From NCBI GenBank assembly GCA_001779195.1, contig MFJL01000014.1, forward strand, positions 9,522 to 73,521: a stretch of 64,000 nucleotides of DNA, in the 5' to 3' direction. The notes beneath the pieces were generated by a model. That model made no database searches. It was given only the letters and a program-made list of their open reading frames with translations, and was not told the DNA's origin. Source of the stretch: Candidatus Gottesmanbacteria bacterium RIFCSPHIGHO2_02_FULL_39_11 (GTDB lineage Bacteria > Patescibacteriota > Microgenomatia > 2-02-FULL-39-11). Positions 1 to 64,000 of the stretch are shown piece after piece (the stretch's first letter is position 1; each line of letters opens with the position of its first letter). Position numbers and translations under genes: made by a program.

Positions 1-411
1 TGACAGTCCAAGACTTTCCGTCTGTTCATGAATAATAAATGGAATATTTAACAGGTAGCTCACAATTCCAATCGGAAAAGACACGTATCCCCCAAATGTG
101 ATCACACCGTCCGGATGTACTTTAAAAAAATAATAAAATGCCTGTATCAGTCCGATGGGTATTTTTAAAAGAGAAGTAAAAAAAGAAAGACCAAAATGCC
201 TTTCAAATCTTCCGGTTATTATGGAATAAAAAGGAATATTTAATTCTTTAATGGTTTTGTATTCCAAAGAAAGAGAAGAATCGCCTTCTAGAGGATGTAT
301 CCTCCCGACATAAGAGATTTTGCACGTCTCGTTATTTTTGTGCAGTTCTTCAATTACGGCAATTGCAGGGCTGAGATGTCCCCCCGCAATAAGAATTTTC
401 TTTTGTATCAT
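1..411 (-). CDS. murG: MurG, undecaprenyl-PP-MurNAc-pentapeptide GlcNAc transferase (N-terminal part; gene continues beyond the window start)
   Basis: I translated the reverse strand from the ATG at 409-411: MIQKKILIAGGHLSPAIAVIEEL..., a glycine-rich MurG N-terminus. It lies directly downstream of ftsW as in dcw clusters. It is absent from the ORF track because it runs off the window edge. Confidence 0.75.
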   Translation of the reverse strand, partial: MIQKKILIAGGHLSPAIAVIEELHKNNETCKISYVGRIHPLEGDSSLSLEYKTIKELNIPFYSIITGRFERHFGLSFFTSLLKIPIGLIQAFYYFFKVHPDGVITFGGYVSFPIGIVSYLLNIPFIIHEQTESLGLS

Positions 412-412
412 T

Positions 413-1516
413 TTATTTATTGTGCCGGCTTATGTTTAGCATTATACCAGCGGCACTCATGGAGATAAGTAGATGAGATCCCCCGTATGACACAAAGGGA
501 AGAGGAACTCCAGTTAAAGGCAAAAGAGCAACCATTGCACCTAAGTTGATAAAAATCTGCAAACCAAAATAACTTAATATTCCACATGAAAGAAGAAAGC
601 TGAACCGATCCTGTGTTTTTCTCACAATTAAAAACATCCTGTGCAAAAAAAATAGATAAAAAATTACAACCGTCGTTGTTCCGATAAATCCCAGTTCTTC
701 TCCGATAATGGCAAAAATAGAATCTGTGGTTGCCTCTGGCAAAAACTGATATTTTTGTCGGGAAGCTCCCAATCCCATTCCCCAAAAACCACCGGATCCA
801 AATGAAATTAAAATCTGTCTCAGATGGTAAGATTTGCCAAGCGGATCCTGGTTAGGATTTAAAAAGGTCATCATACGGTTGACCCGGTATGGAGAAATAA
901 CCGCAAGAAGAGACAAAACTGCAATAAGTATCGGCAGGAACATAGCAAATTGACGAACCGGTGCTCCGGAAACAAAATATAAGATAACAAACAAGAGACA
1001 CAATATAATTGCAGTCCCTAAATCCGGCTGTAAAACAACTAGCCCTACGATAACTCCCAAAAGAAGCAAAAAAGCTCTGAGTCTTTCCCGTTCTTTGAAA
1101 GAAAACCAGGCCGATAAGTAAATAATAAGTGCAAGTTTGGCAAGTTCAGAAGGCTGGAAACTAAAACTACCAAATCCGATCCACCGGTGTGCTCCCATTG
1201 TTTTTATTCCGATTCCTGGAATAAAAACAGCAATAAGGGTGAGGATCGCACCGACTAAAATAGGAATTGCCAATCGGTAATAGACTTTGTATGAAACCAG
1301 AGAAATTGCAAGCATGGAAAAAATTCCCAGGAAAAACCATACAGATTGCTCTTTTACGTAATGATACTTATCGGCAAAATCGCGGAATGCGGAAACATTT
1401 GAAGAATCAAAAATCATGAGGAGTCCGAAAAGTGAAAAAAGAATGACCGTTGCAAAAAGCCAAAAGTCCATTTTTCCTGTTGCTGTTGATTTTTTCAGAG
1501 AATGGGCGTTTCTCAT
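413..1516 (-). CDS. ftsW: SEDS-family peptidoglycan glycosyltransferase FtsW/RodA
   Basis: 367 aa and polytopic. It carries the SEDS motifs QPSELAKL, PDLGTA, LPEATTDSIF and GVPLPFVSYGGS, and sits in dcw context between mraY and murG. Confidence 0.9.
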   Translation of the reverse strand: MRNAHSLKKSTATGKMDFWLFATVILFSLFGLLMIFDSSNVSAFRDFADKYHYVKEQSVWFFLGIFSMLAISLVSYKVYYRLAIPILVGAILTLIAVFIPGIGIKTMGAHRWIGFGSFSFQPSELAKLALIIYLSAWFSFKERERLRAFLLLLGVIVGLVVLQPDLGTAIILCLLFVILYFVSGAPVRQFAMFLPILIAVLSLLAVISPYRVNRMMTFLNPNQDPLGKSYHLRQILISFGSGGFWGMGLGASRQKYQFLPEATTDSIFAIIGEELGFIGTTTVVIFYLFFLHRMFLIVRKTQDRFSFLLSCGILSYFGLQIFINLGAMVALLPLTGVPLPFVSYGGSHLLISMSAAGIMLNISRHNK

Positions 1517-1528
1517 AAGGAGAATTTA

Positions 1529-2566
1529 TTATTTCATAAAAGCAAACCACAAACCCAGTGTTGCTAAAAGAACTGAAAAAATCCAGGCACGAAAAACAAT
1601 AGTCGATTCATTCCAGCCCTTTTTTTGCCATAAGAGATGAAAGGGAGCAACTTCAAATAATTTTTTACCCCGATATTTTTTACTTAACAGCTGAAGAAGA
1701 GAAGTAAGAATTTCTAAAACATACAATCCTCCGACAACCAAAAGAGAAAAGGGTTTTCCCAAAAGAAGTCCGATAACCGCAAATGTTGCCCCGAAAGAGA
1801 GTGCTCCTACATCTCCCAAAAAAATACGGGCAGGGAAAATATTAAAATAAAGAAATGCAATAACGCCTCCGAGCCATATTGAAATAAAAACGGAAAGAGG
1901 GGTATCTAAAATCGAATGGGAGATTACCCAGAAAGCAGTCAGGGCAATCATAAGGATTCCGCATGAAAGACCATCTAGGCCATCTGATATATTAAACGCA
2001 TTGGCAAACGAGAGAATAACAAAAGAGGCAAATAAAATATATAGAATACCGACATCCCAAACGCCTATAAAGGGTACATTGATAATATGGATATGAAGCT
2101 CAGAATAGAGATAATACGCTGCTATAAGAGAGAGAAAAATCTGTAAGATGAGTTTATGCCGGAGACGAAGTCCGTAAAACTTCTGGTTTCCGGCAAAAAA
2201 AACTTTTCTCACATCATCATACAACCCTATTGCTCCAAATGAAACAAACGTAAACAGGAGTACTTTTATCTCGCTTCCCACATTGTTATATACGGAATGG
2301 ATGGGTATCCAAAAATAATAAAGAATCGGGAATGAAATAAAGAAAAGCAATGTTGTAACTGCAATTACAAGCATCCCGCCTCCTAAGGGGGTTCCTGATT
2401 TCTTCCCGTGAAATGAGTCAAAAATCGGAGTAGGCACATCAAATGCGTCTGTTGTTTTCTGATTTTGCCTCTGAAGTTTGGCATGATACAGGATGTTAAT
2501 AAAAGGGATAAGAGCAATAAAATGTACGATAAAAGAAAGTAATAAAAAACCTATTATAAATGCCAT
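1529..2566 (-). CDS. mraY: Phospho-N-acetylmuramoyl-pentapeptide transferase MraY
   Basis: 345 aa membrane protein with the motifs LYDDVRK, ANAFNISDGLDGL and IFLGDVGALSFG, in dcw context. The HHH motif is degenerate (PFHLLWQ). Confidence 0.85.
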   Translation of the reverse strand: MAFIIGFLLLSFIVHFIALIPFINILYHAKLQRQNQKTTDAFDVPTPIFDSFHGKKSGTPLGGGMLVIAVTTLLFFISFPILYYFWIPIHSVYNNVGSEIKVLLFTFVSFGAIGLYDDVRKVFFAGNQKFYGLRLRHKLILQIFLSLIAAYYLYSELHIHIINVPFIGVWDVGILYILFASFVILSFANAFNISDGLDGLSCGILMIALTAFWVISHSILDTPLSVFISIWLGGVIAFLYFNIFPARIFLGDVGALSFGATFAVIGLLLGKPFSLLVVGGLYVLEILTSLLQLLSKKYRGKKLFEVAPFHLLWQKKGWNESTIVFRAWIFSVLLATLGLWFAFMK

Positions 2567-2577
2567 AAATTTAAATT

Positions 2578-2949
2578 CTAGAACCCAAAAAGTACTAATA
2601 GTCTGGGAAGAAAAATAATAAGAGAAACCCCGATTGCTCCAAATGCAGTTGTAAGCATCATACCTGCCGCGACATCTTTAGCAATTTTTGCCTCTTTCCT
2701 CCACTCAATAGTAATTAAATCCGTCATTTCTTCAATTGAGGTATTTACCATCTCCGTCCCCAGTCCAAATGCAATTGTCATTATAACAACGGCAAACTCC
2801 CCTCTTGAGATTTTTAAAATAATACTTAGAACTAAGGCGACACAGGCAAGGAGCACATGTATCCTAAAATTCTGCTGTGTTTTTAATGCCCAAAACAATC
2901 CGGCAAAGGCGTTTTTAAAAGATAAGTGGTGTTTTTTGAGAAAATGCAT
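2578..2949 (-). CDS. Diacylglycerol/undecaprenol kinase (DgkA family)
   Basis: 123 aa with 3 TM segments and the DgkA-like motif EMVNTSIEEM. Confidence 0.65.
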   Translation of the reverse strand: MHFLKKHHLSFKNAFAGLFWALKTQQNFRIHVLLACVALVLSIILKISRGEFAVVIMTIAFGLGTEMVNTSIEEMTDLITIEWRKEAKIAKDVAAGMMLTTAFGAIGVSLIIFLPRLLVLFGF

Positions 2950-2976
2950 ACGTCTATTATACCTCTTTTCCCGGGT

Positions 2977-3966
2977 TTAATACCTTTTTTTGATTTTGCG
3001 AAATGACTCAACTGCAAGGGTAATAAGATACTTACGATTTACTGGAAGATCGTGAGCATGCATATATTCCAGAGAGTGTCCTCCGAATCCTTTCTTAAAC
3101 AAAGACAGCCCATACCAGGGATGAGTTTTTCGGTCCGTAGGAGCAATTCCCCAAAAATTATATATTTTTTTATTTCTTTTTCTTGCTTCTTTTATGGCTT
3201 CCCACTGAAGTAAGTAATTGACGGGAATTTTCTGGTCCACACTGGCGCTATGATGATAAACAGCCTGATTATTATAGAAAAGTATAAGAGCAGCAGACAA
3301 TAATTTTTTATCAAAATACCCCTTAAATAACAGAATCTGATCTTTTTTTAGAAATTCCATAAACTCATCGACAATCCCGGTATGCTTAGTAAATCCATGT
3401 CTGCTTGCGGTCATCTCATACAGAGTCATAAAATCTTCTAAATCTTTGGGATTTTTGCTTTTTTCGATTTTAACTCCTATTTTTTCCGCCTGACGGATAA
3501 GATACCGGGTGGTTTTGCGCATGCCGGAAAGCAGTTCTTCCTCGGATTTATCCACATTCAAAACCCAGCAATATTCCCCGTCCATGGCATGAATGGGTGA
3601 GGGTCTGAAATGGAAATCCTTAAACAGACGCTCGTTATATTCGGTGTTTGGAATAAGGGGACTCATTCTTATAAAATTTGCACGTTCTTTTTTGGCTAGT
3701 GAAATAAAATAATCAACCCAAATGGATAACGATTCCCTATCCCAGGATGAGAGTATGGGTCCGTGACGGATATGAAGAAATCTTCCGCGCCTGGCATCAA
3801 TTTTTGCGACCTGTGCAACAGAGGTTAATTTATCTTCGGAAAAATTTCCCAGTCTCCATGCTTTTTCGACGATCTCCCCCCAACTCCAGGATTGAAAAAG
3901 GGCAACAGGCGAGTGCTCCCGTATATATGCTTCCCAGTCATTTTCTGAACGTACTTCTTTAATCAT
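2977..3966 (-). CDS. FemAB/FemX-family peptidyltransferase (peptidoglycan interpeptide bridge formation)
   Basis: 329 aa. The N-terminus FQSWSWGEI and overall GNAT-like FemABX architecture match this family. It is embedded in the dcw operon. Confidence 0.6.
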   Translation of the reverse strand: MIKEVRSENDWEAYIREHSPVALFQSWSWGEIVEKAWRLGNFSEDKLTSVAQVAKIDARRGRFLHIRHGPILSSWDRESLSIWVDYFISLAKKERANFIRMSPLIPNTEYNERLFKDFHFRPSPIHAMDGEYCWVLNVDKSEEELLSGMRKTTRYLIRQAEKIGVKIEKSKNPKDLEDFMTLYEMTASRHGFTKHTGIVDEFMEFLKKDQILLFKGYFDKKLLSAALILFYNNQAVYHHSASVDQKIPVNYLLQWEAIKEARKRNKKIYNFWGIAPTDRKTHPWYGLSLFKKGFGGHSLEYMHAHDLPVNRKYLITLAVESFRKIKKRY

Positions 3967-5201
3967 ATTTCTTTCTTTAAGAGACTGATTACTCTCTCTA
4001 TATCATTTGGGGTCAGCCGAAAATAGGTAGGTAAATTTACTATGTGTCTTGAAACTGACTCAGCCCTAGGACAGCTTCCCAATTTATATCCGATACTCGT
4101 ATAGTCAACACCCGCCGGATCTACAACATGATGATACCAATTTCCAAGTACTATTTTCTTTTTCTTTGCACTGAGGATGACATTTGAAGCTTTATCCGTG
4201 ATAACGGGATACCTTAGATAAACTGCTCCAAAAACAGGTTTTAACTGATTTATTTTTGTAATGTCTTTTAAAGACTGGTAATACCTATTCGCTATTTCCA
4301 CTCTTTTATCATTGATCTGTTTTAATTTACTCAGCTGATACAGAAGAAGAGCCGCTAAAGCATTGGGATATTTTAAGGGGAAAACGCTTGGTCTTCCTCC
4401 TGTATATTCTTCTTTATAAACAGGCTTTGACAGCAAATGCAGTTTCAGCAAGATAAATAAAATAACTTTTCCAATAATGAAAGGATACAACGGCAATATG
4501 ATTGAAAAAAAAATGGGATGAACTATCTGTTGAAAAATCCAACCGTAGGAAGGAAAAGATAAGTCTTCATGCATCTTCTTTAAATTTTTTATCTCCGTTT
4601 TAAAATTTGGCTTAATAATTGCAAGTCCTCCAAAAACAGATGAAACAATTTTATCTCTGCCGAAACTGAAGAAGGCTGCGTCTCCGAAAGTACCCAATTT
4701 TCTATTTTCAACCGCAGCTCCCAGACAGTGGGCGCAGTCTTCAATAAGAATTAGATTATGTTTTTTAGCAATAACTGAAATTTCTTTAATTTGTGCAGGA
4801 ATTCCGAATGTATGTTGGACTATGATTGCACGGGTTTCAGATGTAATTTTTTTTTCAAGGTCTGTTGGGTCTACATTAAGTGTGCGATCAATATCAACAA
4901 ATACCGGCTTTACCCCGCACCAAAGAATAGCATCGCAAACTGCAACACAGGTGAATGCCTGAAGAATTACTTCATCGCCCTCTTTAATTTCGAATGATTT
5001 TAAAAGTGCATATAAAGCTGATCTTCCAGAGTTAAAAGATACCGAAGCACCTGCTGCATACTCATGTTTAAACCACGACTCGACTTTGCCGATTGCTGAG
5101 CCGTCTTTCCAGGACCACGGTGAAAACATTACTCTAACTGCTTCCTGTACGTCCTTTTTATCCGTATTGGGAGATAATGATATTGCAATTGGGTTATTCA
5201 T
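3963..5201 (-). CDS. DegT/DnrJ/EryC1/StrS-family PLP-dependent sugar aminotransferase with an inserted hydrophobic segment
   Basis: 412 aa. The PLP-lysine motif is FSFGRDK and the C-domain motif is KYPNALAALLLYQL. A roughly 45-aa hydrophobic insertion (IVHPIFFSIILPLYPFIIGKVILFILLKLHLL) lies between them. Confidence 0.7.
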   Translation of the reverse strand: MNNPIAISLSPNTDKKDVQEAVRVMFSPWSWKDGSAIGKVESWFKHEYAAGASVSFNSGRSALYALLKSFEIKEGDEVILQAFTCVAVCDAILWCGVKPVFVDIDRTLNVDPTDLEKKITSETRAIIVQHTFGIPAQIKEISVIAKKHNLILIEDCAHCLGAAVENRKLGTFGDAAFFSFGRDKIVSSVFGGLAIIKPNFKTEIKNLKKMHEDLSFPSYGWIFQQIVHPIFFSIILPLYPFIIGKVILFILLKLHLLSKPVYKEEYTGGRPSVFPLKYPNALAALLLYQLSKLKQINDKRVEIANRYYQSLKDITKINQLKPVFGAVYLRYPVITDKASNVILSAKKKKIVLGNWYHHVVDPAGVDYTSIGYKLGSCPRAESVSRHIVNLPTYFRLTPNDIERVISLLKKEI

Positions 5202-6805
5202 TTAATTTTTTTCAATAATAATTCCATCTGTCTTTTGGCTTCCCGGCCGCTGAAATAAATCATAATATCCTCTGTGTCATCAAACGGATAGAAATCCAAT
5301 TGTTTTTCATTTCTTAATATATATATTTTATCTTTTTTAATCCTTAAGAATTCTTCCGAATAATTTGAGTTTGTCAGAAAAATACGGTCACATGTTTTTT
5401 CTGCCTCTTTGCTGATTTCTTTATGAATAAATTTTCCCTCTTTATTTAATTCAATAAGGGGACTAAAAACAAACCATTTTTTCCCGTGAAATTGAGATAA
5501 GTATTTTAAGCCGGTTAATACTCCATCCGGATTTGAATTATAAGTATCATCAACTATATGTACTTTACCAAACTTTTTAAGCTTCATCCGATTATCAGGG
5601 AGCGATAAATTTGAAATACCCTGTGCAATATCAGTTAGACTTAATCCTAATTCTGCTGCAACGGAGGCGGATCCTGAGATATTTTGAATAAACTGCTCTC
5701 CGCCAAATGTTGTCACACAGGGAACACATTTCCCTTTCCAACACATTTCAAAAGATAAAGATTCTAATCCTGATTTAATATCTTTTATATCAACACTATT
5801 TTCTTTATTCTGAAGAGAATACCCTCCGTACCAATACTTTTTAATATCTTTCCTGTCCCTACTGACCCACTTGCCAATCTCAGTTAAAGGCTTGCTGCTA
5901 CTGTTTAGAAAAGCCATTCCATTTTGTTTAAGGCATATGAGCAATTCATACTTAGCTCTCATGGTATTTTCAATGGAGCCAAAGAGCTCAATATGCTCTT
6001 CGTTAATTCCGGTTAATACTCCGATTTGAGGATGAATCAAATTACAGAGAGTTTTTATCTCTCCTCTTTTATACGCTCCCATCTCGGCGATAAAAATTTG
6101 AATGTCGGGTGTAAGTTTTCTTAAAATCGTGTTGGCAATTCCGATTTCCGTGTTGTTTGTGCCTTCTGTCTTAAGAACACGGTATTTTTGAGACACGATA
6201 GTTGCTAAAAATTCCTTTGTAGTTGTCTTTCCAAAGCTTCCTGTAATTCCAATAACAACTAAGTTTGGAAAATTTTTAATTTTTTTATGAGCTTTATATA
6301 CGGTGTACTTTACATAGAGGAGACTTGGAATGGATGTAATTAATACAAGGAAACCAGAAAGAATAAATAAAAGATGGTCTAATAAAAATAGGAAAGAGAA
6401 AAAAAAGAAAAAAGATAATGACAATCCAACGAAAATAATTAGTAATCCAAAAATTAAGGTTAAGCTTCGAAAAGTAAATTTAGGTCTTTTAAAATTTTTA
6501 AATCCAAAAAATAAATTGACAACTATTATGAATTGTGTCAACAAGAAAAATAATATGGTTAAAGAAGGTAGATATAAAGGAGAAAAGAAAAATAAAATAA
6601 ATACTATCCATTTAAGAATAACGAAAGGATTTGCTAAAAATCTTTTTCCTTCTTCAGTATGAATGAAAGATACAATCCTGTCCCATCTGTATTCTTTCCT
6701 CTGCCATATATAAACGTTAAAAAGAATTAAGCGAATAAGATCGATGATGATAAGTGCATAAAAAATAGGGACAGAAATAGACACCAAGGTAAGGAAAAAA
6801 TCCAT
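5198..6805 (-). CDS. murF: UDP-MurNAc-tripeptide--D-Ala-D-Ala ligase MurF with an atypical N-terminal multi-TM domain
   Basis: 535 aa. The Mur ligase P-loop GITGSFGKTTTKE and the MurF C-terminal motif DDTYNSNPDG are present. The first ~180 aa are 4-5 hydrophobic helices, including an SFFFFFSFLF run. Confidence 0.85.
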   Translation of the reverse strand: MDFFLTLVSISVPIFYALIIIDLIRLILFNVYIWQRKEYRWDRIVSFIHTEEGKRFLANPFVILKWIVFILFFFSPLYLPSLTILFFLLTQFIIVVNLFFGFKNFKRPKFTFRSLTLIFGLLIIFVGLSLSFFFFFSFLFLLDHLLFILSGFLVLITSIPSLLYVKYTVYKAHKKIKNFPNLVVIGITGSFGKTTTKEFLATIVSQKYRVLKTEGTNNTEIGIANTILRKLTPDIQIFIAEMGAYKRGEIKTLCNLIHPQIGVLTGINEEHIELFGSIENTMRAKYELLICLKQNGMAFLNSSSKPLTEIGKWVSRDRKDIKKYWYGGYSLQNKENSVDIKDIKSGLESLSFEMCWKGKCVPCVTTFGGEQFIQNISGSASVAAELGLSLTDIAQGISNLSLPDNRMKLKKFGKVHIVDDTYNSNPDGVLTGLKYLSQFHGKKWFVFSPLIELNKEGKFIHKEISKEAEKTCDRIFLTNSNYSEEFLRIKKDKIYILRNEKQLDFYPFDDTEDIMIYFSGREAKRQMELLLKKIK

Positions 6806-6808
6806 ATG

Positions 6809-7525
6809 TTAAATAAATTTTTCTACTAATTTGTAAAATTCCTCAGCATTATTAAAAGGAATTCCGTGAGTTCCGTTTGAAATAACTTCAATATGAGAAT
6901 TAATAATTGTTTTTTTCATTTTTCTAGCAATAGAGACTGAAACCATAGAGTCGTCTTCTCCCCAAATCAAAAGTGTAGGGACTTTAATTTTTTTCATAAA
7001 AGGCTCTAAATCCTCCCGTATAACGGATTGAAACGTTTTTTTAAGATTCCCGTCAACTTTTAGATAATCTACGGATCCGCTTAATCGGTATAGTATTTTT
7101 TTAGAAATGGATGAAAAGATGTTTAAGATAGGAAAAGAGAAAATTAGTTTTCCGATTTTACTTAATATTAAGAACAGGTTCCGTTTAAAAGAATTGACCG
7201 GGACAAATCCGGGAGTTCCGGTTAGAACTAAGACAGACAGCCAATCCAGATCATTCCCGGCAAGAAGAATTCCCACTCTCCCTCCGAATGAATGCCCGAT
7301 AAGAACTGCTTTTTTGATTTTTTTCTCCCGGATAAAATTTTCTACATCAAGAGCGTAATCAGCCAAGCTCATCGGTCTATCTAACGGTTTATCCGGTTCA
7401 AATCCAGCAAAACCAAAAACATATGCCAGGTAACCTGCATAGTTAAAACGTTCTTTAAGATCAGTGTATCTGTTGGAACTAACTCTCCAGCCCGGAAGAA
7501 TAATAACACTTGGAAGTTTATCCAT
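6809..7525 (-). CDS. Alpha/beta-fold hydrolase (esterase/lipase-like)
   Basis: 238 aa with the nucleophile elbow GHSFGG. Confidence 0.6.
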   Translation of the reverse strand: MDKLPSVIILPGWRVSSNRYTDLKERFNYAGYLAYVFGFAGFEPDKPLDRPMSLADYALDVENFIREKKIKKAVLIGHSFGGRVGILLAGNDLDWLSVLVLTGTPGFVPVNSFKRNLFLILSKIGKLIFSFPILNIFSSISKKILYRLSGSVDYLKVDGNLKKTFQSVIREDLEPFMKKIKVPTLLIWGEDDSMVSVSIARKMKKTIINSHIEVISNGTHGIPFNNAEEFYKLVEKFI

Positions 7526-7527
7526 AA

Positions 7528-9294
7528 TTATTTAACAGTTACAGACTTTGCAAGGTTTCGGGGCATATCAGGATCAACATTTTTTTCAAGAGCCAAATAA
7601 TATCCCAGAAGCTGACCGATAATAACTGAGGGTATAACAGATGCAACTGACGCATCTGTATAGGGAAGATGGATATCAAAAATATCATGTTTCTGAGGTG
7701 ATATTCCGATAATTTTTCCTCCCCGTGCTTTTAACTCCATAGCCCCGGCCAAATTAGATCCGTGTGTTTCATCCAGCGGTACAAAAGAGATACAAGGAGT
7801 GTCTTTTTCAATAAGAGCAATTACTCCGTGTTTAAGTTCTCCCGCGGCAAATCCTTCCGCATGGATATAAGACGCTTCTTTTATCTTAAGAGCAGTTTCC
7901 AGTGCAATCGGATAGGAAAGTCCCCGGCCGATAACGTAAATATGTTCTTTTGCTGAAAGTGTTTTTGCCAATCGGCTTATAATTTTAAGGTTCTTAGTAG
8001 TTAAAATTTCCTTTGTTGAATCCCGAGCAAGACGAAGATATTTTCTTCCAACTTCAATATTTCCTGAAAGATCATAGGCAATAAGGATAAGGTGTGCCAG
8101 TTTTGCCGTAAATGCTTTAGTTGATACAACGGCCTTTTCAATCCCTGCCGATAAAAGAATAGAGACATCAGACTCCCGGTTAAGAGTAGATCCCAATACA
8201 TTTACCAAGGATGCAATTCTTGCTTTCTTTTCTTTTGCCTTTTTGACGGATTCAATTACGTCGACAGTTTCCCCGGATTGAGAAAGAGCAACCACTAAGC
8301 TTTTATCCGTCAAAAAGTCTGCGAGAAATCCAAATTCGCTTCCTACTGTAAAATTTACATGGTATTTAGCAATTTTGGAAAATAAATAGGTTCCTGCAAG
8401 TGCTGCGTATGCGGCCGTCCCGCATCCTACAAAATAAGTTCCGAAAGATTTTTTAATCTCTTCAGAGAGTACATGAATCTCGCTGTCCTTTTTTTGGATA
8501 ATCCTCTCTAAAACATCAACCTGGTCATGAATTTCCTTTATCATGAAATGAGGATACATTCCTTTAGATACAAGATCCGGTTTCCAGTCAAGTTGTGTAT
8601 ATTGAATACTTTTTTTACTCAAAGAACCATCATAGACACTAACGGATTTATCATCAACCAAAATATAGTCTTCATCTTCCATAAAATATACATCCTGGGT
8701 ATAGGGAAGGACTGCATGAGCATCAGAGGCTAAATAGTTTCCGTCCTTTCCTTTACCAACCACAAGAGGAGAACCGTTTTTAACCGCTGCAAATTTCTTT
8801 GTCTTTGCATCCATCACTATAATGGCATTGAGTCCTTCAAAACGGGAAAATGATTTATGTAAAGCTTCCAATAATGAATCGGAGTTTTTATAGTATTCCT
8901 CCGTCAAATGGAGAGCAACTTCAGAGTCTGTCTCTGATAAAAATGTATGCCCTTTTTCTATGAGTTCTTTCTTAATTTCAGAATAATTTTCTATGATTCC
9001 GTTATGGATTAAGGCAAGAGTGCAATCGCGAGAAAGATGAGGATGAGCATTAGCGAGTGTTACTCCTCCATGGGTTGCCCACCTGGTGTGTCCGAAGGCA
9101 CTATTTGCAGGAGGTAACTGAATTCCTTTCGCATCTGCTATTTTTCCTGTATTTTTTACAACCTCTATTTTATTTTCTTTGATCCATGCAATTCCCCAGG
9201 AATCATATCCTCTATATTCAAGTGTTTTTAACCCTTCTAAAACCATGTCAGGAGCGTTTTCTTTTTTGCCTATGTATCCGAATATTCCGCACAT
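7528..9294 (-). CDS. glmS: Glutamine--fructose-6-phosphate aminotransferase GlmS
   Basis: 588 aa. It has the N-terminal MCGIFGYIG amidotransferase nucleophile, two SIS domains and a C-terminal KSVTVK. Confidence 0.95.
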   Translation of the reverse strand: MCGIFGYIGKKENAPDMVLEGLKTLEYRGYDSWGIAWIKENKIEVVKNTGKIADAKGIQLPPANSAFGHTRWATHGGVTLANAHPHLSRDCTLALIHNGIIENYSEIKKELIEKGHTFLSETDSEVALHLTEEYYKNSDSLLEALHKSFSRFEGLNAIIVMDAKTKKFAAVKNGSPLVVGKGKDGNYLASDAHAVLPYTQDVYFMEDEDYILVDDKSVSVYDGSLSKKSIQYTQLDWKPDLVSKGMYPHFMIKEIHDQVDVLERIIQKKDSEIHVLSEEIKKSFGTYFVGCGTAAYAALAGTYLFSKIAKYHVNFTVGSEFGFLADFLTDKSLVVALSQSGETVDVIESVKKAKEKKARIASLVNVLGSTLNRESDVSILLSAGIEKAVVSTKAFTAKLAHLILIAYDLSGNIEVGRKYLRLARDSTKEILTTKNLKIISRLAKTLSAKEHIYVIGRGLSYPIALETALKIKEASYIHAEGFAAGELKHGVIALIEKDTPCISFVPLDETHGSNLAGAMELKARGGKIIGISPQKHDIFDIHLPYTDASVASVIPSVIIGQLLGYYLALEKNVDPDMPRNLAKSVTVK

Positions 9295-9297
9295 TTT

Positions 9298-10587
9298 TTA
9301 TTTTTTAGAATGTTTATTAGTAACTAACTTAAAGTTTATTTCCGATTTATAAAAGCTGTTATCCGGCACATCGGACTCCACAATTGCGCCTGAGGAAATA
9401 AACGAATTTTTTCCTATTTTTATCCCCGGCATAAGAGCGGCATGTACTCCGACTTTGCTCATCTGCCCTATAATAGATCCCAACTTTACTTTGCCGGTGT
9501 CCAATTTTTGTTTATTGACAGCAGAAGAAACTGACTTTTGGTCCAGTCTAAAATTAGCTGTTGTTGCCATAGCTCCCATACTGACATGATCTGAAATAAC
9601 ACTGTCTCCGACATAGTTATTATGAAAATAACAATTATTCCCGACAACACTTCTTGCCACTTCGCTTGCAAATCCAACAACACTTCCCTCTCCAATAATT
9701 GATTCACGAATTAGAGTATTATTTCCGACAATACAATTTTTCCCTATATACGTAGGACCAATAATAACTGCGTGATCTAAAACTCGTGAACCACTTTCAA
9801 TAATTACCGGACCTCGAATCGTTGCTGACTTTGCAATTTCGCGAGCTTTAATAGTTTGATTGGTAATTTTACTTAAAAAATAAGAGGAAAGAGTTAAAAC
9901 ATCCCATGGATATTTTACATGTCCCCAAAATCCTGTGTAGGAAAGAAAGGATATGTTAGCTTTTTTCCCGATCAAAATCCCAATTGCTTTTTCATATATA
10001 TCATCATTTTTAGATTCTGTGTTTTGCAAAATTTTCAAAAAATCAGACGTGTCTTTAAAATAATCAAAGATAAGACGCACGATATTGCTTCCTCTTTTTT
10101 CTCTTTCAGGTTTTTCAATAATCGAAACGACTTTATCATTTAGAACTTTAAGATACCCTCCCGGAAAATAGTCATTCAGATGTATTCCGGTAAGCATTCC
10201 ATCCTGTACTTTCGGCAAATAATTAACAAAGTCAGAAACTAGCGTGTCTTCAAAAACATCCGACGGTCCAACAATTAAAACCGGATTCCTTTCAATGTAT
10301 TTCTTTGCGGAAAGTACTGCCCCTGCCATGCCCCTCCGGTCTTCCTGCATTACCAGCGTAATTACAACACCGGGAAATTCAGATTTTAACAATTCAAATA
10401 ATGACTTGTTTCGTTCTGATACTACTACTATGATATTTTTAAATCCAAACCGTACTAACTGGGAAAGTGCATAATACGCAAGCGGCTTTCCCAAAAAAAT
10501 AAGAGAATGTTTATCCGAAAGCGGCCACAGGCGAGTAGAATCCCCTCCTGCTAAAAGTAAAACGGTAGGTAATGTATTCATGACCAT
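9298..10587 (-). CDS. glmU: Bifunctional sugar-1-phosphate nucleotidyltransferase / left-handed beta-helix acetyltransferase (GlmU-like)
   Basis: 429 aa. The N-terminal LLAGGDSTRLWPL nucleotidyltransferase motif and C-terminal hexapeptide repeats are present. It sits between glmS and murA. Confidence 0.7.
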   Translation of the reverse strand: MVMNTLPTVLLLAGGDSTRLWPLSDKHSLIFLGKPLAYYALSQLVRFGFKNIIVVVSERNKSLFELLKSEFPGVVITLVMQEDRRGMAGAVLSAKKYIERNPVLIVGPSDVFEDTLVSDFVNYLPKVQDGMLTGIHLNDYFPGGYLKVLNDKVVSIIEKPEREKRGSNIVRLIFDYFKDTSDFLKILQNTESKNDDIYEKAIGILIGKKANISFLSYTGFWGHVKYPWDVLTLSSYFLSKITNQTIKAREIAKSATIRGPVIIESGSRVLDHAVIIGPTYIGKNCIVGNNTLIRESIIGEGSVVGFASEVARSVVGNNCYFHNNYVGDSVISDHVSMGAMATTANFRLDQKSVSSAVNKQKLDTGKVKLGSIIGQMSKVGVHAALMPGIKIGKNSFISSGAIVESDVPDNSFYKSEINFKLVTNKHSKK

Positions 10588-10590
10588 ATT

Positions 10591-11925
10591 TTACTCCTTT
10601 TTTCTGACAATTTTAGCTCCTAAACTCTGAAGTCTTCCCTCCAGATTTTCATATCCGCGGTCGATATGATCGATCCCATAGATAACACTCTCTCCCTGAG
10701 CTGTTAGTGCGGCAAGAACCAGAGTTGCTCCGGCGCGAAGATCGGAAACTTCCAAAACAGCATTGTGAAGTTTAGCAATACCTTTAACTTCGATAGCCTG
10801 ATGGTAATCTTTTCTTTTATCAGACCAGTTAAAATTATAAACCAGGGATGGGTTTGAAATTTTGGGAGAAAAAAAGTGAATATCCGCTCCCATTTTACGA
10901 AGCTCCTCAACATAAGAAAATCTATTTTCATACACAGTTTCATGAATGGTTGAAACTCCCCCGCAATAATTGGCAAGTATTGCCCATGGAGCCTGCCAAT
11001 CTGTCATAAAAGCGGGATATGCCCCGGTTGTAATATGAGTTGCTTTATACGGATATTTTGAAAAAAATCTGATTTTGTCTTTTTCAACTTCCTGCCAGGA
11101 AGCTCCGATTGCAGTTAATGCGTTTAAAAATGTGGTGAGATATTTTTTTTGAGCCCCGACAATCCTCACATCCCCTCCGGTTGATAGTGCAGCAATTGCG
11201 AATGTGACCACCTCATTCCGATCCGGCATAATTGAAAAATCAGCGCCCTGTAGTTCCGAAACTCCTTCAATCAGGATGGTTTTTTTCGCGGTCCGTTTTA
11301 TATGAGCACCCATCTGATTTAAAAGAGAAATAAGATCATCAATTTCAGGCTCTTCTGCTGCATTTTTTAAAATAGTTTTTCCCTTTGCAAGGACTCCTGC
11401 TAAAATAAGAGTTTCCGTACCGGTATGTGTATTGGATACAAAAGTGTAAGTAGTTCCTTTTAGCCCCCTGGGTGCATCTGCTTCAAAATATCCCTCCCTA
11501 TATGAAATTACCGCCCCCATCGCCTTAAGTCCGTCAATATGCCGGTCGATGGGACGTTTTCCGATGCGGCATCCCCCGGGATTGGGTACCCGCGCATGTC
11601 CCAACCGCGCAAGAAGAGGTCCCAGCACCATACTGGCGGAGCGGTATACCCCTCCAATCTCAAAGGGAACAATAAAATCTCTCATACCGTTTCCTTTTAG
11701 AGTCAACCGGTGAGTATATCTCTCTATGGAAACCTTAACCCCCAGTTTTTCAACGATCCGAGCGGTTCCGTAAACTGAGGAAATAAGGGGAATATTTGAA
11801 ACGGTAATATTTTTTTCAGTTAAAAGGCCACACAAAATAACTTTCATGGCCACATTTTTAGCACCGCTCACACAGACTTCTCCGTGAAGGGGATTTCCTC
11901 CGGTGATTACATATTTGTCCATCAT
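10591..11925 (-). CDS. murA: UDP-N-acetylglucosamine 1-carboxyvinyltransferase MurA
   Basis: 444 aa with GGNPLHGEVCVSGAKNVAMK and the active-site Cys context NPGGCRIGKRPIDRHI. Confidence 0.9.
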   Translation of the reverse strand: MMDKYVITGGNPLHGEVCVSGAKNVAMKVILCGLLTEKNITVSNIPLISSVYGTARIVEKLGVKVSIERYTHRLTLKGNGMRDFIVPFEIGGVYRSASMVLGPLLARLGHARVPNPGGCRIGKRPIDRHIDGLKAMGAVISYREGYFEADAPRGLKGTTYTFVSNTHTGTETLILAGVLAKGKTILKNAAEEPEIDDLISLLNQMGAHIKRTAKKTILIEGVSELQGADFSIMPDRNEVVTFAIAALSTGGDVRIVGAQKKYLTTFLNALTAIGASWQEVEKDKIRFFSKYPYKATHITTGAYPAFMTDWQAPWAILANYCGGVSTIHETVYENRFSYVEELRKMGADIHFFSPKISNPSLVYNFNWSDKRKDYHQAIEVKGIAKLHNAVLEVSDLRAGATLVLAALTAQGESVIYGIDHIDRGYENLEGRLQSLGAKIVRKKE

Positions 11926-11927
11926 AG

Positions 11928-12914
11928 TTAAGGAATTATCACAACCTCAGGCTTTAGCCGGACATGATACTTACTGTAGACCTTGCGGGTTATTAACTGT
12001 ATCAATTGTACCATATCAGAGGATTTAGTTTGGGGCTCAACTACAATAAAATTGGCATGGTCAGAAGAGACTGAAGCTCCTCCAATTTTCGTTCCCTTAA
12101 GACCCAGGGAATCAATAAGATATCCGGCTGATGTCGTATATTGGGGAGTCGGAATACGCATGGCATCGCTTTTTTTAATATTTTGAAATGTGCATCCGGC
12201 CGAGAGTACTCCCCACGGCTGAGTGGTCCTGCGGTACTCGGTTACTCGGTTTCCTATTTCCCAAAGATTTTCTTTCTCAGAAGAGGTAAGAGTAATGATA
12301 ACGGAAAGAAGTACGTCTCCGCTTTTTTGAATGATGGATCTGTCATAGTCGAATTTAAAATAGCCTGCTCCAACTGACTTTATTTCTCCTCTGAGGGTTA
12401 GTATTTTAGCAGATCTAATTAAGTCTCCGAAAAAGGTTCCCCATTTCATATTATGTGCGTTCATATAAACAGCCCCGCCTACACTTCCCGGTTGTCCTAA
12501 AAATGTTTCAAGACCGCCAAGCCCCTGATCCAGGGTAAAACGCACTAGACGGTTGACTCCGACTCCGCTGTCGATTTCAAGATATACCGTTTTTTGAGAA
12601 TCTAAAATATCCCGCGCTTTTTTAATTCCCGTCATACCGATCATACGGATATCCTTGGTTTCATTTCTGATAACCAGTCCCTCAATTCCTGCATCTCCTA
12701 TCAGTACATTTGTCCCTCCTCCTAAAATAGTCCACGGAATTCCGATTTTTTGTGCGGATTTGACTGCCTGTGTAAGCTCACCTTGATTTTTAGCACTTAA
12801 AAAAAACTCAGCCGGTCCCCCGATTCTTAAAGTGGTATAAGAAGAAAGAAGTTCGCTTCGCTTAACGGTATTCGGAGCAACTAATTGTACAAGCTGACTA
12901 TATAAATCTTTCAT
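11928..12914 (-). CDS. murB: UDP-N-acetylenolpyruvoylglucosamine reductase MurB
   Basis: 328 aa with the FAD-binding motif TLRIGGPAEFF and a MurB C-terminal domain. Confidence 0.85.
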   Translation of the reverse strand: MKDLYSQLVQLVAPNTVKRSELLSSYTTLRIGGPAEFFLSAKNQGELTQAVKSAQKIGIPWTILGGGTNVLIGDAGIEGLVIRNETKDIRMIGMTGIKKARDILDSQKTVYLEIDSGVGVNRLVRFTLDQGLGGLETFLGQPGSVGGAVYMNAHNMKWGTFFGDLIRSAKILTLRGEIKSVGAGYFKFDYDRSIIQKSGDVLLSVIITLTSSEKENLWEIGNRVTEYRRTTQPWGVLSAGCTFQNIKKSDAMRIPTPQYTTSAGYLIDSLGLKGTKIGGASVSSDHANFIVVEPQTKSSDMVQLIQLITRKVYSKYHVRLKPEVVIIP

Positions 12915-14320
12915 GTTACCTGCACCCCTTTGTATATTTCATCCTGCCACGTGTTTATATCTCCGGCACCCATGGTAATAATAAGTTCTTTTTTTACCTC
13001 ATTATTTTTAATTCCCTTCACTGCATCTGTCGGACGGTTTACTAAATAGGCATTCTTACCATTTTTTACGAGCGCCGCAACAAGCATTTCAGAAGAAACA
13101 GATGTATCTTTTTCTTCCCGGGCAGATGCATAAATGGGGGCGATAAGTATTTTATCCGCCCAATCAAAAGACGTCAGAAACTGCTTAAAAAGTGATTTAG
13201 TACGTGAGTAAGTATGAGGTTGAAAAATGACAGTGATATAAAAATCCGGAAAAAACATGCGTGCCCCCGAGACGGTTGCCGCAATTTCAGTCGGATGATG
13301 AGCGTAATCATCATAGAATCTGAATTTACCCTTTTCTCTTATAAATTCAAAGCGTCTCCTGCTTCCTTTAAACTTTAAAATATTCTCAGATATTTCATCC
13401 CAGGAAAGTCCGACAGTACGACATACGAGACTTGCGGCTAATGAATTGAGGATATTATGCTTTCCCGTCAAATATGTTGATACCTGTGCTACTTTTGCGC
13501 CTGATTTTGTAATATCAAAAGTTGTTTTGCCTTTTTCAAATTTAAAACTACCCACTTGGTACATGGCATTTTTTGAAAATCCATAGGTAAGTATTTTCCC
13601 CTTATATTTTTTAAGGACTTTTAAAACCGAGTTATTATCGCAGCAGCCAATAAGAATTTTTTCACCTTTGAGGTTTTGCGTCAGTTTATAAAATGCATTT
13701 TCAATTTCGGAAACATCTGAATATGCGTCGGGATGATCATATTCAATATTGGTTATAACAAGTATTTCCGGATGCTGCCATAGAAAACGGGGAGTTGAGT
13801 CAAAGCCGGGAGATGTTATGTATTCATCCGCCTCTGCTATAAAATATTTTCCTCTCCCGTAATGTCCGGGTGCGGTAAGATCTAAAATATCTGAAGTACC
13901 AACAACATAGGAAGGATCACACCCCGCATGGGTTAGAATTGAAGCAACAAGTGCGCTTGTTGTTGTTTTTCCATGAGTTCCGGAAATCGAAATGCCGCAA
14001 TATTTTTTCATCTCTTCTCCTAAGGCCTGACCGTGCATAACAACCTTTAATCCTTTTTCTTTGGCTTCTTGCGCTTCACTATTTTTTATTCCTCCATGAG
14101 CACCTGTAACAACAACTAAATCATAATTTTTTGAAATATTCTTTTTGTCAAACCCCCTAACAACCGGAATATGAAATCGGGATAAGATCTTATCGGTGTG
14201 AAAAACGGCCTCGGTATCAGAACCCTTCACCGTGTACCCCTTTTCTTTAAAATAAATGGAAAGTGCCGTCATACCAACACCTTTAATGCCTACAAAATAA
14301 GCTGATTTTTTTTTCATCAT
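12911..14320 (-). CDS. murC: UDP-N-acetylmuramate--L-alanine ligase MurC
   Basis: 469 aa with the N-terminal YFVGIKGVGMTALS motif and the P-loop GTHGKTTTSAL. Confidence 0.9.
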   Translation of the reverse strand: MMKKKSAYFVGIKGVGMTALSIYFKEKGYTVKGSDTEAVFHTDKILSRFHIPVVRGFDKKNISKNYDLVVVTGAHGGIKNSEAQEAKEKGLKVVMHGQALGEEMKKYCGISISGTHGKTTTSALVASILTHAGCDPSYVVGTSDILDLTAPGHYGRGKYFIAEADEYITSPGFDSTPRFLWQHPEILVITNIEYDHPDAYSDVSEIENAFYKLTQNLKGEKILIGCCDNNSVLKVLKKYKGKILTYGFSKNAMYQVGSFKFEKGKTTFDITKSGAKVAQVSTYLTGKHNILNSLAASLVCRTVGLSWDEISENILKFKGSRRRFEFIREKGKFRFYDDYAHHPTEIAATVSGARMFFPDFYITVIFQPHTYSRTKSLFKQFLTSFDWADKILIAPIYASAREEKDTSVSSEMLVAALVKNGKNAYLVNRPTDAVKGIKNNEVKKELIITMGAGDINTWQDEIYKGVQVT

Positions 14321-14976
14321 ATAAAACCGATAATATTATTAAGGATATTTGGCTGTAATCCCTCCCGCCGGTAAGACCAAAGATTTTTGTTGGTATAGGT
14401 ACATATGGAAAGACAATCAATATTAGACCTGAGTAGTCTTTCATCTTTCATTTGTTTTAATGCAATACTTTCCAGGTTTAAAAACCATTTTCCTCCTCTT
14501 TCTTCTGAAATCTCATTTTTAAGAAATCCCAAGTGGCAAAAAATGGAAACTCTCTCCTGTGGAACATCATAGCAGCATATCCGTATATGAGGGCCGATTG
14601 CGGCATAAATATTTTGGGGGTGAGATCCTATTTTTTTCATCATTTGTATGGTACTCGTTACAATTTTTTTTGATAAGCCTTTCCAGCCCGCATGAACAGC
14701 ACCTGCTATTTTCAGTTTGGGATCATATAAAAATATCGGAATGCAGTCTGCGGTTTTAACACCGCTCCATCCTTTTCCTTTTAAGATAATTCCATCTGTG
14801 CCGTTTAACGGATTCGTTTTTGAGTTCTCTAAAACCACATTTCCTGAATGAATTTGCCTAAGATGGATAAAATTTGATTCGCTTCCTTTAATATTTAATG
14901 AGGAAAGAGATTCTCCTTTTGAGAGAAATGCGTGAAAAAACTCAGGAAATTTCTTAATAAGCTCAGATTGGATCAT
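14317..14976 (-). CDS. pgeF: Peptidoglycan editing factor PgeF / YfiH (DUF152, laccase-domain) family
   Basis: 219 aa with the motifs QIHSGNVV, KTADCIPIF, AAVHAGWKGL and IGPHIRICCYDV. Confidence 0.8.
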   Translation of the reverse strand: MIQSELIKKFPEFFHAFLSKGESLSSLNIKGSESNFIHLRQIHSGNVVLENSKTNPLNGTDGIILKGKGWSGVKTADCIPIFLYDPKLKIAGAVHAGWKGLSKKIVTSTIQMMKKIGSHPQNIYAAIGPHIRICCYDVPQERVSIFCHLGFLKNEISEERGGKWFLNLESIALKQMKDERLLRSNIDCLSICTYTNKNLWSYRREGLQPNILNNIIGFI

Positions 14977-16214
14977 ATTCTTTTTCCCAGCGCTTTTTGA
15001 ACCGTTTTTCTTTCATCCCAGCCGTATTCTTTAGTACCAAAGCACATGGACTTTTCATGTCCCTTTCCGCAGAAAAACACAATATCATCCGGTTTTGCCA
15101 GAGTATTAATGGTAAAATCAATCGCTTCGCTCCTGTCGGGAATTCTGAAAAAATAATTTATTTTTTTCGCACGCCTTCTTATTTTTGCACTTTTGCGCAA
15201 CTCCACCATACCTTTGCATGCGGCACCGTTTGCAATCTGACGGATAATTTCCTTAACATCCTCAGTCCTCGGATCCTCTGCCGTAAAGACAGCAAAATCG
15301 GAATAAGTTGCAGCAATCTCTCCCATCATGGATCTTTTTTCCGTATCCCGAAGACCGGCACACCCAAAAACTACAATAACTTTCCTCTTTGTTATATCCC
15401 GTGCGGTAAGCAAAACTTTTTTAAGCGCATCGGGTTTATGAGCAAAATCAATAACTATTTTAAATCCTCGCCGGTTGGGTACTTCCTCCATCCGTCCGGG
15501 GAGGGTAATAAAATTTTTAATTGCTTTTTCTATTGTTTTTACATCTATGCCGTACACTAAAGATACGGCTGCTCCCGCCAGTGCATTTTCTTCATTAAAC
15601 TCCCCTGGAAAGTTAAGCTTTATTTTTAATGTTGACGGATTTACTGACGCATTTTTGCTTTTTCCGAATGTTACTAACTTACCTTTTACTTTACTCTTAA
15701 GATACTGAAAGTTGCGATCATCATAATTTAGTATACTCACCCGGTTATTTTTCAAAATCTTTTCTTTTGCCTCCCTGTATTTTCCAAAAGTACGGTGATA
15801 ATCCAAATGCTCATGAGTAATATTGGTAATAACTCCTGCGTCAATTGGGATCCCCAAAGTGCGGTACTGATCCAAAGCATGAGAGGTAACTTCTAAAACT
15901 ACATACTCCGTTTGAAATTTGAGCGCTTTTTTCAGAAGTTTTTGCAGATGGTAAGAGGAGGGGGTAGTTACATGCAAACCGGTATCAATCGTTTCACCGT
16001 TAATAACGGCTGAAATGGTAGAAATGAGTGCAACTTTTTTTCCGGCAGATTTAAATATTTCATACACAAGGTGAGCAGTTGTTGTCTTCCCGGATGTCCC
16101 GGTAATTCCGATAATTTTTATCCGTTTAGCAGGAAACCCATACAAAACAACTGCCGCAACCGCCCGTATAAAATGTCCGGCGTTTTTAATTTTTCTTACT
16201 AGATATGATTCCAT
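14973..16214 (-). CDS. murE: UDP-MurNAc-L-Ala-D-Glu--diamino acid ligase MurE (short N-terminal domain)
   Basis: 413 aa. It has GITGTSGKTTT, VTTPSSYHLQKLL...LEVTSHALDQYR, DFAHKPDALKKVL and GCAGLRDTEKR. These are MurE-type signatures, not MurD or MurF. Confidence 0.85.
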   Translation of the reverse strand: MESYLVRKIKNAGHFIRAVAAVVLYGFPAKRIKIIGITGTSGKTTTAHLVYEIFKSAGKKVALISTISAVINGETIDTGLHVTTPSSYHLQKLLKKALKFQTEYVVLEVTSHALDQYRTLGIPIDAGVITNITHEHLDYHRTFGKYREAKEKILKNNRVSILNYDDRNFQYLKSKVKGKLVTFGKSKNASVNPSTLKIKLNFPGEFNEENALAGAAVSLVYGIDVKTIEKAIKNFITLPGRMEEVPNRRGFKIVIDFAHKPDALKKVLLTARDITKRKVIVVFGCAGLRDTEKRSMMGEIAATYSDFAVFTAEDPRTEDVKEIIRQIANGAACKGMVELRKSAKIRRRAKKINYFFRIPDRSEAIDFTINTLAKPDDIVFFCGKGHEKSMCFGTKEYGWDERKTVQKALGKRI

Positions 16215-16266
16215 TTATCTTAGTATTGTACCTGAAAATGCAAAATTAGGCTATTTTGAGGAAAAC

Positions 16267-17955
16267 TCAGCCTCCCGAGCTGGGTGATATCCCATAGTAA
16301 GAAAAGAGCTCTTTGGCGATGTTAAAAAAAGTGGGAGCTGCAGTTTCGGACCCCCACTGGGACGTAGAGGGCTCGTTAATGGTGACAAGCATTATAAACT
16401 TCGGATTGTCAACCGGTGCAAACCCCACAAAAGAGGCAATTGTTTTAGTCGGATCATAATGTCCCGCGATGGGTATCTGAGCCGTACCCGTCTTTCCGGC
16501 AATATTAAACCCGGCTGGCTTAAGCCTATGTGCCTCTCCATCATCAACTGCATGCACCATTATCTGAGCAATTTTTGTTGCTGTCTCCTTTTTAAAAACA
16601 GTTCTTATAACGGTGGGCTTCATTTCAATTTCTCTTCCGTTTGAGAGTTTTATCTTTTTAACAAGATAGGGTTTGACCAGTTTTCCTCCGTTGGCAATCG
16701 AAGCAACCGCCCGAACCATCTGAAGAGGAGTTACGGCAATTCCCTGTCCAAATGAAGCAGTAGCAAAATCAATCTGACGCCACTCCCGACCGGAGCGAAT
16801 TGCCGGAGATGACTCATCCTGAAGATCGATATCCGTATTTTCTCCAAATCCAAGATTTTTTATATAGGAAAGAAGTTTTTCACCCCCCAATTTACTTTGA
16901 GCAAAAACCATACCTACATTTGAGGAGTGAACCAGGACATCTGTCATAGAGGTGTAAGGACCATTATACTGGTTATTCCACGTCCTTATGGTATATCCTC
17001 CTATGTTTACCGGTCCATCCTCGTTATAGGTAGTATCGGGTGTGAGTACTCCTTCATTTATCGCAGCTGCCATTACCAAAACCTTAAATGTAGATCCCGG
17101 CTCATAGGAAGACCCTACAACTGAATTGATATAAAACTCTGCAGGATAGTTACCATAATCTGTCGGATCATAAGAAGGATAGGAAACCATACCAAGTATA
17201 GCTCCCGTTTGCGGCTCCATAATAGTTACGGTCCCGCCTTTTGCCTGGTATTCTTCAATGCTTTCCTTAAGCTTTGCTTCAGCTATATATTGAACTGTTT
17301 TATCAATTGTTAAGTATAAATCCCGCCCGTCTTCACTGGGAAGTTCGCTCATTTTTTCAAGCAAAATGGGATTTCCTATAGCATCTTTTTCTTGCTTTAT
17401 CATTCCGTCCCTTCCCCTTAATTGTTCATCATAAAATCCTTCCAGCCCGAAATATCCCTGATCCAAACCTTTTGAATTCTTTCCTACAAATCCAATAATA
17501 TTGGCGGCCATGGATCCTTCGGGATAATACCTATTCGACTCCTCCAAAAACCCGAGTCCTGGTATGGTACTACTTTCTAATTTTTTTATTTTATCTTCGC
17601 TAATTTTGTTAACCAAGGGAGTCCAATTAGAAAGACTGTTACTGAGCTTTCCCGAAAGGGTGGACTCAGGAATTGTCAAAACACCTGATAGTGATTTTAT
17701 GAGATCTGTTTGGTTTTTAATTTTATCCTTTTCTACAAATACCATATACCCCTTGCGGTTCATCACAATGGCCGCTCCATCAGACGAAAAAATTCTTCCC
17801 CTTTTGGCATAAATTGAGCTCGCATGCACGGTTTGATCATCAGCAATTCCTTTTAATCTGTCAAAAGAGAGAATTTGCCAGTAGAAAAGCCGGGCGATAA
17901 CCGCCATAAATCCGAGAACAAAGACGATAAAAACGACGTAGATTCTTTTATGCAT
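16267..17955 (-). CDS. ftsI: Penicillin-binding protein, class B transpeptidase FtsI/PBP2
   Basis: 562 aa with an N-terminal TM anchor and the transpeptidase motifs STFK, SSN and KTGTA. Confidence 0.9.
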   Translation of the reverse strand: MHKRIYVVFIVFVLGFMAVIARLFYWQILSFDRLKGIADDQTVHASSIYAKRGRIFSSDGAAIVMNRKGYMVFVEKDKIKNQTDLIKSLSGVLTIPESTLSGKLSNSLSNWTPLVNKISEDKIKKLESSTIPGLGFLEESNRYYPEGSMAANIIGFVGKNSKGLDQGYFGLEGFYDEQLRGRDGMIKQEKDAIGNPILLEKMSELPSEDGRDLYLTIDKTVQYIAEAKLKESIEEYQAKGGTVTIMEPQTGAILGMVSYPSYDPTDYGNYPAEFYINSVVGSSYEPGSTFKVLVMAAAINEGVLTPDTTYNEDGPVNIGGYTIRTWNNQYNGPYTSMTDVLVHSSNVGMVFAQSKLGGEKLLSYIKNLGFGENTDIDLQDESSPAIRSGREWRQIDFATASFGQGIAVTPLQMVRAVASIANGGKLVKPYLVKKIKLSNGREIEMKPTVIRTVFKKETATKIAQIMVHAVDDGEAHRLKPAGFNIAGKTGTAQIPIAGHYDPTKTIASFVGFAPVDNPKFIMLVTINEPSTSQWGSETAAPTFFNIAKELFSYYGISPSSGG

Positions 17956-18290
17956 TATCGCGTTTTGTATGCAAGAGGGCTCTCCGTAGTTAATGTAACC
18001 AATTGTGTATTTGACAAAAAGCCGGATTCAGATGCTTTTTGCGATACCGAAGAAAGAGCTGAAAATGAGGCAATTTCCTGATCCAGGTCTACAATTTCGG
18101 CGCTGTATTTATTTATTTCCCTGTTTAAAAGAGTCAGTTTTTCTCCGCTGGTTGAGTCATGATTTAAAATAATAACCTGAAGTACAGAAAGACCGATAAT
18201 TAGACAAACCAGTATTGAATTTATTAAAATAAATTTTTTTCTCCCCAACGAAGCATTATTATGACGATAATACTGGGCAGTATATTCCAT
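17955..18290 (-). CDS. ftsL: Cell division protein FtsL-like (small bitopic coiled-coil protein)
   Basis: 111 aa with a single TM (FILINSILVCLIIGLSVLQVIIL) followed by a coiled-coil-like segment. Its position between rsmH and ftsI fits FtsL. Confidence 0.5.
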   Translation of the reverse strand: MEYTAQYYRHNNASLGRKKFILINSILVCLIIGLSVLQVIILNHDSTSGEKLTLLNREINKYSAEIVDLDQEIASFSALSSVSQKASESGFLSNTQLVTLTTESPLAYKTR

Positions 18291-18319
18291 TTTAAATGTA
18301 AAGTGAAAAGCTGTTAGTC

Positions 18320-19222
18320 TTAAATTTTTTGGGCAACTCTCAGTTTTGCCGAGTGCGCTCTTTTATTTTGTTTTACCTCGTTATAATCAGCTTGTATCGG
18401 TCTTTTTGTAACAATTTCTAATCTTCCACCTTCCTCTTCTCTTTTAAAAAACCTTTTTACGATCCGATCCTCAAGTGAATGAAAGCTAATTACTGCAATT
18501 CTTCCGTTTGGATTTAACAGATTGATTGCATCACCTAATGCCTCTTTTAATGCTTCCAATTCTCCGTTTACCTCAATTCTTAGTGCCTGGAAAATCCGGG
18601 CAAGTGTGGCTGTTTTATTGGGATGTTCTTTTTTCAGTACGCTTTCAATAATTTCACTTAATTCCTTCGTCGTTCTAATTTCTGATTTTTTTATGGAACG
18701 GGCGCGAATAACAGCATCAGCAATTGCCCTAGAATTGAGTTCTTCAGCATTTTGTGCAAACAGTTCATATAATCTCTCACTTCTGTAATGATTTATAACA
18801 TCATAAGCAGTCGTTTTACCCTTTTTACTCATTCTCATGTCTAATTCCTCGTCCTTATGGAAACTAAATCCCCGTCCGGAAGAATCGATTTGAAAACTTG
18901 AAACTCCCAGATCAAATAAAATTCCATCAACTCTTTCAAATCCGTTTTCGCGAGCAATCTTTTCAATATTTCTAAAATTTCCTTCACAAATGATTAAGTT
19001 CCTGTTTATATTTTCTTCACGCGCTCTTTTTTTAACATACGTTATTGCTTCTTCATCCTGATCAATCCCAAGTACTTTTCCTCCTCTTTTTATAATTTCC
19101 AGACTGTGTCCGCCTCCTCCGAGTGTTGCATCTATATACTTCTTACCCGGCACAATGCTTAGTAAGTCCAAAACCTTAGTTAACAGAACCGGTGTATGAA
19201 ATGAATTTAGAATCATAGGCAT
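18320..19222 (-). CDS. rsmH: 16S rRNA (cytosine1402-N4)-methyltransferase RsmH (MraW)
   Basis: 300 aa with the motifs DATLGGGGHS and GGRIAVISFHSLEDRIVK. Confidence 0.9.
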   Translation of the reverse strand: MPMILNSFHTPVLLTKVLDLLSIVPGKKYIDATLGGGGHSLEIIKRGGKVLGIDQDEEAITYVKKRAREENINRNLIICEGNFRNIEKIARENGFERVDGILFDLGVSSFQIDSSGRGFSFHKDEELDMRMSKKGKTTAYDVINHYRSERLYELFAQNAEELNSRAIADAVIRARSIKKSEIRTTKELSEIIESVLKKEHPNKTATLARIFQALRIEVNGELEALKEALGDAINLLNPNGRIAVISFHSLEDRIVKRFFKREEEGGRLEIVTKRPIQADYNEVKQNKRAHSAKLRVAQKI

Positions 19223-19250
19223 TGTGATTCTAAACCGTTATTAATTTTTA

Positions 19251-19643
19251 TCACTGTAACTTATCTCTGTATTCTTCCCAGTTAGTCTTATCCCATATTT
19301 CAAAATGATCCCCGGCACCTATTACAAGCACACTCTCTTTCATTTCAGAACGTTTCACCATACGCTCTGGCATCACAAATCTTCCCTGTGAATCAAGTTT
19401 TATAATTTCAGCTTCAGAAAAAGTCTTTCTTCTGATATCCCGAGCCTCTTTGTCATAAAACACAGATCGAGATAATATATCTTTAGAACCTTCCTCCCAT
19501 TCTTTTTCTTTATAGCCGAGTACGCATTCCTCAAATCCTACCGTCAAAACAAAGCGCTCTCCTCCCAGTTCTTTTCTAATCTTAATTGGAAGCGCTATTC
19601 GATTCGTATCTGTAACATTTATCTCAAAAGTACCAAGAAACAT
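19251..19643 (-). CDS. mraZ: Transcriptional regulator MraZ
   Basis: 130 aa and the first gene of the dcw operon. It has duplicated MraZ domains with an N-terminus MFLGTFEINVTDTNRIALP. Confidence 0.85.
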   Translation of the reverse strand: MFLGTFEINVTDTNRIALPIKIRKELGGERFVLTVGFEECVLGYKEKEWEEGSKDILSRSVFYDKEARDIRRKTFSEAEIIKLDSQGRFVMPERMVKRSEMKESVLVIGAGDHFEIWDKTNWEEYRDKLQ

Positions 19644-19674
19644 ATAATTTCACCATTTACCACCATCTATTTCC

Positions 19675-19703
19675 ATATTGCGACAGGAATTGTCATCTGT
19701 CAA
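19675..19703 (-). promoter_or_regulatory. Predicted sigma70-type promoter of the mraZ/dcw operon
   Basis: On the minus strand there is a perfect TTGACA (19698-19703), a 17-bp spacer and CAATAT (19675-19680), about 30 nt upstream of the mraZ ATG. Confidence 0.45.
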
Positions 19704-19711
19704 GAGGGGAT

Positions 19712-19732
19712 CGTGAAAAGAAACGTGAAAAG
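19712..19732 (-). promoter_or_regulatory. Tandem direct repeat (2 x CGTGAAAAG plus-strand / CTTTTCACG coding-strand, 12-bp period) abutting the -35; candidate MraZ operator
   Basis: Exact 9-mer repeats at 19712-19720 and 19724-19732. MraZ proteins bind short direct repeats in their own promoter. Confidence 0.3.
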
Positions 19733-19783
19733 TAAGACAGATGAGTAAAAAACCCTGGAAGCTATGAAGTTGTGAGAGATAAG

Positions 19784-20239
19784 CTAACCTTGAATGGAAT
19801 AAGATTTCCTAAAGACTTTAGGTCCGTCTAGTGTATTAAACTTTAAGGAAAGATCAACGGAGGTAACACCCGCATCCACTACGCAATGTCCGCTTGAGCA
19901 GGTACCCAAAGTAATATCATCGCGGCTGATAGTTTTCTTTCCTTCTGTTGTAATTTTTCCCAAAACTCCCCGGGGAATTCCGGATCCGGTCATATACGAA
20001 ATTTCATATTCAATGGTATCTACATCAGAGGGAACATTGTCAATTGAAAGTTTTACTGCTTTTCCTCCGTTTACCGGAGTTAAATCCACTTCAACATCTG
20101 AGGATATGGTAGGAAGAGCAACTGTCGGAGTAGGAATATCCTCTATTTCCGCAGGCTCTGAACTTCCTTTACGGGTAAACGCGAATACCCCTCCTCCAAC
20201 TACTAATAAGATAAAAACTGCAATGATTACTTTTTTCAT
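19784..20239 (-). CDS. Hypothetical membrane-anchored or secreted protein
   Basis: 151 aa with an N-terminal signal/anchor (MKKVIIAVFILLVVGGGVFA), a Pro/Thr-rich linker and the Cys motif GTCSSGHCVVD. Confidence 0.5.
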   Translation of the reverse strand: MKKVIIAVFILLVVGGGVFAFTRKGSSEPAEIEDIPTPTVALPTISSDVEVDLTPVNGGKAVKLSIDNVPSDVDTIEYEISYMTGSGIPRGVLGKITTEGKKTISRDDITLGTCSSGHCVVDAGVTSVDLSLKFNTLDGPKVFRKSYSIQG

Positions 20240-20402
20240 AAATATTTTTTATGTCATCCCGGACTTGATCCGAGATCCATCATCGGCTTACTAATTGCCT
20301 ATCATAGATTCCCGCCTTCCCATAAAAACTCTAACGAGTTTTCAGGGTAAACGCGGGAATGACAATATATCCATATTTACATACGCCAGGATAATAATCA
20401 AA

Positions 20403-21827
20403 TTATTCTTTCAGTCTTTTCTGAAAATAGGCTGACAAATTGCTTATTTTTATTCTCTGTTGAGTTGCGGTATCTCTTTCTCTTACCGTCACTGTCTCAT
20501 CCTCCAAACTTTGATAATCAATCGTCACACACCAGGGAGTTCCCACTTCATCCTGTGCAAAATATCTTTTTCCTATGTTTCCCCTGGCATCCCAGTTTGT
20601 TTTAATTCCTTGTTTTTTAAGTTTGTGATAAATTTCCCGGGCCTTTGATACAACATTTTCCTTATTGGCAATAAGAGGAAATACAGCAACTGTGTAAGGG
20701 GCGAGGCTTGGCTTAAGGGCAAGATAAATTCTATTACCGTCTTCCCGGTATCCATCGGCTAATATCATAAGAAAAATCCGGTTTATCCCGACCGCCGGCT
20801 CAATCACGTGGGGAATAAACTTTTTCCCGGAGACAGAATCCACATATTCCAAACTCATTCCTGAATGCTTCATATGCTGCTTCAGATCATAATCTGTCCG
20901 GTAGGCAATACCCCACAGTTCTTTCCATCCAAATGGAAATTCAAAATCCAAATCATACGTGTCGCGGCTATAATGACTTCTTTCCTTATCTGTATGCTGA
21001 CGAAACCGAAGTTTAGATTTATCTATACCTAATGTATCGGTTACAAACTTCCACATATCATCTTTCCACTTATTCATAAGGTTTTTCCACTCTGTCGTGT
21101 CCGGATCAAAAAAATACTCAATCTCCGCCTGCTCCAGCTCCAGAGTTCTAAATATAAATTGACCCGAGGTTATTTCATTTCTGAAAGATTTTCCAATTTG
21201 TCCGATCCCGAAAGGAAGTTTTACACGGCTTGAATCCAGAACATTTTTAAAGTTGGTAAAAATTCCCTGAGCTGTCTCTCCCCGCAGATAGAGGATTGAT
21301 TTTTCGCCTTCAACAACCCCCATTTTTGTTTCAAAAAGAAGATTGAATTTCTTAGGTTCTGTAATTTCATTCCCTTCCGGACTTTTAATCTTATTTTTTG
21401 CAATAAAAGTGGCCATCTCAATAACAAGCAAATTCTCAACCTTAAATCCCGGTTCAACACTTTCCGGATGCTTGCCTATCCACTCTTCTATCAAATGATC
21501 TGCCCGGTATCTTTTATGAGTTTTTTTGTCCTCAACAACCGGGTCTGTAAACGACGCAACATGTCCTGAGGCTATCCACGTGGTCGGATGAAGAAGAATC
21601 TGGGTATCAATCCCGACCATATCATCCCGATTGTTAATAAATGTCTCCCACCAGAGATTCCGTATGTTTCTCAAAAGCTCAGCTCCCATTGGGCCGTAGT
21701 CATATGAACTGGCCAGTCCTCCATATATTTCGCTTGTGGGATAAACAAACCCCCGTCTTTTACACAGAGATACAATTTTATCCATAAGATTTTCCATAAG
21801 TGGCGAAAAAACTTTTAATGACCTCAA
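20403..21827 (-). CDS. glyQS: Glycyl-tRNA synthetase, alpha2 (archaeal/eukaryotic-like GlyQS) type
   Basis: 474 aa class II aaRS. The N-terminus VSLCKRRGFVYPTSEIYGGLASSYDYGPMG is typical of homodimeric GlyRS. Confidence 0.9.
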   Translation of the reverse strand: MRSLKVFSPLMENLMDKIVSLCKRRGFVYPTSEIYGGLASSYDYGPMGAELLRNIRNLWWETFINNRDDMVGIDTQILLHPTTWIASGHVASFTDPVVEDKKTHKRYRADHLIEEWIGKHPESVEPGFKVENLLVIEMATFIAKNKIKSPEGNEITEPKKFNLLFETKMGVVEGEKSILYLRGETAQGIFTNFKNVLDSSRVKLPFGIGQIGKSFRNEITSGQFIFRTLELEQAEIEYFFDPDTTEWKNLMNKWKDDMWKFVTDTLGIDKSKLRFRQHTDKERSHYSRDTYDLDFEFPFGWKELWGIAYRTDYDLKQHMKHSGMSLEYVDSVSGKKFIPHVIEPAVGINRIFLMILADGYREDGNRIYLALKPSLAPYTVAVFPLIANKENVVSKAREIYHKLKKQGIKTNWDARGNIGKRYFAQDEVGTPWCVTIDYQSLEDETVTVRERDTATQQRIKISNLSAYFQKRLKE

Positions 21828-21847
21828 GTTTTTTTACTATAATAGTC

Positions 21848-22405
21848 TTAACTAACCCGTGTCAAGAGAGAACTGCTGGATAGGTTTCTCTCAAGTACTC
21901 CCCTTAGGTAGTTTTCCAACTCGTCTCCCGTCATTATTTTTCCCGGAGCTAAATATCCCATTTCCCTAAGAAAAGACAGGGAAAATTGTTCTGATATTGC
22001 CTGAGCCAGTTCCGGATTTTTATCCAGATCCTTAAAGGATCTTTCCAATAAATAAAAAACCGAAGGATATACTTCTTTCTCTGCACAGAGTTTATCAACG
22101 AGTTCAACCAAATGATAGGCATGTGCAACTACGGGGAGATTTGTTTTGAGACACGGATACGTTTCAACTGTCTGAGCTTCCGTAACAATTGAAAATGTTT
22201 TGCCACTCACAATATAGAGAGAAACTTTATTAAAAACTTCCATATGGGGAGATTTTCTGCTGGTAATCTTCCGTATACCTTTTGCTAAAACTACAAGTTT
22301 CCCGTGATATTTGGTAAAAATCGTGATGATCCGGTCCGCCTCACCGTAATTTTTTTTCTTCAGAATAAATCCCTCTGTTTTATAACTTCTTGCGCGGTAA
22401 CCCAT
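21848..22405 (-). CDS. recO: DNA repair protein RecO (short form)
   Basis: 185 aa with the N-terminal OB-fold region YKTEGFILKKKNYGEADRIITIFTKYHGKL. It is shorter than the typical ~250 aa. Confidence 0.6.
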   Translation of the reverse strand: MGYRARSYKTEGFILKKKNYGEADRIITIFTKYHGKLVVLAKGIRKITSRKSPHMEVFNKVSLYIVSGKTFSIVTEAQTVETYPCLKTNLPVVAHAYHLVELVDKLCAEKEVYPSVFYLLERSFKDLDKNPELAQAISEQFSLSFLREMGYLAPGKIMTGDELENYLRGVLERNLSSSSLLTRVS

Positions 22406-22419
22406 GAGGAAATAAAAAA

Positions 22420-24348
22420 TTAATACCTAAGCGTTAGCATCTGATCAGTCAGAAGTGGAATTTTAGCTTTTTCCCCTCCGTTAATAAGGACGGTATATTC
22501 AGGATTATCCGTTCCGGGCTGTTTCTGAATAAGAAGTTTATAGATACCGTTTTTTTGATCTATTTTAGGCAAATTATATTTAACAATTACCTCTGCAGAT
22601 CCCAAAGGTTTGACCGTCATAAAACCTTCAAAAACAGTTTTACCCAGTTCATCATACGTGACGGTTTCTTTTTCTGATCCTTTAAAATCAACTAACGTTG
22701 CGCCTTTTGGAACATACAGTCTTATCCAATTTCTCAGAATTCCGTTTAGACACAACTGACCGGCTTCCAAATTGCAGTTACTTGCTGGGGAGGGGTTTTT
22801 ATAGCTTATAGTTACTGTCTTGGTAGCTGTCCCATCGCCGTTTATTTGTATTTCGTCTTTAACGGACGTTTTTACAAAAAGGTTGGATTTAGCCCCTGCT
22901 AAATTTACATTGGATATATGAAGATAATCTCCCTCTCCCGACTTGATTCTTCCTCCAAAGTTAAGCGCCTCAATACCTTTTTGCGCATCGCGATTGTTAA
23001 AGTAAAAAAGTACATGCTTTTCTTGCGTTTCGTCCAAAAACGTCTGCATCAGAGGTCCCCAATATTTAGAAGGAGATACTCCTAATGCTCTTTGAAGAAT
23101 CTGGTACATGAGAACACTTATAATATCTTTTCTGTCTTCGCGAACATAATTTACTGGCCTGCTTGAATAGTCCTCGAGCTCATAAATTGCTTTTGGACAA
23201 TCGCACCGTTTATCAAGTACGGCTGAAAATGTCCGTCCGTATATAGTAAAGTCTCCCAGTATTTTTATTGTTGAAGCAAGAACATGGGTATCCAGAGCAA
23301 TTATTCCGTCATATTCGGGAAAACTAGGTACAGACTGGGAAACCATATCCGTAAACTGTTTCATGGATTCCTTGTAATCAGGTGAAAGATTACTATCCCG
23401 AAGCTCCAGATTGGTCACATTGATGTGGTATTTAAGTAAAGGACGTGGCGCGGGAAATTTTTTATTTTTGCTCTCATCTAGCTTGTAAATATCATCCGCT
23501 TTCTCAACTTTTAATTTTCCTTTATCAACACTAAATATCCCGTATGCCGTTATAAATCCCCCGGTTGCACGAAGTTCTGCGTCGTTTTGAAAAAGAATCA
23601 GGTATTTTTTACTCTCCCGCACACCCATAAGCTCGGGCAGTTTTTTAAGAAGAGGTTGTGCTTCTACAAAAAGGGATGCGGTACTCTTAAAAAGATCCTT
23701 GCCGGTTCTAAGCTGTTCCCGAACAACGGTATTTCCGATTTTTTCAGGATATTTATCTATATTTACCTGTTCAAGTTCGCGATCAGCAAGAGCTATTTTA
23801 CTTCCGATTTTGTCTACATTCGGAGTCATTTTATCCAATGTCTCAACCGCAGTTTTTATCCGGTCATCTGCGGATCCTGACACAAACGTGGACTTCCCCT
23901 TTAGCCCCAAAAGATCCGAGTAAGGCAGGATGGTCTCAACTGATATTTTTCCGGCTTGGGTGGTTGCAATACCCGCTTTTATAAAATGGTCGGCATCTCC
24001 TACATATCCCCCCAGGAAGGGTACTGCCCTTAGAAAAAGAATCTTATTTACATTTGTCTGCATGGTATTTAAACTGGTTTCCAGTTCTTTAAGTTTGGCA
24101 TCTGAGGTTACCAAATCCTGTGATTTAGCCGCCGCAGCAAGTTCTTTCCCGATTCGCGTGGTTTTTTGGGCGGAGAGATACAGTTCTTTGACCGGGGAAT
24201 AAATGACGACTCCTAAAACAAGCAGAAGAATTAAAAACAAACCCACAACGATACTGACCCATTTAATAATCGGATGATTTTTTTTGGATTTTACTTTTTT
24301 TCCCCTCTCGGTTTGAATTACATTTATTTTTTTAAATCCCGCACTCAT
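22420..24348 (-). CDS. Large N-terminally anchored extracytoplasmic protein, DUF4012-like
   Basis: 642 aa with one N-terminal TM (IIKWVSIVVGLFLILLLVLGVVIY) and a long extracytoplasmic domain. The family assignment is from memory and uncertain. Confidence 0.4.
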   Translation of the reverse strand: MSAGFKKINVIQTERGKKVKSKKNHPIIKWVSIVVGLFLILLLVLGVVIYSPVKELYLSAQKTTRIGKELAAAAKSQDLVTSDAKLKELETSLNTMQTNVNKILFLRAVPFLGGYVGDADHFIKAGIATTQAGKISVETILPYSDLLGLKGKSTFVSGSADDRIKTAVETLDKMTPNVDKIGSKIALADRELEQVNIDKYPEKIGNTVVREQLRTGKDLFKSTASLFVEAQPLLKKLPELMGVRESKKYLILFQNDAELRATGGFITAYGIFSVDKGKLKVEKADDIYKLDESKNKKFPAPRPLLKYHINVTNLELRDSNLSPDYKESMKQFTDMVSQSVPSFPEYDGIIALDTHVLASTIKILGDFTIYGRTFSAVLDKRCDCPKAIYELEDYSSRPVNYVREDRKDIISVLMYQILQRALGVSPSKYWGPLMQTFLDETQEKHVLFYFNNRDAQKGIEALNFGGRIKSGEGDYLHISNVNLAGAKSNLFVKTSVKDEIQINGDGTATKTVTISYKNPSPASNCNLEAGQLCLNGILRNWIRLYVPKGATLVDFKGSEKETVTYDELGKTVFEGFMTVKPLGSAEVIVKYNLPKIDQKNGIYKLLIQKQPGTDNPEYTVLINGGEKAKIPLLTDQMLTLRY

Positions 24349-24364
24349 ATAATATGTTGAGCTT

Positions 24365-25024
24365 TTACACGGCTCCCTTACCGCTAATCATTGCCCAAGG
24401 AGTTTTTAAAAGTATCTTAATATCATACCACATGGACCGTCGTTTTACGTAATCAGCATCCATCGCGATTCTTTTATCAAAATTTACTTCGCTTCGTCCG
24501 GATACCTGCCAATATCCGGTAATTCCGGGACGGATGGAAAGCACCTCGCCGACAAGCTCCCGTGTGTTGGGATATTTTTTTTGCTGATTTTCAAGTTCGT
24601 CCGGATAGTAAGCACGGGGTCCTACAATACTCATTTCCCCTCTTAATACGTTAATAAGTTGGGGAATCTCATCCAGAGAATGCCGTCTCATAATTTTTCC
24701 GATGACAGTTACCCGGGGATCTTCTTTTAATTTATAACTGTTTTTTTTGTACTGCTCATATAGATTTTTCATTTTGGGATCATTCCGCAAAATGGTATGA
24801 GCATGCTCGATCATGGAGCGGAATTTATACATCTTAAAAAGCTTCCCTTTTTTACCCACCCTCTCAGGGGTATCCGCAAATACGGGCCCCGGTGAATTAA
24901 GTTTGATGGCAACAGCCAGAAAAAGACCGATCGGAGAAAATAACAAAAGGAGAAGAGAGGCAACAGCAATATCTACCAGTCTTTTGAATGTGGAATCGTA
25001 GTTTTCACCGTGAAAAAGAACCAT
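24365..25024 (-). CDS. Polyprenyl-phosphate phosphoglycosyltransferase (small bacterial sugar transferase, PglC/WbaP C-domain type)
   Basis: 219 aa with one N-terminal TM and the motifs IVGPRAYYPDEL and PGITGYWQVSGRSEV. Confidence 0.8.
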   Translation of the reverse strand: MVLFHGENYDSTFKRLVDIAVASLLLLLFSPIGLFLAVAIKLNSPGPVFADTPERVGKKGKLFKMYKFRSMIEHAHTILRNDPKMKNLYEQYKKNSYKLKEDPRVTVIGKIMRRHSLDEIPQLINVLRGEMSIVGPRAYYPDELENQQKKYPNTRELVGEVLSIRPGITGYWQVSGRSEVNFDKRIAMDADYVKRRSMWYDIKILLKTPWAMISGKGAV

Positions 25025-25048
25025 TATAAGAATGTTTTTGAGAAATTT

Positions 25049-26131
25049 TTAAACGAGATTTTCATTTTCAGAGTCCGCAAGGTTTTCGACAAGCTTTTTT
25101 ATCTTAGGAACTGAGTTTTTATTGCATACCAGAACCACATCATGGGTATTAATAACAATATACCCATCCAGATCAATTGCAACTACCATTTGGTCAGTAT
25201 AGTTATACACAAGATCATCCTCACAATCCGTCAGAAGTACTTTTCCCCGCGTCACATTTTGGTTTGGAGAAGTCTGCAGAGCCTCTTTTAAGGCCTCCCA
25301 CGCACCTACATCGCTCCATCCTAAATCTTCTGAAAGAACAACAGCGTTTTGTGAATTAATTTTTTCAAGAATGGCGTTATCAAATGAGATTTTCTTAAGA
25401 GTTGGATAAATCTCCGCAAGAACTTTCTGGTAGTTATCAGTACCTACGCTTTCATATATCTTTTTAAGACCGAGAAACATTTCCGGCTGATGCGTCTGAA
25501 ATAGCTTCCAGATAAATGAGGGGGTAGTTACAAAATATCCCAGATTCCATGCATGATTTCCGCTTTTGAAATACTTTTCCGCATCAACCGGGTTTGGACG
25601 GTACGAAAAATTTTGAAATGAGTGAAAATTGAATCCGTTTATTTTAAATTCTGCGGCTCCGTACTCAATCCACCCCAGATTTTGGCTTGCAAACCGGGGA
25701 GACTGACTGATAAATATAATTTTGTCCGGATTTTGTTTTATGTATTCCTCCGAAACTTTCAGAATATTTTTAAATAGGTCGTTTTTCTTAATGAGGTGAT
25801 CGCTCCATAAAATTACCATCGGAGTTTTGGGGTCTTTTTTTAAGAGATTAGCAATTACTAAACCAACCGCCGGACCAACATCCCGCATGGCGGGCTCTCC
25901 GATGACGTTTTTGGGAGGAAGACTGGAAAGCTGAGAAGTAACCATGGACAGGTACCTCTCCCCGGTACCGATATAAATATCTTCCCACTTAAAATCAGGA
26001 AGAAGTCTCTCAACGGCAAGCTGGAGAGTTGATTTATCTCCAATCACCTTTTCAAATTGCTTAGGTGAATGGCGCCTTGAGAGAGGCCACAAACGGGTCC
26101 CTACCCCTCCCGCAAAAATAACTGCTTTCAT
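25049..26131 (-). CDS. manC: Mannose-1-phosphate guanylyltransferase (ManC/GMP-like nucleotidyltransferase)
   Basis: 360 aa with the N-terminus MKAVIFAGGVGTRLWPLSRRHSPKQF. Confidence 0.8.
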   Translation of the reverse strand: MKAVIFAGGVGTRLWPLSRRHSPKQFEKVIGDKSTLQLAVERLLPDFKWEDIYIGTGERYLSMVTSQLSSLPPKNVIGEPAMRDVGPAVGLVIANLLKKDPKTPMVILWSDHLIKKNDLFKNILKVSEEYIKQNPDKIIFISQSPRFASQNLGWIEYGAAEFKINGFNFHSFQNFSYRPNPVDAEKYFKSGNHAWNLGYFVTTPSFIWKLFQTHQPEMFLGLKKIYESVGTDNYQKVLAEIYPTLKKISFDNAILEKINSQNAVVLSEDLGWSDVGAWEALKEALQTSPNQNVTRGKVLLTDCEDDLVYNYTDQMVVAIDLDGYIVINTHDVVLVCNKNSVPKIKKLVENLADSENENLV

Positions 26132-26166
26132 ATTGCTATGCTCTGGTGAAAAAACTTTTAATAAAC

Positions 26167-27303
26167 CTAATTTTTTTTACTATCTTTCCTATAATTTTCG
26201 TAATTTAATTCAACCGTCTGCCTTATACGGGACTTAAATATAGTTTCTGCGAAACGGGCTGCACTGCCTCTGCAGTTTTCTGATGAATACTTTGCCGGGT
26301 TAAACCGTTTTAACTGAACTGCTAAATCACGCACATGGGCTGACTCGTACATTTCTCCTGTGACACCCGGTATTACGGTTTCCTCAAGTCCCCCCTTTTT
26401 GAGTCCCAAAACGGGTTTTCCGCAGCTTTGAGCCTCAACTGCTGTTATGCCAAAATCTTCTTCGCCGGGAAAAATGAGGCAAAGGCTATTTTGATAGTAC
26501 CAGGCAAGCTGTTCATCTGTCAAACGGTTCGTTAAAAATTGGATTGTCGGGCCGGCCCGTAACATAAGATGTCTTCGGTCAATCCCGTCCCCTATAATTA
26601 TAAGCTTCTTTTTAAGAATATTGCAGGCATCTATTGCATAATCTATTCTTTTATAGGGAACCAAACGGGAAACAATCAGAAAATAATCTTCTTTTCCAGA
26701 TTTAGGAGCGACGCTGAATTGCTGCGTATTAACCGGAGGATATACAACGCTGCTCTCTCTCTTGTAGTACTTTCTAATTCTTTGGGACACGGTTTGAGAA
26801 ATTGCGATATAAGAGTCAGGTCTCTGGGCATATATAAAATCGTTTCTTCTTTGGGAGGGAATCACCATTCTGAGTGCAGTACGCGCCAACGGATTTACAT
26901 AGGAAAAACCGGGCTTATCAACGTAGATTTCAAATCCGCTCCACAGATACCGCGTAGGAGTAAGACAGTAACAAATATGCAAAGTACCCGGTTTTGTAAC
27001 TATTCTCTTTCCGTATGAAGACGTGATTGAAATAACTATATTATATTCATCAAAAGAAAAAGATTCGGATGATAAGGGAGATAAAAATGAATAACAAGAA
27101 GGATGTGCTGAAGCAAAGGGAAGCGTTTGAACATAAGAGGGAATAATCTTAAGGGTGGATGTCCAGGGAGTATTTTTCTTGTTATATACTGTTGTAAAAA
27201 TAGGAGCATCCGGCCATATACTGGAAAGAGATGTCAAAATTCTCTCCGCTCCTCCGAATTTGGTAATTTTATCATAAAAAAAAGCAATTCTGTACGAACT
27301 CAT
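26167..27303 (-). CDS. Glycosyltransferase family 4 (GT-B)
   Basis: 378 aa with the N-terminus IAFFYDKITKFGGAER and the E-x7-E motif EDFGITAVEAQSCGKPV. Confidence 0.7.
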   Translation of the reverse strand: MSSYRIAFFYDKITKFGGAERILTSLSSIWPDAPIFTTVYNKKNTPWTSTLKIIPSYVQTLPFASAHPSCYSFLSPLSSESFSFDEYNIVISITSSYGKRIVTKPGTLHICYCLTPTRYLWSGFEIYVDKPGFSYVNPLARTALRMVIPSQRRNDFIYAQRPDSYIAISQTVSQRIRKYYKRESSVVYPPVNTQQFSVAPKSGKEDYFLIVSRLVPYKRIDYAIDACNILKKKLIIIGDGIDRRHLMLRAGPTIQFLTNRLTDEQLAWYYQNSLCLIFPGEEDFGITAVEAQSCGKPVLGLKKGGLEETVIPGVTGEMYESAHVRDLAVQLKRFNPAKYSSENCRGSAARFAETIFKSRIRQTVELNYENYRKDSKKN

Positions 27304-27312
27304 AATAAGGGG

Positions 27313-28449
27313 TTAACTTCCTGCAATCTGCTGGTAAATTTTAAGGGTTTGATGTGCGGTTTTTTTAAAACTGAATCTGTCAATATTTTTTTTAGCTTGA
27401 ATTACTCTTTTTTTATATTCCTCATCCTTCAGACTTAAAGCATTTTTTAATACCTGGGCCATGCTTTCCTTTTTACTTGGATCGAAATAGAGTAAATCAC
27501 CCTTCCAAATTTCGCGAAATACAGGAATGTCTGAAACAACGGGCAAAACACCACAGGAAAGCGCCTCAAATGTAGGAAGTCCGAATCCTTCCATAAGAGA
27601 AGGAAAAACCAAAAGCTTAGCATATTTATAAAGACTTAATAATTGAGAATCATTTGCAAGACCGTAAAAAATTACAGAATCCTGTAAAGATAATTTTTGT
27701 GCAAAGTGAGAAAGCCTTGGATAAAAAAAAGAGTCATCACCTGCAAGTACCAGCTTAATTTTTTTATTTTTAATAAGAAGTTTGAATGCTTCCAAAAGTT
27801 TTTCTAAATTTTTATGAGGATAGGCATTTCCGACATATAAGATATAGGGCATGGAGAAAATAGGTTTGACATTTTTTTGTGAGGAGACTAATGATTTAAA
27901 ATGCTCATCAAGAGCATCATAAGTAACCTCAATTTTGGATGGATTGACTCCGTAATGATCCATAACCTCTTTTTTTGTAGTTTCAGAGATAGTAGTAATA
28001 AAACTTGCATTTCTGATTCCCTGAGAAAGAGAGACTTGGTATCCAAATCTTTTAAGCCGGTACAAAGGATACGCAAGTGTACTTGCCCGCCCGGTATTAA
28101 AATGATCCAAAATAAGGTCATGAATTGTCAAAAGATATCTCCCGCGATAAAAAATAGGCACGTTAAAATAAGGAAAATGAGCAACTGTTACTTTATCTTT
28201 TTTTAAAACGCTTGGAATAACTATCTGTTCTTTAACTCCGTGCCAGGGAAGGTCAACAAGACGTTTAACAAACTGAGATGAAGGAGGAACAAATTCTTCA
28301 AATTCCTTTTTCCGAAGATATATGTAATATTCATTACCTGAAGGAATTTTAGATAATTCCAGTATCAGGTTTCTGATATATCTTCCCACTCCCGTTTGAT
28401 AATAAAGTCTCGAGTCAATTCCGATTCTCATTCCTCTATTATAGTTCAC
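27313..28449 (-). CDS. Glycosyltransferase family 4 (GT-B)
   Basis: 378 aa with the E-x7-E motif MEGFGLPTFEALSCGVLPVVSD. Confidence 0.8.
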   Translation of the reverse strand: MNYNRGMRIGIDSRLYYQTGVGRYIRNLILELSKIPSGNEYYIYLRKKEFEEFVPPSSQFVKRLVDLPWHGVKEQIVIPSVLKKDKVTVAHFPYFNVPIFYRGRYLLTIHDLILDHFNTGRASTLAYPLYRLKRFGYQVSLSQGIRNASFITTISETTKKEVMDHYGVNPSKIEVTYDALDEHFKSLVSSQKNVKPIFSMPYILYVGNAYPHKNLEKLLEAFKLLIKNKKIKLVLAGDDSFFYPRLSHFAQKLSLQDSVIFYGLANDSQLLSLYKYAKLLVFPSLMEGFGLPTFEALSCGVLPVVSDIPVFREIWKGDLLYFDPSKKESMAQVLKNALSLKDEEYKKRVIQAKKNIDRFSFKKTAHQTLKIYQQIAGS

Positions 28450-29702
28450 TTCAGCATATGATCAATCTGATGGGCTAATTTCATCTGGAGAGAATATATT
28501 TCAGTAAACCCGGCACTGGCGTTAACGTTAAACCGATAACCCCCTGTATTGGTAAATGAAGTATGAGCAAGTCCAAAGGGTGATTTTATCGCAACTACGC
28601 TAACGCATCCCTTAAAAAGTCTGACAGTAACTTCTCCTGTTACTTTTTTATTGACAAAGTCGCAAAAAGCATTGATTGAATCCATAATAGGATCATACCA
28701 GAGAGCTCCATAACAGAGATACCCCCATCTGATATCCATCTGAGATTTTAACTCGTTTAACCGCATGGTACAGACATATTTCTCAAGAGCCTTATGTGCT
28801 TCGATGATGACGTGAGCTGCCGGAAGTTCATATACTCCTCCGTTTTTCAACCCTATTAATCTGTCCTCGACCATATGGACAACTCCGACCCCGTGTCTTC
28901 CTGCAACAGTATTCAGGTTCATAATAAGCTTACTAAGGGAAAGATTTTTTCCGTTTAACCTAACCGGGATACCCTTTTCAAATGTAAGTTTTATCAGTTC
29001 TTCCTTATCGGGAGCATTTTTAGGAAGAGTATAGGTTGTCAAAAACTTCTCAACCGGAGAAATTATTTCAGGCTCCTCAATCTCCCCTCCTTCCCAAGTC
29101 ATGCCCCACATATTATCATCAACGCTGTATGGAAAATCTATACTCGCCGGAACCGGGATATGGTGGTTTTTGGCATATGCAATCTCTTCATTTCTGTCCA
29201 TATTCCATTCCCTGACAGGCGCAATAATTTTCATATTAGGATTAAGAGTTAAAATATATCCTTCAATTCTTACCTGATCATTTCCTTTTCCGGTACACCC
29301 ATGAGCTATGCAGTCGGCGCCTTCATGAATACCTACTTCTACTGCTTTTTTTGCCAAAATTGCCCGTCCCATGGGAGTAGAAAGATGGTAATCTCCCTGG
29401 TAGCTTGCATTTGCTTTAATTCCTTTGGATAAATACTCATTCGCAAACTCTTCTCTAACATCCAGTGTAATTGCTTTAACCGCTCCTAATTTTAGAGCTT
29501 TTTTCTTTATTTTTTCTAAATCATCATGCTGTTGACCTAAATTAAGCGTGAGAGCAATAATCTCGGGGGTGTAATGATCGGAAATCCATCTCAGCATTAC
29601 ACTCGTATCCAATCCCCCTGAATACAGAAGTAAAACTTTTTTAACGTCACTGACTTTTGCTTCGTAAGAAGCAACTTTCACATACTTAGTTTTTTCTCTC
29701 AT
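28446..29702 (-). CDS. argG: Argininosuccinate synthase
   Basis: 418 aa with the N-terminal PP-loop KVLLLYSGGLDTSVMLRWI. Confidence 0.9.
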   Translation of the reverse strand: MREKTKYVKVASYEAKVSDVKKVLLLYSGGLDTSVMLRWISDHYTPEIIALTLNLGQQHDDLEKIKKKALKLGAVKAITLDVREEFANEYLSKGIKANASYQGDYHLSTPMGRAILAKKAVEVGIHEGADCIAHGCTGKGNDQVRIEGYILTLNPNMKIIAPVREWNMDRNEEIAYAKNHHIPVPASIDFPYSVDDNMWGMTWEGGEIEEPEIISPVEKFLTTYTLPKNAPDKEELIKLTFEKGIPVRLNGKNLSLSKLIMNLNTVAGRHGVGVVHMVEDRLIGLKNGGVYELPAAHVIIEAHKALEKYVCTMRLNELKSQMDIRWGYLCYGALWYDPIMDSINAFCDFVNKKVTGEVTVRLFKGCVSVVAIKSPFGLAHTSFTNTGGYRFNVNASAGFTEIYSLQMKLAHQIDHMLK

Positions 29703-31050
29703 AAGAGACTCCCAGTTTTTTTAAAATGTTTAAATAATAGTTGTGTTTTTCTTTCCACCAAATTTTACTTTTCTGTGCATTTTTTCTCGCTTTTTTTAAC
29801 ATAAGATTTCCTGTGCCTCCCAGGTGGGTTGATAACTTTATAATTTCCGCTGGATCAAACAGAGGAAGACTACCCAAAGACTTTCCGATTTTTTTATAAG
29901 CGTCCCTAAAGGGCATCCCCTTTTTTACCAGCAAATAAGAAGCATGCACTGCAAAAATTTCAGGCGTGAAAGACTTTTTCAGCATCTGTGTATTCGGTTC
30001 AATTGAATTAATAACTAATTTGCATATGCTTAGCGCATCTTTAACCATTTCAATGCTTTTTATGAAAGGATATTTAGTCTCTGCAAAATCTCCCTGATAT
30101 CCTGAGGGCAATCCGGCAATAATTCCCGCAATACTTTGCTCAAAGGAAATAACAACATGAGTTCTGGCTCTTAAACTCTCCAGAACATCCAAATTTTTCT
30201 TTTGAGGCATGATGCTGGATCCAGTTGATAATGTTTTATCAACATTAAAAAAATTAAATTCGCTTGTTGTAAAAAGAAGAATATCGGAAGCAAACCGGGA
30301 TAGTGTCAGCATAATCTGAAGTGCTGCATGCATAACAATCAAATGAGATTTACCCCGGGAACTTCCCGCATACAAGCTGTTGCTTTGAACCCGTTTAAAT
30401 CCTAAAAGTTTTGCGGTCAATTCTCTATCCAGCACCAAGGGAACACCATAAGAAGCAGCTGATCCCAAAGGAGACTGGTCATTAATTATAAATGCGCATT
30501 TAAGCATGTTCAGATCGTCAGTCAAGCTTTCTGCAAAACTCCCCGACCACATTCCGACTGAGGAGGGCATTGCCTTCTGCATATGAGTGTATCCGGGCAT
30601 GGGAACAAGCTTATATTTATCTGCAAAATCTAAAAAAGAAGAAACTAGTCTATGGCATAAAAATGAAATCTTAAACAGGTTTTCTTTTGTAAAAAGCCTA
30701 AGATCGGTAAGTACCTGGTCGTTTCTGCTTCTGCCTGTGTGGATTTTCTTGCCTAAATCACCTAGCTTTGAGACTAAATAATTTTCAACTTTTGTATGTA
30801 CATCCTCATCGCCCAATTCAACTTTAAACTTTCTCTTTTTCTCGAGTTTTATTATCTCAATAAGAGCATGTTTCAGCTTTTTAAATTCCTCTTTTGTCAG
30901 AACATCTATTTGACAAAGCATTTGAGCATGAGAAATTGATCCTAAGACATCAGGAACAATAAGTACATTATCCAAAAGCGCTGTATCGCCGAAACAATAC
31001 GTTTCAGCCAATTTATTCTGTGAGTAGTCTTTTTGCCATAATTTTTCCAT
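29686..31050 (-). CDS. argH: Argininosuccinate lyase
   Basis: 454 aa with the fumarate-lyase signature GSSIMPQKKN, TGRSRNDQV and an ArgH-like N-terminus (KLWQKDYS...DVLGSISHAQML). Confidence 0.9.
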   Translation of the reverse strand: MEKLWQKDYSQNKLAETYCFGDTALLDNVLIVPDVLGSISHAQMLCQIDVLTKEEFKKLKHALIEIIKLEKKRKFKVELGDEDVHTKVENYLVSKLGDLGKKIHTGRSRNDQVLTDLRLFTKENLFKISFLCHRLVSSFLDFADKYKLVPMPGYTHMQKAMPSSVGMWSGSFAESLTDDLNMLKCAFIINDQSPLGSAASYGVPLVLDRELTAKLLGFKRVQSNSLYAGSSRGKSHLIVMHAALQIMLTLSRFASDILLFTTSEFNFFNVDKTLSTGSSIMPQKKNLDVLESLRARTHVVISFEQSIAGIIAGLPSGYQGDFAETKYPFIKSIEMVKDALSICKLVINSIEPNTQMLKKSFTPEIFAVHASYLLVKKGMPFRDAYKKIGKSLGSLPLFDPAEIIKLSTHLGGTGNLMLKKARKNAQKSKIWWKEKHNYYLNILKKLGVSYERKN

Positions 31051-31100
31051 AAAAAAAGCCCCTTCCGCCTTTCATCAGAAGATGAAAGACTGATAGGGGC
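31051..31100 (-). terminator. Intrinsic terminator of the T-box leader, abutting the argH ATG
   Basis: GCCCCT...AGGGGC stem with an internal 8-bp CTTTCATC/GATGAAAG helix, followed by TTTTTTT (plus-strand A7 at 31051-31057) immediately before ATG at 31050. Confidence 0.65.
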
Positions 31101-31345
31101 GATTAATAAACCGCGGTACCACCCTGTTTCTTTTATCCCATTAAAAAATCCGCCCTGTGGCGGATGCAAACTCGTTTGAGATAAAACTCATTCAAGCGCT
31201 CCGTTTCCGACACGCTTTGTCTTATTTGTACGGTTGACTTCCGTCGTAGTTATTCCTTCGACTTTGCTCAGGATTTTTCCTACGCAGCGTTTCGACATTC
31301 GTGCCGAATCATCTACTGCGGTAGACTTATACGCTTTTGCAATAT
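31051..31345 (-). promoter_or_regulatory. T-box riboswitch leader (tRNA-sensing antitermination) upstream of argH-argG
   Basis: The minus-strand sequence AGGGTGGTACCGCGG (31111-31125) matches the T-box consensus AGGGUGGNACCGCG. The antiterminator 3' strand CGCCCCT overlaps the 5' strand of the terminator hairpin. A stem-III-like hairpin lies at 31148-31165. The segment is GC-rich and about 295 nt long. Confidence 0.7.
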
Positions 31346-31351
31346 GAAATT

Positions 31352-31379
31352 AGTATACATCCTTTTGATAAAAAATCAA
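31352..31379 (-). promoter_or_regulatory. Predicted promoter for the T-box leader / argHG operon
   Basis: On the minus strand TTGATT (31374-31379), a 16-bp spacer and TATACT (31352-31357). It overlaps the stop codon of the upstream GT2 gene. Confidence 0.4.
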
Positions 31380-32278
31380 ATTTTGAAAAGTGAAACCAAT
31401 CTTTTAAACTCAATTGCACCAAGGATTAACCCTTTAACCCACCATGGGTATCTCTTCTGATAATGTTTTTTGTAAAATATTTTCATCACATCAAACCGGG
31501 CATTTGTGGCTTTTATCTTTGTCTCACGTGTTACGTTTGATAGGTCTATGGAATGCTTTTTTATCCCACTGCTCACTCCTTTATAATGCAGAATGGATAC
31601 CTGAGGAATATAGATAATTTTGCCTCCTTTTTCTTTTATGCGAAAGCAGAAATCCAAATCCTCCCCATACCAGAAATAGTCTTCATCCAGCCACCCAACT
31701 CTTTCCCCTGCGCTTCTTCTGATTAGAAGACATGCTCCTACTCCGCTGTCAATTTCATGAACTTTGTCTAAGTCTTTATACCCTAAATGATATCCATTTA
31801 ATAAATTACTATTTGGAAATAGTTTGCTAATCCCTAAAAAGTGGCAGAATGCATTCCATGGAGTAGGAAATCCTCTATGAGATGCATCATCCATCTGACC
31901 ATTTAGCAATACTATTTTAGGCGTTACAACAGCAACATCTGAATGACTGTCCAGATAGGAAACTAATGTTTCAATCGTTTTATCACTAATTACCGTATCA
32001 GGATTTAGAAGAAGAACGTAGTCTCCTTTTGATTTTTTTATAAGAATGTTGTTCGCTTTTGCAAATCCTACATTTATATCGCTTTGAAATACTTCTATAT
32101 CCTTAAAAGTTTTTTTAATGTAATCAAAACTTCCATCTGTTGAGGCATTATCCATTACTAAAATTTCGTACGTTAAATTATTAGGAATGCTTTTTTTAAG
32201 CGAGTCAACGCATTCCTTTATAAGGTTTTTAGAATTAAACGCAACTATAATAATAGATAATTTAAGATTTTTTGCCAT
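31376..32278 (-). CDS. Glycosyltransferase family 2 (GT-A)
   Basis: LSIIIVAFNSKN, DNASTDGS and a DxD-type GT2 fold. The start is adjusted to the internal ATG at 32276-32278 (MAKNLKLSII); the track ORF extends to 32368. Confidence 0.75.
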   Translation of the reverse strand: MAKNLKLSIIIVAFNSKNLIKECVDSLKKSIPNNLTYEILVMDNASTDGSFDYIKKTFKDIEVFQSDINVGFAKANNILIKKSKGDYVLLLNPDTVISDKTIETLVSYLDSHSDVAVVTPKIVLLNGQMDDASHRGFPTPWNAFCHFLGISKLFPNSNLLNGYHLGYKDLDKVHEIDSGVGACLLIRRSAGERVGWLDEDYFWYGEDLDFCFRIKEKGGKIIYIPQVSILHYKGVSSGIKKHSIDLSNVTRETKIKATNARFDVMKIFYKKHYQKRYPWWVKGLILGAIEFKRLVSLFKI

Positions 32279-33458
32279 AATATGCCCCTTCATAAATTCG
32301 ATCCAGATGTGAGGCAATTGTTTTCCAATTGAAGTTTTTTTCAACAAATGCCCGTCCTTCATAGGCAAGTCTTTCTGATAATTTGGGATTGGTTAAGACT
32401 TGAATTGTTTTATGAGCAAGTTCCTCAGGTGTCTCACCAATTAATGCATTTTTCCCGTCAACGGCGTTTAATCCTTCAATCCCAATTGATGTTGTGACGA
32501 CAGGAAGTCCGGATGCCATGGATTCAAGTATTTTATACCGGGTACCTCCCGGGCCGTATATGGGGGCAAGCATTACATCGGCGTTTGAGTATGCATCCGT
32601 AATGTTTTTAATATCAGATGAGACTTTGACCCAATCTGATTCATATTTTTTAAGAGACTCGGGAGCTGATCTTCCGACAATCCAGAGATTTGCCTGGGGC
32701 ATTTCCTTTCTTATAAGCGGCCATATTTTCTGCAAAAGTATCTCAACTGCCTCCCGGTTTTGAAGCCACTTAAACTGACCTACAAAAAGAATTGTTTTTT
32801 TCTTTCCGGTATTTTTTTTGCGGTTTATTTTGAAAAATTGGGCATCCACTCCATTGGGAACTAAATCAACGTTAATTCCCGGAACTAAATCCTCCATTAT
32901 TTTTTTATCAGCTTCAGACATAGCAACTACTCTTTTTGCATCTTTCCAGTATTTTTTTTCAAAATATCTGATTTTTAAGACATCAAAAAGCATGAGTATT
33001 TTTACAGGTAAAAATGTTACGGTTTCCGTATAGTGTTTATACACCAGATATTCAATGGTTTGTTCCACGAGAATTGTCGGCGTTGTGGTTTTTGGGATAT
33101 TGGGAAGCACATAAAATGTCTCAGCGTGGATAAGATCAAACCTCTTATTTTCAACAAGCTTGGCAATCTGAGATCTGACACTTCTTCTAAGATACAGACA
33201 TACAACCAAGGGATAAATGCTGATTGCTGACAATACCAGACTTTTTAACGACCACGGTTTCCTTTTTTGAAAAACATAAACACTTTCACAAAATTTCCTC
33301 AGCTCCTCTATATATTTTTTTTCACTATCATCCCGGATAAAAGAAACAAGGGTAATATGATGTTTGTGGGAAAGATTCTTCAGAAGATTGTATGTCCGTA
33401 TCTGGCCTCCGGAATACAACGGATAGGGCAAATAGGGAGTAAGCATCAGTATCTTCAT
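32262..33458 (-). CDS. Glycosyltransferase family 4 (GT-B)
   Basis: 398 aa with the E-x7-E motif ESMASGLPVVTTSIGIEGL. Confidence 0.8.
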   Translation of the reverse strand: MKILMLTPYLPYPLYSGGQIRTYNLLKNLSHKHHITLVSFIRDDSEKKYIEELRKFCESVYVFQKRKPWSLKSLVLSAISIYPLVVCLYLRRSVRSQIAKLVENKRFDLIHAETFYVLPNIPKTTTPTILVEQTIEYLVYKHYTETVTFLPVKILMLFDVLKIRYFEKKYWKDAKRVVAMSEADKKIMEDLVPGINVDLVPNGVDAQFFKINRKKNTGKKKTILFVGQFKWLQNREAVEILLQKIWPLIRKEMPQANLWIVGRSAPESLKKYESDWVKVSSDIKNITDAYSNADVMLAPIYGPGGTRYKILESMASGLPVVTTSIGIEGLNAVDGKNALIGETPEELAHKTIQVLTNPKLSERLAYEGRAFVEKNFNWKTIASHLDRIYEGAYYGKKS

Positions 33459-33459
33459 A

Positions 33460-36400
33460 CTATCTTTGGGGAAGATCTTTATCCGGTACTAATTGAATAA
33501 GAATATAGTTAGGCAACTCCTGAATAATTTTATATCCTTTTGTGCTTTCTTTATTCAGAGCTTCTCTCATGAGCTGCTGGGTCACATCATCATAATTTAG
33601 GGATACATAATAATCAGCTCCCTTTTTAACAAGGCTGTCAATTGGCTCGGTGAGAACAGGCCATCCCCACCGGTGGGTCTGGTATAAAAACGCGGTATCT
33701 CCATTATAGGGAGCAACCACAAGCGCTTTATCCGGAGTGTATTTTTCAACAGCCAAGCCTGCTTCAATAATTTCAGGATGATTGATATTGTAATAGTCTT
33801 TAATAAAATACCATCCGAACATCAGCATAAAAATAAAACATATCAAAACAAAGGGATAGACAAAAACCCTATTAAATATCTTTCCTGCATGATCCAGAAG
33901 AAAAACTACTCCCTTAGCGGCAAAAATACATAGAATAGGCACTATAAATATCTGATAATAATCATGCCTTACATTTCCCGTTGCAATAACAACAAGATAC
34001 AAAAGTGCTCCGAGTCCCCATATATGAAAAACCCATCCTTCCTTCGGTTTTTTAAACAGGAGTCCCAGAGAAACAAAAACAACGCCCCAGTAGCCCAGAA
34101 TAAGTCTTCCAATTCGGTCTGCAAATATCCAGTAAAACCAGGCACCTTTGAACCGAATTCCGTCTCCGTTTAAAAGCCAAGTATATGCCGGGACTCCTTC
34201 AGGGAAATTGGCAACCCATTTTCTCCATAAGAGAAGTGGAATAAGTGTCGCAAAAAGCGCAATTCCGATTGCAAGCAACGTTGAAAAAGAAAGCTTAAGT
34301 CTTCTGATAAATACATATATAACAACAGGATATAAAAAGAGTGAGATGGGCTTAATTAAAGCAGCTCCGGATGCAAAGAGAAGGGCTAAAATGCCCGTTA
34401 ATATTAATTTAAGAATGATCCTTTTTTCTCTTTTTCCCTTACTGAATAAGGCAAGATGTATGGCAAATGTATCAAAGAAATAAATCATTCCGACAGATAA
34501 AGAAGCCAAAAGGGGTTCGGGCAAAATGACACGGCTGAAAAAAATATTGTATGGAATAACCGCAAAAAATATGGCAGTTAAAACCGATTCGCGTCTTCCT
34601 AAGAATCGTCTGGCAATAAGAAAAAGAAATATAATAGAGAGCAGGCTTGCAAATATGGAAGTCAGACGGCCTGAAATTTCAATCGTGTAACCGACAAAAA
34701 TCTTGTCCGTGACAGTTGAAAAAAAGTTGTACAAAGGAAATTCTACCATCCGGTATCCGTTGGGATTGTCCTTTCCGGATGCTACATTTGAAAGGTCATG
34801 GTAGGTAGGATACAAAAGATTAATTCCGTTTCTGACAAAACTGCGCGTTACCGAGGAAGTATCTGCCTGCCTCCATGAATGCCAGTCAGCAATAGGAGAA
34901 GTGATTTTATAAAGCCTGACGAAAAAAGCTAAGCCTAAAATAACCAGAAGAATAAATAAGTCCCCTTTTATAAAATGAAGAATACGGACCCTCGTACCTA
35001 TAAAAAATTCCGAGAGATCAGGAATGGAAGGCTTATCAACAGGACCTTTATGATCTTTTTTTAGAATCATAAGAGCAGAGAGGATAATTCCGCTTATTGC
35101 CCAAAACGTAAATGCGACTTTGGATGAAACAAATACATCAATATAAACTGCATTTGCAAAAAGCCCCATTGAAAGTCCGATAAATCCTGCAAAAAGAGAG
35201 AAAAATATAGGATCCTGCGCCACTTTAAGGTTTCTCCACACCAGATACATAGCTACGATGACGGTTCCGTAAAAAGCTACAAATCCCAAGATTCCCGTCT
35301 CCCCCAAGGTTCTAAGATAATCATTGTCGGTTGATTCCGCATCGGTAAAATCAGTAACATTTTGCTTATTAAGAGTTGCGTATCCGCTCCCCAGCAGGGG
35401 ATCCCGTTTAAATCCCGCAATAGCCATAGGCCAAAGTGCATCCAGACGTATCGCGGTTGAAAGATCATATCGAAACGCGGTGTTGGAATAGGTTCTATTT
35501 GTTGGAGTTAATACAGAACTGTCTGTAGCTGTTGGAATCAAAAGAGGGACATCCTCGTATACATCGCTCGGCCGACGGAGTGAAGGAGGCATATCACTCT
35601 TTGAGGTAATCTGAGATATGATATCGGAATTATTTTCAAGAAAAAGAGCGTTTTGAGTAGGCCTTTGAGCAAGAGGAGACATAAAAAGTGACTTGATATT
35701 TCCCAGTCTTTCATCCAACTTTAACAGTTTAGTAAACCGTTCAGACAGGTCCCCAAAAGACAGCATAAGAACAATAGATAAGGTAATCACCCCTATCCAC
35801 CGTGCTACCGACCATGCAATCCCCTTCCGATATGCCCATATGAAAAACATAAAAGTCAGTCCTCCCAGATAGGCAAGAAAAGAGATTCGAGAGGCAGTAA
35901 GTATTAGAGTCCAAAAAGCTGCTCCTATAATTACAAAAACACCAGCTCGTAAGTACCACCTCTTTACTGCAAAAAATAGACTCCACAAGAGAATAAGCAC
36001 CATCATGATAAAAGCCGCAAGATCATAGTGACCTCCGAATGTTGAGAGAACCCGGGCATGTTCCGTAAGATACAAAACCCAGCCCTTAGAAAACTCCCGA
36101 TTCATAGTAGAAAAAGCCGGCCAATATAGATATTTTTGACCAAACCCATACACTGCTACACACACAACAGTAGCTAGAAGAATTCCGATTAATATTTTCA
36201 CCTGCTTGAGATTTCTAATCGACGAAAAAAGAATAAAAAACAGTGAAAAATACTCAATACGTCTGAGGTAATGAAGAACCATTTTGCCGATATGTAGAGT
36301 CTGTAAAGGAACTGTTTGGATGACAAAAACAGCCGTAATCATGGTCAAAAACCCGAAAGTAAGATAAATTAAAATTGGTTTAAACAGGGGATAGTCAGAT

Positions 36401-36603
36401 AGCTTTGTTTTTCCCCGAATGAGGTAGAAAAGCCAGAGTAAAATCGCAAAACTTACTATAAAATCCTCAATTCTTACTCGGACTATATATCCGGGAAGAG
36501 CATCTAAAAGAGGAAGCTTAGGCATAAGAGGAATAAAAGCGATCAAAAACGCCGAGAAGGCAAATAAGAGATGGCTATCCAGCCACTTCAAAAGCTTTAT
36601 CAT
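33460..36603 (-). CDS. Fusion membrane protein: N-terminal Wzy_C/O-antigen ligase-like domain plus C-terminal ArnT/PMT-like GT-C glycosyltransferase (GT39/GT83-like)
   Basis: 1047 aa with more than 20 predicted TM segments. The N-half carries the O-antigen ligase/polymerase signature ...DNDYLRTLGETGILGFVAFYG. The C-half carries an ArnT/YkcB-like first loop (HSWRQADTSSV) and GT-C topology. Confidence 0.6.
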   Translation of the reverse strand: MIKLLKWLDSHLLFAFSAFLIAFIPLMPKLPLLDALPGYIVRVRIEDFIVSFAILLWLFYLIRGKTKLSDYPLFKPILIYLTFGFLTMITAVFVIQTVPLQTLHIGKMVLHYLRRIEYFSLFFILFSSIRNLKQVKILIGILLATVVCVAVYGFGQKYLYWPAFSTMNREFSKGWVLYLTEHARVLSTFGGHYDLAAFIMMVLILLWSLFFAVKRWYLRAGVFVIIGAAFWTLILTASRISFLAYLGGLTFMFFIWAYRKGIAWSVARWIGVITLSIVLMLSFGDLSERFTKLLKLDERLGNIKSLFMSPLAQRPTQNALFLENNSDIISQITSKSDMPPSLRRPSDVYEDVPLLIPTATDSSVLTPTNRTYSNTAFRYDLSTAIRLDALWPMAIAGFKRDPLLGSGYATLNKQNVTDFTDAESTDNDYLRTLGETGILGFVAFYGTVIVAMYLVWRNLKVAQDPIFFSLFAGFIGLSMGLFANAVYIDVFVSSKVAFTFWAISGIILSALMILKKDHKGPVDKPSIPDLSEFFIGTRVRILHFIKGDLFILLVILGLAFFVRLYKITSPIADWHSWRQADTSSVTRSFVRNGINLLYPTYHDLSNVASGKDNPNGYRMVEFPLYNFFSTVTDKIFVGYTIEISGRLTSIFASLLSIIFLFLIARRFLGRRESVLTAIFFAVIPYNIFFSRVILPEPLLASLSVGMIYFFDTFAIHLALFSKGKREKRIILKLILTGILALLFASGAALIKPISLFLYPVVIYVFIRRLKLSFSTLLAIGIALFATLIPLLLWRKWVANFPEGVPAYTWLLNGDGIRFKGAWFYWIFADRIGRLILGYWGVVFVSLGLLFKKPKEGWVFHIWGLGALLYLVVIATGNVRHDYYQIFIVPILCIFAAKGVVFLLDHAGKIFNRVFVYPFVLICFIFMLMFGWYFIKDYYNINHPEIIEAGLAVEKYTPDKALVVAPYNGDTAFLYQTHRWGWPVLTEPIDSLVKKGADYYVSLNYDDVTQQLMREALNKESTKGYKIIQELPNYILIQLVPDKDLPQR

Positions 36604-37495
36604 AAAGTTCCTTGCGAGATTTATGCTTAGGTATTATACCAAATAAGATGCTTCTAAGCTTAATTCCTGCTTGTAGCAGAAGCTGAACCGTCTTCTGCTG
36701 CCACCGAGGCTTATATTTCCTGTAAAAATAAAGGATAAATTTAAATTCTTCAATGATTCCCGCGTCCTTGCCTATTCTTGATGAACCACCTTTGTCATGT
36801 ATAATTTGAATAGAAGGATCTAATTTTACCTCATATCCGGCCCATTTTATGCGAAAGCACCATTCTACCTCTTCTCCATACATAAAGAGAGATTCATCTA
36901 ACAGTCCAATCTTATCAACAACCTCTTTCCTAGCCATGAAATATGCTCCACTCACCCAGTCTACGTTCTGAGACTTTTTGTAAAATCCTGAATTTTCCAC
37001 ATGGTATGGCTTTAAAAAGTGATTCAGTAAAGGAATATCATCAACAAAGAACATCCAGTTAAAAACAGAAATTAAAGTAGGGAAAAAACCAGCAGACTTT
37101 TGCAATGTTCTATCTTCATACACGAGTTTTCCCCCGACAACTCCTAGAGATTTATCTTTTTTAAAATCTTCAATCGATTTTTCAATTGCCCGGTCATTTA
37201 CTCTGGCATCCGTATTTAAAAGAAGAATATACTCCCCTTTTGACTTTAAAATTGCCTGATTATTTGCCTTTGCAAATCCCACATTTTCTTTATTTTCGAT
37301 AAGCGTAACTCTAGGAAAGTTCTCCTTTAATGTTTTCAGGCTTTCATCAGATGAAGCATTATCAACAACCATTATTTCGCTCTTGTCTGTTAGATTTGAA
37401 ATTCTTAATGAGTTATATAGAGAATCAAGACAGGATTTAAGAAGAGAGGACGTATTGTAGTTGACGATAACAATAGATAAAAGACGCTTGTCCAC
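36575..37495 (-). CDS. Glycosyltransferase family 2 (GT-A)
   Basis: 306 aa with LSIVIVNYNTSSLL and VDNASSDES. Confidence 0.8.
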   Translation of the reverse strand: MDKRLLSIVIVNYNTSSLLKSCLDSLYNSLRISNLTDKSEIMVVDNASSDESLKTLKENFPRVTLIENKENVGFAKANNQAILKSKGEYILLLNTDARVNDRAIEKSIEDFKKDKSLGVVGGKLVYEDRTLQKSAGFFPTLISVFNWMFFVDDIPLLNHFLKPYHVENSGFYKKSQNVDWVSGAYFMARKEVVDKIGLLDESLFMYGEEVEWCFRIKWAGYEVKLDPSIQIIHDKGGSSRIGKDAGIIEEFKFILYFYRKYKPRWQQKTVQLLLQAGIKLRSILFGIIPKHKSRKELYDKAFEVAG

Positions 37496-37514
37496 ATTAT
37501 TTATTCCACTGCAC

Positions 37515-38108
37515 TTATTGAAATAATCTAGCTCTTCCTAATTTATAATTTAGATCTGTTCTTTTTCTCTTTCCGATTTCTTTTGCAGGCACTCCTGCCA
37601 CAACCGTGCATGGTTCTACATTTTTAGTAACTACTGCTCCGGCTCCTACTATTGCCCCTTTTCCGATTTTAACTCCAGGCAGGATAATAACTCGGGGCCC
37701 TATAAATACATAATCTTCAATAGTTACTTCCCCGTATTCAGCAGAAAAATCAATACTGTCTATATCATGCTGCGAGTTATAAACCATAACCTCGGACGCG
37801 ATTGCCACATGATTTCCGATGGTAAGCCCGGCACGTCCGTCTAAAAATACCCTATTCCCAATAATCGTATCCTCGCCTATTTTTATATTACTCGGTTCGT
37901 AGAAATTAGCTCCCACATGGATACGGGAACCGTGTCCAAGTCTAATACCTGCTGCTTTATAAAAAAGAAGACGGATGCTGTGAACGGGAACATGTCCGAC
38001 AAAACGGAGAATCATCAGTTCAAAATCAAGGAGAATGCTGAAAAAACGATTTTGAATTTTTTTAAGAATTTCCGAATTACTCAGTACTCTTCCGTTTTTA
38101 TCTTTCAT
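37515..38108 (-). CDS. Hexapeptide-repeat sugar O-acetyltransferase (WcaF/MAT-like)
   Basis: 197 aa with left-handed beta-helix repeats (IGNHVAIASEV, IGPRVIILPGVKIGKGAIVGAGAVV). Confidence 0.75.
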   Translation of the reverse strand: MKDKNGRVLSNSEILKKIQNRFFSILLDFELMILRFVGHVPVHSIRLLFYKAAGIRLGHGSRIHVGANFYEPSNIKIGEDTIIGNRVFLDGRAGLTIGNHVAIASEVMVYNSQHDIDSIDFSAEYGEVTIEDYVFIGPRVIILPGVKIGKGAIVGAGAVVTKNVEPCTVVAGVPAKEIGKRKRTDLNYKLGRARLFQ

Positions 38109-38127
38109 ACAATCAAAAGTATACCTC

Positions 38128-39288
38128 TTATTTGGGTTGCGTTGCTACTTCAATTAGAGTTTTAAAAGTTTGTTCACCTCCCAAGTCCCAACTAAACTTT
38201 TTAATCTGCTCAAATCCTTTTTGAATTAGATTTTTCCGATATAGAGCATCGGTTAAGACTTTTTTTATCCCTTCTTCAATACTTGTGCTGTCTGTGGGAT
38301 CGATAAAACAGGCCGCATCTCCTGCGATCTCGGGAAGGCTGCTTACATTACTTAGAACTGCCGGACACCCACATGCTAATGATTCAATTACCGGTATTCC
38401 AAATCCTTCGTACAGACTGGGGAGAATAAAGCAGGAAGCTAAATTATATAGAAGTGATAAATCTTCATCTTCTGCAAAATCCGTAAATATCACCTTTTTC
38501 TCTTCCATGAGATATTTCTTATGGGTCAAAATACCTTCATACATCCATCCTTTTTTTCCGACCAGAAGAAGCTGAAAATTATCAAACTGCCCGGAATTAA
38601 TAATTCTCTCAAAAGCATCCAGAAGCTTTACAATATTTTTTCTGGGCTGAATAGTGCCGACAAAAAGAATAAAGTTCTCACCGACACAGAACTTCTTTTT
38701 AACAGCTTCTTTTTCTTTTTTTAAAACTTCTCTTTTCTTATACAGATTATCATCAAACCCGGGGTAAGTAACTACAATACTGTCCGGGTTTACCTGATAA
38801 TATTTTATAATTTCTTCTTTGCTGAACTGACTGATAGTAAATATTTTCGATGCGTTTTTGACGGAATACGAAGTCCAGTTCTCAAGCTGATAGAGATCTT
38901 TTTTATTAAACAGTTCCGGAAAATGAAAAAAGGAGAGATCCATGATGGAAATCACACTCGGCTCACGCAGGAAACGGGGAGCATAATGGGAAGGTGAAAA
39001 AAAAATGTTTGAGGATCTAAAAAGAGTCAGATGAAACGGAAGAGCAAATTGAGTCCACATTTTAGAAGGACCAAAAACTTTATATTTCCACCAAGGAGCA
39101 GAAGTTGGTAAGTCAGAGAGGGGTTTGTCTTTCAAATAAATCTCAAAACTTACGTCTCTATATGAAGTATTTTTTTCTTTTTTTCTTAACGCATACAGGG
39201 AAGTTATGGTATGAAAAGCATATTGACCTATACCCACTCTTTTTTTAGTATTGGCTTCATTTCCGTCAATTCCTATTTTAATCGTCAT
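38128..39288 (-). CDS. Glycosyltransferase family 4 (GT-B)
   Basis: YEGFGIPVIESLACGCPAV. The start is adjusted to the internal ATG (MTIKIGIDG) so the overlap with the upstream gene is 4 nt; the track ORF runs to 39336. Confidence 0.75.
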   Translation of the reverse strand: MTIKIGIDGNEANTKKRVGIGQYAFHTITSLYALRKKEKNTSYRDVSFEIYLKDKPLSDLPTSAPWWKYKVFGPSKMWTQFALPFHLTLFRSSNIFFSPSHYAPRFLREPSVISIMDLSFFHFPELFNKKDLYQLENWTSYSVKNASKIFTISQFSKEEIIKYYQVNPDSIVVTYPGFDDNLYKKREVLKKEKEAVKKKFCVGENFILFVGTIQPRKNIVKLLDAFERIINSGQFDNFQLLLVGKKGWMYEGILTHKKYLMEEKKVIFTDFAEDEDLSLLYNLASCFILPSLYEGFGIPVIESLACGCPAVLSNVSSLPEIAGDAACFIDPTDSTSIEEGIKKVLTDALYRKNLIQKGFEQIKKFSWDLGGEQTFKTLIEVATQPK

Positions 39289-40400
39289 AGTATGCTTTGG
39301 TAAACTTTTAACGTTTCCTCTGCTGTTTTTTCCCATGTAAATTTTTTAACATGATTTTTTCCTTTTTCAATTAAATTATCCCGCATTTTTTTATCTTCCA
39401 GAACTTCGCTTATGACTTTTTCCAGCTTTTCTTCACTGGTTGGATCAATAAGAATTGCCGCCGCACCACTTACTTCCTTCATGCTTCCTATATTTGACGT
39501 AACAACCGGACACCCGGCACTCATCGCCTCAAGTATAGGTAGCCCAAATCCTTCATACAAAGAAGGGTAAACAAAAAGACTCGCTCCTTTATATATAGCG
39601 GGCATATCCGGTGCGGGTATAAATCCTGTATAGCAAATTTTTTCATTTCTTTCCGCCGCATCCATCCATCCCGGTTTTCCAACAATTACCAGATTATATT
39701 GGTTTATTTTGTTTTGTTTTTTTAAATTTAAAAATGCAGTTATAAGCAAATTAAGATTTTTACGCGGTTCAATGGTTCCTACTGCTAATATGTATTTATT
39801 GGGCAACTCATATTTTACCAGAGTCTTTTTGCTATCTTCGTCGGTAGCCTCACTAAACAGTGAATTAACTCCTGAATAAATAACTGAAATTTTTTTCGGA
39901 TCAATTCGGAATGCTTTGACTAAATCACTTTCTGTAGTTTTGGAGACGCTTATAATTTTATCGCATTCACTTGCAACATGCAGAAGCCTCCGGCTGTGAG
40001 TTTTTATGATATATGCTTGGGAAACTTCGGGAAATTTAAAAGGAACTAAGTCATGAACGGTCGTCACTTTTTTTGCGCTGGCGGGAAATTGTATCCAGTC
40101 TGAAGAATGGTAGACATCATACGTCCCGATAAAAGTTTCAATCTTCGGAAAATGGATGTAGTTTCCTAAAATGTTTGCAAATTTTTCAGGGAGGGAAATT
40201 ACTTTACTCTCAAAGTTTGAAGAAAACTCCGCCAATTCATGTATGAAATTGGAAATTTTTCGGTCTTCTTTTGTAAAAGCAAAAAGCAGGTAATGATTTT
40301 TTTTATCAATTAAAAGAAGGTGACGCACCAGTTCTTTTGTGTATACGGAAACTCCGGTTCCTTCGTATACAATTTGAGAGATATCAATTGCTATTGTCAT
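39285..40400 (-). CDS. Glycosyltransferase family 4 (GT-B)
   Basis: 371 aa with YEGFGLPILEAMSAGCPVVTS. Confidence 0.8.
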   Translation of the reverse strand: MTIAIDISQIVYEGTGVSVYTKELVRHLLLIDKKNHYLLFAFTKEDRKISNFIHELAEFSSNFESKVISLPEKFANILGNYIHFPKIETFIGTYDVYHSSDWIQFPASAKKVTTVHDLVPFKFPEVSQAYIIKTHSRRLLHVASECDKIISVSKTTESDLVKAFRIDPKKISVIYSGVNSLFSEATDEDSKKTLVKYELPNKYILAVGTIEPRKNLNLLITAFLNLKKQNKINQYNLVIVGKPGWMDAAERNEKICYTGFIPAPDMPAIYKGASLFVYPSLYEGFGLPILEAMSAGCPVVTSNIGSMKEVSGAAAILIDPTSEEKLEKVISEVLEDKKMRDNLIEKGKNHVKKFTWEKTAEETLKVYQSIL

Positions 40401-41191
40401 GGTAGTATTGATACTTGAAAAATTTTCCTGTAGACCGGCTCTTCATTTCTTCTTCTTAAAAAAGGGATAAGGAAGAGCATCACTTTCCGATAAAATATAG
40501 CCTTCAGAGGATTTTTAGACATCCACCCTTGCATCAAAACCTCTCGGATCTTAAGACTCTCATTTCCGATTATATTGATTTCTACTTTTTTGTGTGTCAC
40601 AAGGGAAGCATTTTTTATTTCCTTTAGAATTTCCTCAAGAGAGGGTAGCCCGAGTCCGATCTGCTCTTGTAAAAAATGATAATGCTTATGATGAATTCTT
40701 TCATATTCATAATCTAACCTCTCATCCTGCTCCTGGGCCTTTTTACCTGCAGGAACACCGATAAAAAACATCTTTTTGGCAACTCGCATCATTTCTTCAA
40801 CTGCTTTTGACCGGTTACCGGTACTTATATGCTCAAGCGTATCTGTTGAAACAACTACATCATATGAATTATCAGGAAAAGGAATTCCGATTGCAGAACC
40901 TTTTACCTGTTTTAAATTCGGATGATAGGGAGGATAAAATTCTATGTCCAAACCCGTAACCGGACGCCTGATATAAGGGGCGATACCCAACCCTCCGGAT
41001 CCTACATCTAAAATTGAAGGATTTCCCGGAAGTTTTTTTATAGAATCAACGATGGGAAGATACCGTAAAGCGACCTCGGGATGCCAGCGGTAAAATATAA
41101 AGAAGCCCGTTATATAAGCCAGTAAATCAGATTCTATCATAAATATATATAAAGCCCACCCCGGGATAGTTTTTGATACCTGTATTTTCAA
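40397..41191 (-). CDS. Class I SAM-dependent methyltransferase with an N-terminal membrane segment
   Basis: 264 aa with the SAM motif ILDVGSGGLGIAP and an N-terminal hydrophobic helix. Confidence 0.7.
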   Translation of the reverse strand: MKIQVSKTIPGWALYIFMIESDLLAYITGFFIFYRWHPEVALRYLPIVDSIKKLPGNPSILDVGSGGLGIAPYIRRPVTGLDIEFYPPYHPNLKQVKGSAIGIPFPDNSYDVVVSTDTLEHISTGNRSKAVEEMMRVAKKMFFIGVPAGKKAQEQDERLDYEYERIHHKHYHFLQEQIGLGLPSLEEILKEIKNASLVTHKKVEINIIGNESLKIREVLMQGWMSKNPLKAIFYRKVMLFLIPFLRRRNEEPVYRKIFQVSILP

Positions 41192-42530
41192 ACCCTAGTG
41201 ATAAAAGATATTTTCTCGTTTTGCCAGTAGGATCCGTAAGACCGGTCAGGTACTCAAAGAGATATACGCGATCTTTACCTTGGACAAACGGAACCATCCG
41301 AACAAGATCCTGTCCGGTTAAAATAAAATGGGGAGCAATACCGCGTGCTTCTACTTTACCGGTCTGATACCAAAGAAAGGGTGCGAAGGGATCAGGAAAT
41401 ACAAAAAGCGCAAGCTTGTTTGAATTACTATTATCATTTTCAACATATGCTACCGCATCCCTCCAGTTCTCTCTTTGCACGGATGGATCTAAATAATACT
41501 GCAACAGCCCGGAAAGTGCGATTACTACAACCAGAAAGATTCCGATAGATTTTATTTTTTTGGGAAGACACAACAATCCATCTGCTGTTATAAGATAAAA
41601 AAACGGAATCAGAAATAAAAGTCGTTGAGGAGCCAGAATCGGAATAAAAAAGGAAACCAGAAACAAAGAAATAAAAGAAGAAACAAAAAAAATAAAAATA
41701 AAATCAAAATTTTTTTCTCTTATTCTTCTGACAATTCCTAAAGAGAAAAAAATCAGTCCGGGAATTAAAATAAGTCCATATAACAGATGGTCACTGATAC
41801 TTCCTTTTCCGAATGCAAATTTAGCAAACATGAGGGTCACCGCTTTTAAGGGCGCAAAGGAAACGACATCTGTCCATCCTGCAAAAACCCCTCCGGTTCC
41901 GATTTTCAGCTGTTCAATAAATGACGGTATCCACGGAATATAAAAAATAAGACTGCAGATTATACAATATATCCACCGATGCAATAATTTTCTTTCTTTT
42001 AAGAAAATCCACATGCCCTGACCGATAAGAACAAATGGCCAAAAATAAAGAGAGTAGATTAAAAAAACTACGCCTATAAAATAAAATACCCATTTTTTCC
42101 TCAAAAGTAAAAAGCTTGTTAGCAGGGTTAAAAAAACAAACAGCATATACGGTCTTGCTTCCTGCGAGTACCAAATGTGATAGGGGGAAATAGAAAGAAG
42201 AAATGCTGTAAGAATACTTTTATTAATATTTTCTTTTTTAGGTATTAAATATGCGATAAGTAAGATACAGCCCGTCCCAAGAATCACAGATGGTAGCCGT
42301 ATCCAGTTTTCTGTGTGAGAAAATATCATCCCAAAATGCAAAAATATATGGTAGAGGGGCGGGTGAAAATCGGCTGCGAGTTTAAATTGCAAAAATATCG
42401 GCCGTGCAGATTCAATAACCTGTGCCGCCTCATCCAGCCAAAAGGATTGGTTTAAATTGACAAGCCTCAGAATAAAAGCAAGTATAATAACAAACAAAAT
42501 ATAGTATGATTTTTCAATACTTTTTTTCAT
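41127..42530 (-). CDS. GT-C membrane glycosyltransferase, family 39/PMT_2-like (polyprenyl-P-sugar dependent)
   Basis: 467 aa and polytopic, with the first-loop motif NQSFWLDEAAQV typical of ArnT/PMT-type enzymes. Confidence 0.65.
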   Translation of the reverse strand: MKKSIEKSYYILFVIILAFILRLVNLNQSFWLDEAAQVIESARPIFLQFKLAADFHPPLYHIFLHFGMIFSHTENWIRLPSVILGTGCILLIAYLIPKKENINKSILTAFLLSISPYHIWYSQEARPYMLFVFLTLLTSFLLLRKKWVFYFIGVVFLIYSLYFWPFVLIGQGMWIFLKERKLLHRWIYCIICSLIFYIPWIPSFIEQLKIGTGGVFAGWTDVVSFAPLKAVTLMFAKFAFGKGSISDHLLYGLILIPGLIFFSLGIVRRIREKNFDFIFIFFVSSFISLFLVSFFIPILAPQRLLFLIPFFYLITADGLLCLPKKIKSIGIFLVVVIALSGLLQYYLDPSVQRENWRDAVAYVENDNSNSNKLALFVFPDPFAPFLWYQTGKVEARGIAPHFILTGQDLVRMVPFVQGKDRVYLFEYLTGLTDPTGKTRKYLLSLGFENTGIKNYPGVGFIYIYDRI

Positions 42531-43372
42531 TTTGATTTACGTTCCCCAAAAAATGACATTGAAATGCTTCTCCTTATTCCAAGAGAATATATATAAGAAA
42601 AAGGAATCATTCCTATCTCTTTATATTGAAACGCTTTAATAAAACTTATAACCGTTTGAACAGCAAGTGAATAACGAAAAATATTAATTATTTTTCTGAT
42701 AAGATTTCCTGAGATAAATTCATTTTTTCCAATCCATCTTGCTTGTCTGTAGATTTCTTTTAAAGAATCCGGGTTATGATGGTAGCAAATTGCTCCTTTT
42801 GCCAGAGTTGCTTTGATTCCTAATTTTCTAGATAATGTCCAGTCATCTGTAAATCCTATGTCTGAAAATCCTCCGACTTTTTCAAATTCTTTTTTTAAAA
42901 TAGCGCGAAATACAGGAGATTTATCAGAATAATCTTGAGGAATTCTTCTTTTATCTTTTATTCCCTGATAATAGTTCCAGCACCGGGCCCATTTGTTTTC
43001 CCAATTTGACACATACTCTTCTTTTGTAAATGTTCCTTTTGTTTTTTTATTTTCAATAGGCTCAACTAACTTTTTGATAAAGTCGCGATCAAATGTCATA
43101 TCCGCATCCACAAACACCAGAATGTCCCCTTTTGCATGAGAAACTCCTAAATTCCTAGCCGGCCCAGGTCCTTTATGTTCTTGTCTATAATAAGACATAT
43201 CGCACAATTTTTGGATTTTGTCCGCCTGCCAGCGGATTGGATTTTGAGCTTCATTACTTCCGTCATCAACCAAAATTATTTCACTATCAGAATAGGATTG
43301 CATAGAAAGTGAATCCAAACAACTGGTAATGGTTTCCTCCTCGTTATACATAGGAATAATAATTGAGACCAT
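42527..43372 (-). CDS. Glycosyltransferase family 2 (GT-A)
   Basis: 281 aa with MVSIIIPMYNEEETI, VDDGS and DADM. Confidence 0.8.
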   Translation of the reverse strand: MVSIIIPMYNEEETITSCLDSLSMQSYSDSEIILVDDGSNEAQNPIRWQADKIQKLCDMSYYRQEHKGPGPARNLGVSHAKGDILVFVDADMTFDRDFIKKLVEPIENKKTKGTFTKEEYVSNWENKWARCWNYYQGIKDKRRIPQDYSDKSPVFRAILKKEFEKVGGFSDIGFTDDWTLSRKLGIKATLAKGAICYHHNPDSLKEIYRQARWIGKNEFISGNLIRKIINIFRYSLAVQTVISFIKAFQYKEIGMIPFSYIYSLGIRRSISMSFFGERKSK

Positions 43373-43389
43373 GAATATATTGTATCAAG

Positions 43390-44904
43390 TTATCTCTCTT
43401 CAAACGAATAGTAGCAGTAGTGAGTGTTGTCGTAGTAAGGACTTTTTGAAATATCAGTCTTAAAGTTTCTTTTTAAGAGCATTGCATCTCCCTTTTTATA
43501 TACTACAGAATATCGATTATCTTTTAATATCCAATCGCTTACAAAACGTTTCATTTCTTCATAACTTAACGGAGCATAAGCATTAGGTTGGTCGTGAAAG
43601 TCGAGAATAATATAATCACTATTTAATCCGTATGGTAAGCGATACGCGCTGTTTCTCTCCGTCAGATGAGGAAGAAGATTATTCTGAGCTGCAACTGATA
43701 CACCTGTGGGAACTTGTGATATAACCGCATCGTTATTTCTCATCCACTCTTCCCTCTCATAAAAGTTTCTTTTTAAGAAACTGTGAACGGGAGCTGTGAG
43801 AATAACATCCTGCATAAGAGTTGCCAATATTAAAAAAATTCCGATGAAAATAAAAAATACTTTTTTCTTTTTGTTTGAAATTTTTTTTCCTAACTTTCCC
43901 GAAGCATAAACTGAACTGACAGCAAGAAGCATTGCTCCCGTTGCAGCATTATGATTTATGAGCATCCATTTGGTTATCTGAGGACCTTCGTATAAAAACC
44001 TGAAAGAAAAATCAGCAAGTAATGGAATAAGAATAAAAAGAGGAGAAAAAACGGGAAGTGTAATAAATGTAAAAAAAGAAGTGATTATCGTATGTATTTT
44101 TAAAGGATTCCCTATTAGCCCTTGCAAAACTTTTAGCGGGTCTGTAAATAAAATATGTATTAGTCCCAGAGGACTCGTGGATCCACCCACAGATTTAAAA
44201 TGAGTAAAATGACCATATACACCTTTAATAGAATAAAGAGGCACCAGAACATATACCAAAAGAATAAATACGCAAAATCCTAAAATTCCAGTTACTCCTC
44301 CCCGAATTCTCCATCCTTTTCTGAATAACAGTCCGATTCCAATGGCACTTACCAGTAAGGCCATATCCTCTTTAATGGTAAAAAGTGCAAGAATGCAAAA
44401 CCAGTAAATAAGTCTTTTGTCTTTCTCAATGGCCAAATATAAAAGAGAAATAAAAAAAGGAGCAAAAGTTACCTGATGGAATTCATTTAAAATTGCAAAC
44501 TGAGTACCTATAAAAAAAAGGTATGCAAAAACTATTGCCAGTGACAAAAAAACATGCCGGGTAATTTTTCTAGATAATAAATACAGAGGGAGGGCGGAAA
44601 ACACCATCCAGAAAGACTGAAAAATCAGAATTATCCGAACATTTTCCCAAATGCGATAAAGAGGCGCCAAGAGGTATAAAATAGGCTGAAAATGATCTTC
44701 AAGAAGCCAAATACAGCCGGCTGAACTATATGGGAAAATACCCCGGCTTATTTTCCAGATGGCTTCATCAAAATACCCCAGATCGAGTCCAAATGTCATA
44801 TACCGGTTATGTGTCTGGACTGAAATAAAAGAATAAATAAAAGACATTGTCCCCAAAAAGACAAACAGAATGAAAAACTCACTGATCTGATGTATTCTTT
44901 TCAT
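43390..44904 (-). CDS. Polytopic membrane protein, DUF2079-like (putative GT-C-type glycosyltransferase)
   Basis: 504 aa with about 11 TM segments, an FGLDLGYFDEAIW N-terminal loop and a C-terminal soluble domain. The family call is uncertain. Confidence 0.45.
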   Translation of the reverse strand: MKRIHQISEFFILFVFLGTMSFIYSFISVQTHNRYMTFGLDLGYFDEAIWKISRGIFPYSSAGCIWLLEDHFQPILYLLAPLYRIWENVRIILIFQSFWMVFSALPLYLLSRKITRHVFLSLAIVFAYLFFIGTQFAILNEFHQVTFAPFFISLLYLAIEKDKRLIYWFCILALFTIKEDMALLVSAIGIGLLFRKGWRIRGGVTGILGFCVFILLVYVLVPLYSIKGVYGHFTHFKSVGGSTSPLGLIHILFTDPLKVLQGLIGNPLKIHTIITSFFTFITLPVFSPLFILIPLLADFSFRFLYEGPQITKWMLINHNAATGAMLLAVSSVYASGKLGKKISNKKKKVFFIFIGIFLILATLMQDVILTAPVHSFLKRNFYEREEWMRNNDAVISQVPTGVSVAAQNNLLPHLTERNSAYRLPYGLNSDYIILDFHDQPNAYAPLSYEEMKRFVSDWILKDNRYSVVYKKGDAMLLKRNFKTDISKSPYYDNTHYCYYSFEER

Positions 44905-44922
44905 ACTTGAAGATTATCACAT

Positions 44923-46485
44923 ATGAAATTAACTACCAAAATAATTTTCGGCTTAATTCTGATACTGGGAATATTCTTAAGAACTTGGAACTTTCAAAGT
45001 TTATTTTATTTTGCAATTGATGAAGAAAAAGCAAGCTTTATAATTTCAGATATTGCAAGCGGGTCCCATTTTCCCAGTGTTGGACATCCTTCATCTGTCG
45101 GATTTAGACTGGGCCCCTTACAGTATTATCTTATCGCTCCTTTCTTTAAACTGTTCGGCACAAGCCCGATTGTCTGGGGATATATAGGAATTGGAGTGTC
45201 TGTATCTTCGATAATTCTTATTTTTAAGTTGGGATCGGCAGTAAATAAAAGAGTAGGTCTTCTATCTCAATTTCTCTATGCAGTTTCATATCTTAACACT
45301 CTGTATGACAGACGCGGATGGCAGCTGACTTTCCATTCAAGTATTTCACTTTTCATTATTCTCTTTTTGTACAAATTAAAACAAACTAAAAAAATACGTT
45401 TTTTGTACCTTCTCACGTTACTTTTGATTTGCTCTACTCAGTTTGAAGTGGCTACATTTATTTTTGTCCCTTTTGTGATCATATCATTCTTTATTTTTCG
45501 CATACCGCTCCCCAAAAAACACGTGATGGTTAATATCATTATTTTTATAATCTCTTTTACTCCCCTTTTGTTTTTTGATCTAAGACATAGTTTCCTAAAT
45601 GCCCGCTACTTAGTCAATTATTTTATTCCGGATGCCCAAATCAGAATCGTAAAAAATAAACCTCTTGAAAATGAGCGCTTGGTATATCTTGCACATAATT
45701 TAATTCCGAATACGTTTACGCGGCTTATAAGCCCTGGAAATGAAAAAAATGTTGCACTACAGTATGCTAACTGCCCCCAATACCTGGTGTATAAACAAGA
45801 AAAAATTAATCCTCTCATTCGTTTTTTGGTAATAGGAATATTTATCGGATTTTTTATTTTCATTATTAGACTTAGAAATAAAAACTTAGAAGAATATCTA
45901 ATACCTAAGTCTATCTTTTTGTATTTCTTCCTTTTATTTGCCGCAACTTCTTTGTATACCTATCTCTTTCACGGAGAAATGGCTGAATATTATATGCAAA
46001 GCGGGTTTGCGTACTTTTTTATAATTACTTCTTATGTTTTAGTAAGAATACTTACGTCACGTTTTAAAATAGTTGCTATCTTATTTTTAGCTTACTTTCT
46101 TTTTTCAAATTCTTCTTCCATTTTTCAAAGTTTTAACCCGTACGGATATACAGATAAACTGAATGCTGAAAAATGGATTATCTCTCAAATCGGGAGCGCA
46201 TCGTTTACTTTAAGCTCTGTCCAAACCTGCTGGTATTCAGGAGGATACCGGTATCTTTTCACCTATCTGGGCAAGGAACCCGCATCAAGCTATATGGATC
46301 AGTATCTTGAAGAATATTATAAACCGCAACAAAAAGAGATACCGAAGTATAAAGTAATTCTTTTAACCCCCGAATTAATAGGTAACAATCCAGATGGATA
46401 TGAAGAATTCAAAAAAAATACTGAAAGAAATTCCGTTTCGTTTAGAAAATTTGGAGCTATTGAAGTATATATTGAGAAGATTTAA
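44923..46485 (+). CDS. GT-C-like membrane glycosyltransferase, paralog A (same family as 47287-48732 and 55547-57109)
   Basis: 520 aa. The N-terminal loop FAIDEEKASFIISDIASGSHFPSVG...LGPLQYYL and the C-terminal SGGYRYLFTYLGKEPASSYMDQY are both shared with 55547-57109. Confidence 0.55.
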   Translation: MKLTTKIIFGLILILGIFLRTWNFQSLFYFAIDEEKASFIISDIASGSHFPSVGHPSSVGFRLGPLQYYLIAPFFKLFGTSPIVWGYIGIGVSVSSIILIFKLGSAVNKRVGLLSQFLYAVSYLNTLYDRRGWQLTFHSSISLFIILFLYKLKQTKKIRFLYLLTLLLICSTQFEVATFIFVPFVIISFFIFRIPLPKKHVMVNIIIFIISFTPLLFFDLRHSFLNARYLVNYFIPDAQIRIVKNKPLENERLVYLAHNLIPNTFTRLISPGNEKNVALQYANCPQYLVYKQEKINPLIRFLVIGIFIGFFIFIIRLRNKNLEEYLIPKSIFLYFFLLFAATSLYTYLFHGEMAEYYMQSGFAYFFIITSYVLVRILTSRFKIVAILFLAYFLFSNSSSIFQSFNPYGYTDKLNAEKWIISQIGSASFTLSSVQTCWYSGGYRYLFTYLGKEPASSYMDQYLEEYYKPQQKEIPKYKVILLTPELIGNNPDGYEEFKKNTERNSVSFRKFGAIEVYIEKI

Positions 46486-47183
46486 TTTTTAACTGCAACT
46501 ACAAAAAATTGTTTTCCCAATAGTTTTTGCAGAACAGGTAATTTCAAATAAAATCTTAAAAGAGGCGGCCAGAGAGGAAGCCATTTAACTTTGGTACTAT
46601 ACGGCAAAAAGGGATACCGATAGTCGCCTATTTTATACCCAATTGTGGTTAAGGCTTCAGTAAGACTTAAAAAAGTAATCGGCACCTTATGATCAAAAAA
46701 ATCCCAATAAGCATTTCCCACAAGTCCTATATCCGGCTGCATAATAAGCAAACGTCCGCCGCTTCTTAATGCCTTAAATGCCTCAGACAAGAGTCGAAAA
46801 ACATCTTCTTTACTGTCTAAATGTTCCAAAAGATTACTCATGAAAAAAACATCAACAGATTTTTCCTTAAACTTGGAATGGAGCTCCTTTACAGGCGCAA
46901 TGATTGCTTTCACATTTGAGAAAGCAACTTTTCTAACATCTGTATTAATATCCAATGCAATTTTTTCTTTTGCGTCAATGTTATTGATAAACTCACATAG
47001 ACCTGCCCCCACGTCTACGACACGATCCGAATTTTTTATATAATTCTGTAAAAATTCTCTGCATAAAATCTTCCATAGTTCACTTTTTCTTATTCTTTCA
47101 TATGAGGTGAATCTGCTGTCGTATAATTTTTTTATATCCAGGGACATATTTGGGAGTTTAACTGAAAAACTGATAATATACAA
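46482..47183 (-). CDS. Class I SAM-dependent methyltransferase
   Basis: 233 aa with VVDVGAGLCEF and LLIMQPD. Confidence 0.7.
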   Translation of the reverse strand: MYIISFSVKLPNMSLDIKKLYDSRFTSYERIRKSELWKILCREFLQNYIKNSDRVVDVGAGLCEFINNIDAKEKIALDINTDVRKVAFSNVKAIIAPVKELHSKFKEKSVDVFFMSNLLEHLDSKEDVFRLLSEAFKALRSGGRLLIMQPDIGLVGNAYWDFFDHKVPITFLSLTEALTTIGYKIGDYRYPFLPYSTKVKWLPLWPPLLRFYLKLPVLQKLLGKQFFVVAVKN

Positions 47184-47286
47184 TTGTTTCAGTAGTTTTA
47201 AAATATTAATTAATAGTTTACAACACCTAAATGGTTATCGGAGAAGTTTCGGAAAAGAGTAAGATTATATATATTTACTGTAAAAA

Positions 47287-48732
47287 ATGAACAGAAATAA
47301 AATTTTACTATTATTAATTCTTCTTATTGCTTTATTTTTCAGATTTTATAATAGTCAGAACAGATACGGAATTGGTTACGATGGAAGTCGCGATGCATTA
47401 GTTGCGTTTGAGTCAGCAAGACAGCTGCAGTTACCTCTTACCGGGTCCTTTTCTTCAATCGGACCGATTACGTTTGGACCACTCTACTACTGGTATATTA
47501 CTCTCTCTACTCTTCTTCCAACCGTATGGGGACCATGGGTAGCAATAAACGTTGCAAGTTTTCTGATGGTATTTATCATGTATAAAACCGGCAAATTATT
47601 AATTAACGAATCATTTGGAATTATACTGGCTTGTGTTACAGCGCTATCTCCGGCTCAGATTATATCAGGAACTCAGCTTCAGCAACACGCATTAATTGGA
47701 TTTCTTTCATCCGTTGTTATCTATTTCTTTGTCAAACATTATTATCAAAGATTTAGTACATTTGAATATATACTCTGGGGATTTTGCTTGGGAAGTGCTA
47801 TTAATTCTCACTATCAAGCAGTTTCTCTTCTGACTCTTCCCTTGCTTGCTGTTATTTTTTTTAAAAGGAAAAAATTTATCTTTACCTTTATATTAGGCCT
47901 TTTTATAAGTTTTATTCCTTTTTTAATTTTTGAGCTTACAAATCATTGGTTTAATACACGAAATATCCTTGACTATATTTTAATCGGGCAATATAGAGTC
48001 TGGACAAGCAATAGATGGATTATTTTTTTGGGAAATTTTATTCCACAGTTTTGGTCTTATGTTACTGGAATACCTATATTTTTATCTTCAATTGCATTTT
48101 TTTCTTCAGTTCCTATTATTCTTTATTTGTATATTAAAAAAGTACTTTCTAAACCTTTTTTCGTAATCTTATTAAGCTTTTTGGCACTGCTAACAAGTTT
48201 AAGATATTACCGAGGAGAAAAATTTTTTGGATATCTACAATTTTTTCACCCCTATATTTTTATTTTTACCTCTTTAGTTTTATATCTCCTTGTCCGAAAG
48301 TTCAAAATGAGCGTTTTACCTACTCTTATAATAATTGGTTATATCATTTTAGTTGTTCCATCTTCTTTTTCCTCTGTATCTTCAGATTCATTTAATCAAA
48401 TTACAAAGCGCAGGGTAGAACTGCTTTCTTCGCATTATCCTAATCAAGTTTTTACACCATATGAATGTAAAGGAGCTTACAATGCAAAAAATGATATCCA
48501 GGGACTTACTCTCATGCTGTTTATGAATAAAAAATTCAGTAATAACGGAAGAAAAATAGCTCTTTATAATAAAGAGTGTGATTTTTTTGGAGGAAAAAGA
48601 TTAGATCTTAACCTGATAGACTTAACTGATAGTTCAGCCTCAGGAAGACTAGCCGAAGGAGAATTATATCCCATGACCCCATACACGGTATGGGATGAAA
48701 CTGCCAGATGGTACTTTAGAGAAGAACCATAA
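47287..48732 (+). CDS. GT-C-like membrane glycosyltransferase, paralog B
   Basis: 481 aa and polytopic. It has YGIGYDGSRDALVAFE...LPLTGSFSSIGPITFGPLYYW, which is similar to the first loops of 44923 and 55547. Confidence 0.5.
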   Translation: MNRNKILLLLILLIALFFRFYNSQNRYGIGYDGSRDALVAFESARQLQLPLTGSFSSIGPITFGPLYYWYITLSTLLPTVWGPWVAINVASFLMVFIMYKTGKLLINESFGIILACVTALSPAQIISGTQLQQHALIGFLSSVVIYFFVKHYYQRFSTFEYILWGFCLGSAINSHYQAVSLLTLPLLAVIFFKRKKFIFTFILGLFISFIPFLIFELTNHWFNTRNILDYILIGQYRVWTSNRWIIFLGNFIPQFWSYVTGIPIFLSSIAFFSSVPIILYLYIKKVLSKPFFVILLSFLALLTSLRYYRGEKFFGYLQFFHPYIFIFTSLVLYLLVRKFKMSVLPTLIIIGYIILVVPSSFSSVSSDSFNQITKRRVELLSSHYPNQVFTPYECKGAYNAKNDIQGLTLMLFMNKKFSNNGRKIALYNKECDFFGGKRLDLNLIDLTDSSASGRLAEGELYPMTPYTVWDETARWYFREEP

Positions 48733-48794
48733 CATCTTAACCGAATGGCCAAAGATGTTTGATCAACATAAAACCTGTTACAAAATTAAACCCA

Positions 48795-49502
48795 TTAATT
48801 AAAAAATCTATAATAAAATATTGCTTTTATTGCTTCTATAGCATCCATTGCAGTAAGCTTTTTTCCCGATAAATGATTCCTTCCTTTATAGGTTATAGGA
48901 ACTTCAATAATCTTCACCTTGTTTTTGATAAGTTTTCCAGTTATTTCCGGCTCTAAGTCAAAGTGATTTGACCGAATGGGATGTTTTCGAAAGATTTCAA
49001 TCGGAACTACCTTATACCCGGTTTCCATATCAGTTAAAGAAACATCATATAGAAAAGCTGTAAAAAGAGTCAGAAATTTATTTCCGACATAGTAAAAAAA
49101 GGGAATCGATACATCTTTATGCGCAAATCGGGATCCGTATACGGCAATCTTTTTATTCTTCAAATTTTTAAAAGGAGATATTAATGCCGGGATTTCTAAG
49201 GGATTATATTCAAGGTCTGCATCCTGAATGAGAACATAATCCCCCGTTGCTTTATCAACTCCGCTTCTTATCGCGGCGCCTTTACCTTTATTAATAGTAT
49301 GAGTAACGACGGTAATTTTTGTTTTTGCTTTTTTAAGTTTATTTTTTTGTCCGATTATTTTTTCTGACGTTCCATCTGTTGACGCGTCATCAACTATAAT
49401 TATTTCTTTCTTACAGGGCAGTTTTAACAGGGAAAGTTTTTCTATAACCTCAGAAACAGTTCTCACTTCATTATACACAGGAACGATTATGGAAAGCTTC
49501 AT
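48795..49502 (-). CDS. Polyprenyl-phosphate sugar synthase (GT2, DPM1/ArnC/GtrB-like)
   Basis: 235 aa with MKLSIIVPVYNE, IIIVDDASTDGT and QDADLEY. Confidence 0.75.
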   Translation of the reverse strand: MKLSIIVPVYNEVRTVSEVIEKLSLLKLPCKKEIIIVDDASTDGTSEKIIGQKNKLKKAKTKITVVTHTINKGKGAAIRSGVDKATGDYVLIQDADLEYNPLEIPALISPFKNLKNKKIAVYGSRFAHKDVSIPFFYYVGNKFLTLFTAFLYDVSLTDMETGYKVVPIEIFRKHPIRSNHFDLEPEITGKLIKNKVKIIEVPITYKGRNHLSGKKLTAMDAIEAIKAIFYYRFFN

Positions 49503-49528
49503 AATACTTCTTTATACACGAACAGACC

Positions 49529-50929
49529 TCATTTGAGCAAGATAGGTGAATATAATGTACTCCCGCTCGATTCTTTCTGATATACGACAGTAAGTCCGGA
49601 ATTATTAAAATATTCCCGAAATGCTTTCTCGTCAAACAAAGCAACCTGTATTTCCTTATCGTCTTTATTTATTACTACTTTATTTGAAGATTGAATTATA
49701 TCTCTTTTTTTATCCGCTTCTCCTATCCAATATTTGGCAATGTCAGCGCGTCTTTTGATCCAGTGATTATCCTGATCGAATTTAACGGTAATAATTGATG
49801 CGTAGACCCAAATTAAAATTGCAAAAAGACAAATAATCTGATATTTCAGGGATTTGAGTGAAATTTTTATTACCGGATAAAATATCAGAATAAGAAACGG
49901 CAGGAGAGAAATACTTCCATGGTGAGGGGCAATATGAGACGGAATGATAACAATGGGCGAAAGAGATATAAGGAGCCAGAACAGAAGAAATAGAATGGTT
50001 ACATAATCTCTTTTATGAATCATGTGTTTTTTAAATAAAATAAATAAAGGAAAAAGGGCAACCGCAAAGACAGACACTGTATTTAACATCCATACAGCGG
50101 TCTCTGTGTGGAATGTATTCACAAATTCGGGCCGGATCATCCAGTATTTTAAAAAGTTATCCTTAACTGCCTCGGGCCAGTTCAAAAAATAAAGAAGAAA
50201 AAAACGGTAAGAAGAAATAATACTTTGATTCAAAGAGACGGGGTAGCTTGCCAAATCGGATCTGAAAACGGATCTAAGCATGCCGTATCCCAACATAATA
50301 ATTCCCAGGGAAACAAATAATCTTTTTCCGAGCTTTAGACTGTTTTTCCCTTTGGTTAAGAGTTCAAAAATAAACAGTACGAAAGGCAATAAAAAAGTAA
50401 ATTCATTTGTCAGCAAAGCTAATAGGAAAATAAAACACAGGCTGAATGTTCTGACTGATGAAGGCTTAAAATAAATAAAAATATAAAAACAAAGAAAAAA
50501 CAAAAATGCTCCGATACTATATGAGCTGTTGGCAAGCCATGAAAGGGTATTATAATGAACCGCACTTGTTCCGTACCATAGCAATATTATTAGTCCTCCC
50601 CTGGAAGATTTAAGAATCTTTTTAGATATTTTATAGACCAGAAAAATAGAAAAAATAAAAAACGGCCACAGAAAAAGGTGAAAGGCCGGAGCATTCCACC
50701 CGAAAATACTTCTCCCTAACCAAAAAAATGTTTCAGATCCCAAAGGCCGATAAAACTGAACATCCGGCCGGGGTATAAAAAAATGAAAAAAATCAGATAC
50801 TTTTATTACATGGGATATTTCTAAAATAAAAAAATCATCCTGGGAAAAGTAAACGGATAAAAGAGGAGAAAAAAGTAAAAAAGACTGGACGATTATTAAA
50901 ACAAACAGTAATTTTTTCTTCACAAGCAT
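49529..50929 (-). CDS. Polytopic membrane protein, putative GT-C glycosyltransferase (QDDF-motif family), tandem paralog 2
   Basis: 466 aa. The N-terminus LLSVYFSQDDFFILE parallels the adjacent gene's PSFSTYFHQDDFTHM. Confidence 0.45.
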   Translation of the reverse strand: MLVKKKLLFVLIIVQSFLLFSPLLSVYFSQDDFFILEISHVIKVSDFFHFFIPRPDVQFYRPLGSETFFWLGRSIFGWNAPAFHLFLWPFFIFSIFLVYKISKKILKSSRGGLIILLWYGTSAVHYNTLSWLANSSYSIGAFLFFLCFYIFIYFKPSSVRTFSLCFIFLLALLTNEFTFLLPFVLFIFELLTKGKNSLKLGKRLFVSLGIIMLGYGMLRSVFRSDLASYPVSLNQSIISSYRFFLLYFLNWPEAVKDNFLKYWMIRPEFVNTFHTETAVWMLNTVSVFAVALFPLFILFKKHMIHKRDYVTILFLLFWLLISLSPIVIIPSHIAPHHGSISLLPFLILIFYPVIKISLKSLKYQIICLFAILIWVYASIITVKFDQDNHWIKRRADIAKYWIGEADKKRDIIQSSNKVVINKDDKEIQVALFDEKAFREYFNNSGLTVVYQKESSGSTLYSPILLK

Positions 50930-50934
50930 GTTAT

Positions 50935-52383
50935 TCAGTATCCTAGAAATTTTGAGGAGTCAAATTCCAATACTAACTTTGACTTTTTAACATCCGGAGG
51001 CAAATCTTTTACATCTTCAAAATAACTTTGAATTTTATTGTCGTTATATAGAATATTTATAGCTGCTCCGTTTCCCAAAGCCTGATAAATTTGTTTTGCC
51101 GAACCATATTGAGGAATTTTTATTTCTCCGTTTTTGAAATAAATTATTGAGTCATCAGGCAGTATTGGATATTTTAATCTAAGTGCAAAAAGTGTTTTTT
51201 CAGCCTGCCGCGCGCTTAGTATAACCCAGTGGGTACGCCTTGCAAGAAGAATTGAATTACTCGCATGTACCAGATAAAACACAATCATCAAAAAAGAAAT
51301 TATCTTGAATAGTCCTTTTTCTTTAAATGCAGATGAAAGAACAGATCCTAAATAAATGGATAAGCCTGCCAATGCTAAAGCCTGCTCTGTTGCAAGTTTA
51401 TGAAGAGGAAAAATAATAAGAGGTAAAAGGGCAATTACAAACCAGAATAACGAATAAAAAAGAGTATATATGCTTCCTTTCACATATTTAATTGACCAAA
51501 TCATGAGAAAAAATAAAAGAACTGCAAATACTCCGAAAAAAATAAAGAATACCGAAGAATTTGCTCCTGCTACCTGATGCCAGACCGGACTGATTTTTAA
51601 ATGGGGAAGCAAAAAATCTATAAAAATGTTTGGTACGGAAAGCGCCCATAAAAAATACCAAAAAAGAATTTGAAAAGTTGCTTTTCCGATAATGACTTTA
51701 TAAGAAGATGATGAAGCAAAACCGTAAAATATGGCATGCGCCAGAAAATATATTACACTTAAGAGAATAAAGATTCCTAGTTTCTTAAACTCTGATTTTG
51801 ACGGAATTTTTTTCTTCTCGTAGATATAGGTAAGAATTAAAATTCCGGGAAGCACTACTGCAGTTTCTTTCGACATAAGGGCCAGAATAAAAAATAGAAT
51901 ACTTCTTCCTGTTTTATTGGTTGCCAATGAGTATACGGATAAAAGACCAAAAAAGACCAAAAAAAGCTCATGACAATAAGCAGGTGAAAAAAGAGGAGCA
52001 ATATGAGTACTGTTTACTGCATAAAATAAAGATGAAAAAATTCCTGCTTGTGAGCTTTTAGTCAGATACGTACTTAACCGATATAAAATAAGAATATTTA
52101 ATATAAAAAGAATAAAATTGACTGCATGATAGGGAAACGGATTTAATCCGAAAAAGTGTTTTAAAAAATAAAAATATACCTGTGTAGGAATGGGGCGGTA
52201 AAAAGGAAAATCGCCCTTCGCAAACAAATTAAAAGAAGAAATCACTTTTGAAAAAGTGTCGCTGTATGTCATGTGAGTAAAATCATCCTGGTGGAAATAG
52301 GTACTAAAAGATGGAAAGAAAAGAAAAAAAGAAAGAAGAATAATAACGGAAAGAGGGGCTATAATTCTTAAGGAGACTTTCAT
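50935..52383 (-). CDS. Polytopic membrane protein, putative GT-C glycosyltransferase (QDDF-motif family), tandem paralog 1
   Basis: 482 aa with more than 10 TM segments and YFHQDDF in the first extracytoplasmic loop. Confidence 0.45.
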   Translation of the reverse strand: MKVSLRIIAPLSVIILLSFFLFFPSFSTYFHQDDFTHMTYSDTFSKVISSFNLFAKGDFPFYRPIPTQVYFYFLKHFFGLNPFPYHAVNFILFILNILILYRLSTYLTKSSQAGIFSSLFYAVNSTHIAPLFSPAYCHELFLVFFGLLSVYSLATNKTGRSILFFILALMSKETAVVLPGILILTYIYEKKKIPSKSEFKKLGIFILLSVIYFLAHAIFYGFASSSSYKVIIGKATFQILFWYFLWALSVPNIFIDFLLPHLKISPVWHQVAGANSSVFFIFFGVFAVLLFFLMIWSIKYVKGSIYTLFYSLFWFVIALLPLIIFPLHKLATEQALALAGLSIYLGSVLSSAFKEKGLFKIISFLMIVFYLVHASNSILLARRTHWVILSARQAEKTLFALRLKYPILPDDSIIYFKNGEIKIPQYGSAKQIYQALGNGAAINILYNDNKIQSYFEDVKDLPPDVKKSKLVLEFDSSKFLGY

Positions 52384-53417
52384 ACCTTCTCTATTATTTT
52401 TTTATATTCCGAGGAAATGGTATCCCAGCTGAATTTTTCAGCCTGCCTGCGCGGTTTATTTTCCCAATCATTTTTCAGAGCTTTTATTAAGACGTCGGAA
52501 TATTTAACCGGATCTTCTACATCCGTATATAATCCCGCATTCCTTACAATCTCTCTTCGGCTTTGATCATCGGGGGCTACAACCGGAATATTGGATGCCA
52601 GAGCTTCCAAATAAACCAGACCAAATGCTTCCGATTCTTTGGAAGGGAGGGAAAATACCTGCGCGGTTTTATAATAACGGGTGATATCATTATGGCTTAC
52701 TTTTTTTATGATCTTAAACCTTCCCGGAATTTTTGACTGTGCTTGGTTGTATAAATTTTCATATAAGGGGCCGTCTCCTATCAGAAGCAGTGAGGTGTTG
52801 ACAATACCTGAGACCGCATCAATCAAAAGGCCGATACGTTTATAAGGTAGGAGAGCACTTACGCAAAGAATAACCGGAAGTCGTAATCCTGTATCAATTG
52901 GCTTAAGCGAAGGGTTAAACTGACTTAAGTCTACACCGTTTGGAATATAGACTGTCTTTTGAAATGGAAATTTTTCTTTTACCCATGATAAAGCTTTTTG
53001 CGATAAAGCGACAAATATATCCGGTTTTCCAAACTGTATGTTTATCTTATCATCACGGCCAATTCCGGCGTGCCCGCAAATTAGTATTTTAGAATGAGTA
53101 ACAAATCTGACTACTCTGCAAACAATAACTTGTGATCCTCCGTTTATTGGAACAATCCAATCATATTTATTTTTTAATAGATACGAGAAACATCTCAAAC
53201 TAAAAAGTAAAAGAAAAAAATCGTAAAGAAGTGATTGATTCTTTATATAAGGTATACCTGTAATCTGGTTTACTGTATATTTTTTATCTGTTTTTTTTCC
53301 TATTTGAAAAACATCAACATCATAAGAACCTGAAAATCTTCCTGCTATTTCATCTACAAAAACTTCGGATCCTCTTTCAACTATCCCGTTGTATATATTG
53401 AGAAAAGCAATTTTCAT
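52380..53417 (-). CDS. Glycosyltransferase family 4 (GT-B)
   Basis: 345 aa with SEAFGLVYLEALASNIPVVAPD. Confidence 0.75.
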   Translation of the reverse strand: MKIAFLNIYNGIVERGSEVFVDEIAGRFSGSYDVDVFQIGKKTDKKYTVNQITGIPYIKNQSLLYDFFLLLFSLRCFSYLLKNKYDWIVPINGGSQVIVCRVVRFVTHSKILICGHAGIGRDDKINIQFGKPDIFVALSQKALSWVKEKFPFQKTVYIPNGVDLSQFNPSLKPIDTGLRLPVILCVSALLPYKRIGLLIDAVSGIVNTSLLLIGDGPLYENLYNQAQSKIPGRFKIIKKVSHNDITRYYKTAQVFSLPSKESEAFGLVYLEALASNIPVVAPDDQSRREIVRNAGLYTDVEDPVKYSDVLIKALKNDWENKPRRQAEKFSWDTISSEYKKIIEKV

Positions 53418-53430
53418 ATGTAATTTTTAT

Positions 53431-54252
53431 TCAAAAAATCATTCTCTTTACCATTTTAACTGGCGTTAGGATTGCAGATTCAATAGTGTATACGGTTGAA
53501 CGCTTAGTATGAACATCAGAGACAAACGTGGGATGTTTTTGATTAAAAATATCAGGAATTTTAACAGTATCAGGAAACGATCTGCCCCATTCAATTTTAT
53601 ATTTATTTCTGTGAAATGTCGTTTGAATATTTGCACCGCTTGATGACCTTTTCAGGTACATCGCATGCCACAATTTACCCGTCGTAAAATAAAACAAATG
53701 CGGTGAATGATGGATAATTTCCCTGCCTGATTTATCATAATACCCCTCATAGGGATAGCTCCCTGAAACTCTGATACCGTTTATATTTTTCTTATTAATA
53801 AGCCTTACTACGATGTGCCCTTTTTTTCCAAAAAGATGATAAGGACCAACGTCTGGATTTTGAAAATGGTATATGTCTCCCAGTAAATCATATCTTCCTA
53901 CAACAATCCCTTCCAGAGTCTCTCCTTTTGTTGTTATTACATTTTTAATTTCTTCACATAAGAAACTAGGGTAGATTTCATCCCCGTCCACTACCCAAAA
54001 CCAATCAGTTGTTGTCTTATCTACCTGCTCTTCTCGTATGCGTGCTATATCTATAACATCACGGACTTCCCTTTCATAAAATTCTATTTTTTTTGAGTTA
54101 AAAGATTTAATAATTTTTATCGTATTATCTGTTGAACCGGTATCTGCAATAAAGATTCTGTCAGCATAGGGAAGAACAGATGATATGGAATACCAAATAA
54201 AACGGTCTTCATTTTTAACCATCATGTGGACGGTTAACTGATTATTTTTCAT
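53431..54252 (-). CDS. Glycosyltransferase family 2-like (GT-A)
   Basis: 273 aa with MMVKNEDRFI and ADTGSTDNT. Confidence 0.6.
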   Translation of the reverse strand: MKNNQLTVHMMVKNEDRFIWYSISSVLPYADRIFIADTGSTDNTIKIIKSFNSKKIEFYEREVRDVIDIARIREEQVDKTTTDWFWVVDGDEIYPSFLCEEIKNVITTKGETLEGIVVGRYDLLGDIYHFQNPDVGPYHLFGKKGHIVVRLINKKNINGIRVSGSYPYEGYYDKSGREIIHHSPHLFYFTTGKLWHAMYLKRSSSGANIQTTFHRNKYKIEWGRSFPDTVKIPDIFNQKHPTFVSDVHTKRSTVYTIESAILTPVKMVKRMIF

Positions 54253-55537
54253 GATGATGGCGACGTAAAGAATAAATGCTCAAATAAGAAGTTAAAAATA
54301 CGGTAGCTGCAAACGCAAGTATTAAGGATAGAGCCGGACCCATCCTTCCGTATCTGGGTATAAAAATAAGGTTTCCGACAATCACAATTATCAGTTGCAA
54401 CACACTGTTTATGGTGAGTATTTGAGGTTTTTTGACGTAATATATCGCAACCGCAACAGCGGGAATGGATGCCGTGAAAAAAATCTGGCTTACTAAGAGA
54501 AGTTGAAAAACTCCTACGGAATCCTTTGCTTTTTCTCCGAAAAGAATTGTAATAAAAGGATTCGCAATAACTATTAATACTAAAATGGTTACTATAAGAC
54601 CAAGAGTTGCTAAAATTATTTTTAATAAATAATCTTTAAATTCGTTTTTAGTAGCAATTCCCGATATCCGGGGAGCAATAACTGAAGTAAAGCTTCCGGC
54701 AAGAAGAGGATATATAGAAATCACCCGGGAGGCTGTAGCATATATTCCAGTTTCAACTGAGTTTGTAAATGCAATAAGCATCAGAGTATCGAGCCTGCTT
54801 GAAACTGCCGTCAGGGATCTGGCTATACCTAAAAATTTTGAAAATTTTAGGAGCTCCCCAAAATCCTTTGAACTGGGAGATGATTTTAAAAATCTGGTTC
54901 CGATAAATGCCAATGCTACAAAGGCGGTAAGTATCATACTGGCAATTTGTGTCCATATAACGGAAGTTAAGTTGACAAAAGACAAAAGAATAATAAGAAT
55001 CAAAAAAATAAGTCTTAGGATACTACTCAGTGCCGAAAGGACTGACGCTCCAACAAATCTTTCTTCAGCTGAAAGAATATACGAGAAAAAATTTAAGATC
55101 GTAAGTCCAAATATCCCCACCGTGATAACCCGAACAAGCGGAGTAAGAGAAGGATTATGAAAAAAATTACCTGCTAAAAAATTAGACAGAATTAAAATTA
55201 AAAAACATAATACTAAAACAATTCCTGACTGATACAAAAATGAAGTTTTTATAAACGTATTGAAACGATCACGGTTATTTTTAAGGGAAGGTAGAAAGCG
55301 AGCAAGAGAAGCCCCGATTCCTACATCAGAAACATCGCAAACCAGTATAAAGAGTGAAAAAATAGCAGAATAATATCCAAAATCCGATAGTGAGATAACC
55401 CGGTACAACACAACAGTGAAAATAAAAGCAAAAACCGCCGAAATCATATTTCCCATAAAAACCAGATAAGTATTACGGGCTGTTTTTGAAAGCAATAATT
55501 TGCGGATCAAACTGCTTGTTTTTTGATACATATTCAT
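54242..55537 (-). CDS. wzx: MOP-superfamily polysaccharide flippase (Wzx-like)
   Basis: 431 aa with 12-14 TM segments and Wzx-like spacing and size. Confidence 0.65.
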   Translation of the reverse strand: MNMYQKTSSLIRKLLLSKTARNTYLVFMGNMISAVFAFIFTVVLYRVISLSDFGYYSAIFSLFILVCDVSDVGIGASLARFLPSLKNNRDRFNTFIKTSFLYQSGIVLVLCFLILILSNFLAGNFFHNPSLTPLVRVITVGIFGLTILNFFSYILSAEERFVGASVLSALSSILRLIFLILIILLSFVNLTSVIWTQIASMILTAFVALAFIGTRFLKSSPSSKDFGELLKFSKFLGIARSLTAVSSRLDTLMLIAFTNSVETGIYATASRVISIYPLLAGSFTSVIAPRISGIATKNEFKDYLLKIILATLGLIVTILVLIVIANPFITILFGEKAKDSVGVFQLLLVSQIFFTASIPAVAVAIYYVKKPQILTINSVLQLIIVIVGNLIFIPRYGRMGPALSLILAFAATVFLTSYLSIYSLRRHHHEK

Positions 55538-55546
55538 AATTTGCCT

Positions 55547-57109
55547 TTATGGAGTTTTAGGAGAAAGAATATAGACATATATTGAATTAAATTTCCTTTG
55601 GTTAACCACGTCGTAGTCTGCAAGGTATTTCAACTTTTCCTCTTCCCATCCGCTGATTTCAGAAAAAGTGCTTCTGGGATCAATTAGAGAAAGCAGGACA
55701 AGAGAAGGGTCATTCGCACTGCTTTCTTTTTGAGAGTAAAGCCATGAAAAATAGGAGTCCATATAAGAGGACTGAGGAGTTTTATGATAATAGTCGAATA
55801 AATATCTGTACCCGCCGAATTTTTCACATCCTCCGATTGCCTGCAGGATATACGGCTTGTTTCCGACATTTTCTTTTACATAATGAATCATTTGTATTTT
55901 TTCCCGATATTGAAACGTTTTCTGCGCCGTAAAAAGAGTGCCTAAATTTAAACCGACAAAAGATATGAGTATAGATGTACTTATGATAAGACCGTGATGC
56001 TTACGATCAATGTATGAAAGTGCTAAGGCAAACGCAATTGAGAACCAGGGAAATAAATATAAATAATAATATTCAAAAACAGTTCGGTTATAGAATAGCA
56101 GGACTCCCAAAGTGGCGACAAAAACAGAAGAAATAACTTGAAAACTGAATTTCTGCCTGTGGTGGCGGATAGCAATTAAGAAAAAACATGCCAGAAGAAG
56201 AAATCCGGATAAGACTGCCTCAATATTTGGAGATTTGACAAAACGTATCAATTCCTTACATTGTCCGGATTCAACGGATAAATCAGGAAAAAAGGGAACC
56301 CAGACAATTCTTCCGATAAGAGAAATAAACTCCGAAAACCGCTCTCCCAGAGCCGGGATATTCAGAGATCCGCTTGCTCTGAGAATAAAATTTGCCAATG
56401 CGGATAAGTTCTGATAATTATGCCGGGTGTCAAAAAGGACTACCGGGACAAAACTCAGAATCAAAACAAGCAAGCTTATTTTTAATTCTCCCCTATCTAT
56501 GTGTCTGCGGTTGCCAATGACGAAATATAAAATAACCGGAAGAAAAACGAGGATGGAAAGATGGCACTGAAGTGCGACTGCAAAAACAAAACTTAGATGA
56601 ATTAAAGAATGCTTTTTTTGTTTTAAAAAGCGATAAAGAAAAAAACCAATAAGAAGAGACAAAAGCGGAATCGGCGTCGGATTCCAATACTGTCTTTCAT
56701 AGAATGAAATTAAAAAAGATGACGCGTAAAAAACGCCAGCGAAAACCGCAACTTTATTTGAGAACATTTTTCTGGATATTAGAATTACGGCAAGCGTCGT
56801 CCCTACGCCCCAGAGCGAGGCTAACACGGACCAGCCGATCGGATCTCCCCCGAAAAATACATACGTTAAGGCGGTGAGATAGCTGAAGAGGGGACCCAGA
56901 TATAAGCCGGTATCTGAAGCATTAACCCCTATTAGGGGAAAATGAAGACCGGTTGCTATATTCCCCGCTATAAAAGCCTGGTATTCCTGATCCATGCCAA
57001 ACGAAGTCCATTTTTCGAGATTATAAAACCTGAAAAAAGCAGAAAGAGCTAAAACACAGAAGCATAATAAAATGAAGATACGGTTTTTCTTATCATTTAA
57101 TTTTTGCAT
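55547..57109 (-). CDS. GT-C-like membrane glycosyltransferase, paralog C
   Basis: 520 aa. FGMDQEYQAFIAGNIATGLHFPLIG...LGPLFSYL and the C-terminal GGYRYLFDYYHKTPQSSYMDSY are both shared with 44923-46485. Confidence 0.55.
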   Translation of the reverse strand: MQKLNDKKNRIFILLCFCVLALSAFFRFYNLEKWTSFGMDQEYQAFIAGNIATGLHFPLIGVNASDTGLYLGPLFSYLTALTYVFFGGDPIGWSVLASLWGVGTTLAVILISRKMFSNKVAVFAGVFYASSFLISFYERQYWNPTPIPLLSLLIGFFLYRFLKQKKHSLIHLSFVFAVALQCHLSILVFLPVILYFVIGNRRHIDRGELKISLLVLILSFVPVVLFDTRHNYQNLSALANFILRASGSLNIPALGERFSEFISLIGRIVWVPFFPDLSVESGQCKELIRFVKSPNIEAVLSGFLLLACFFLIAIRHHRQKFSFQVISSVFVATLGVLLFYNRTVFEYYYLYLFPWFSIAFALALSYIDRKHHGLIISTSILISFVGLNLGTLFTAQKTFQYREKIQMIHYVKENVGNKPYILQAIGGCEKFGGYRYLFDYYHKTPQSSYMDSYFSWLYSQKESSANDPSLVLLSLIDPRSTFSEISGWEEEKLKYLADYDVVNQRKFNSIYVYILSPKTP

Positions 57110-57212
57110 ATCTATTTAGCTTTTGTTTTATATATTTTTTGATATAGTCTGCTAGATTGCATTAGCTTAAATACTATATTATAACGTCTTGACCAAGTTC
57201 AAAAGTATTATT

Positions 57213-57815
57213 ATGAAGTCAAAAACGGTAAAACTTACGTCCAAAAAGAGCTTTCTCAGCTTCTATCTCGATAACTTTACTATCAGCTTATCACATCTTG
57301 AGACAAAAAATATAGAAAAAATAATTGATCAGTTGGTACTTTTGAAAAAAAGAAAAGGGAGATTATTTTTGATAGGTATTGGGGGAAGCGCTGCCAACTG
57401 CAGTCACGCGGTTAATGACTTCAGAAAAATCGCAAAAATTGAAACCTATGCGGCCTCTGATAACATTGCGGAGCTTACTGCCCGGATAAACGATGAGGGA
57501 TGGGACGGAATATTTTCTTCTTATCTTGAGGGGAGTCATCTTTCGAAAAATGATATGGTTTTTATTCTGTCAGTAAGCGGTGGAGACCTTATAAAAAATA
57601 AAAGCATAAATATAGTTCATGCTATTTTATATGCCAAAAAAATCGGATCGACCATCCTAGCAATTGTCGGTGCGGGAGGAGGATTCACTAAAGAGTCTGC
57701 AGACTACGTAATCGAAATTAAGACTGAAAGAAATGAACTGATAATTCCCTTTGCAGAAAGCATGCAAAGTGTCATTTGGCATGCGATTGTGAATCATCCT
57801 AAACTTACAAGTTAA
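57213..57815 (+). CDS. gmhA: SIS-domain sedoheptulose-7-phosphate isomerase (GmhA-like)
   Basis: GRLFLIGIGGSAANCSHAVNDFRKI. The start is placed at the ATG at 57213 (MKSKTVKL); the track ORF begins upstream at a TTG. Confidence 0.7.
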   Translation: MKSKTVKLTSKKSFLSFYLDNFTISLSHLETKNIEKIIDQLVLLKKRKGRLFLIGIGGSAANCSHAVNDFRKIAKIETYAASDNIAELTARINDEGWDGIFSSYLEGSHLSKNDMVFILSVSGGDLIKNKSINIVHAILYAKKIGSTILAIVGAGGGFTKESADYVIEIKTERNELIIPFAESMQSVIWHAIVNHPKLTS

Positions 57816-58806
57816 TTGCCGAGTCTTTAATATAATGACTTAAACAGCTGTGGTAGTACTCCTTTGTGGCTTTAAGTCCTTCCCTTAATGATACTTCAGG
57901 ATTCCAGTTAAATTTATTTCTGAATTTCCTGTCATCAATATATACATTTCCGACTTCAATCTTTTTCCTGTCTTTCGGCCACTGCATTTTTTTTATCTTT
58001 CCGCCTACTATTCTCTCGATTGATTTGGCTATTGTATAAACAGTTGGAAAATCTGATGAGCTTACAAAATAAACCTCCCCCTTGCCCCTTTTTCCAATTG
58101 TCCTTAGGAGAGCATCAACTACATCTTCAATATATAAGACAGACCGATGCTGATTACCAGATCCGTAGAGAGGGATCGGTTTACCCGACAAAGCAAGACC
58201 GATAAAGTAGTTGATAAAACCAAACTCACTTGATGAAATGACAGCCCGGGGCCCGTATACATTTGGAAGTCGTATGGAAGTTGTATTTATTCCATATACC
58301 CGTGAATATATTTCCATATACTTCTCTCCCAGGCTTTTATGAGCTGAATATATATCGCATGGAAACTCGCAGTGCAGTTCGGTAATGGGATTAATTTTCA
58401 TTTTTCCCACCTGGGTAGATGTTGCAGTATATATGACCTGTATTTTGGGGTTATACTTCCGAACGGATTCCAACAGCACAAGTGTCCCCCGGGCATTTAT
58501 GTCTAAATCCATAAAGGGGTCTTCCATAGAACCTGGATGAGAAGTATGAGCCGCACAATGAAAAATAATATCAGTATTCGTTAGAATTTTCGCAAGCACT
58601 TTTTCGTTTCTAATATCGTGATTTAAAAAAATAACTTCTTTTTGAATGGGTTTTATATTGTATAAATTCGCTCCCGAATGAAAGTCGCAGTTGTCTAAAA
58701 TAGTGACATTAGCACCTTTTTTAAAACAAGATAAGGCTAAATTGCTTCCAATAAATCCAATACCTCCTGTAATAAGTATTTTTTTACTTTGAAACATTTT
58801 TTCCAT
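57805..58806 (-). CDS. NAD-dependent nucleotide-sugar epimerase/dehydratase (extended SDR)
   Basis: 333 aa with the Rossmann motif ILITGGIGFIGSNLA and the catalytic YSAHK. Confidence 0.8.
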   Translation of the reverse strand: MEKMFQSKKILITGGIGFIGSNLALSCFKKGANVTILDNCDFHSGANLYNIKPIQKEVIFLNHDIRNEKVLAKILTNTDIIFHCAAHTSHPGSMEDPFMDLDINARGTLVLLESVRKYNPKIQVIYTATSTQVGKMKINPITELHCEFPCDIYSAHKSLGEKYMEIYSRVYGINTTSIRLPNVYGPRAVISSSEFGFINYFIGLALSGKPIPLYGSGNQHRSVLYIEDVVDALLRTIGKRGKGEVYFVSSSDFPTVYTIAKSIERIVGGKIKKMQWPKDRKKIEVGNVYIDDRKFRNKFNWNPEVSLREGLKATKEYYHSCLSHYIKDSAINL

Positions 58807-58828
58807 TTATAAAGCTAGGGCAGATATT

Positions 58829-60415
58829 TTACCTGATAATAGACTCATGATTCTTTTTATCCGATTTGAACCTAATAATCAAATAAATAAGAAGCATCAT
58901 GCATAAAACATACATGGTGAGATAAAAAATAAGAAAATAACCTTTGGTAAACCACGGTTTATACTGACTGGCTTCCACTAAAAAACGGCTTACCGGAAGA
59001 ATATCATAATAGGAAGAAAGAAGAGTATATAATCCGTAAATGCTGAAAATAACCGTTAGTACGGCAATCAATTTTATAAACCCTTCTTTCACCTTTTTAA
59101 ATTTTTCGGGAATCAAAGAGTTCCATCCCTTAAGAAATAAATAGGTAAGAATCGTAACCACGGGAAAATAATACCTTCCCTGTATTCCCAATTGAAACCC
59201 AGACTGATACCAGCTTAACCAGTCGAAAACAGAAATTCCGGCATAAAATATCCATGCGATCCCGATTAAAAAAATTATGCTTTGTATGTGCCTGTTTACT
59301 TGCGACCGGTTCCTTATAAGCTTAAATAAAGATAGTCCCAGTCCCACAATTGCAAGTATAAGTATGCGGTTAATTATCCGGTGAATACCTCTGGGATAGG
59401 TTACACCCAGCCATTTGTATATTCCGAAATACCATGGCAATACTTCCGTATAAGTATGAGAGAGAGTATATTCCCGGGTATATTTTAAAAGGCTTTGCAA
59501 ATTTAAATGGTTAATTATCGTTTGAATTAAAACAAACGAGCCAAAACCTATTCTATAGAAAATATATAAAAGAACGACACCAAATACCCCAAACAAACTG
59601 ATATATAACCATTTTTTTTCTGTCTTTAAATCTCTTATTGCAATAGCCAAAATCAAAATGACGGTTATCGGAATAGTTATAATAAATTGAGGTTTTGAAT
59701 AGATGCATAATAAAAGAGTGATAAATAAATTTGCCGTGTTTCCGACTGTAAAAGAATTTTTTATGATATGGACGATCCAATATATAAATATCGTAAACAG
59801 AAGATTACCCAAGGCGTCACTGTTTACTCCCACATTGGCAAAAATAAGCATAGGTTGAAATCCTACCAGTATGGGAAATATGAATTGCTCCAAATGTCTT
59901 TTTGGAAATAATAACCTTCCAAGTTTATAGCTTACTGCAATAAACATCATAAAAAGTAAAAGAGACCATATACGTACTGTAAGAACCCGAGTAAAAATAT
60001 CGGAAGTATAAAACAAACGGTATATTAAACTTCCCGGAATATAATATAAAATCGGATATCGGGATGCTTCAATGCGGACAAAGGTTGATTTATCTTTATG
60101 GGTGTTTACAGCAGAAATACTTGCCTCATGATAACCAATCAGGCTATCGGAATAAGGAATACGGTATTCCGGATGAAAAGTAAAACGGTTATTGCCGGAA
60201 TTGTCCCGGTGCGTTCCTAAGAGTACTTCTGAAGTGTATATTTCTTTTGACAAATCTAACTCTTCGCCCTCTGAGTTTCTTCCTTTTTCTGCCACAAATG
60301 CCACTTGGCCAAAGTGAGACTGTTCATCGGGAGTATGAAATATAGGAACAAGACACACCCAAATAAATGCATTTAAGAAAGCCGTAAAAAAAAATATGGT
60401 ACCAGCATTTCTCAT
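58829..60415 (-). CDS. Polytopic membrane protein, DUF2142-like (putative GT-C glycosyltransferase)
   Basis: PIFHTPDEQSHF first loop and more than 10 TM segments. The start is adjusted to MRNAGTIFFF (ATG 60413-60415), which gives an ATGA overlap with the upstream GT2; the track ORF runs to 60514. Confidence 0.45.
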   Translation of the reverse strand: MRNAGTIFFFTAFLNAFIWVCLVPIFHTPDEQSHFGQVAFVAEKGRNSEGEELDLSKEIYTSEVLLGTHRDNSGNNRFTFHPEYRIPYSDSLIGYHEASISAVNTHKDKSTFVRIEASRYPILYYIPGSLIYRLFYTSDIFTRVLTVRIWSLLLFMMFIAVSYKLGRLLFPKRHLEQFIFPILVGFQPMLIFANVGVNSDALGNLLFTIFIYWIVHIIKNSFTVGNTANLFITLLLCIYSKPQFIITIPITVILILAIAIRDLKTEKKWLYISLFGVFGVVLLYIFYRIGFGSFVLIQTIINHLNLQSLLKYTREYTLSHTYTEVLPWYFGIYKWLGVTYPRGIHRIINRILILAIVGLGLSLFKLIRNRSQVNRHIQSIIFLIGIAWIFYAGISVFDWLSWYQSGFQLGIQGRYYFPVVTILTYLFLKGWNSLIPEKFKKVKEGFIKLIAVLTVIFSIYGLYTLLSSYYDILPVSRFLVEASQYKPWFTKGYFLIFYLTMYVLCMMLLIYLIIRFKSDKKNHESIIR

Positions 60416-61374
60416 CTGATTTGCTTGATTCGTATACGGAAATGAAGTCCGTTTGCGATATAACCCAATCCGAACACAATTTTTGATAGTCTTTCTGCAA
60501 CCCAGTTCTGCCATCTTGGATAGGTAACAAAAGTAACCCCAGAGTACACAATATGAATAAACACATATCCTGCTGCTAAAAAAACTGACATAATTTGACT
60601 TAGATGGGCTTTCCTCCTATTTTGCATATCAAACCACGCGCATCCGCCTGCATAAGACCTTTGAAGAATATAGGAAAGAGTTTGCTTTTTATCAGAGACT
60701 TCATGAAAAACTGATAATTTAGGTGAGTAGAAAATTTTTGCTGTATTATTTGTATACTCGAAGAGTCGGTAGAACAAATCCGTTTCTTCATGAAGATATA
60801 AATTTTTTCCTTTCATTCCCAGCCGCTCATCAAAACCTCCTATCTCCATTAAGGTATTCTTTTTAATTATCATGTTTGAACCGGTTAACGACTCACCTTT
60901 TTTTAAATATCTTTCTTGAGAACCCAGAATTTTTTTCGACATTACTGCGTATTTCGCCTTAAACCAATCCGGCTTTTTTCCACCAGCAAAAAAAGGTTTT
61001 TCCGGACCTCCCAACGCTATTAAGGAATTTCGGTATTTGCTAATTATATACATTGCATTTGATAACCAGTTTTTAGGAATCCTTACATCATCGTCCAGAT
61101 AAGCCACATACTTTCCATGAGCATATTGGTATCCTAAGTTTCGTGAAGCAGATAATCCTTTTCGGTCATCTACAATATACTGAAACAAATTTGAAGAAAA
61201 CTCATGTTGAAATGATTTGACAACTATGGGTGTTTGATCGGTTGATCTATCGTCAATCACAACAACCTCATACCCATCTGACTTACTGGTTTGTTTCATG
61301 ATGGATTTAAGACACTCTCCAAGTAAATTTGCCCGGTTGTATGTACAGATAACAATGGAAATTTTGGGGGTCAT
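60412..61374 (-). CDS. Glycosyltransferase family 2 (GT-A)
   Basis: 320 aa with ISIVICTYNRANLLGECL and VVIDDRSTDQT. Confidence 0.8.
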   Translation of the reverse strand: MTPKISIVICTYNRANLLGECLKSIMKQTSKSDGYEVVVIDDRSTDQTPIVVKSFQHEFSSNLFQYIVDDRKGLSASRNLGYQYAHGKYVAYLDDDVRIPKNWLSNAMYIISKYRNSLIALGGPEKPFFAGGKKPDWFKAKYAVMSKKILGSQERYLKKGESLTGSNMIIKKNTLMEIGGFDERLGMKGKNLYLHEETDLFYRLFEYTNNTAKIFYSPKLSVFHEVSDKKQTLSYILQRSYAGGCAWFDMQNRRKAHLSQIMSVFLAAGYVFIHIVYSGVTFVTYPRWQNWVAERLSKIVFGLGYIANGLHFRIRIKQIR

Positions 61375-61394
61375 ATTATTTCTAATCTGTTCTT

Positions 61395-62438
61395 TTATCT
61401 ATAAAGCAATCTCTTTATTCTCCCTTCTAATAAATGAGGCAAACTGTTTTCATTTTTAAGAATAATTGAGCTTTTTTGACCGGAATTATTGTCTTCTTTC
61501 CATTTTTTAATATACTCGGAAAATAAAGGGAAAAACTGATACTTTTCCAAAATAAGTTCTCGTGCTTTACATATTGTTTTCTGATTACGCTTCCACAGAT
61601 TACTATGAATAATCCGATTAATGGTATCAGGACATTTGGGATCTTCGATATCTATTTTAATATAGGAGGACTCAGGAAAATAATTTGAAATATTAGTGCA
61701 GCCATAATATATGGGCATAGTATAGGACAGATAAGCATCTGCAAGCTTTTCACTCCAGTAGTCAGGTCCGGCAAAGTTCTCAACAACCAGACTATATCGA
61801 TAAGGAGAGAGTGCTTCCCATTTATCCTGTGCGACTGATGAATACCCTTCGGCATATAAAGCTTTTTTCAACTCTTCTTTCTCCTGTTGTGTCTTAACAT
61901 GCAGTTTTCTTTCATAATAATTTAAAGTTGCAGTAATATCGCATGCGGACTTGTGTGAAATATTTTTTAAAAAATTTAATCTTTTTTTATGTCCCTCAAA
62001 AATATTTTTTTTGCTTGTAACCCAACAAAGTAATTTATTTTTTTTCGGCATCGGTTCTTTTCTCAAAAAATCATAAGACCGGTTTATATGCCAAGGCAGT
62101 CCTGTCTGGGTATGAATATACCTTTCCCCAACCAAGTGAGAATCAGTTGTGTACACACGGGAATAAATGCCGCAAGGTTTATAGGTATGCCTGAAAAATT
62201 CGTTCGGGGGCTCCTGATGAATTAACCATAAGTTTTTTTCATTGCAATAAACTCCCGCATCCCGGGTTATTGAGTTTAAAACAAGTACATAATCACAATT
62301 ATCTCCCTCGTCAAATGTAAATTGGATTCCACCCCATACTCCCTTTCCCTGTGGTGTTTGGTTAAGCATGTCAGGCCAATCCCAGCTTTTAATTATTCTT
62401 ATGACTATCTCCTTATTTTTCTTTATATCTGTATCCAT
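61395..62438 (-). CDS. GT10 alpha-1,3/4-fucosyltransferase (FutA/FucT-like)
   Basis: YRYSLVVENFAGPDYWSEKLADAYLSYTMPIYYG closely parallels the Helicobacter FucT motif YKFNLCFENSQGYGYVTEKIIDAYFSHTIPIYWG. Confidence 0.75.
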   Translation of the reverse strand: MDTDIKKNKEIVIRIIKSWDWPDMLNQTPQGKGVWGGIQFTFDEGDNCDYVLVLNSITRDAGVYCNEKNLWLIHQEPPNEFFRHTYKPCGIYSRVYTTDSHLVGERYIHTQTGLPWHINRSYDFLRKEPMPKKNKLLCWVTSKKNIFEGHKKRLNFLKNISHKSACDITATLNYYERKLHVKTQQEKEELKKALYAEGYSSVAQDKWEALSPYRYSLVVENFAGPDYWSEKLADAYLSYTMPIYYGCTNISNYFPESSYIKIDIEDPKCPDTINRIIHSNLWKRNQKTICKARELILEKYQFFPLFSEYIKKWKEDNNSGQKSSIILKNENSLPHLLEGRIKRLLYR

Positions 62439-63298
62439 GATGATGGAAATAAATCTTTAGTTGAAACTTTTAGTTTATAAAACCAATTTCTCGGAGCAAT
62501 CACTATAGATGATGCGTTTGGATTAAGCCACCCTACCCACCAACTAAAGGTACTATTTGTAAGAATATGATGCTTGCACAGACTTCCCAGAATCAGATCC
62601 TCTTCAACCCGATCCGGATAATTTATGTCAACATACGTAGCCGGATAAGACAAAATAATATTATTTTTTACCCATTCAATATCATCTGAGAAAAGAAAAA
62701 AATGAGGGTTCTTAACTCTCTTTCGAATAACTGAAACAGCTTGGTGTATATAGTCTGCCCCTATAAAACCGTGTCTTCGGCTGATTATGTGATTGGTAAC
62801 ATAATCTCCCCGTCTAATATTTATTGAAATGGAATTCACATCTGAAATATACTCTCGAAGTTCTTTACTCTCAGAAGATAACTTCTCGTTTAACCGAAGT
62901 TCCCGTCTAAGAATATTTGCAATACTTAAAAAGTATTTTTCACTCTGAAAGTAACCGATAAGATATGAATTATCGCGAATCCTCTCAAAGCTCCGATCGT
63001 AGTGAAAACTTTTTTCATAATATATATTCGAAAATAACGGAAACAGTATATGGTGAATATACGGGTGGTAATCCTGGGGAAAAAATCTCGAAAACTTTAA
63101 ATATTTTTTAAGATCACTCCCCTTTGATATTTCAGCCTGGATATTGAATTTATCCAGAAGAAATATCCGGTATGTCTTTCTCTGAAGTTCCGTAATATCA
63201 AGTTTTAACGAGGTCCCGAATTTTATCGACAGCATCCTTCCCGCCGCATACTGAAACAGTTGATTTCCCAGTCCACCGGTTATTCGGATAATAATCAT
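62423..63298 (-). CDS. GT11 alpha-1,2-fucosyltransferase (FutC/WbsJ-like)
   Basis: GT11 motifs ITGGLGNQLFQYAAG, INIRRGDY, FLFSDDIEW and NSTFSWWVGWL. Confidence 0.8.
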   Translation of the reverse strand: MIIIRITGGLGNQLFQYAAGRMLSIKFGTSLKLDITELQRKTYRIFLLDKFNIQAEISKGSDLKKYLKFSRFFPQDYHPYIHHILFPLFSNIYYEKSFHYDRSFERIRDNSYLIGYFQSEKYFLSIANILRRELRLNEKLSSESKELREYISDVNSISINIRRGDYVTNHIISRRHGFIGADYIHQAVSVIRKRVKNPHFFLFSDDIEWVKNNIILSYPATYVDINYPDRVEEDLILGSLCKHHILTNSTFSWWVGWLNPNASSIVIAPRNWFYKLKVSTKDLFPSSWIQI

Positions 63299-64000
63299 AT
63301 AGAATTATTTATGTGATTCCTATAGCTTGTGAGTCTTTGTGACACCTCTCTGTCAAAAATAGATTCATCATCTATGTTTTCATATATTTTCTTCCCAAAA
63401 ATTACGTTTTTAACCTTTCCCAGAGAAAGAAAATACTGATTATTCCACAGTTTTGAATCTGTTTTTTCTTCCATTTCTCTTTCTTTTCTGAAATTTATAA
63501 GCGTCGTGAGAGGCTTTGATTCAAGTTTCCCTATTATATCGGCTAATCCGTATATAGGATCCGAATTATGAAAAAAATTTTTCCTTGCCCAAATATTTAA
63601 GACAGAGTAATTTCCTGATTTAGATGCTGAGGCACTGATGAGTTTAAATTCTGTGTACGTTTTTATTGTATCTATATATTTGTACCAGTCCGCCCAAAGC
63701 TCAGAGGGCAATCTATATGGCTGAAGCATATAAATGGATTTTTTTGCAAGTGCTGCTTCAATAAGTGTTGTACTAAATGAAGAAACTATAATATCACTTC
63801 CCAAAATCCACTCACGAACTGTATATGTTTTCAGAACATGAATTCTGTCACTTATATTGGACTGCATCATGTGAAGCTTCTCCTTAAAATAGGATAGACT
63901 AAATGTAGGACGGGGACGAAGAATTACTTCGACATCATCTGCACCTTCTCTGACAATCCGGTCCAGCCACCTGATAACCTCTTCAAAACTTTTCTCACAA
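63295..64000 (-). CDS. TagB/TagF-like polyol-phosphate (glycerophospho)transferase or capsule phosphotransferase (C-terminal part; gene continues beyond the window end)
   Basis: The reading frame stays open upstream of the annotated Met to position 64000. The RPRP...SDIIVSSFSTTLIEAALAKKSIYMLQPY pattern resembles the TagF catalytic region. Confidence 0.35.
   Translation of the reverse strand, partial: CEKSFEEVIRWLDRIVREGADDVEVILRPRPTFSLSYFKEKLHMMQSNISDRIHVLKTYTVREWILGSDIIVSSFSTTLIEAALAKKSIYMLQPYRLPSELWADWYKYIDTIKTYTEFKLISASASKSGNYSVLNIWARKNFFHNSDPIYGLADIIGKLESKPLTTLINFRKEREMEEKTDSKLWNNQYFLSLGKVKNVIFGKKIYENIDDESIFDREVSQRLTSYRNHINNSI

Follow-up and report, generated by a model that had tools for sequence, protein, structure and literature searches.

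Do two adjacent fucosyltransferase-like genes in a groundwater Candidatus Gottesmanbacteria (CPR) form a Lewis-type capping pair of the kind known from Helicobacter pylori, or do they serve a different surface-glycan system? The question is raised by an initial annotation of a 64,000 nt stretch of its genome (hereafter the window), which described a GT10 alpha-1,3- and a GT11 alpha-1,2-fucosyltransferase gene as the enzyme pair that builds Lewis x/y host-mimicry epitopes. Both ORFs were present and intact, as follows.

62423..63298, minus strand: GT11-family glycosyltransferase, predicted GDP-L-fucose-dependent alpha-fucosyltransferase (291 aa; OGG16302.1 / A3D77_02485)
61395..62438, minus strand: GT10-like glycosyltransferase, predicted alpha-fucosyltransferase of a remote, uncharacterised bacterial subfamily (347 aa; OGG16301.1 / A3D77_02480)
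62423..62438, minus strand: 16 nt overlap between the GT11 3' end and the GT10-like 5' end (read from the sequence; public gene calls agree)

As both genes lie on the minus strand, the GT11 gene is upstream and transcribed first and the GT10-like gene is downstream, the reverse of the order originally proposed. The GT11 gene ends in ...TCA TGG ATA CAG ATA TAA with the GT10-like ATG inside this end (tcATGGATACAGATATAAag), and no second in-frame start for the GT10-like gene was found near the position at which its homologues start. The 16 bp overlap is real by sequence and private to the window genome; in relatives the genes are separated by 2-3 nt or by a methyltransferase gene. The co-translation that had been presumed is thus plausible here, but such coupling would be without conservation among relatives, in which the overlap is absent. 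The GT10-like protein was found on 11 contigs from several independent assemblies, with a 100%-identical GT11 neighbour recorded on four of them, and the module was syntenic in at least four other genomes at 43-59% protein identity. In UniProt they already bear the names 'Fucosyltransferase C-terminal domain-containing protein' (GT10-like) and 'Glycosyl transferase family 11', so the annotation itself is not new.

The predicted assignment of the 291 aa protein to GT11 is unambiguous. Pfam PF01531 matched at 122.5 bits (E = 2.7e-35), with residues 6-290 aligned to profile positions 6-296 of 298, and the translation contains the motifs GGLGNQLFQYA, IRRGDY and NSTFSWW, all of which had been quoted correctly. 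The HxRRxD motif of the family, in which the first Arg is critical (PMC4202792), reads NIRRGD, retaining both Arg and the Asp with a change of His to Asn that also occurs in approximately 5 of 120 homologues. Searches of the PDB by sequence, with both the single sequence and a profile, returned spurious matches only (E > 0.3), and fold comparison was therefore used instead. The AF2 model, highly confident as was that of the GT10-like protein, displayed the fold of the alpha-1,2 / alpha-1,6 / O-fucosyltransferase superfamily, and its best six fold matches were all GDP-fucose transferases (6/6). Membership in GT11 does not fix the proposed alpha-1,2 linkage, given that Hh0072 of H. hepaticus is an alpha-1,3 enzyme within this family (PMC4202792). 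An NCBIfam scan of both proteins yielded no model at E <= 0.01 and hence no curated functional name, and neither protein contained a hydrophobic segment.

For the GT10-like protein, Pfam matched the GT10 C-terminal domain (PF00852) at 34.6 bits (E = 2e-8; gathering cut-off 23.9) over profile positions 2-110 of 182, and the Pfam GT10 N-terminal domain had no match in it. The peptide quoted in support of a GT10 identity, LVVENFAGPDYWSEKLADAYLSYTMPIYYG, is present in the translation, and the alpha-1,3-fucosyltransferase motif (F/Y-x-L-x-F/V-E-N-...-Y-x-T/S-E-K) is matched by YSLVVENFAGPDYWSEKLADAY. PDB searches with the single sequence and with a profile gave GT10 fucosyltransferases as the only significant matches; the family profile matched human FUT9 at E = 2e-13 and H. 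pylori FucT (HpFucT) at E = 1e-12, with no other family at E <= 0.1. The protein has a GT-B fold whose nearest structures are GT10 enzymes. Structure-based identity to FUT9 and HpFucT was 16-18%, the HMMER alignment to known GT10 enzymes covered only approximately 60-125 residues of the donor domain, and most residues of the N-terminal (acceptor) domain could not be aligned to known GT10 enzymes. Judged by its sequence, the protein is a genuine but remote member of GT10; at this identity, and with an alignment confined to the donor domain, the acceptor and linkage of characterised enzymes are not transferable to it. Both families named in the initial annotation therefore stood, whilst the suggested comparison with H. 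pylori gave a full-length alignment of the GT11 protein to FutC at 28% identity but only the donor-domain alignment to FucT for its neighbour.

The low and partial Pfam GT10 score, together with the blank NCBIfam scan, could be read as a chance motif match, or the ORFs as decayed, non-functional remnants. However, the ORFs are intact, the same proteins recur on independent assemblies, the AF2 models are confident and the profile matches GT10 structures at the E-values given above. In addition, 156 homologues (E <= 0.001) share 20 invariant columns, catalytic-site residues included. Given this conservation, decay or chance appears effectively refuted, and we assign it a negligible probability.

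Alignment to FUT9 placed R153, N221, E230 and K231 of the GT10-like protein at FUT9 R202, N246, E255 and K256, residues that hold the diphosphate and the donor (PMC12717137). Across 48 homologues, E76, R153, E220, E230, K231 and D234 were invariant, and N221 nearly so. E76, part of a QEPPNE motif in the N-terminal domain, lies outside every sequence alignment yet resembles the E-S-P motif of FUT9 and HpFucT, and is a candidate catalytic base. The catalytic-base Glu of FUT9 is Glu137, in the N-terminal acceptor domain; that of HpFucT we take to be Glu95. Where FUT9 has the donor-contacting Asn195 of a (V/I)SN motif, the GT10-like protein has K143. Asn occupies this column in 30 of the 48 family members and in none of the 11 members (0/11) of a subclade that is defined by a 26-aa donor-domain insertion and includes the protein studied here.

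The loss of the Asn195 equivalent, the insertion and the largely unalignable acceptor domain would suit an enzyme that is not a classical glycan alpha-1,3-fucosyltransferase, and which instead uses another GDP-6-deoxy or nucleotide sugar or modifies an acceptor such as protein, the GT11 enzyme perhaps transferring a fucose analogue. Precedents exist in both families: the GT11-like WbgN of E. coli O55 is a colitosyltransferase. GT10 includes protein O-fucosyltransferases (PMC11949838), and animal FUT10/FUT11 (POFUT3/4) fucosylate protein. Against such a reading, the diphosphate- and sugar-binding residues are conserved, and characterised GT10 and GT11 enzymes all use GDP-fucose or a close GDP-L-galacto analogue.

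The supply of GDP-fucose bears on the same point. Neither the 64-kb window nor the 9 kb that follow it, nor approximately 30 kb around the module in relatives, yielded a gmd, fcl or fkp-like gene. The search for gmd and fcl used tblastn with approximate E. coli Gmd and Fcl query sequences, which elsewhere picked up gmd and fcl genes that NCBIfam confirmed. Across the window and loci L001-L012 they hit only an epimerase-like SDR at 24% identity, in agreement with the earlier remark that gmd and fcl are absent from the window; a repeat on relatives' loci L010-L012 and L093-L095 found neither gene, nor did either appear in the stretch past NeuB of a sister genome. Two nucleotide-sugar enzymes of the window are relevant here.

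57805..58806, minus strand: extended-SDR nucleotide-sugar epimerase-like protein, neither Gmd nor Fcl (Pfam Epimerase, 153.7 bits)
25049..26131, minus strand: ManC-like mannose-1-phosphate guanylyltransferase (Pfam NTP_transferase and ManC_GMP_beta-helix)

The SDR was considered as a hidden Gmd or Fcl and rejected, its nearest PDB relative being UDP-glucose 4-epimerase 4zrm (E = 1e-41); TIGR01472 (gmd) scored only 28 bits and the Fcl model 34.7 bits, and identity to E. coli Gmd and Fcl was 24%. The ManC-like protein is the only GDP-sugar enzyme found and matched TIGR01479 at 225 bits, below the cut-off of 373, through its N-terminal guanylyltransferase part only; such an enzyme could provide GDP-mannose, from which GDP-fucose is made. 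Subfamily members have gmd and fcl within 9 kb upstream in 4 of 80 loci (in locus L075 with only one short folD-like ORF intervening before the GT10-like gene), an uncontrolled count that polysaccharide loci of any kind may well equal. The absence of gmd and fcl from approximately 80 kb of the organism's own genome and from relatives' loci favours a donor or acceptor of the non-classical kind, but says little for a genome of approximately 1 Mb, and some subfamily members do adjoin gmd-fcl. Taken together, we regard a non-classical enzyme as unlikely.

Gene neighbourhoods indicated a different partner for the GT10-like gene from the one first proposed.

60412..61374, minus strand: GT2 glycosyltransferase, conserved partner of the GT10-like gene (Pfam PF00535, 98.4 bits)

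This gene starts 20 nt downstream of the GT10-like gene and encodes one C-terminal hydrophobic segment. The GT10-like protein belongs to a subfamily of proteins of 310-350 aa present in at least 560 species-level genomes of many phyla, with cultured carriers including Geotalea sp. SG265, Azospirillum sp. SYSU D00513, Nodularia harveyana UHCC-0300 and Anabaena strains. Literature searches on CPR/Gottesmanbacteria fucosylation, hormogonium-polysaccharide fucosyltransferases and GT10 plus GT11 clusters returned nothing specific to this subfamily and no experimental study. In 40 of 66 loci, again from many phyla, the GT10-like gene was followed directly by a same-strand GT2 homologue (14 of the 40 scoring at least 100 bits), and the two were fused in a single ORF once (locus L020). 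In contrast, of 80 species loci with a GT10-like homologue only four had a GT11 gene at a distance of up to 10 kb, and these four were of the Gottesmanbacteria type. The adjacency of GT11 and GT10-like genes is therefore not that of a conserved functional pair; the recurrent neighbour is GT2.

The wider locus resembled a Wzx/Wzy-type surface-glycan island, in which the following genes accompany many of the GT2 and GT4 families.

63295..64000, minus strand: candidate nonulosonic-acid transferase, TIGR04396 / BFO_1060-family-like (gene of 438 aa, of which the window contains the 3' part)
58829..60415, minus strand: polytopic membrane protein, DUF2142-like, candidate GT-C-type periplasmic-face transferase (approximately 528 aa, approximately 10 hydrophobic segments)
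54242..55537, minus strand: Wzx-type flippase (Polysacc_synt) within the same run of co-directional genes (Pfam matches, identical public gene)
33460..36603, minus strand: Wzy_C-domain protein of 1047 aa, candidate polymerase, ligase or O-oligosaccharyltransferase
24365..25024, minus strand: initiating phosphoglycosyltransferase (Bac_transf) of the island

Genes of the operon are closely packed, overlapping or at most 31 nt apart, and the candidate nonulosonic-acid transferase overlaps the GT11 start by 4 nt. At full length (L001:7828-9144) this protein scored 80.6 bits with TIGR04396 and 72.4 bits with NF046086, both below cut-offs. The membrane protein itself had no Pfam match, and its relatives (40-47% identity) carry PF09913 DUF2142. 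No terminator-like site separates the two fucosyltransferase genes or marks their borders. Further down, the minus strand has two such sites, which lie within the coding sequences of the GT2 and of the membrane protein. Promoter and terminator counts over 56.5-64 kb were no higher than in shuffled sequence, and the scan is therefore informative only for the absent inter-gene terminator. Public contigs of this organism show the operon continuing for at least 9 kb past the window end and entering a nonulosonic-acid pathway. The region beyond NeuB was read in the sister genome, the organism's own contig with a retrievable NeuB variant being 1.8 kb, and it contained further glycosyltransferase, methyltransferase and carbamoyltransferase genes. 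The pair thus lies mid-island, and its apparent position at the end of the island reflects where the window stops.

These data bear directly on the proposal of a system equivalent to H. pylori FutA/FutC, in which alpha-1,3-Fuc on GlcNAc and alpha-1,2-Fuc on Gal of a terminal LacNAc would give Lewis x/y-like epitopes with which to attach to a host or partner cell. In its favour, both CAZy families of that system are present with their motifs, the neighbouring GT2 could in principle make a beta-linked acceptor sugar, and the organism belongs to the CPR, whose cultivated members are episymbionts (PMC11623550). However, we found no evidence for a LacNAc acceptor, the acceptor specificity of HpFucT and FUT9 does not carry over to so distant a protein, and GT11 enzymes are not all alpha-1,2 (Hh0072; PMC4202792). 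Adjacency of the two genes is restricted to 4 of 80 loci, a methyltransferase gene lies between them in a sister genome, and GDP-fucose genes were not found in the window, its flanks or syntenic relatives. As the genes sit mid-operon, directly after the putative nonulosonic-acid transferase, 'terminal capping' is itself an assumption. In H. pylori, moreover, futA, futB and futC are dispersed and unpaired. The description of the genes as the same enzyme pair, or as a Lewis-antigen-type capping pair, consequently does not hold up, Lewis-type host-mimicry antigens as the product are not supported, and we consider an equivalent of the H. pylori system highly improbable.

The explanation we prefer, and hold to be probable with some reserve, is that of two predicted fucosyltransferases in a Wzx/Wzy-type operon, one of them part of a GT10-like/GT2 unit, contributing to a glycan with fucose and nonulosonate. 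It is built on the observed family membership, fold, conserved donor-site residues, operon context and partner-gene distribution. Both proteins are predicted to be soluble, cytoplasmic, inverting GT-B glycosyltransferases of a long co-directional operon. From these features we infer fucose as the donor, as well as the linkages, acceptors and order of action: most likely, each enzyme would move L-fucose from GDP-beta-L-fucose, in alpha linkage, onto a growing undecaprenyl-diphosphate-linked oligosaccharide, which after flipping would be joined to a polymer or protein of the cell surface. The GT10-like enzyme and the immediately downstream GT2 may form a working unit throughout a widespread bacterial subfamily, whereby the GT2 would add a beta-linked sugar and the GT10-like enzyme would fucosylate that sugar. 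In Gottesmanbacteria this unit appears to have been joined to GT11 and a CMP-nonulosonic-acid pathway with its putative transferase, and the product is probably a glycan with both fucose and nonulosonate. Counting against this explanation are the lack of a gmd, fcl or fkp-like gene in the searched DNA, the remoteness of the GT10-like protein from characterised enzymes, its missing GT10 N-terminal match and its Lys in place of Asn195.

A more specific version of the preferred explanation takes the GT10-like protein and GT2 as an unrecognised two-enzyme module that, across many phyla and sometimes as a fusion, would build a specific fucosylated disaccharide motif. In the derived Gottesmanbacteria subclade, with its 26-aa insertion and lost donor-site Asn, the module would act with GT11, sugar methyltransferases and an unusual Kdn-like nonulosonic-acid pathway (including transketolase-like and aldehyde-dehydrogenase genes) to yield a surface epitope with fucose and nonulosonate ('sialyl-Lewis-like') on a bacterium that is ultrasmall and probably episymbiotic. 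Since no gmd or fcl was seen, even a GDP-sugar different from GDP-fucose might serve as the donor. We consider this combination improbable as a whole.

Should the predictions hold, fucose, and probably nonulosonic acid, would enter a surface glycan of a CPR bacterium, and the island of more than 50 kb that encodes it would take up a considerable share of a genome of approximately 1 Mb. This would bear on the surface that such ultrasmall cells show to partner cells or phages. Of greater use may be the GT10-like subfamily, which is large, never characterised and genetically coupled to GT2; the function of one cultured member would extend to the whole subfamily and could yield new fucosyltransferase specificities for glycan synthesis.

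Comparison with known systems places the two proteins among characterised families in different ways. The GT10-like protein shares the GT-B fold of human FUT9 (PDB 8d0o) and H. pylori FucT/FutA (PDB 2nzw, 5zoi) and a GT10 C-terminal donor domain with (Y)SLVVEN...YWSEKLADAY...PIYYG, in which R153, N221 and E230-K231 are kept, and like bacterial GT10 enzymes it lacks a membrane anchor. Unlike HpFucT it has neither heptad repeats nor an amphipathic tail, and it differs from both enzymes in belonging to a separate 310-350 aa subfamily that usually adjoins GT2, and in its donor-domain insertion. The GT11 protein is similar to H. pylori FutC and E. coli WbsJ, WbwK, WbiQ and WbgL in length (approximately 290-300 aa), in its three motifs and in full-length homology, and shares with the FutC/WbsJ group the lack of a DxD motif and a location in a polysaccharide gene cluster; it departs from them in carrying NIRRGD for HxRRxD and in its CPR host. 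CPR bacteria as a group are expected to lack LPS. The Lewis system of H. pylori (FutA/FutB and FutC acting on an LPS O-chain of LacNAc repeats) likewise combines the same two families in one genome, but no LacNAc backbone, LPS, phase-variable repeats or GDP-fucose pathway were in evidence here, and the genes are adjacent in an operon with a nonulosonic-acid pathway, methyltransferases and GT-C-like membrane proteins. The general protein O-glycosylation loci of Bacteroidota (Tannerella forsythia, B. fragilis), which direct glycans with fucose and terminal nonulosonic acid, were also compared. Their fucosyltransferase family is GT2-like rather than GT10 or GT11 and was ruled out as a true relative (PMC8698959), the BFO_1060/TIGR04396 matches in our locus fall below cut-offs, and Gottesmanbacteria have no known glycoprotein targets. 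The gene repertoires nevertheless correspond, with predicted fucosyltransferase(s), a CMP-nonulosonate pathway, a BFO_1060-like putative transferase, methyltransferases, a flippase and a Wzy_C-type protein on both sides.

The coordinates and motifs by which the initial annotation had identified two adjacent fucosyltransferase genes were matched exactly in the ORF listing. The 16-nt overlap was also confirmed at the junction, where the ATG of the GT10-like gene lies inside the GT11 3' end (...TCA TGG ATA CAG ATA TAA). Both genes are on the minus strand, so transcription passes through GT11 before reaching the GT10-like gene.

62423..63298, minus strand: GT11 gene, ORF of 291 aa carrying the GT11 motifs
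61395..62438, minus strand: GT10-like gene, ORF of 347 aa carrying the GT10 motif
60412..61374, minus strand: GT2 gene, downstream of the pair

The same two gene calls and the same overlap were present on independent public assemblies, the proteins being OGG16302.1 (A3D77_02485; GT11) and OGG16301.1 (A3D77_02480; GT10-like), listed under Candidatus Gottesmanbacteria bacterium RIFCSPHIGHO2_02_FULL_3…. By sequence, GT11 membership is clear: PF01531 matched at 122.5 bits with the whole profile covered, and alignment to Helicobacter pylori FutC ran end to end, with 28 % of residues identical (E = 4e-38). Across 45 homologues, the GGLGNQ.FQY, RRGD and NS(S/T)FSWW motifs keep their invariant residues. 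The HxRRxD motif reads NIRRGD in this protein, while His is found in about 100 of 120 homologues; its Arg residues, reported to be critical (PMC4202792), are kept. No PDB entry was detectable for the GT11 protein by sequence search.

Assignment of the second gene to GT10 also stood. The PF00852 match (34.6 bits; cut-off 23.9) was confined to the first 110 positions of the 182-position profile, with no Pfam match for the GT10 N-terminal domain and no matching NCBIfam model. A phmmer search of the PDB matched H. pylori FucT along 59 residues (E = 2e-8), and a 48-sequence family profile retrieved GT10 fucosyltransferases only from the PDB (human FUT9, 2e-13; H. pylori HpFucT, 1e-12; Arabidopsis FucTA; mango FUT13). 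In the profile alignment, R153, N221 and E230-K231 correspond to FUT9 R202, N246 and E255-K256, which function in diphosphate and donor binding (PMC12717137, a 2025 review). Across the family these residues show little or no variation, as does E76, located in the N-terminal domain within a QEPPNE motif; E76, which no alignment spans, is plausibly the counterpart of the catalytic Glu137. Together, the matches point to a genuine, remote member of GT10. At the position of FUT9 Asn195 the protein has Lys (K143), and loss of this Asn together with a helical 26-aa insertion in the donor domain (residues 171-196) marks an 11-member subclade including this protein, at least two members of which are annotated as Gottesmanbacteria.

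The nearest homologues of both proteins (43-59 % identity) are found jointly at syntenic positions in other Gottesmanbacteria-type genomes, in one of which a methyltransferase gene separates them. When a single genome per species was scanned, relatives of the GT10-like subfamily turned up in at least 560 genomes, from phyla including Chloroflexota, Desulfobacterota, Cyanobacteria, Planctomycetota, Verrucomicrobiota, Proteobacteria, Bacteroidota and Patescibacteria. Of the 80 best loci, just four had a GT11 within 10 kb of the GT10-like gene, all four of CPR type, whereas 40 of the 66 loci scorable for GT2, across many phyla, had a same-strand homologue of the GT2 gene directly downstream. An Acidobacteriota MAG encodes both as one 619-aa fusion carrying PF00852 and PF00535 (L020:3610-5469). 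It is therefore GT10-like and GT2 that make up the conserved functional unit; the pairing with GT11 is conserved only locally, and GT11 is a lineage-specific addition. These patterns suggest that GT10-like and GT2 (60412..62438; loci L013-L092) form an unrecognised two-enzyme module. Separately, a Leptolyngbya MAG encodes a 540-aa ORF with the GT10-like domain fused to C-terminal TPR repeats (L033:9995-11617). Two MAG contigs labelled 'uncultured Gammaproteobacteria', CAZJBV010000002.1 (L014/L010) and CAZFNL010000137.1 (L013), carry Gottesmanbacteria-type GT11, GT10-like, GT2 and DUF2142-like genes, the former with the full module in the same gene order; their label may be wrong.

A dcw/mur cell-wall cluster occupies approximately 1-20 kb of the window, followed from approximately 22 kb to the window end by a glycan island. 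The island encodes DUF4012, an initiating transferase (Bac_transf), a ManC-like guanylyltransferase, many GT2 and GT4 enzymes, a Wzy_C protein, DUF2079-, PMT_2- and DUF2142-like membrane proteins and a Wzx-type flippase. The pair had been placed at the end of this island; public contigs of the same organism showed instead that the operon runs on upstream.

25049..26131: ManC-like enzyme (TIGR01479, 225 bits)
63295..64000: gene of a 438-aa protein, truncated at the window end (complete at L001:7828-9144), with a 4-nt overlap between its stop and the GT11 start
L001:1-9144 (same organism; also L010-L012, L093 and L095), upstream of the pair: the 438-aa TIGR04396/BFO_1060-like glycosyltransferase; FkbM methyltransferase
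Further upstream, same stretch: transketolase-like protein; PseF-like CMP-transferase; aldehyde dehydrogenase; KdsC/Kdn-9-P-phosphatase-like protein; SDR; NeuB-like synthase; another GT2

The NeuB-like, KdsC/Kdn-9-P-phosphatase-like and PseF-like proteins constitute a conserved nonulosonic-acid-type pathway. Its unusual extras are the transketolase/DXS-like protein (647 aa), aldehyde dehydrogenase, classical SDR and FkbM methyltransferase(s). The 438-aa protein, a candidate nonulosonate transferase, has weak matches, below the respective cut-offs, to TIGR04396 ('surface carbohydrate biosynthesis protein') and to the family of BFO_1060 glycosyltransferases. From the methyltransferase gene through to the SDR at 57805, all genes share one orientation, with at most 31 nt of overlap or spacing between neighbours. 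A sequence scan found no terminator-like sites between or beside the two fucosyltransferase genes; two minus-strand sites in the same stretch lie inside the GT2 and membrane-protein coding sequences. The membrane protein (mechanical ORF 58829..60514, 561 aa) is 528 aa long in public gene calls, which place its start 4 nt within the GT2 gene. It has approximately 10 hydrophobic segments. The protein itself had no Pfam match; DUF2142 is found in relatives sharing 40-47 % identity with it. In the 57189..58806 region, a plus-strand GmhA-like SIS-domain gene converges on the epimerase-like SDR, overlapping its 3' end by 11 nt. Sedoheptulose-7-P isomerase models scored approximately 51 bits, far below cut-offs, and neither gene occupies this position in syntenic relatives. 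Argininosuccinate lyase- and synthase-like genes (Lyase_1, Arginosuc_synth; 28446..31050) lie between glycosyltransferase genes of the island. The Wzy_C protein (33460..36603) is unusually large at 1047 aa and could be a polymerase, ligase or O-oligosaccharyltransferase; its identity bears on the glycan's attachment target.

As initially annotated, gmd and fcl (GDP-fucose synthesis) were absent from the window: tblastn with E. coli Gmd and Fcl queries found no orthologue there, in flanking loci or in syntenic relatives, nor in a sister genome viewed upstream of NeuB across approximately 31 kb around the module. The sole weak match, SDR 57805..58806, is nearest to UDP-glucose 4-epimerase and was rejected. 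The ManC-like enzyme could be a source of GDP-mannose. The same queries found genuine gmd and fcl in 4 of the 80 subfamily loci. NCBIfam confirmed two (gmd 535 and 580 bits), with fcl at 508 bits in L060 (cut-off 500) and only 304 bits in L075, where gmd-fcl and the GT10-like gene have nothing but a short folD-like ORF between them. This co-occurrence, a frequency without a control, lends mild support to fucose as the sugar of the subfamily.

The initial annotation had read the pair as Lewis-antigen-type. The families stood, but Lewis mimicry rests on their names, and we consider a Lewis x/y capping pair with Lewis-like products very improbable. Sequence comparison detected no acceptor-domain similarity of the GT10-like protein to HpFucT or FUT9, an alpha-1,3 enzyme is among the GT11 members (PMC4202792), the two genes are not a conserved pair, GDP-fucose genes were not found in the window, flanks or syntenic relatives, and any LacNAc machinery would be hypothetical. 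The best-supported reading is of two cytoplasmic, inverting fucosyltransferases in a Wzx/Wzy-type pathway. They would transfer fucose in the cytoplasm onto an undecaprenyl-linked oligosaccharide, the GT10-like enzyme acting jointly with the adjacent GT2. A hydrophobicity scan found no hydrophobic segment in either protein, which is consistent with the enzymes working in the cytoplasm on a lipid-linked intermediate. A nonulosonic acid and methyl groups are probably further components of the final glycan.

The added value is modest: a widespread, uncharacterised GT10-like/GT2 module and, secondly, a conserved Gottesmanbacteria glycan locus with predicted fucosylation and an unusual nonulosonate pathway. 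The two proteins themselves add new members to known enzyme families, and UniProt already annotates them automatically as "Glycosyl transferase family 11" (OGG16302.1) and "Fucosyltransferase C-terminal domain-containing protein" (OGG16301.1).
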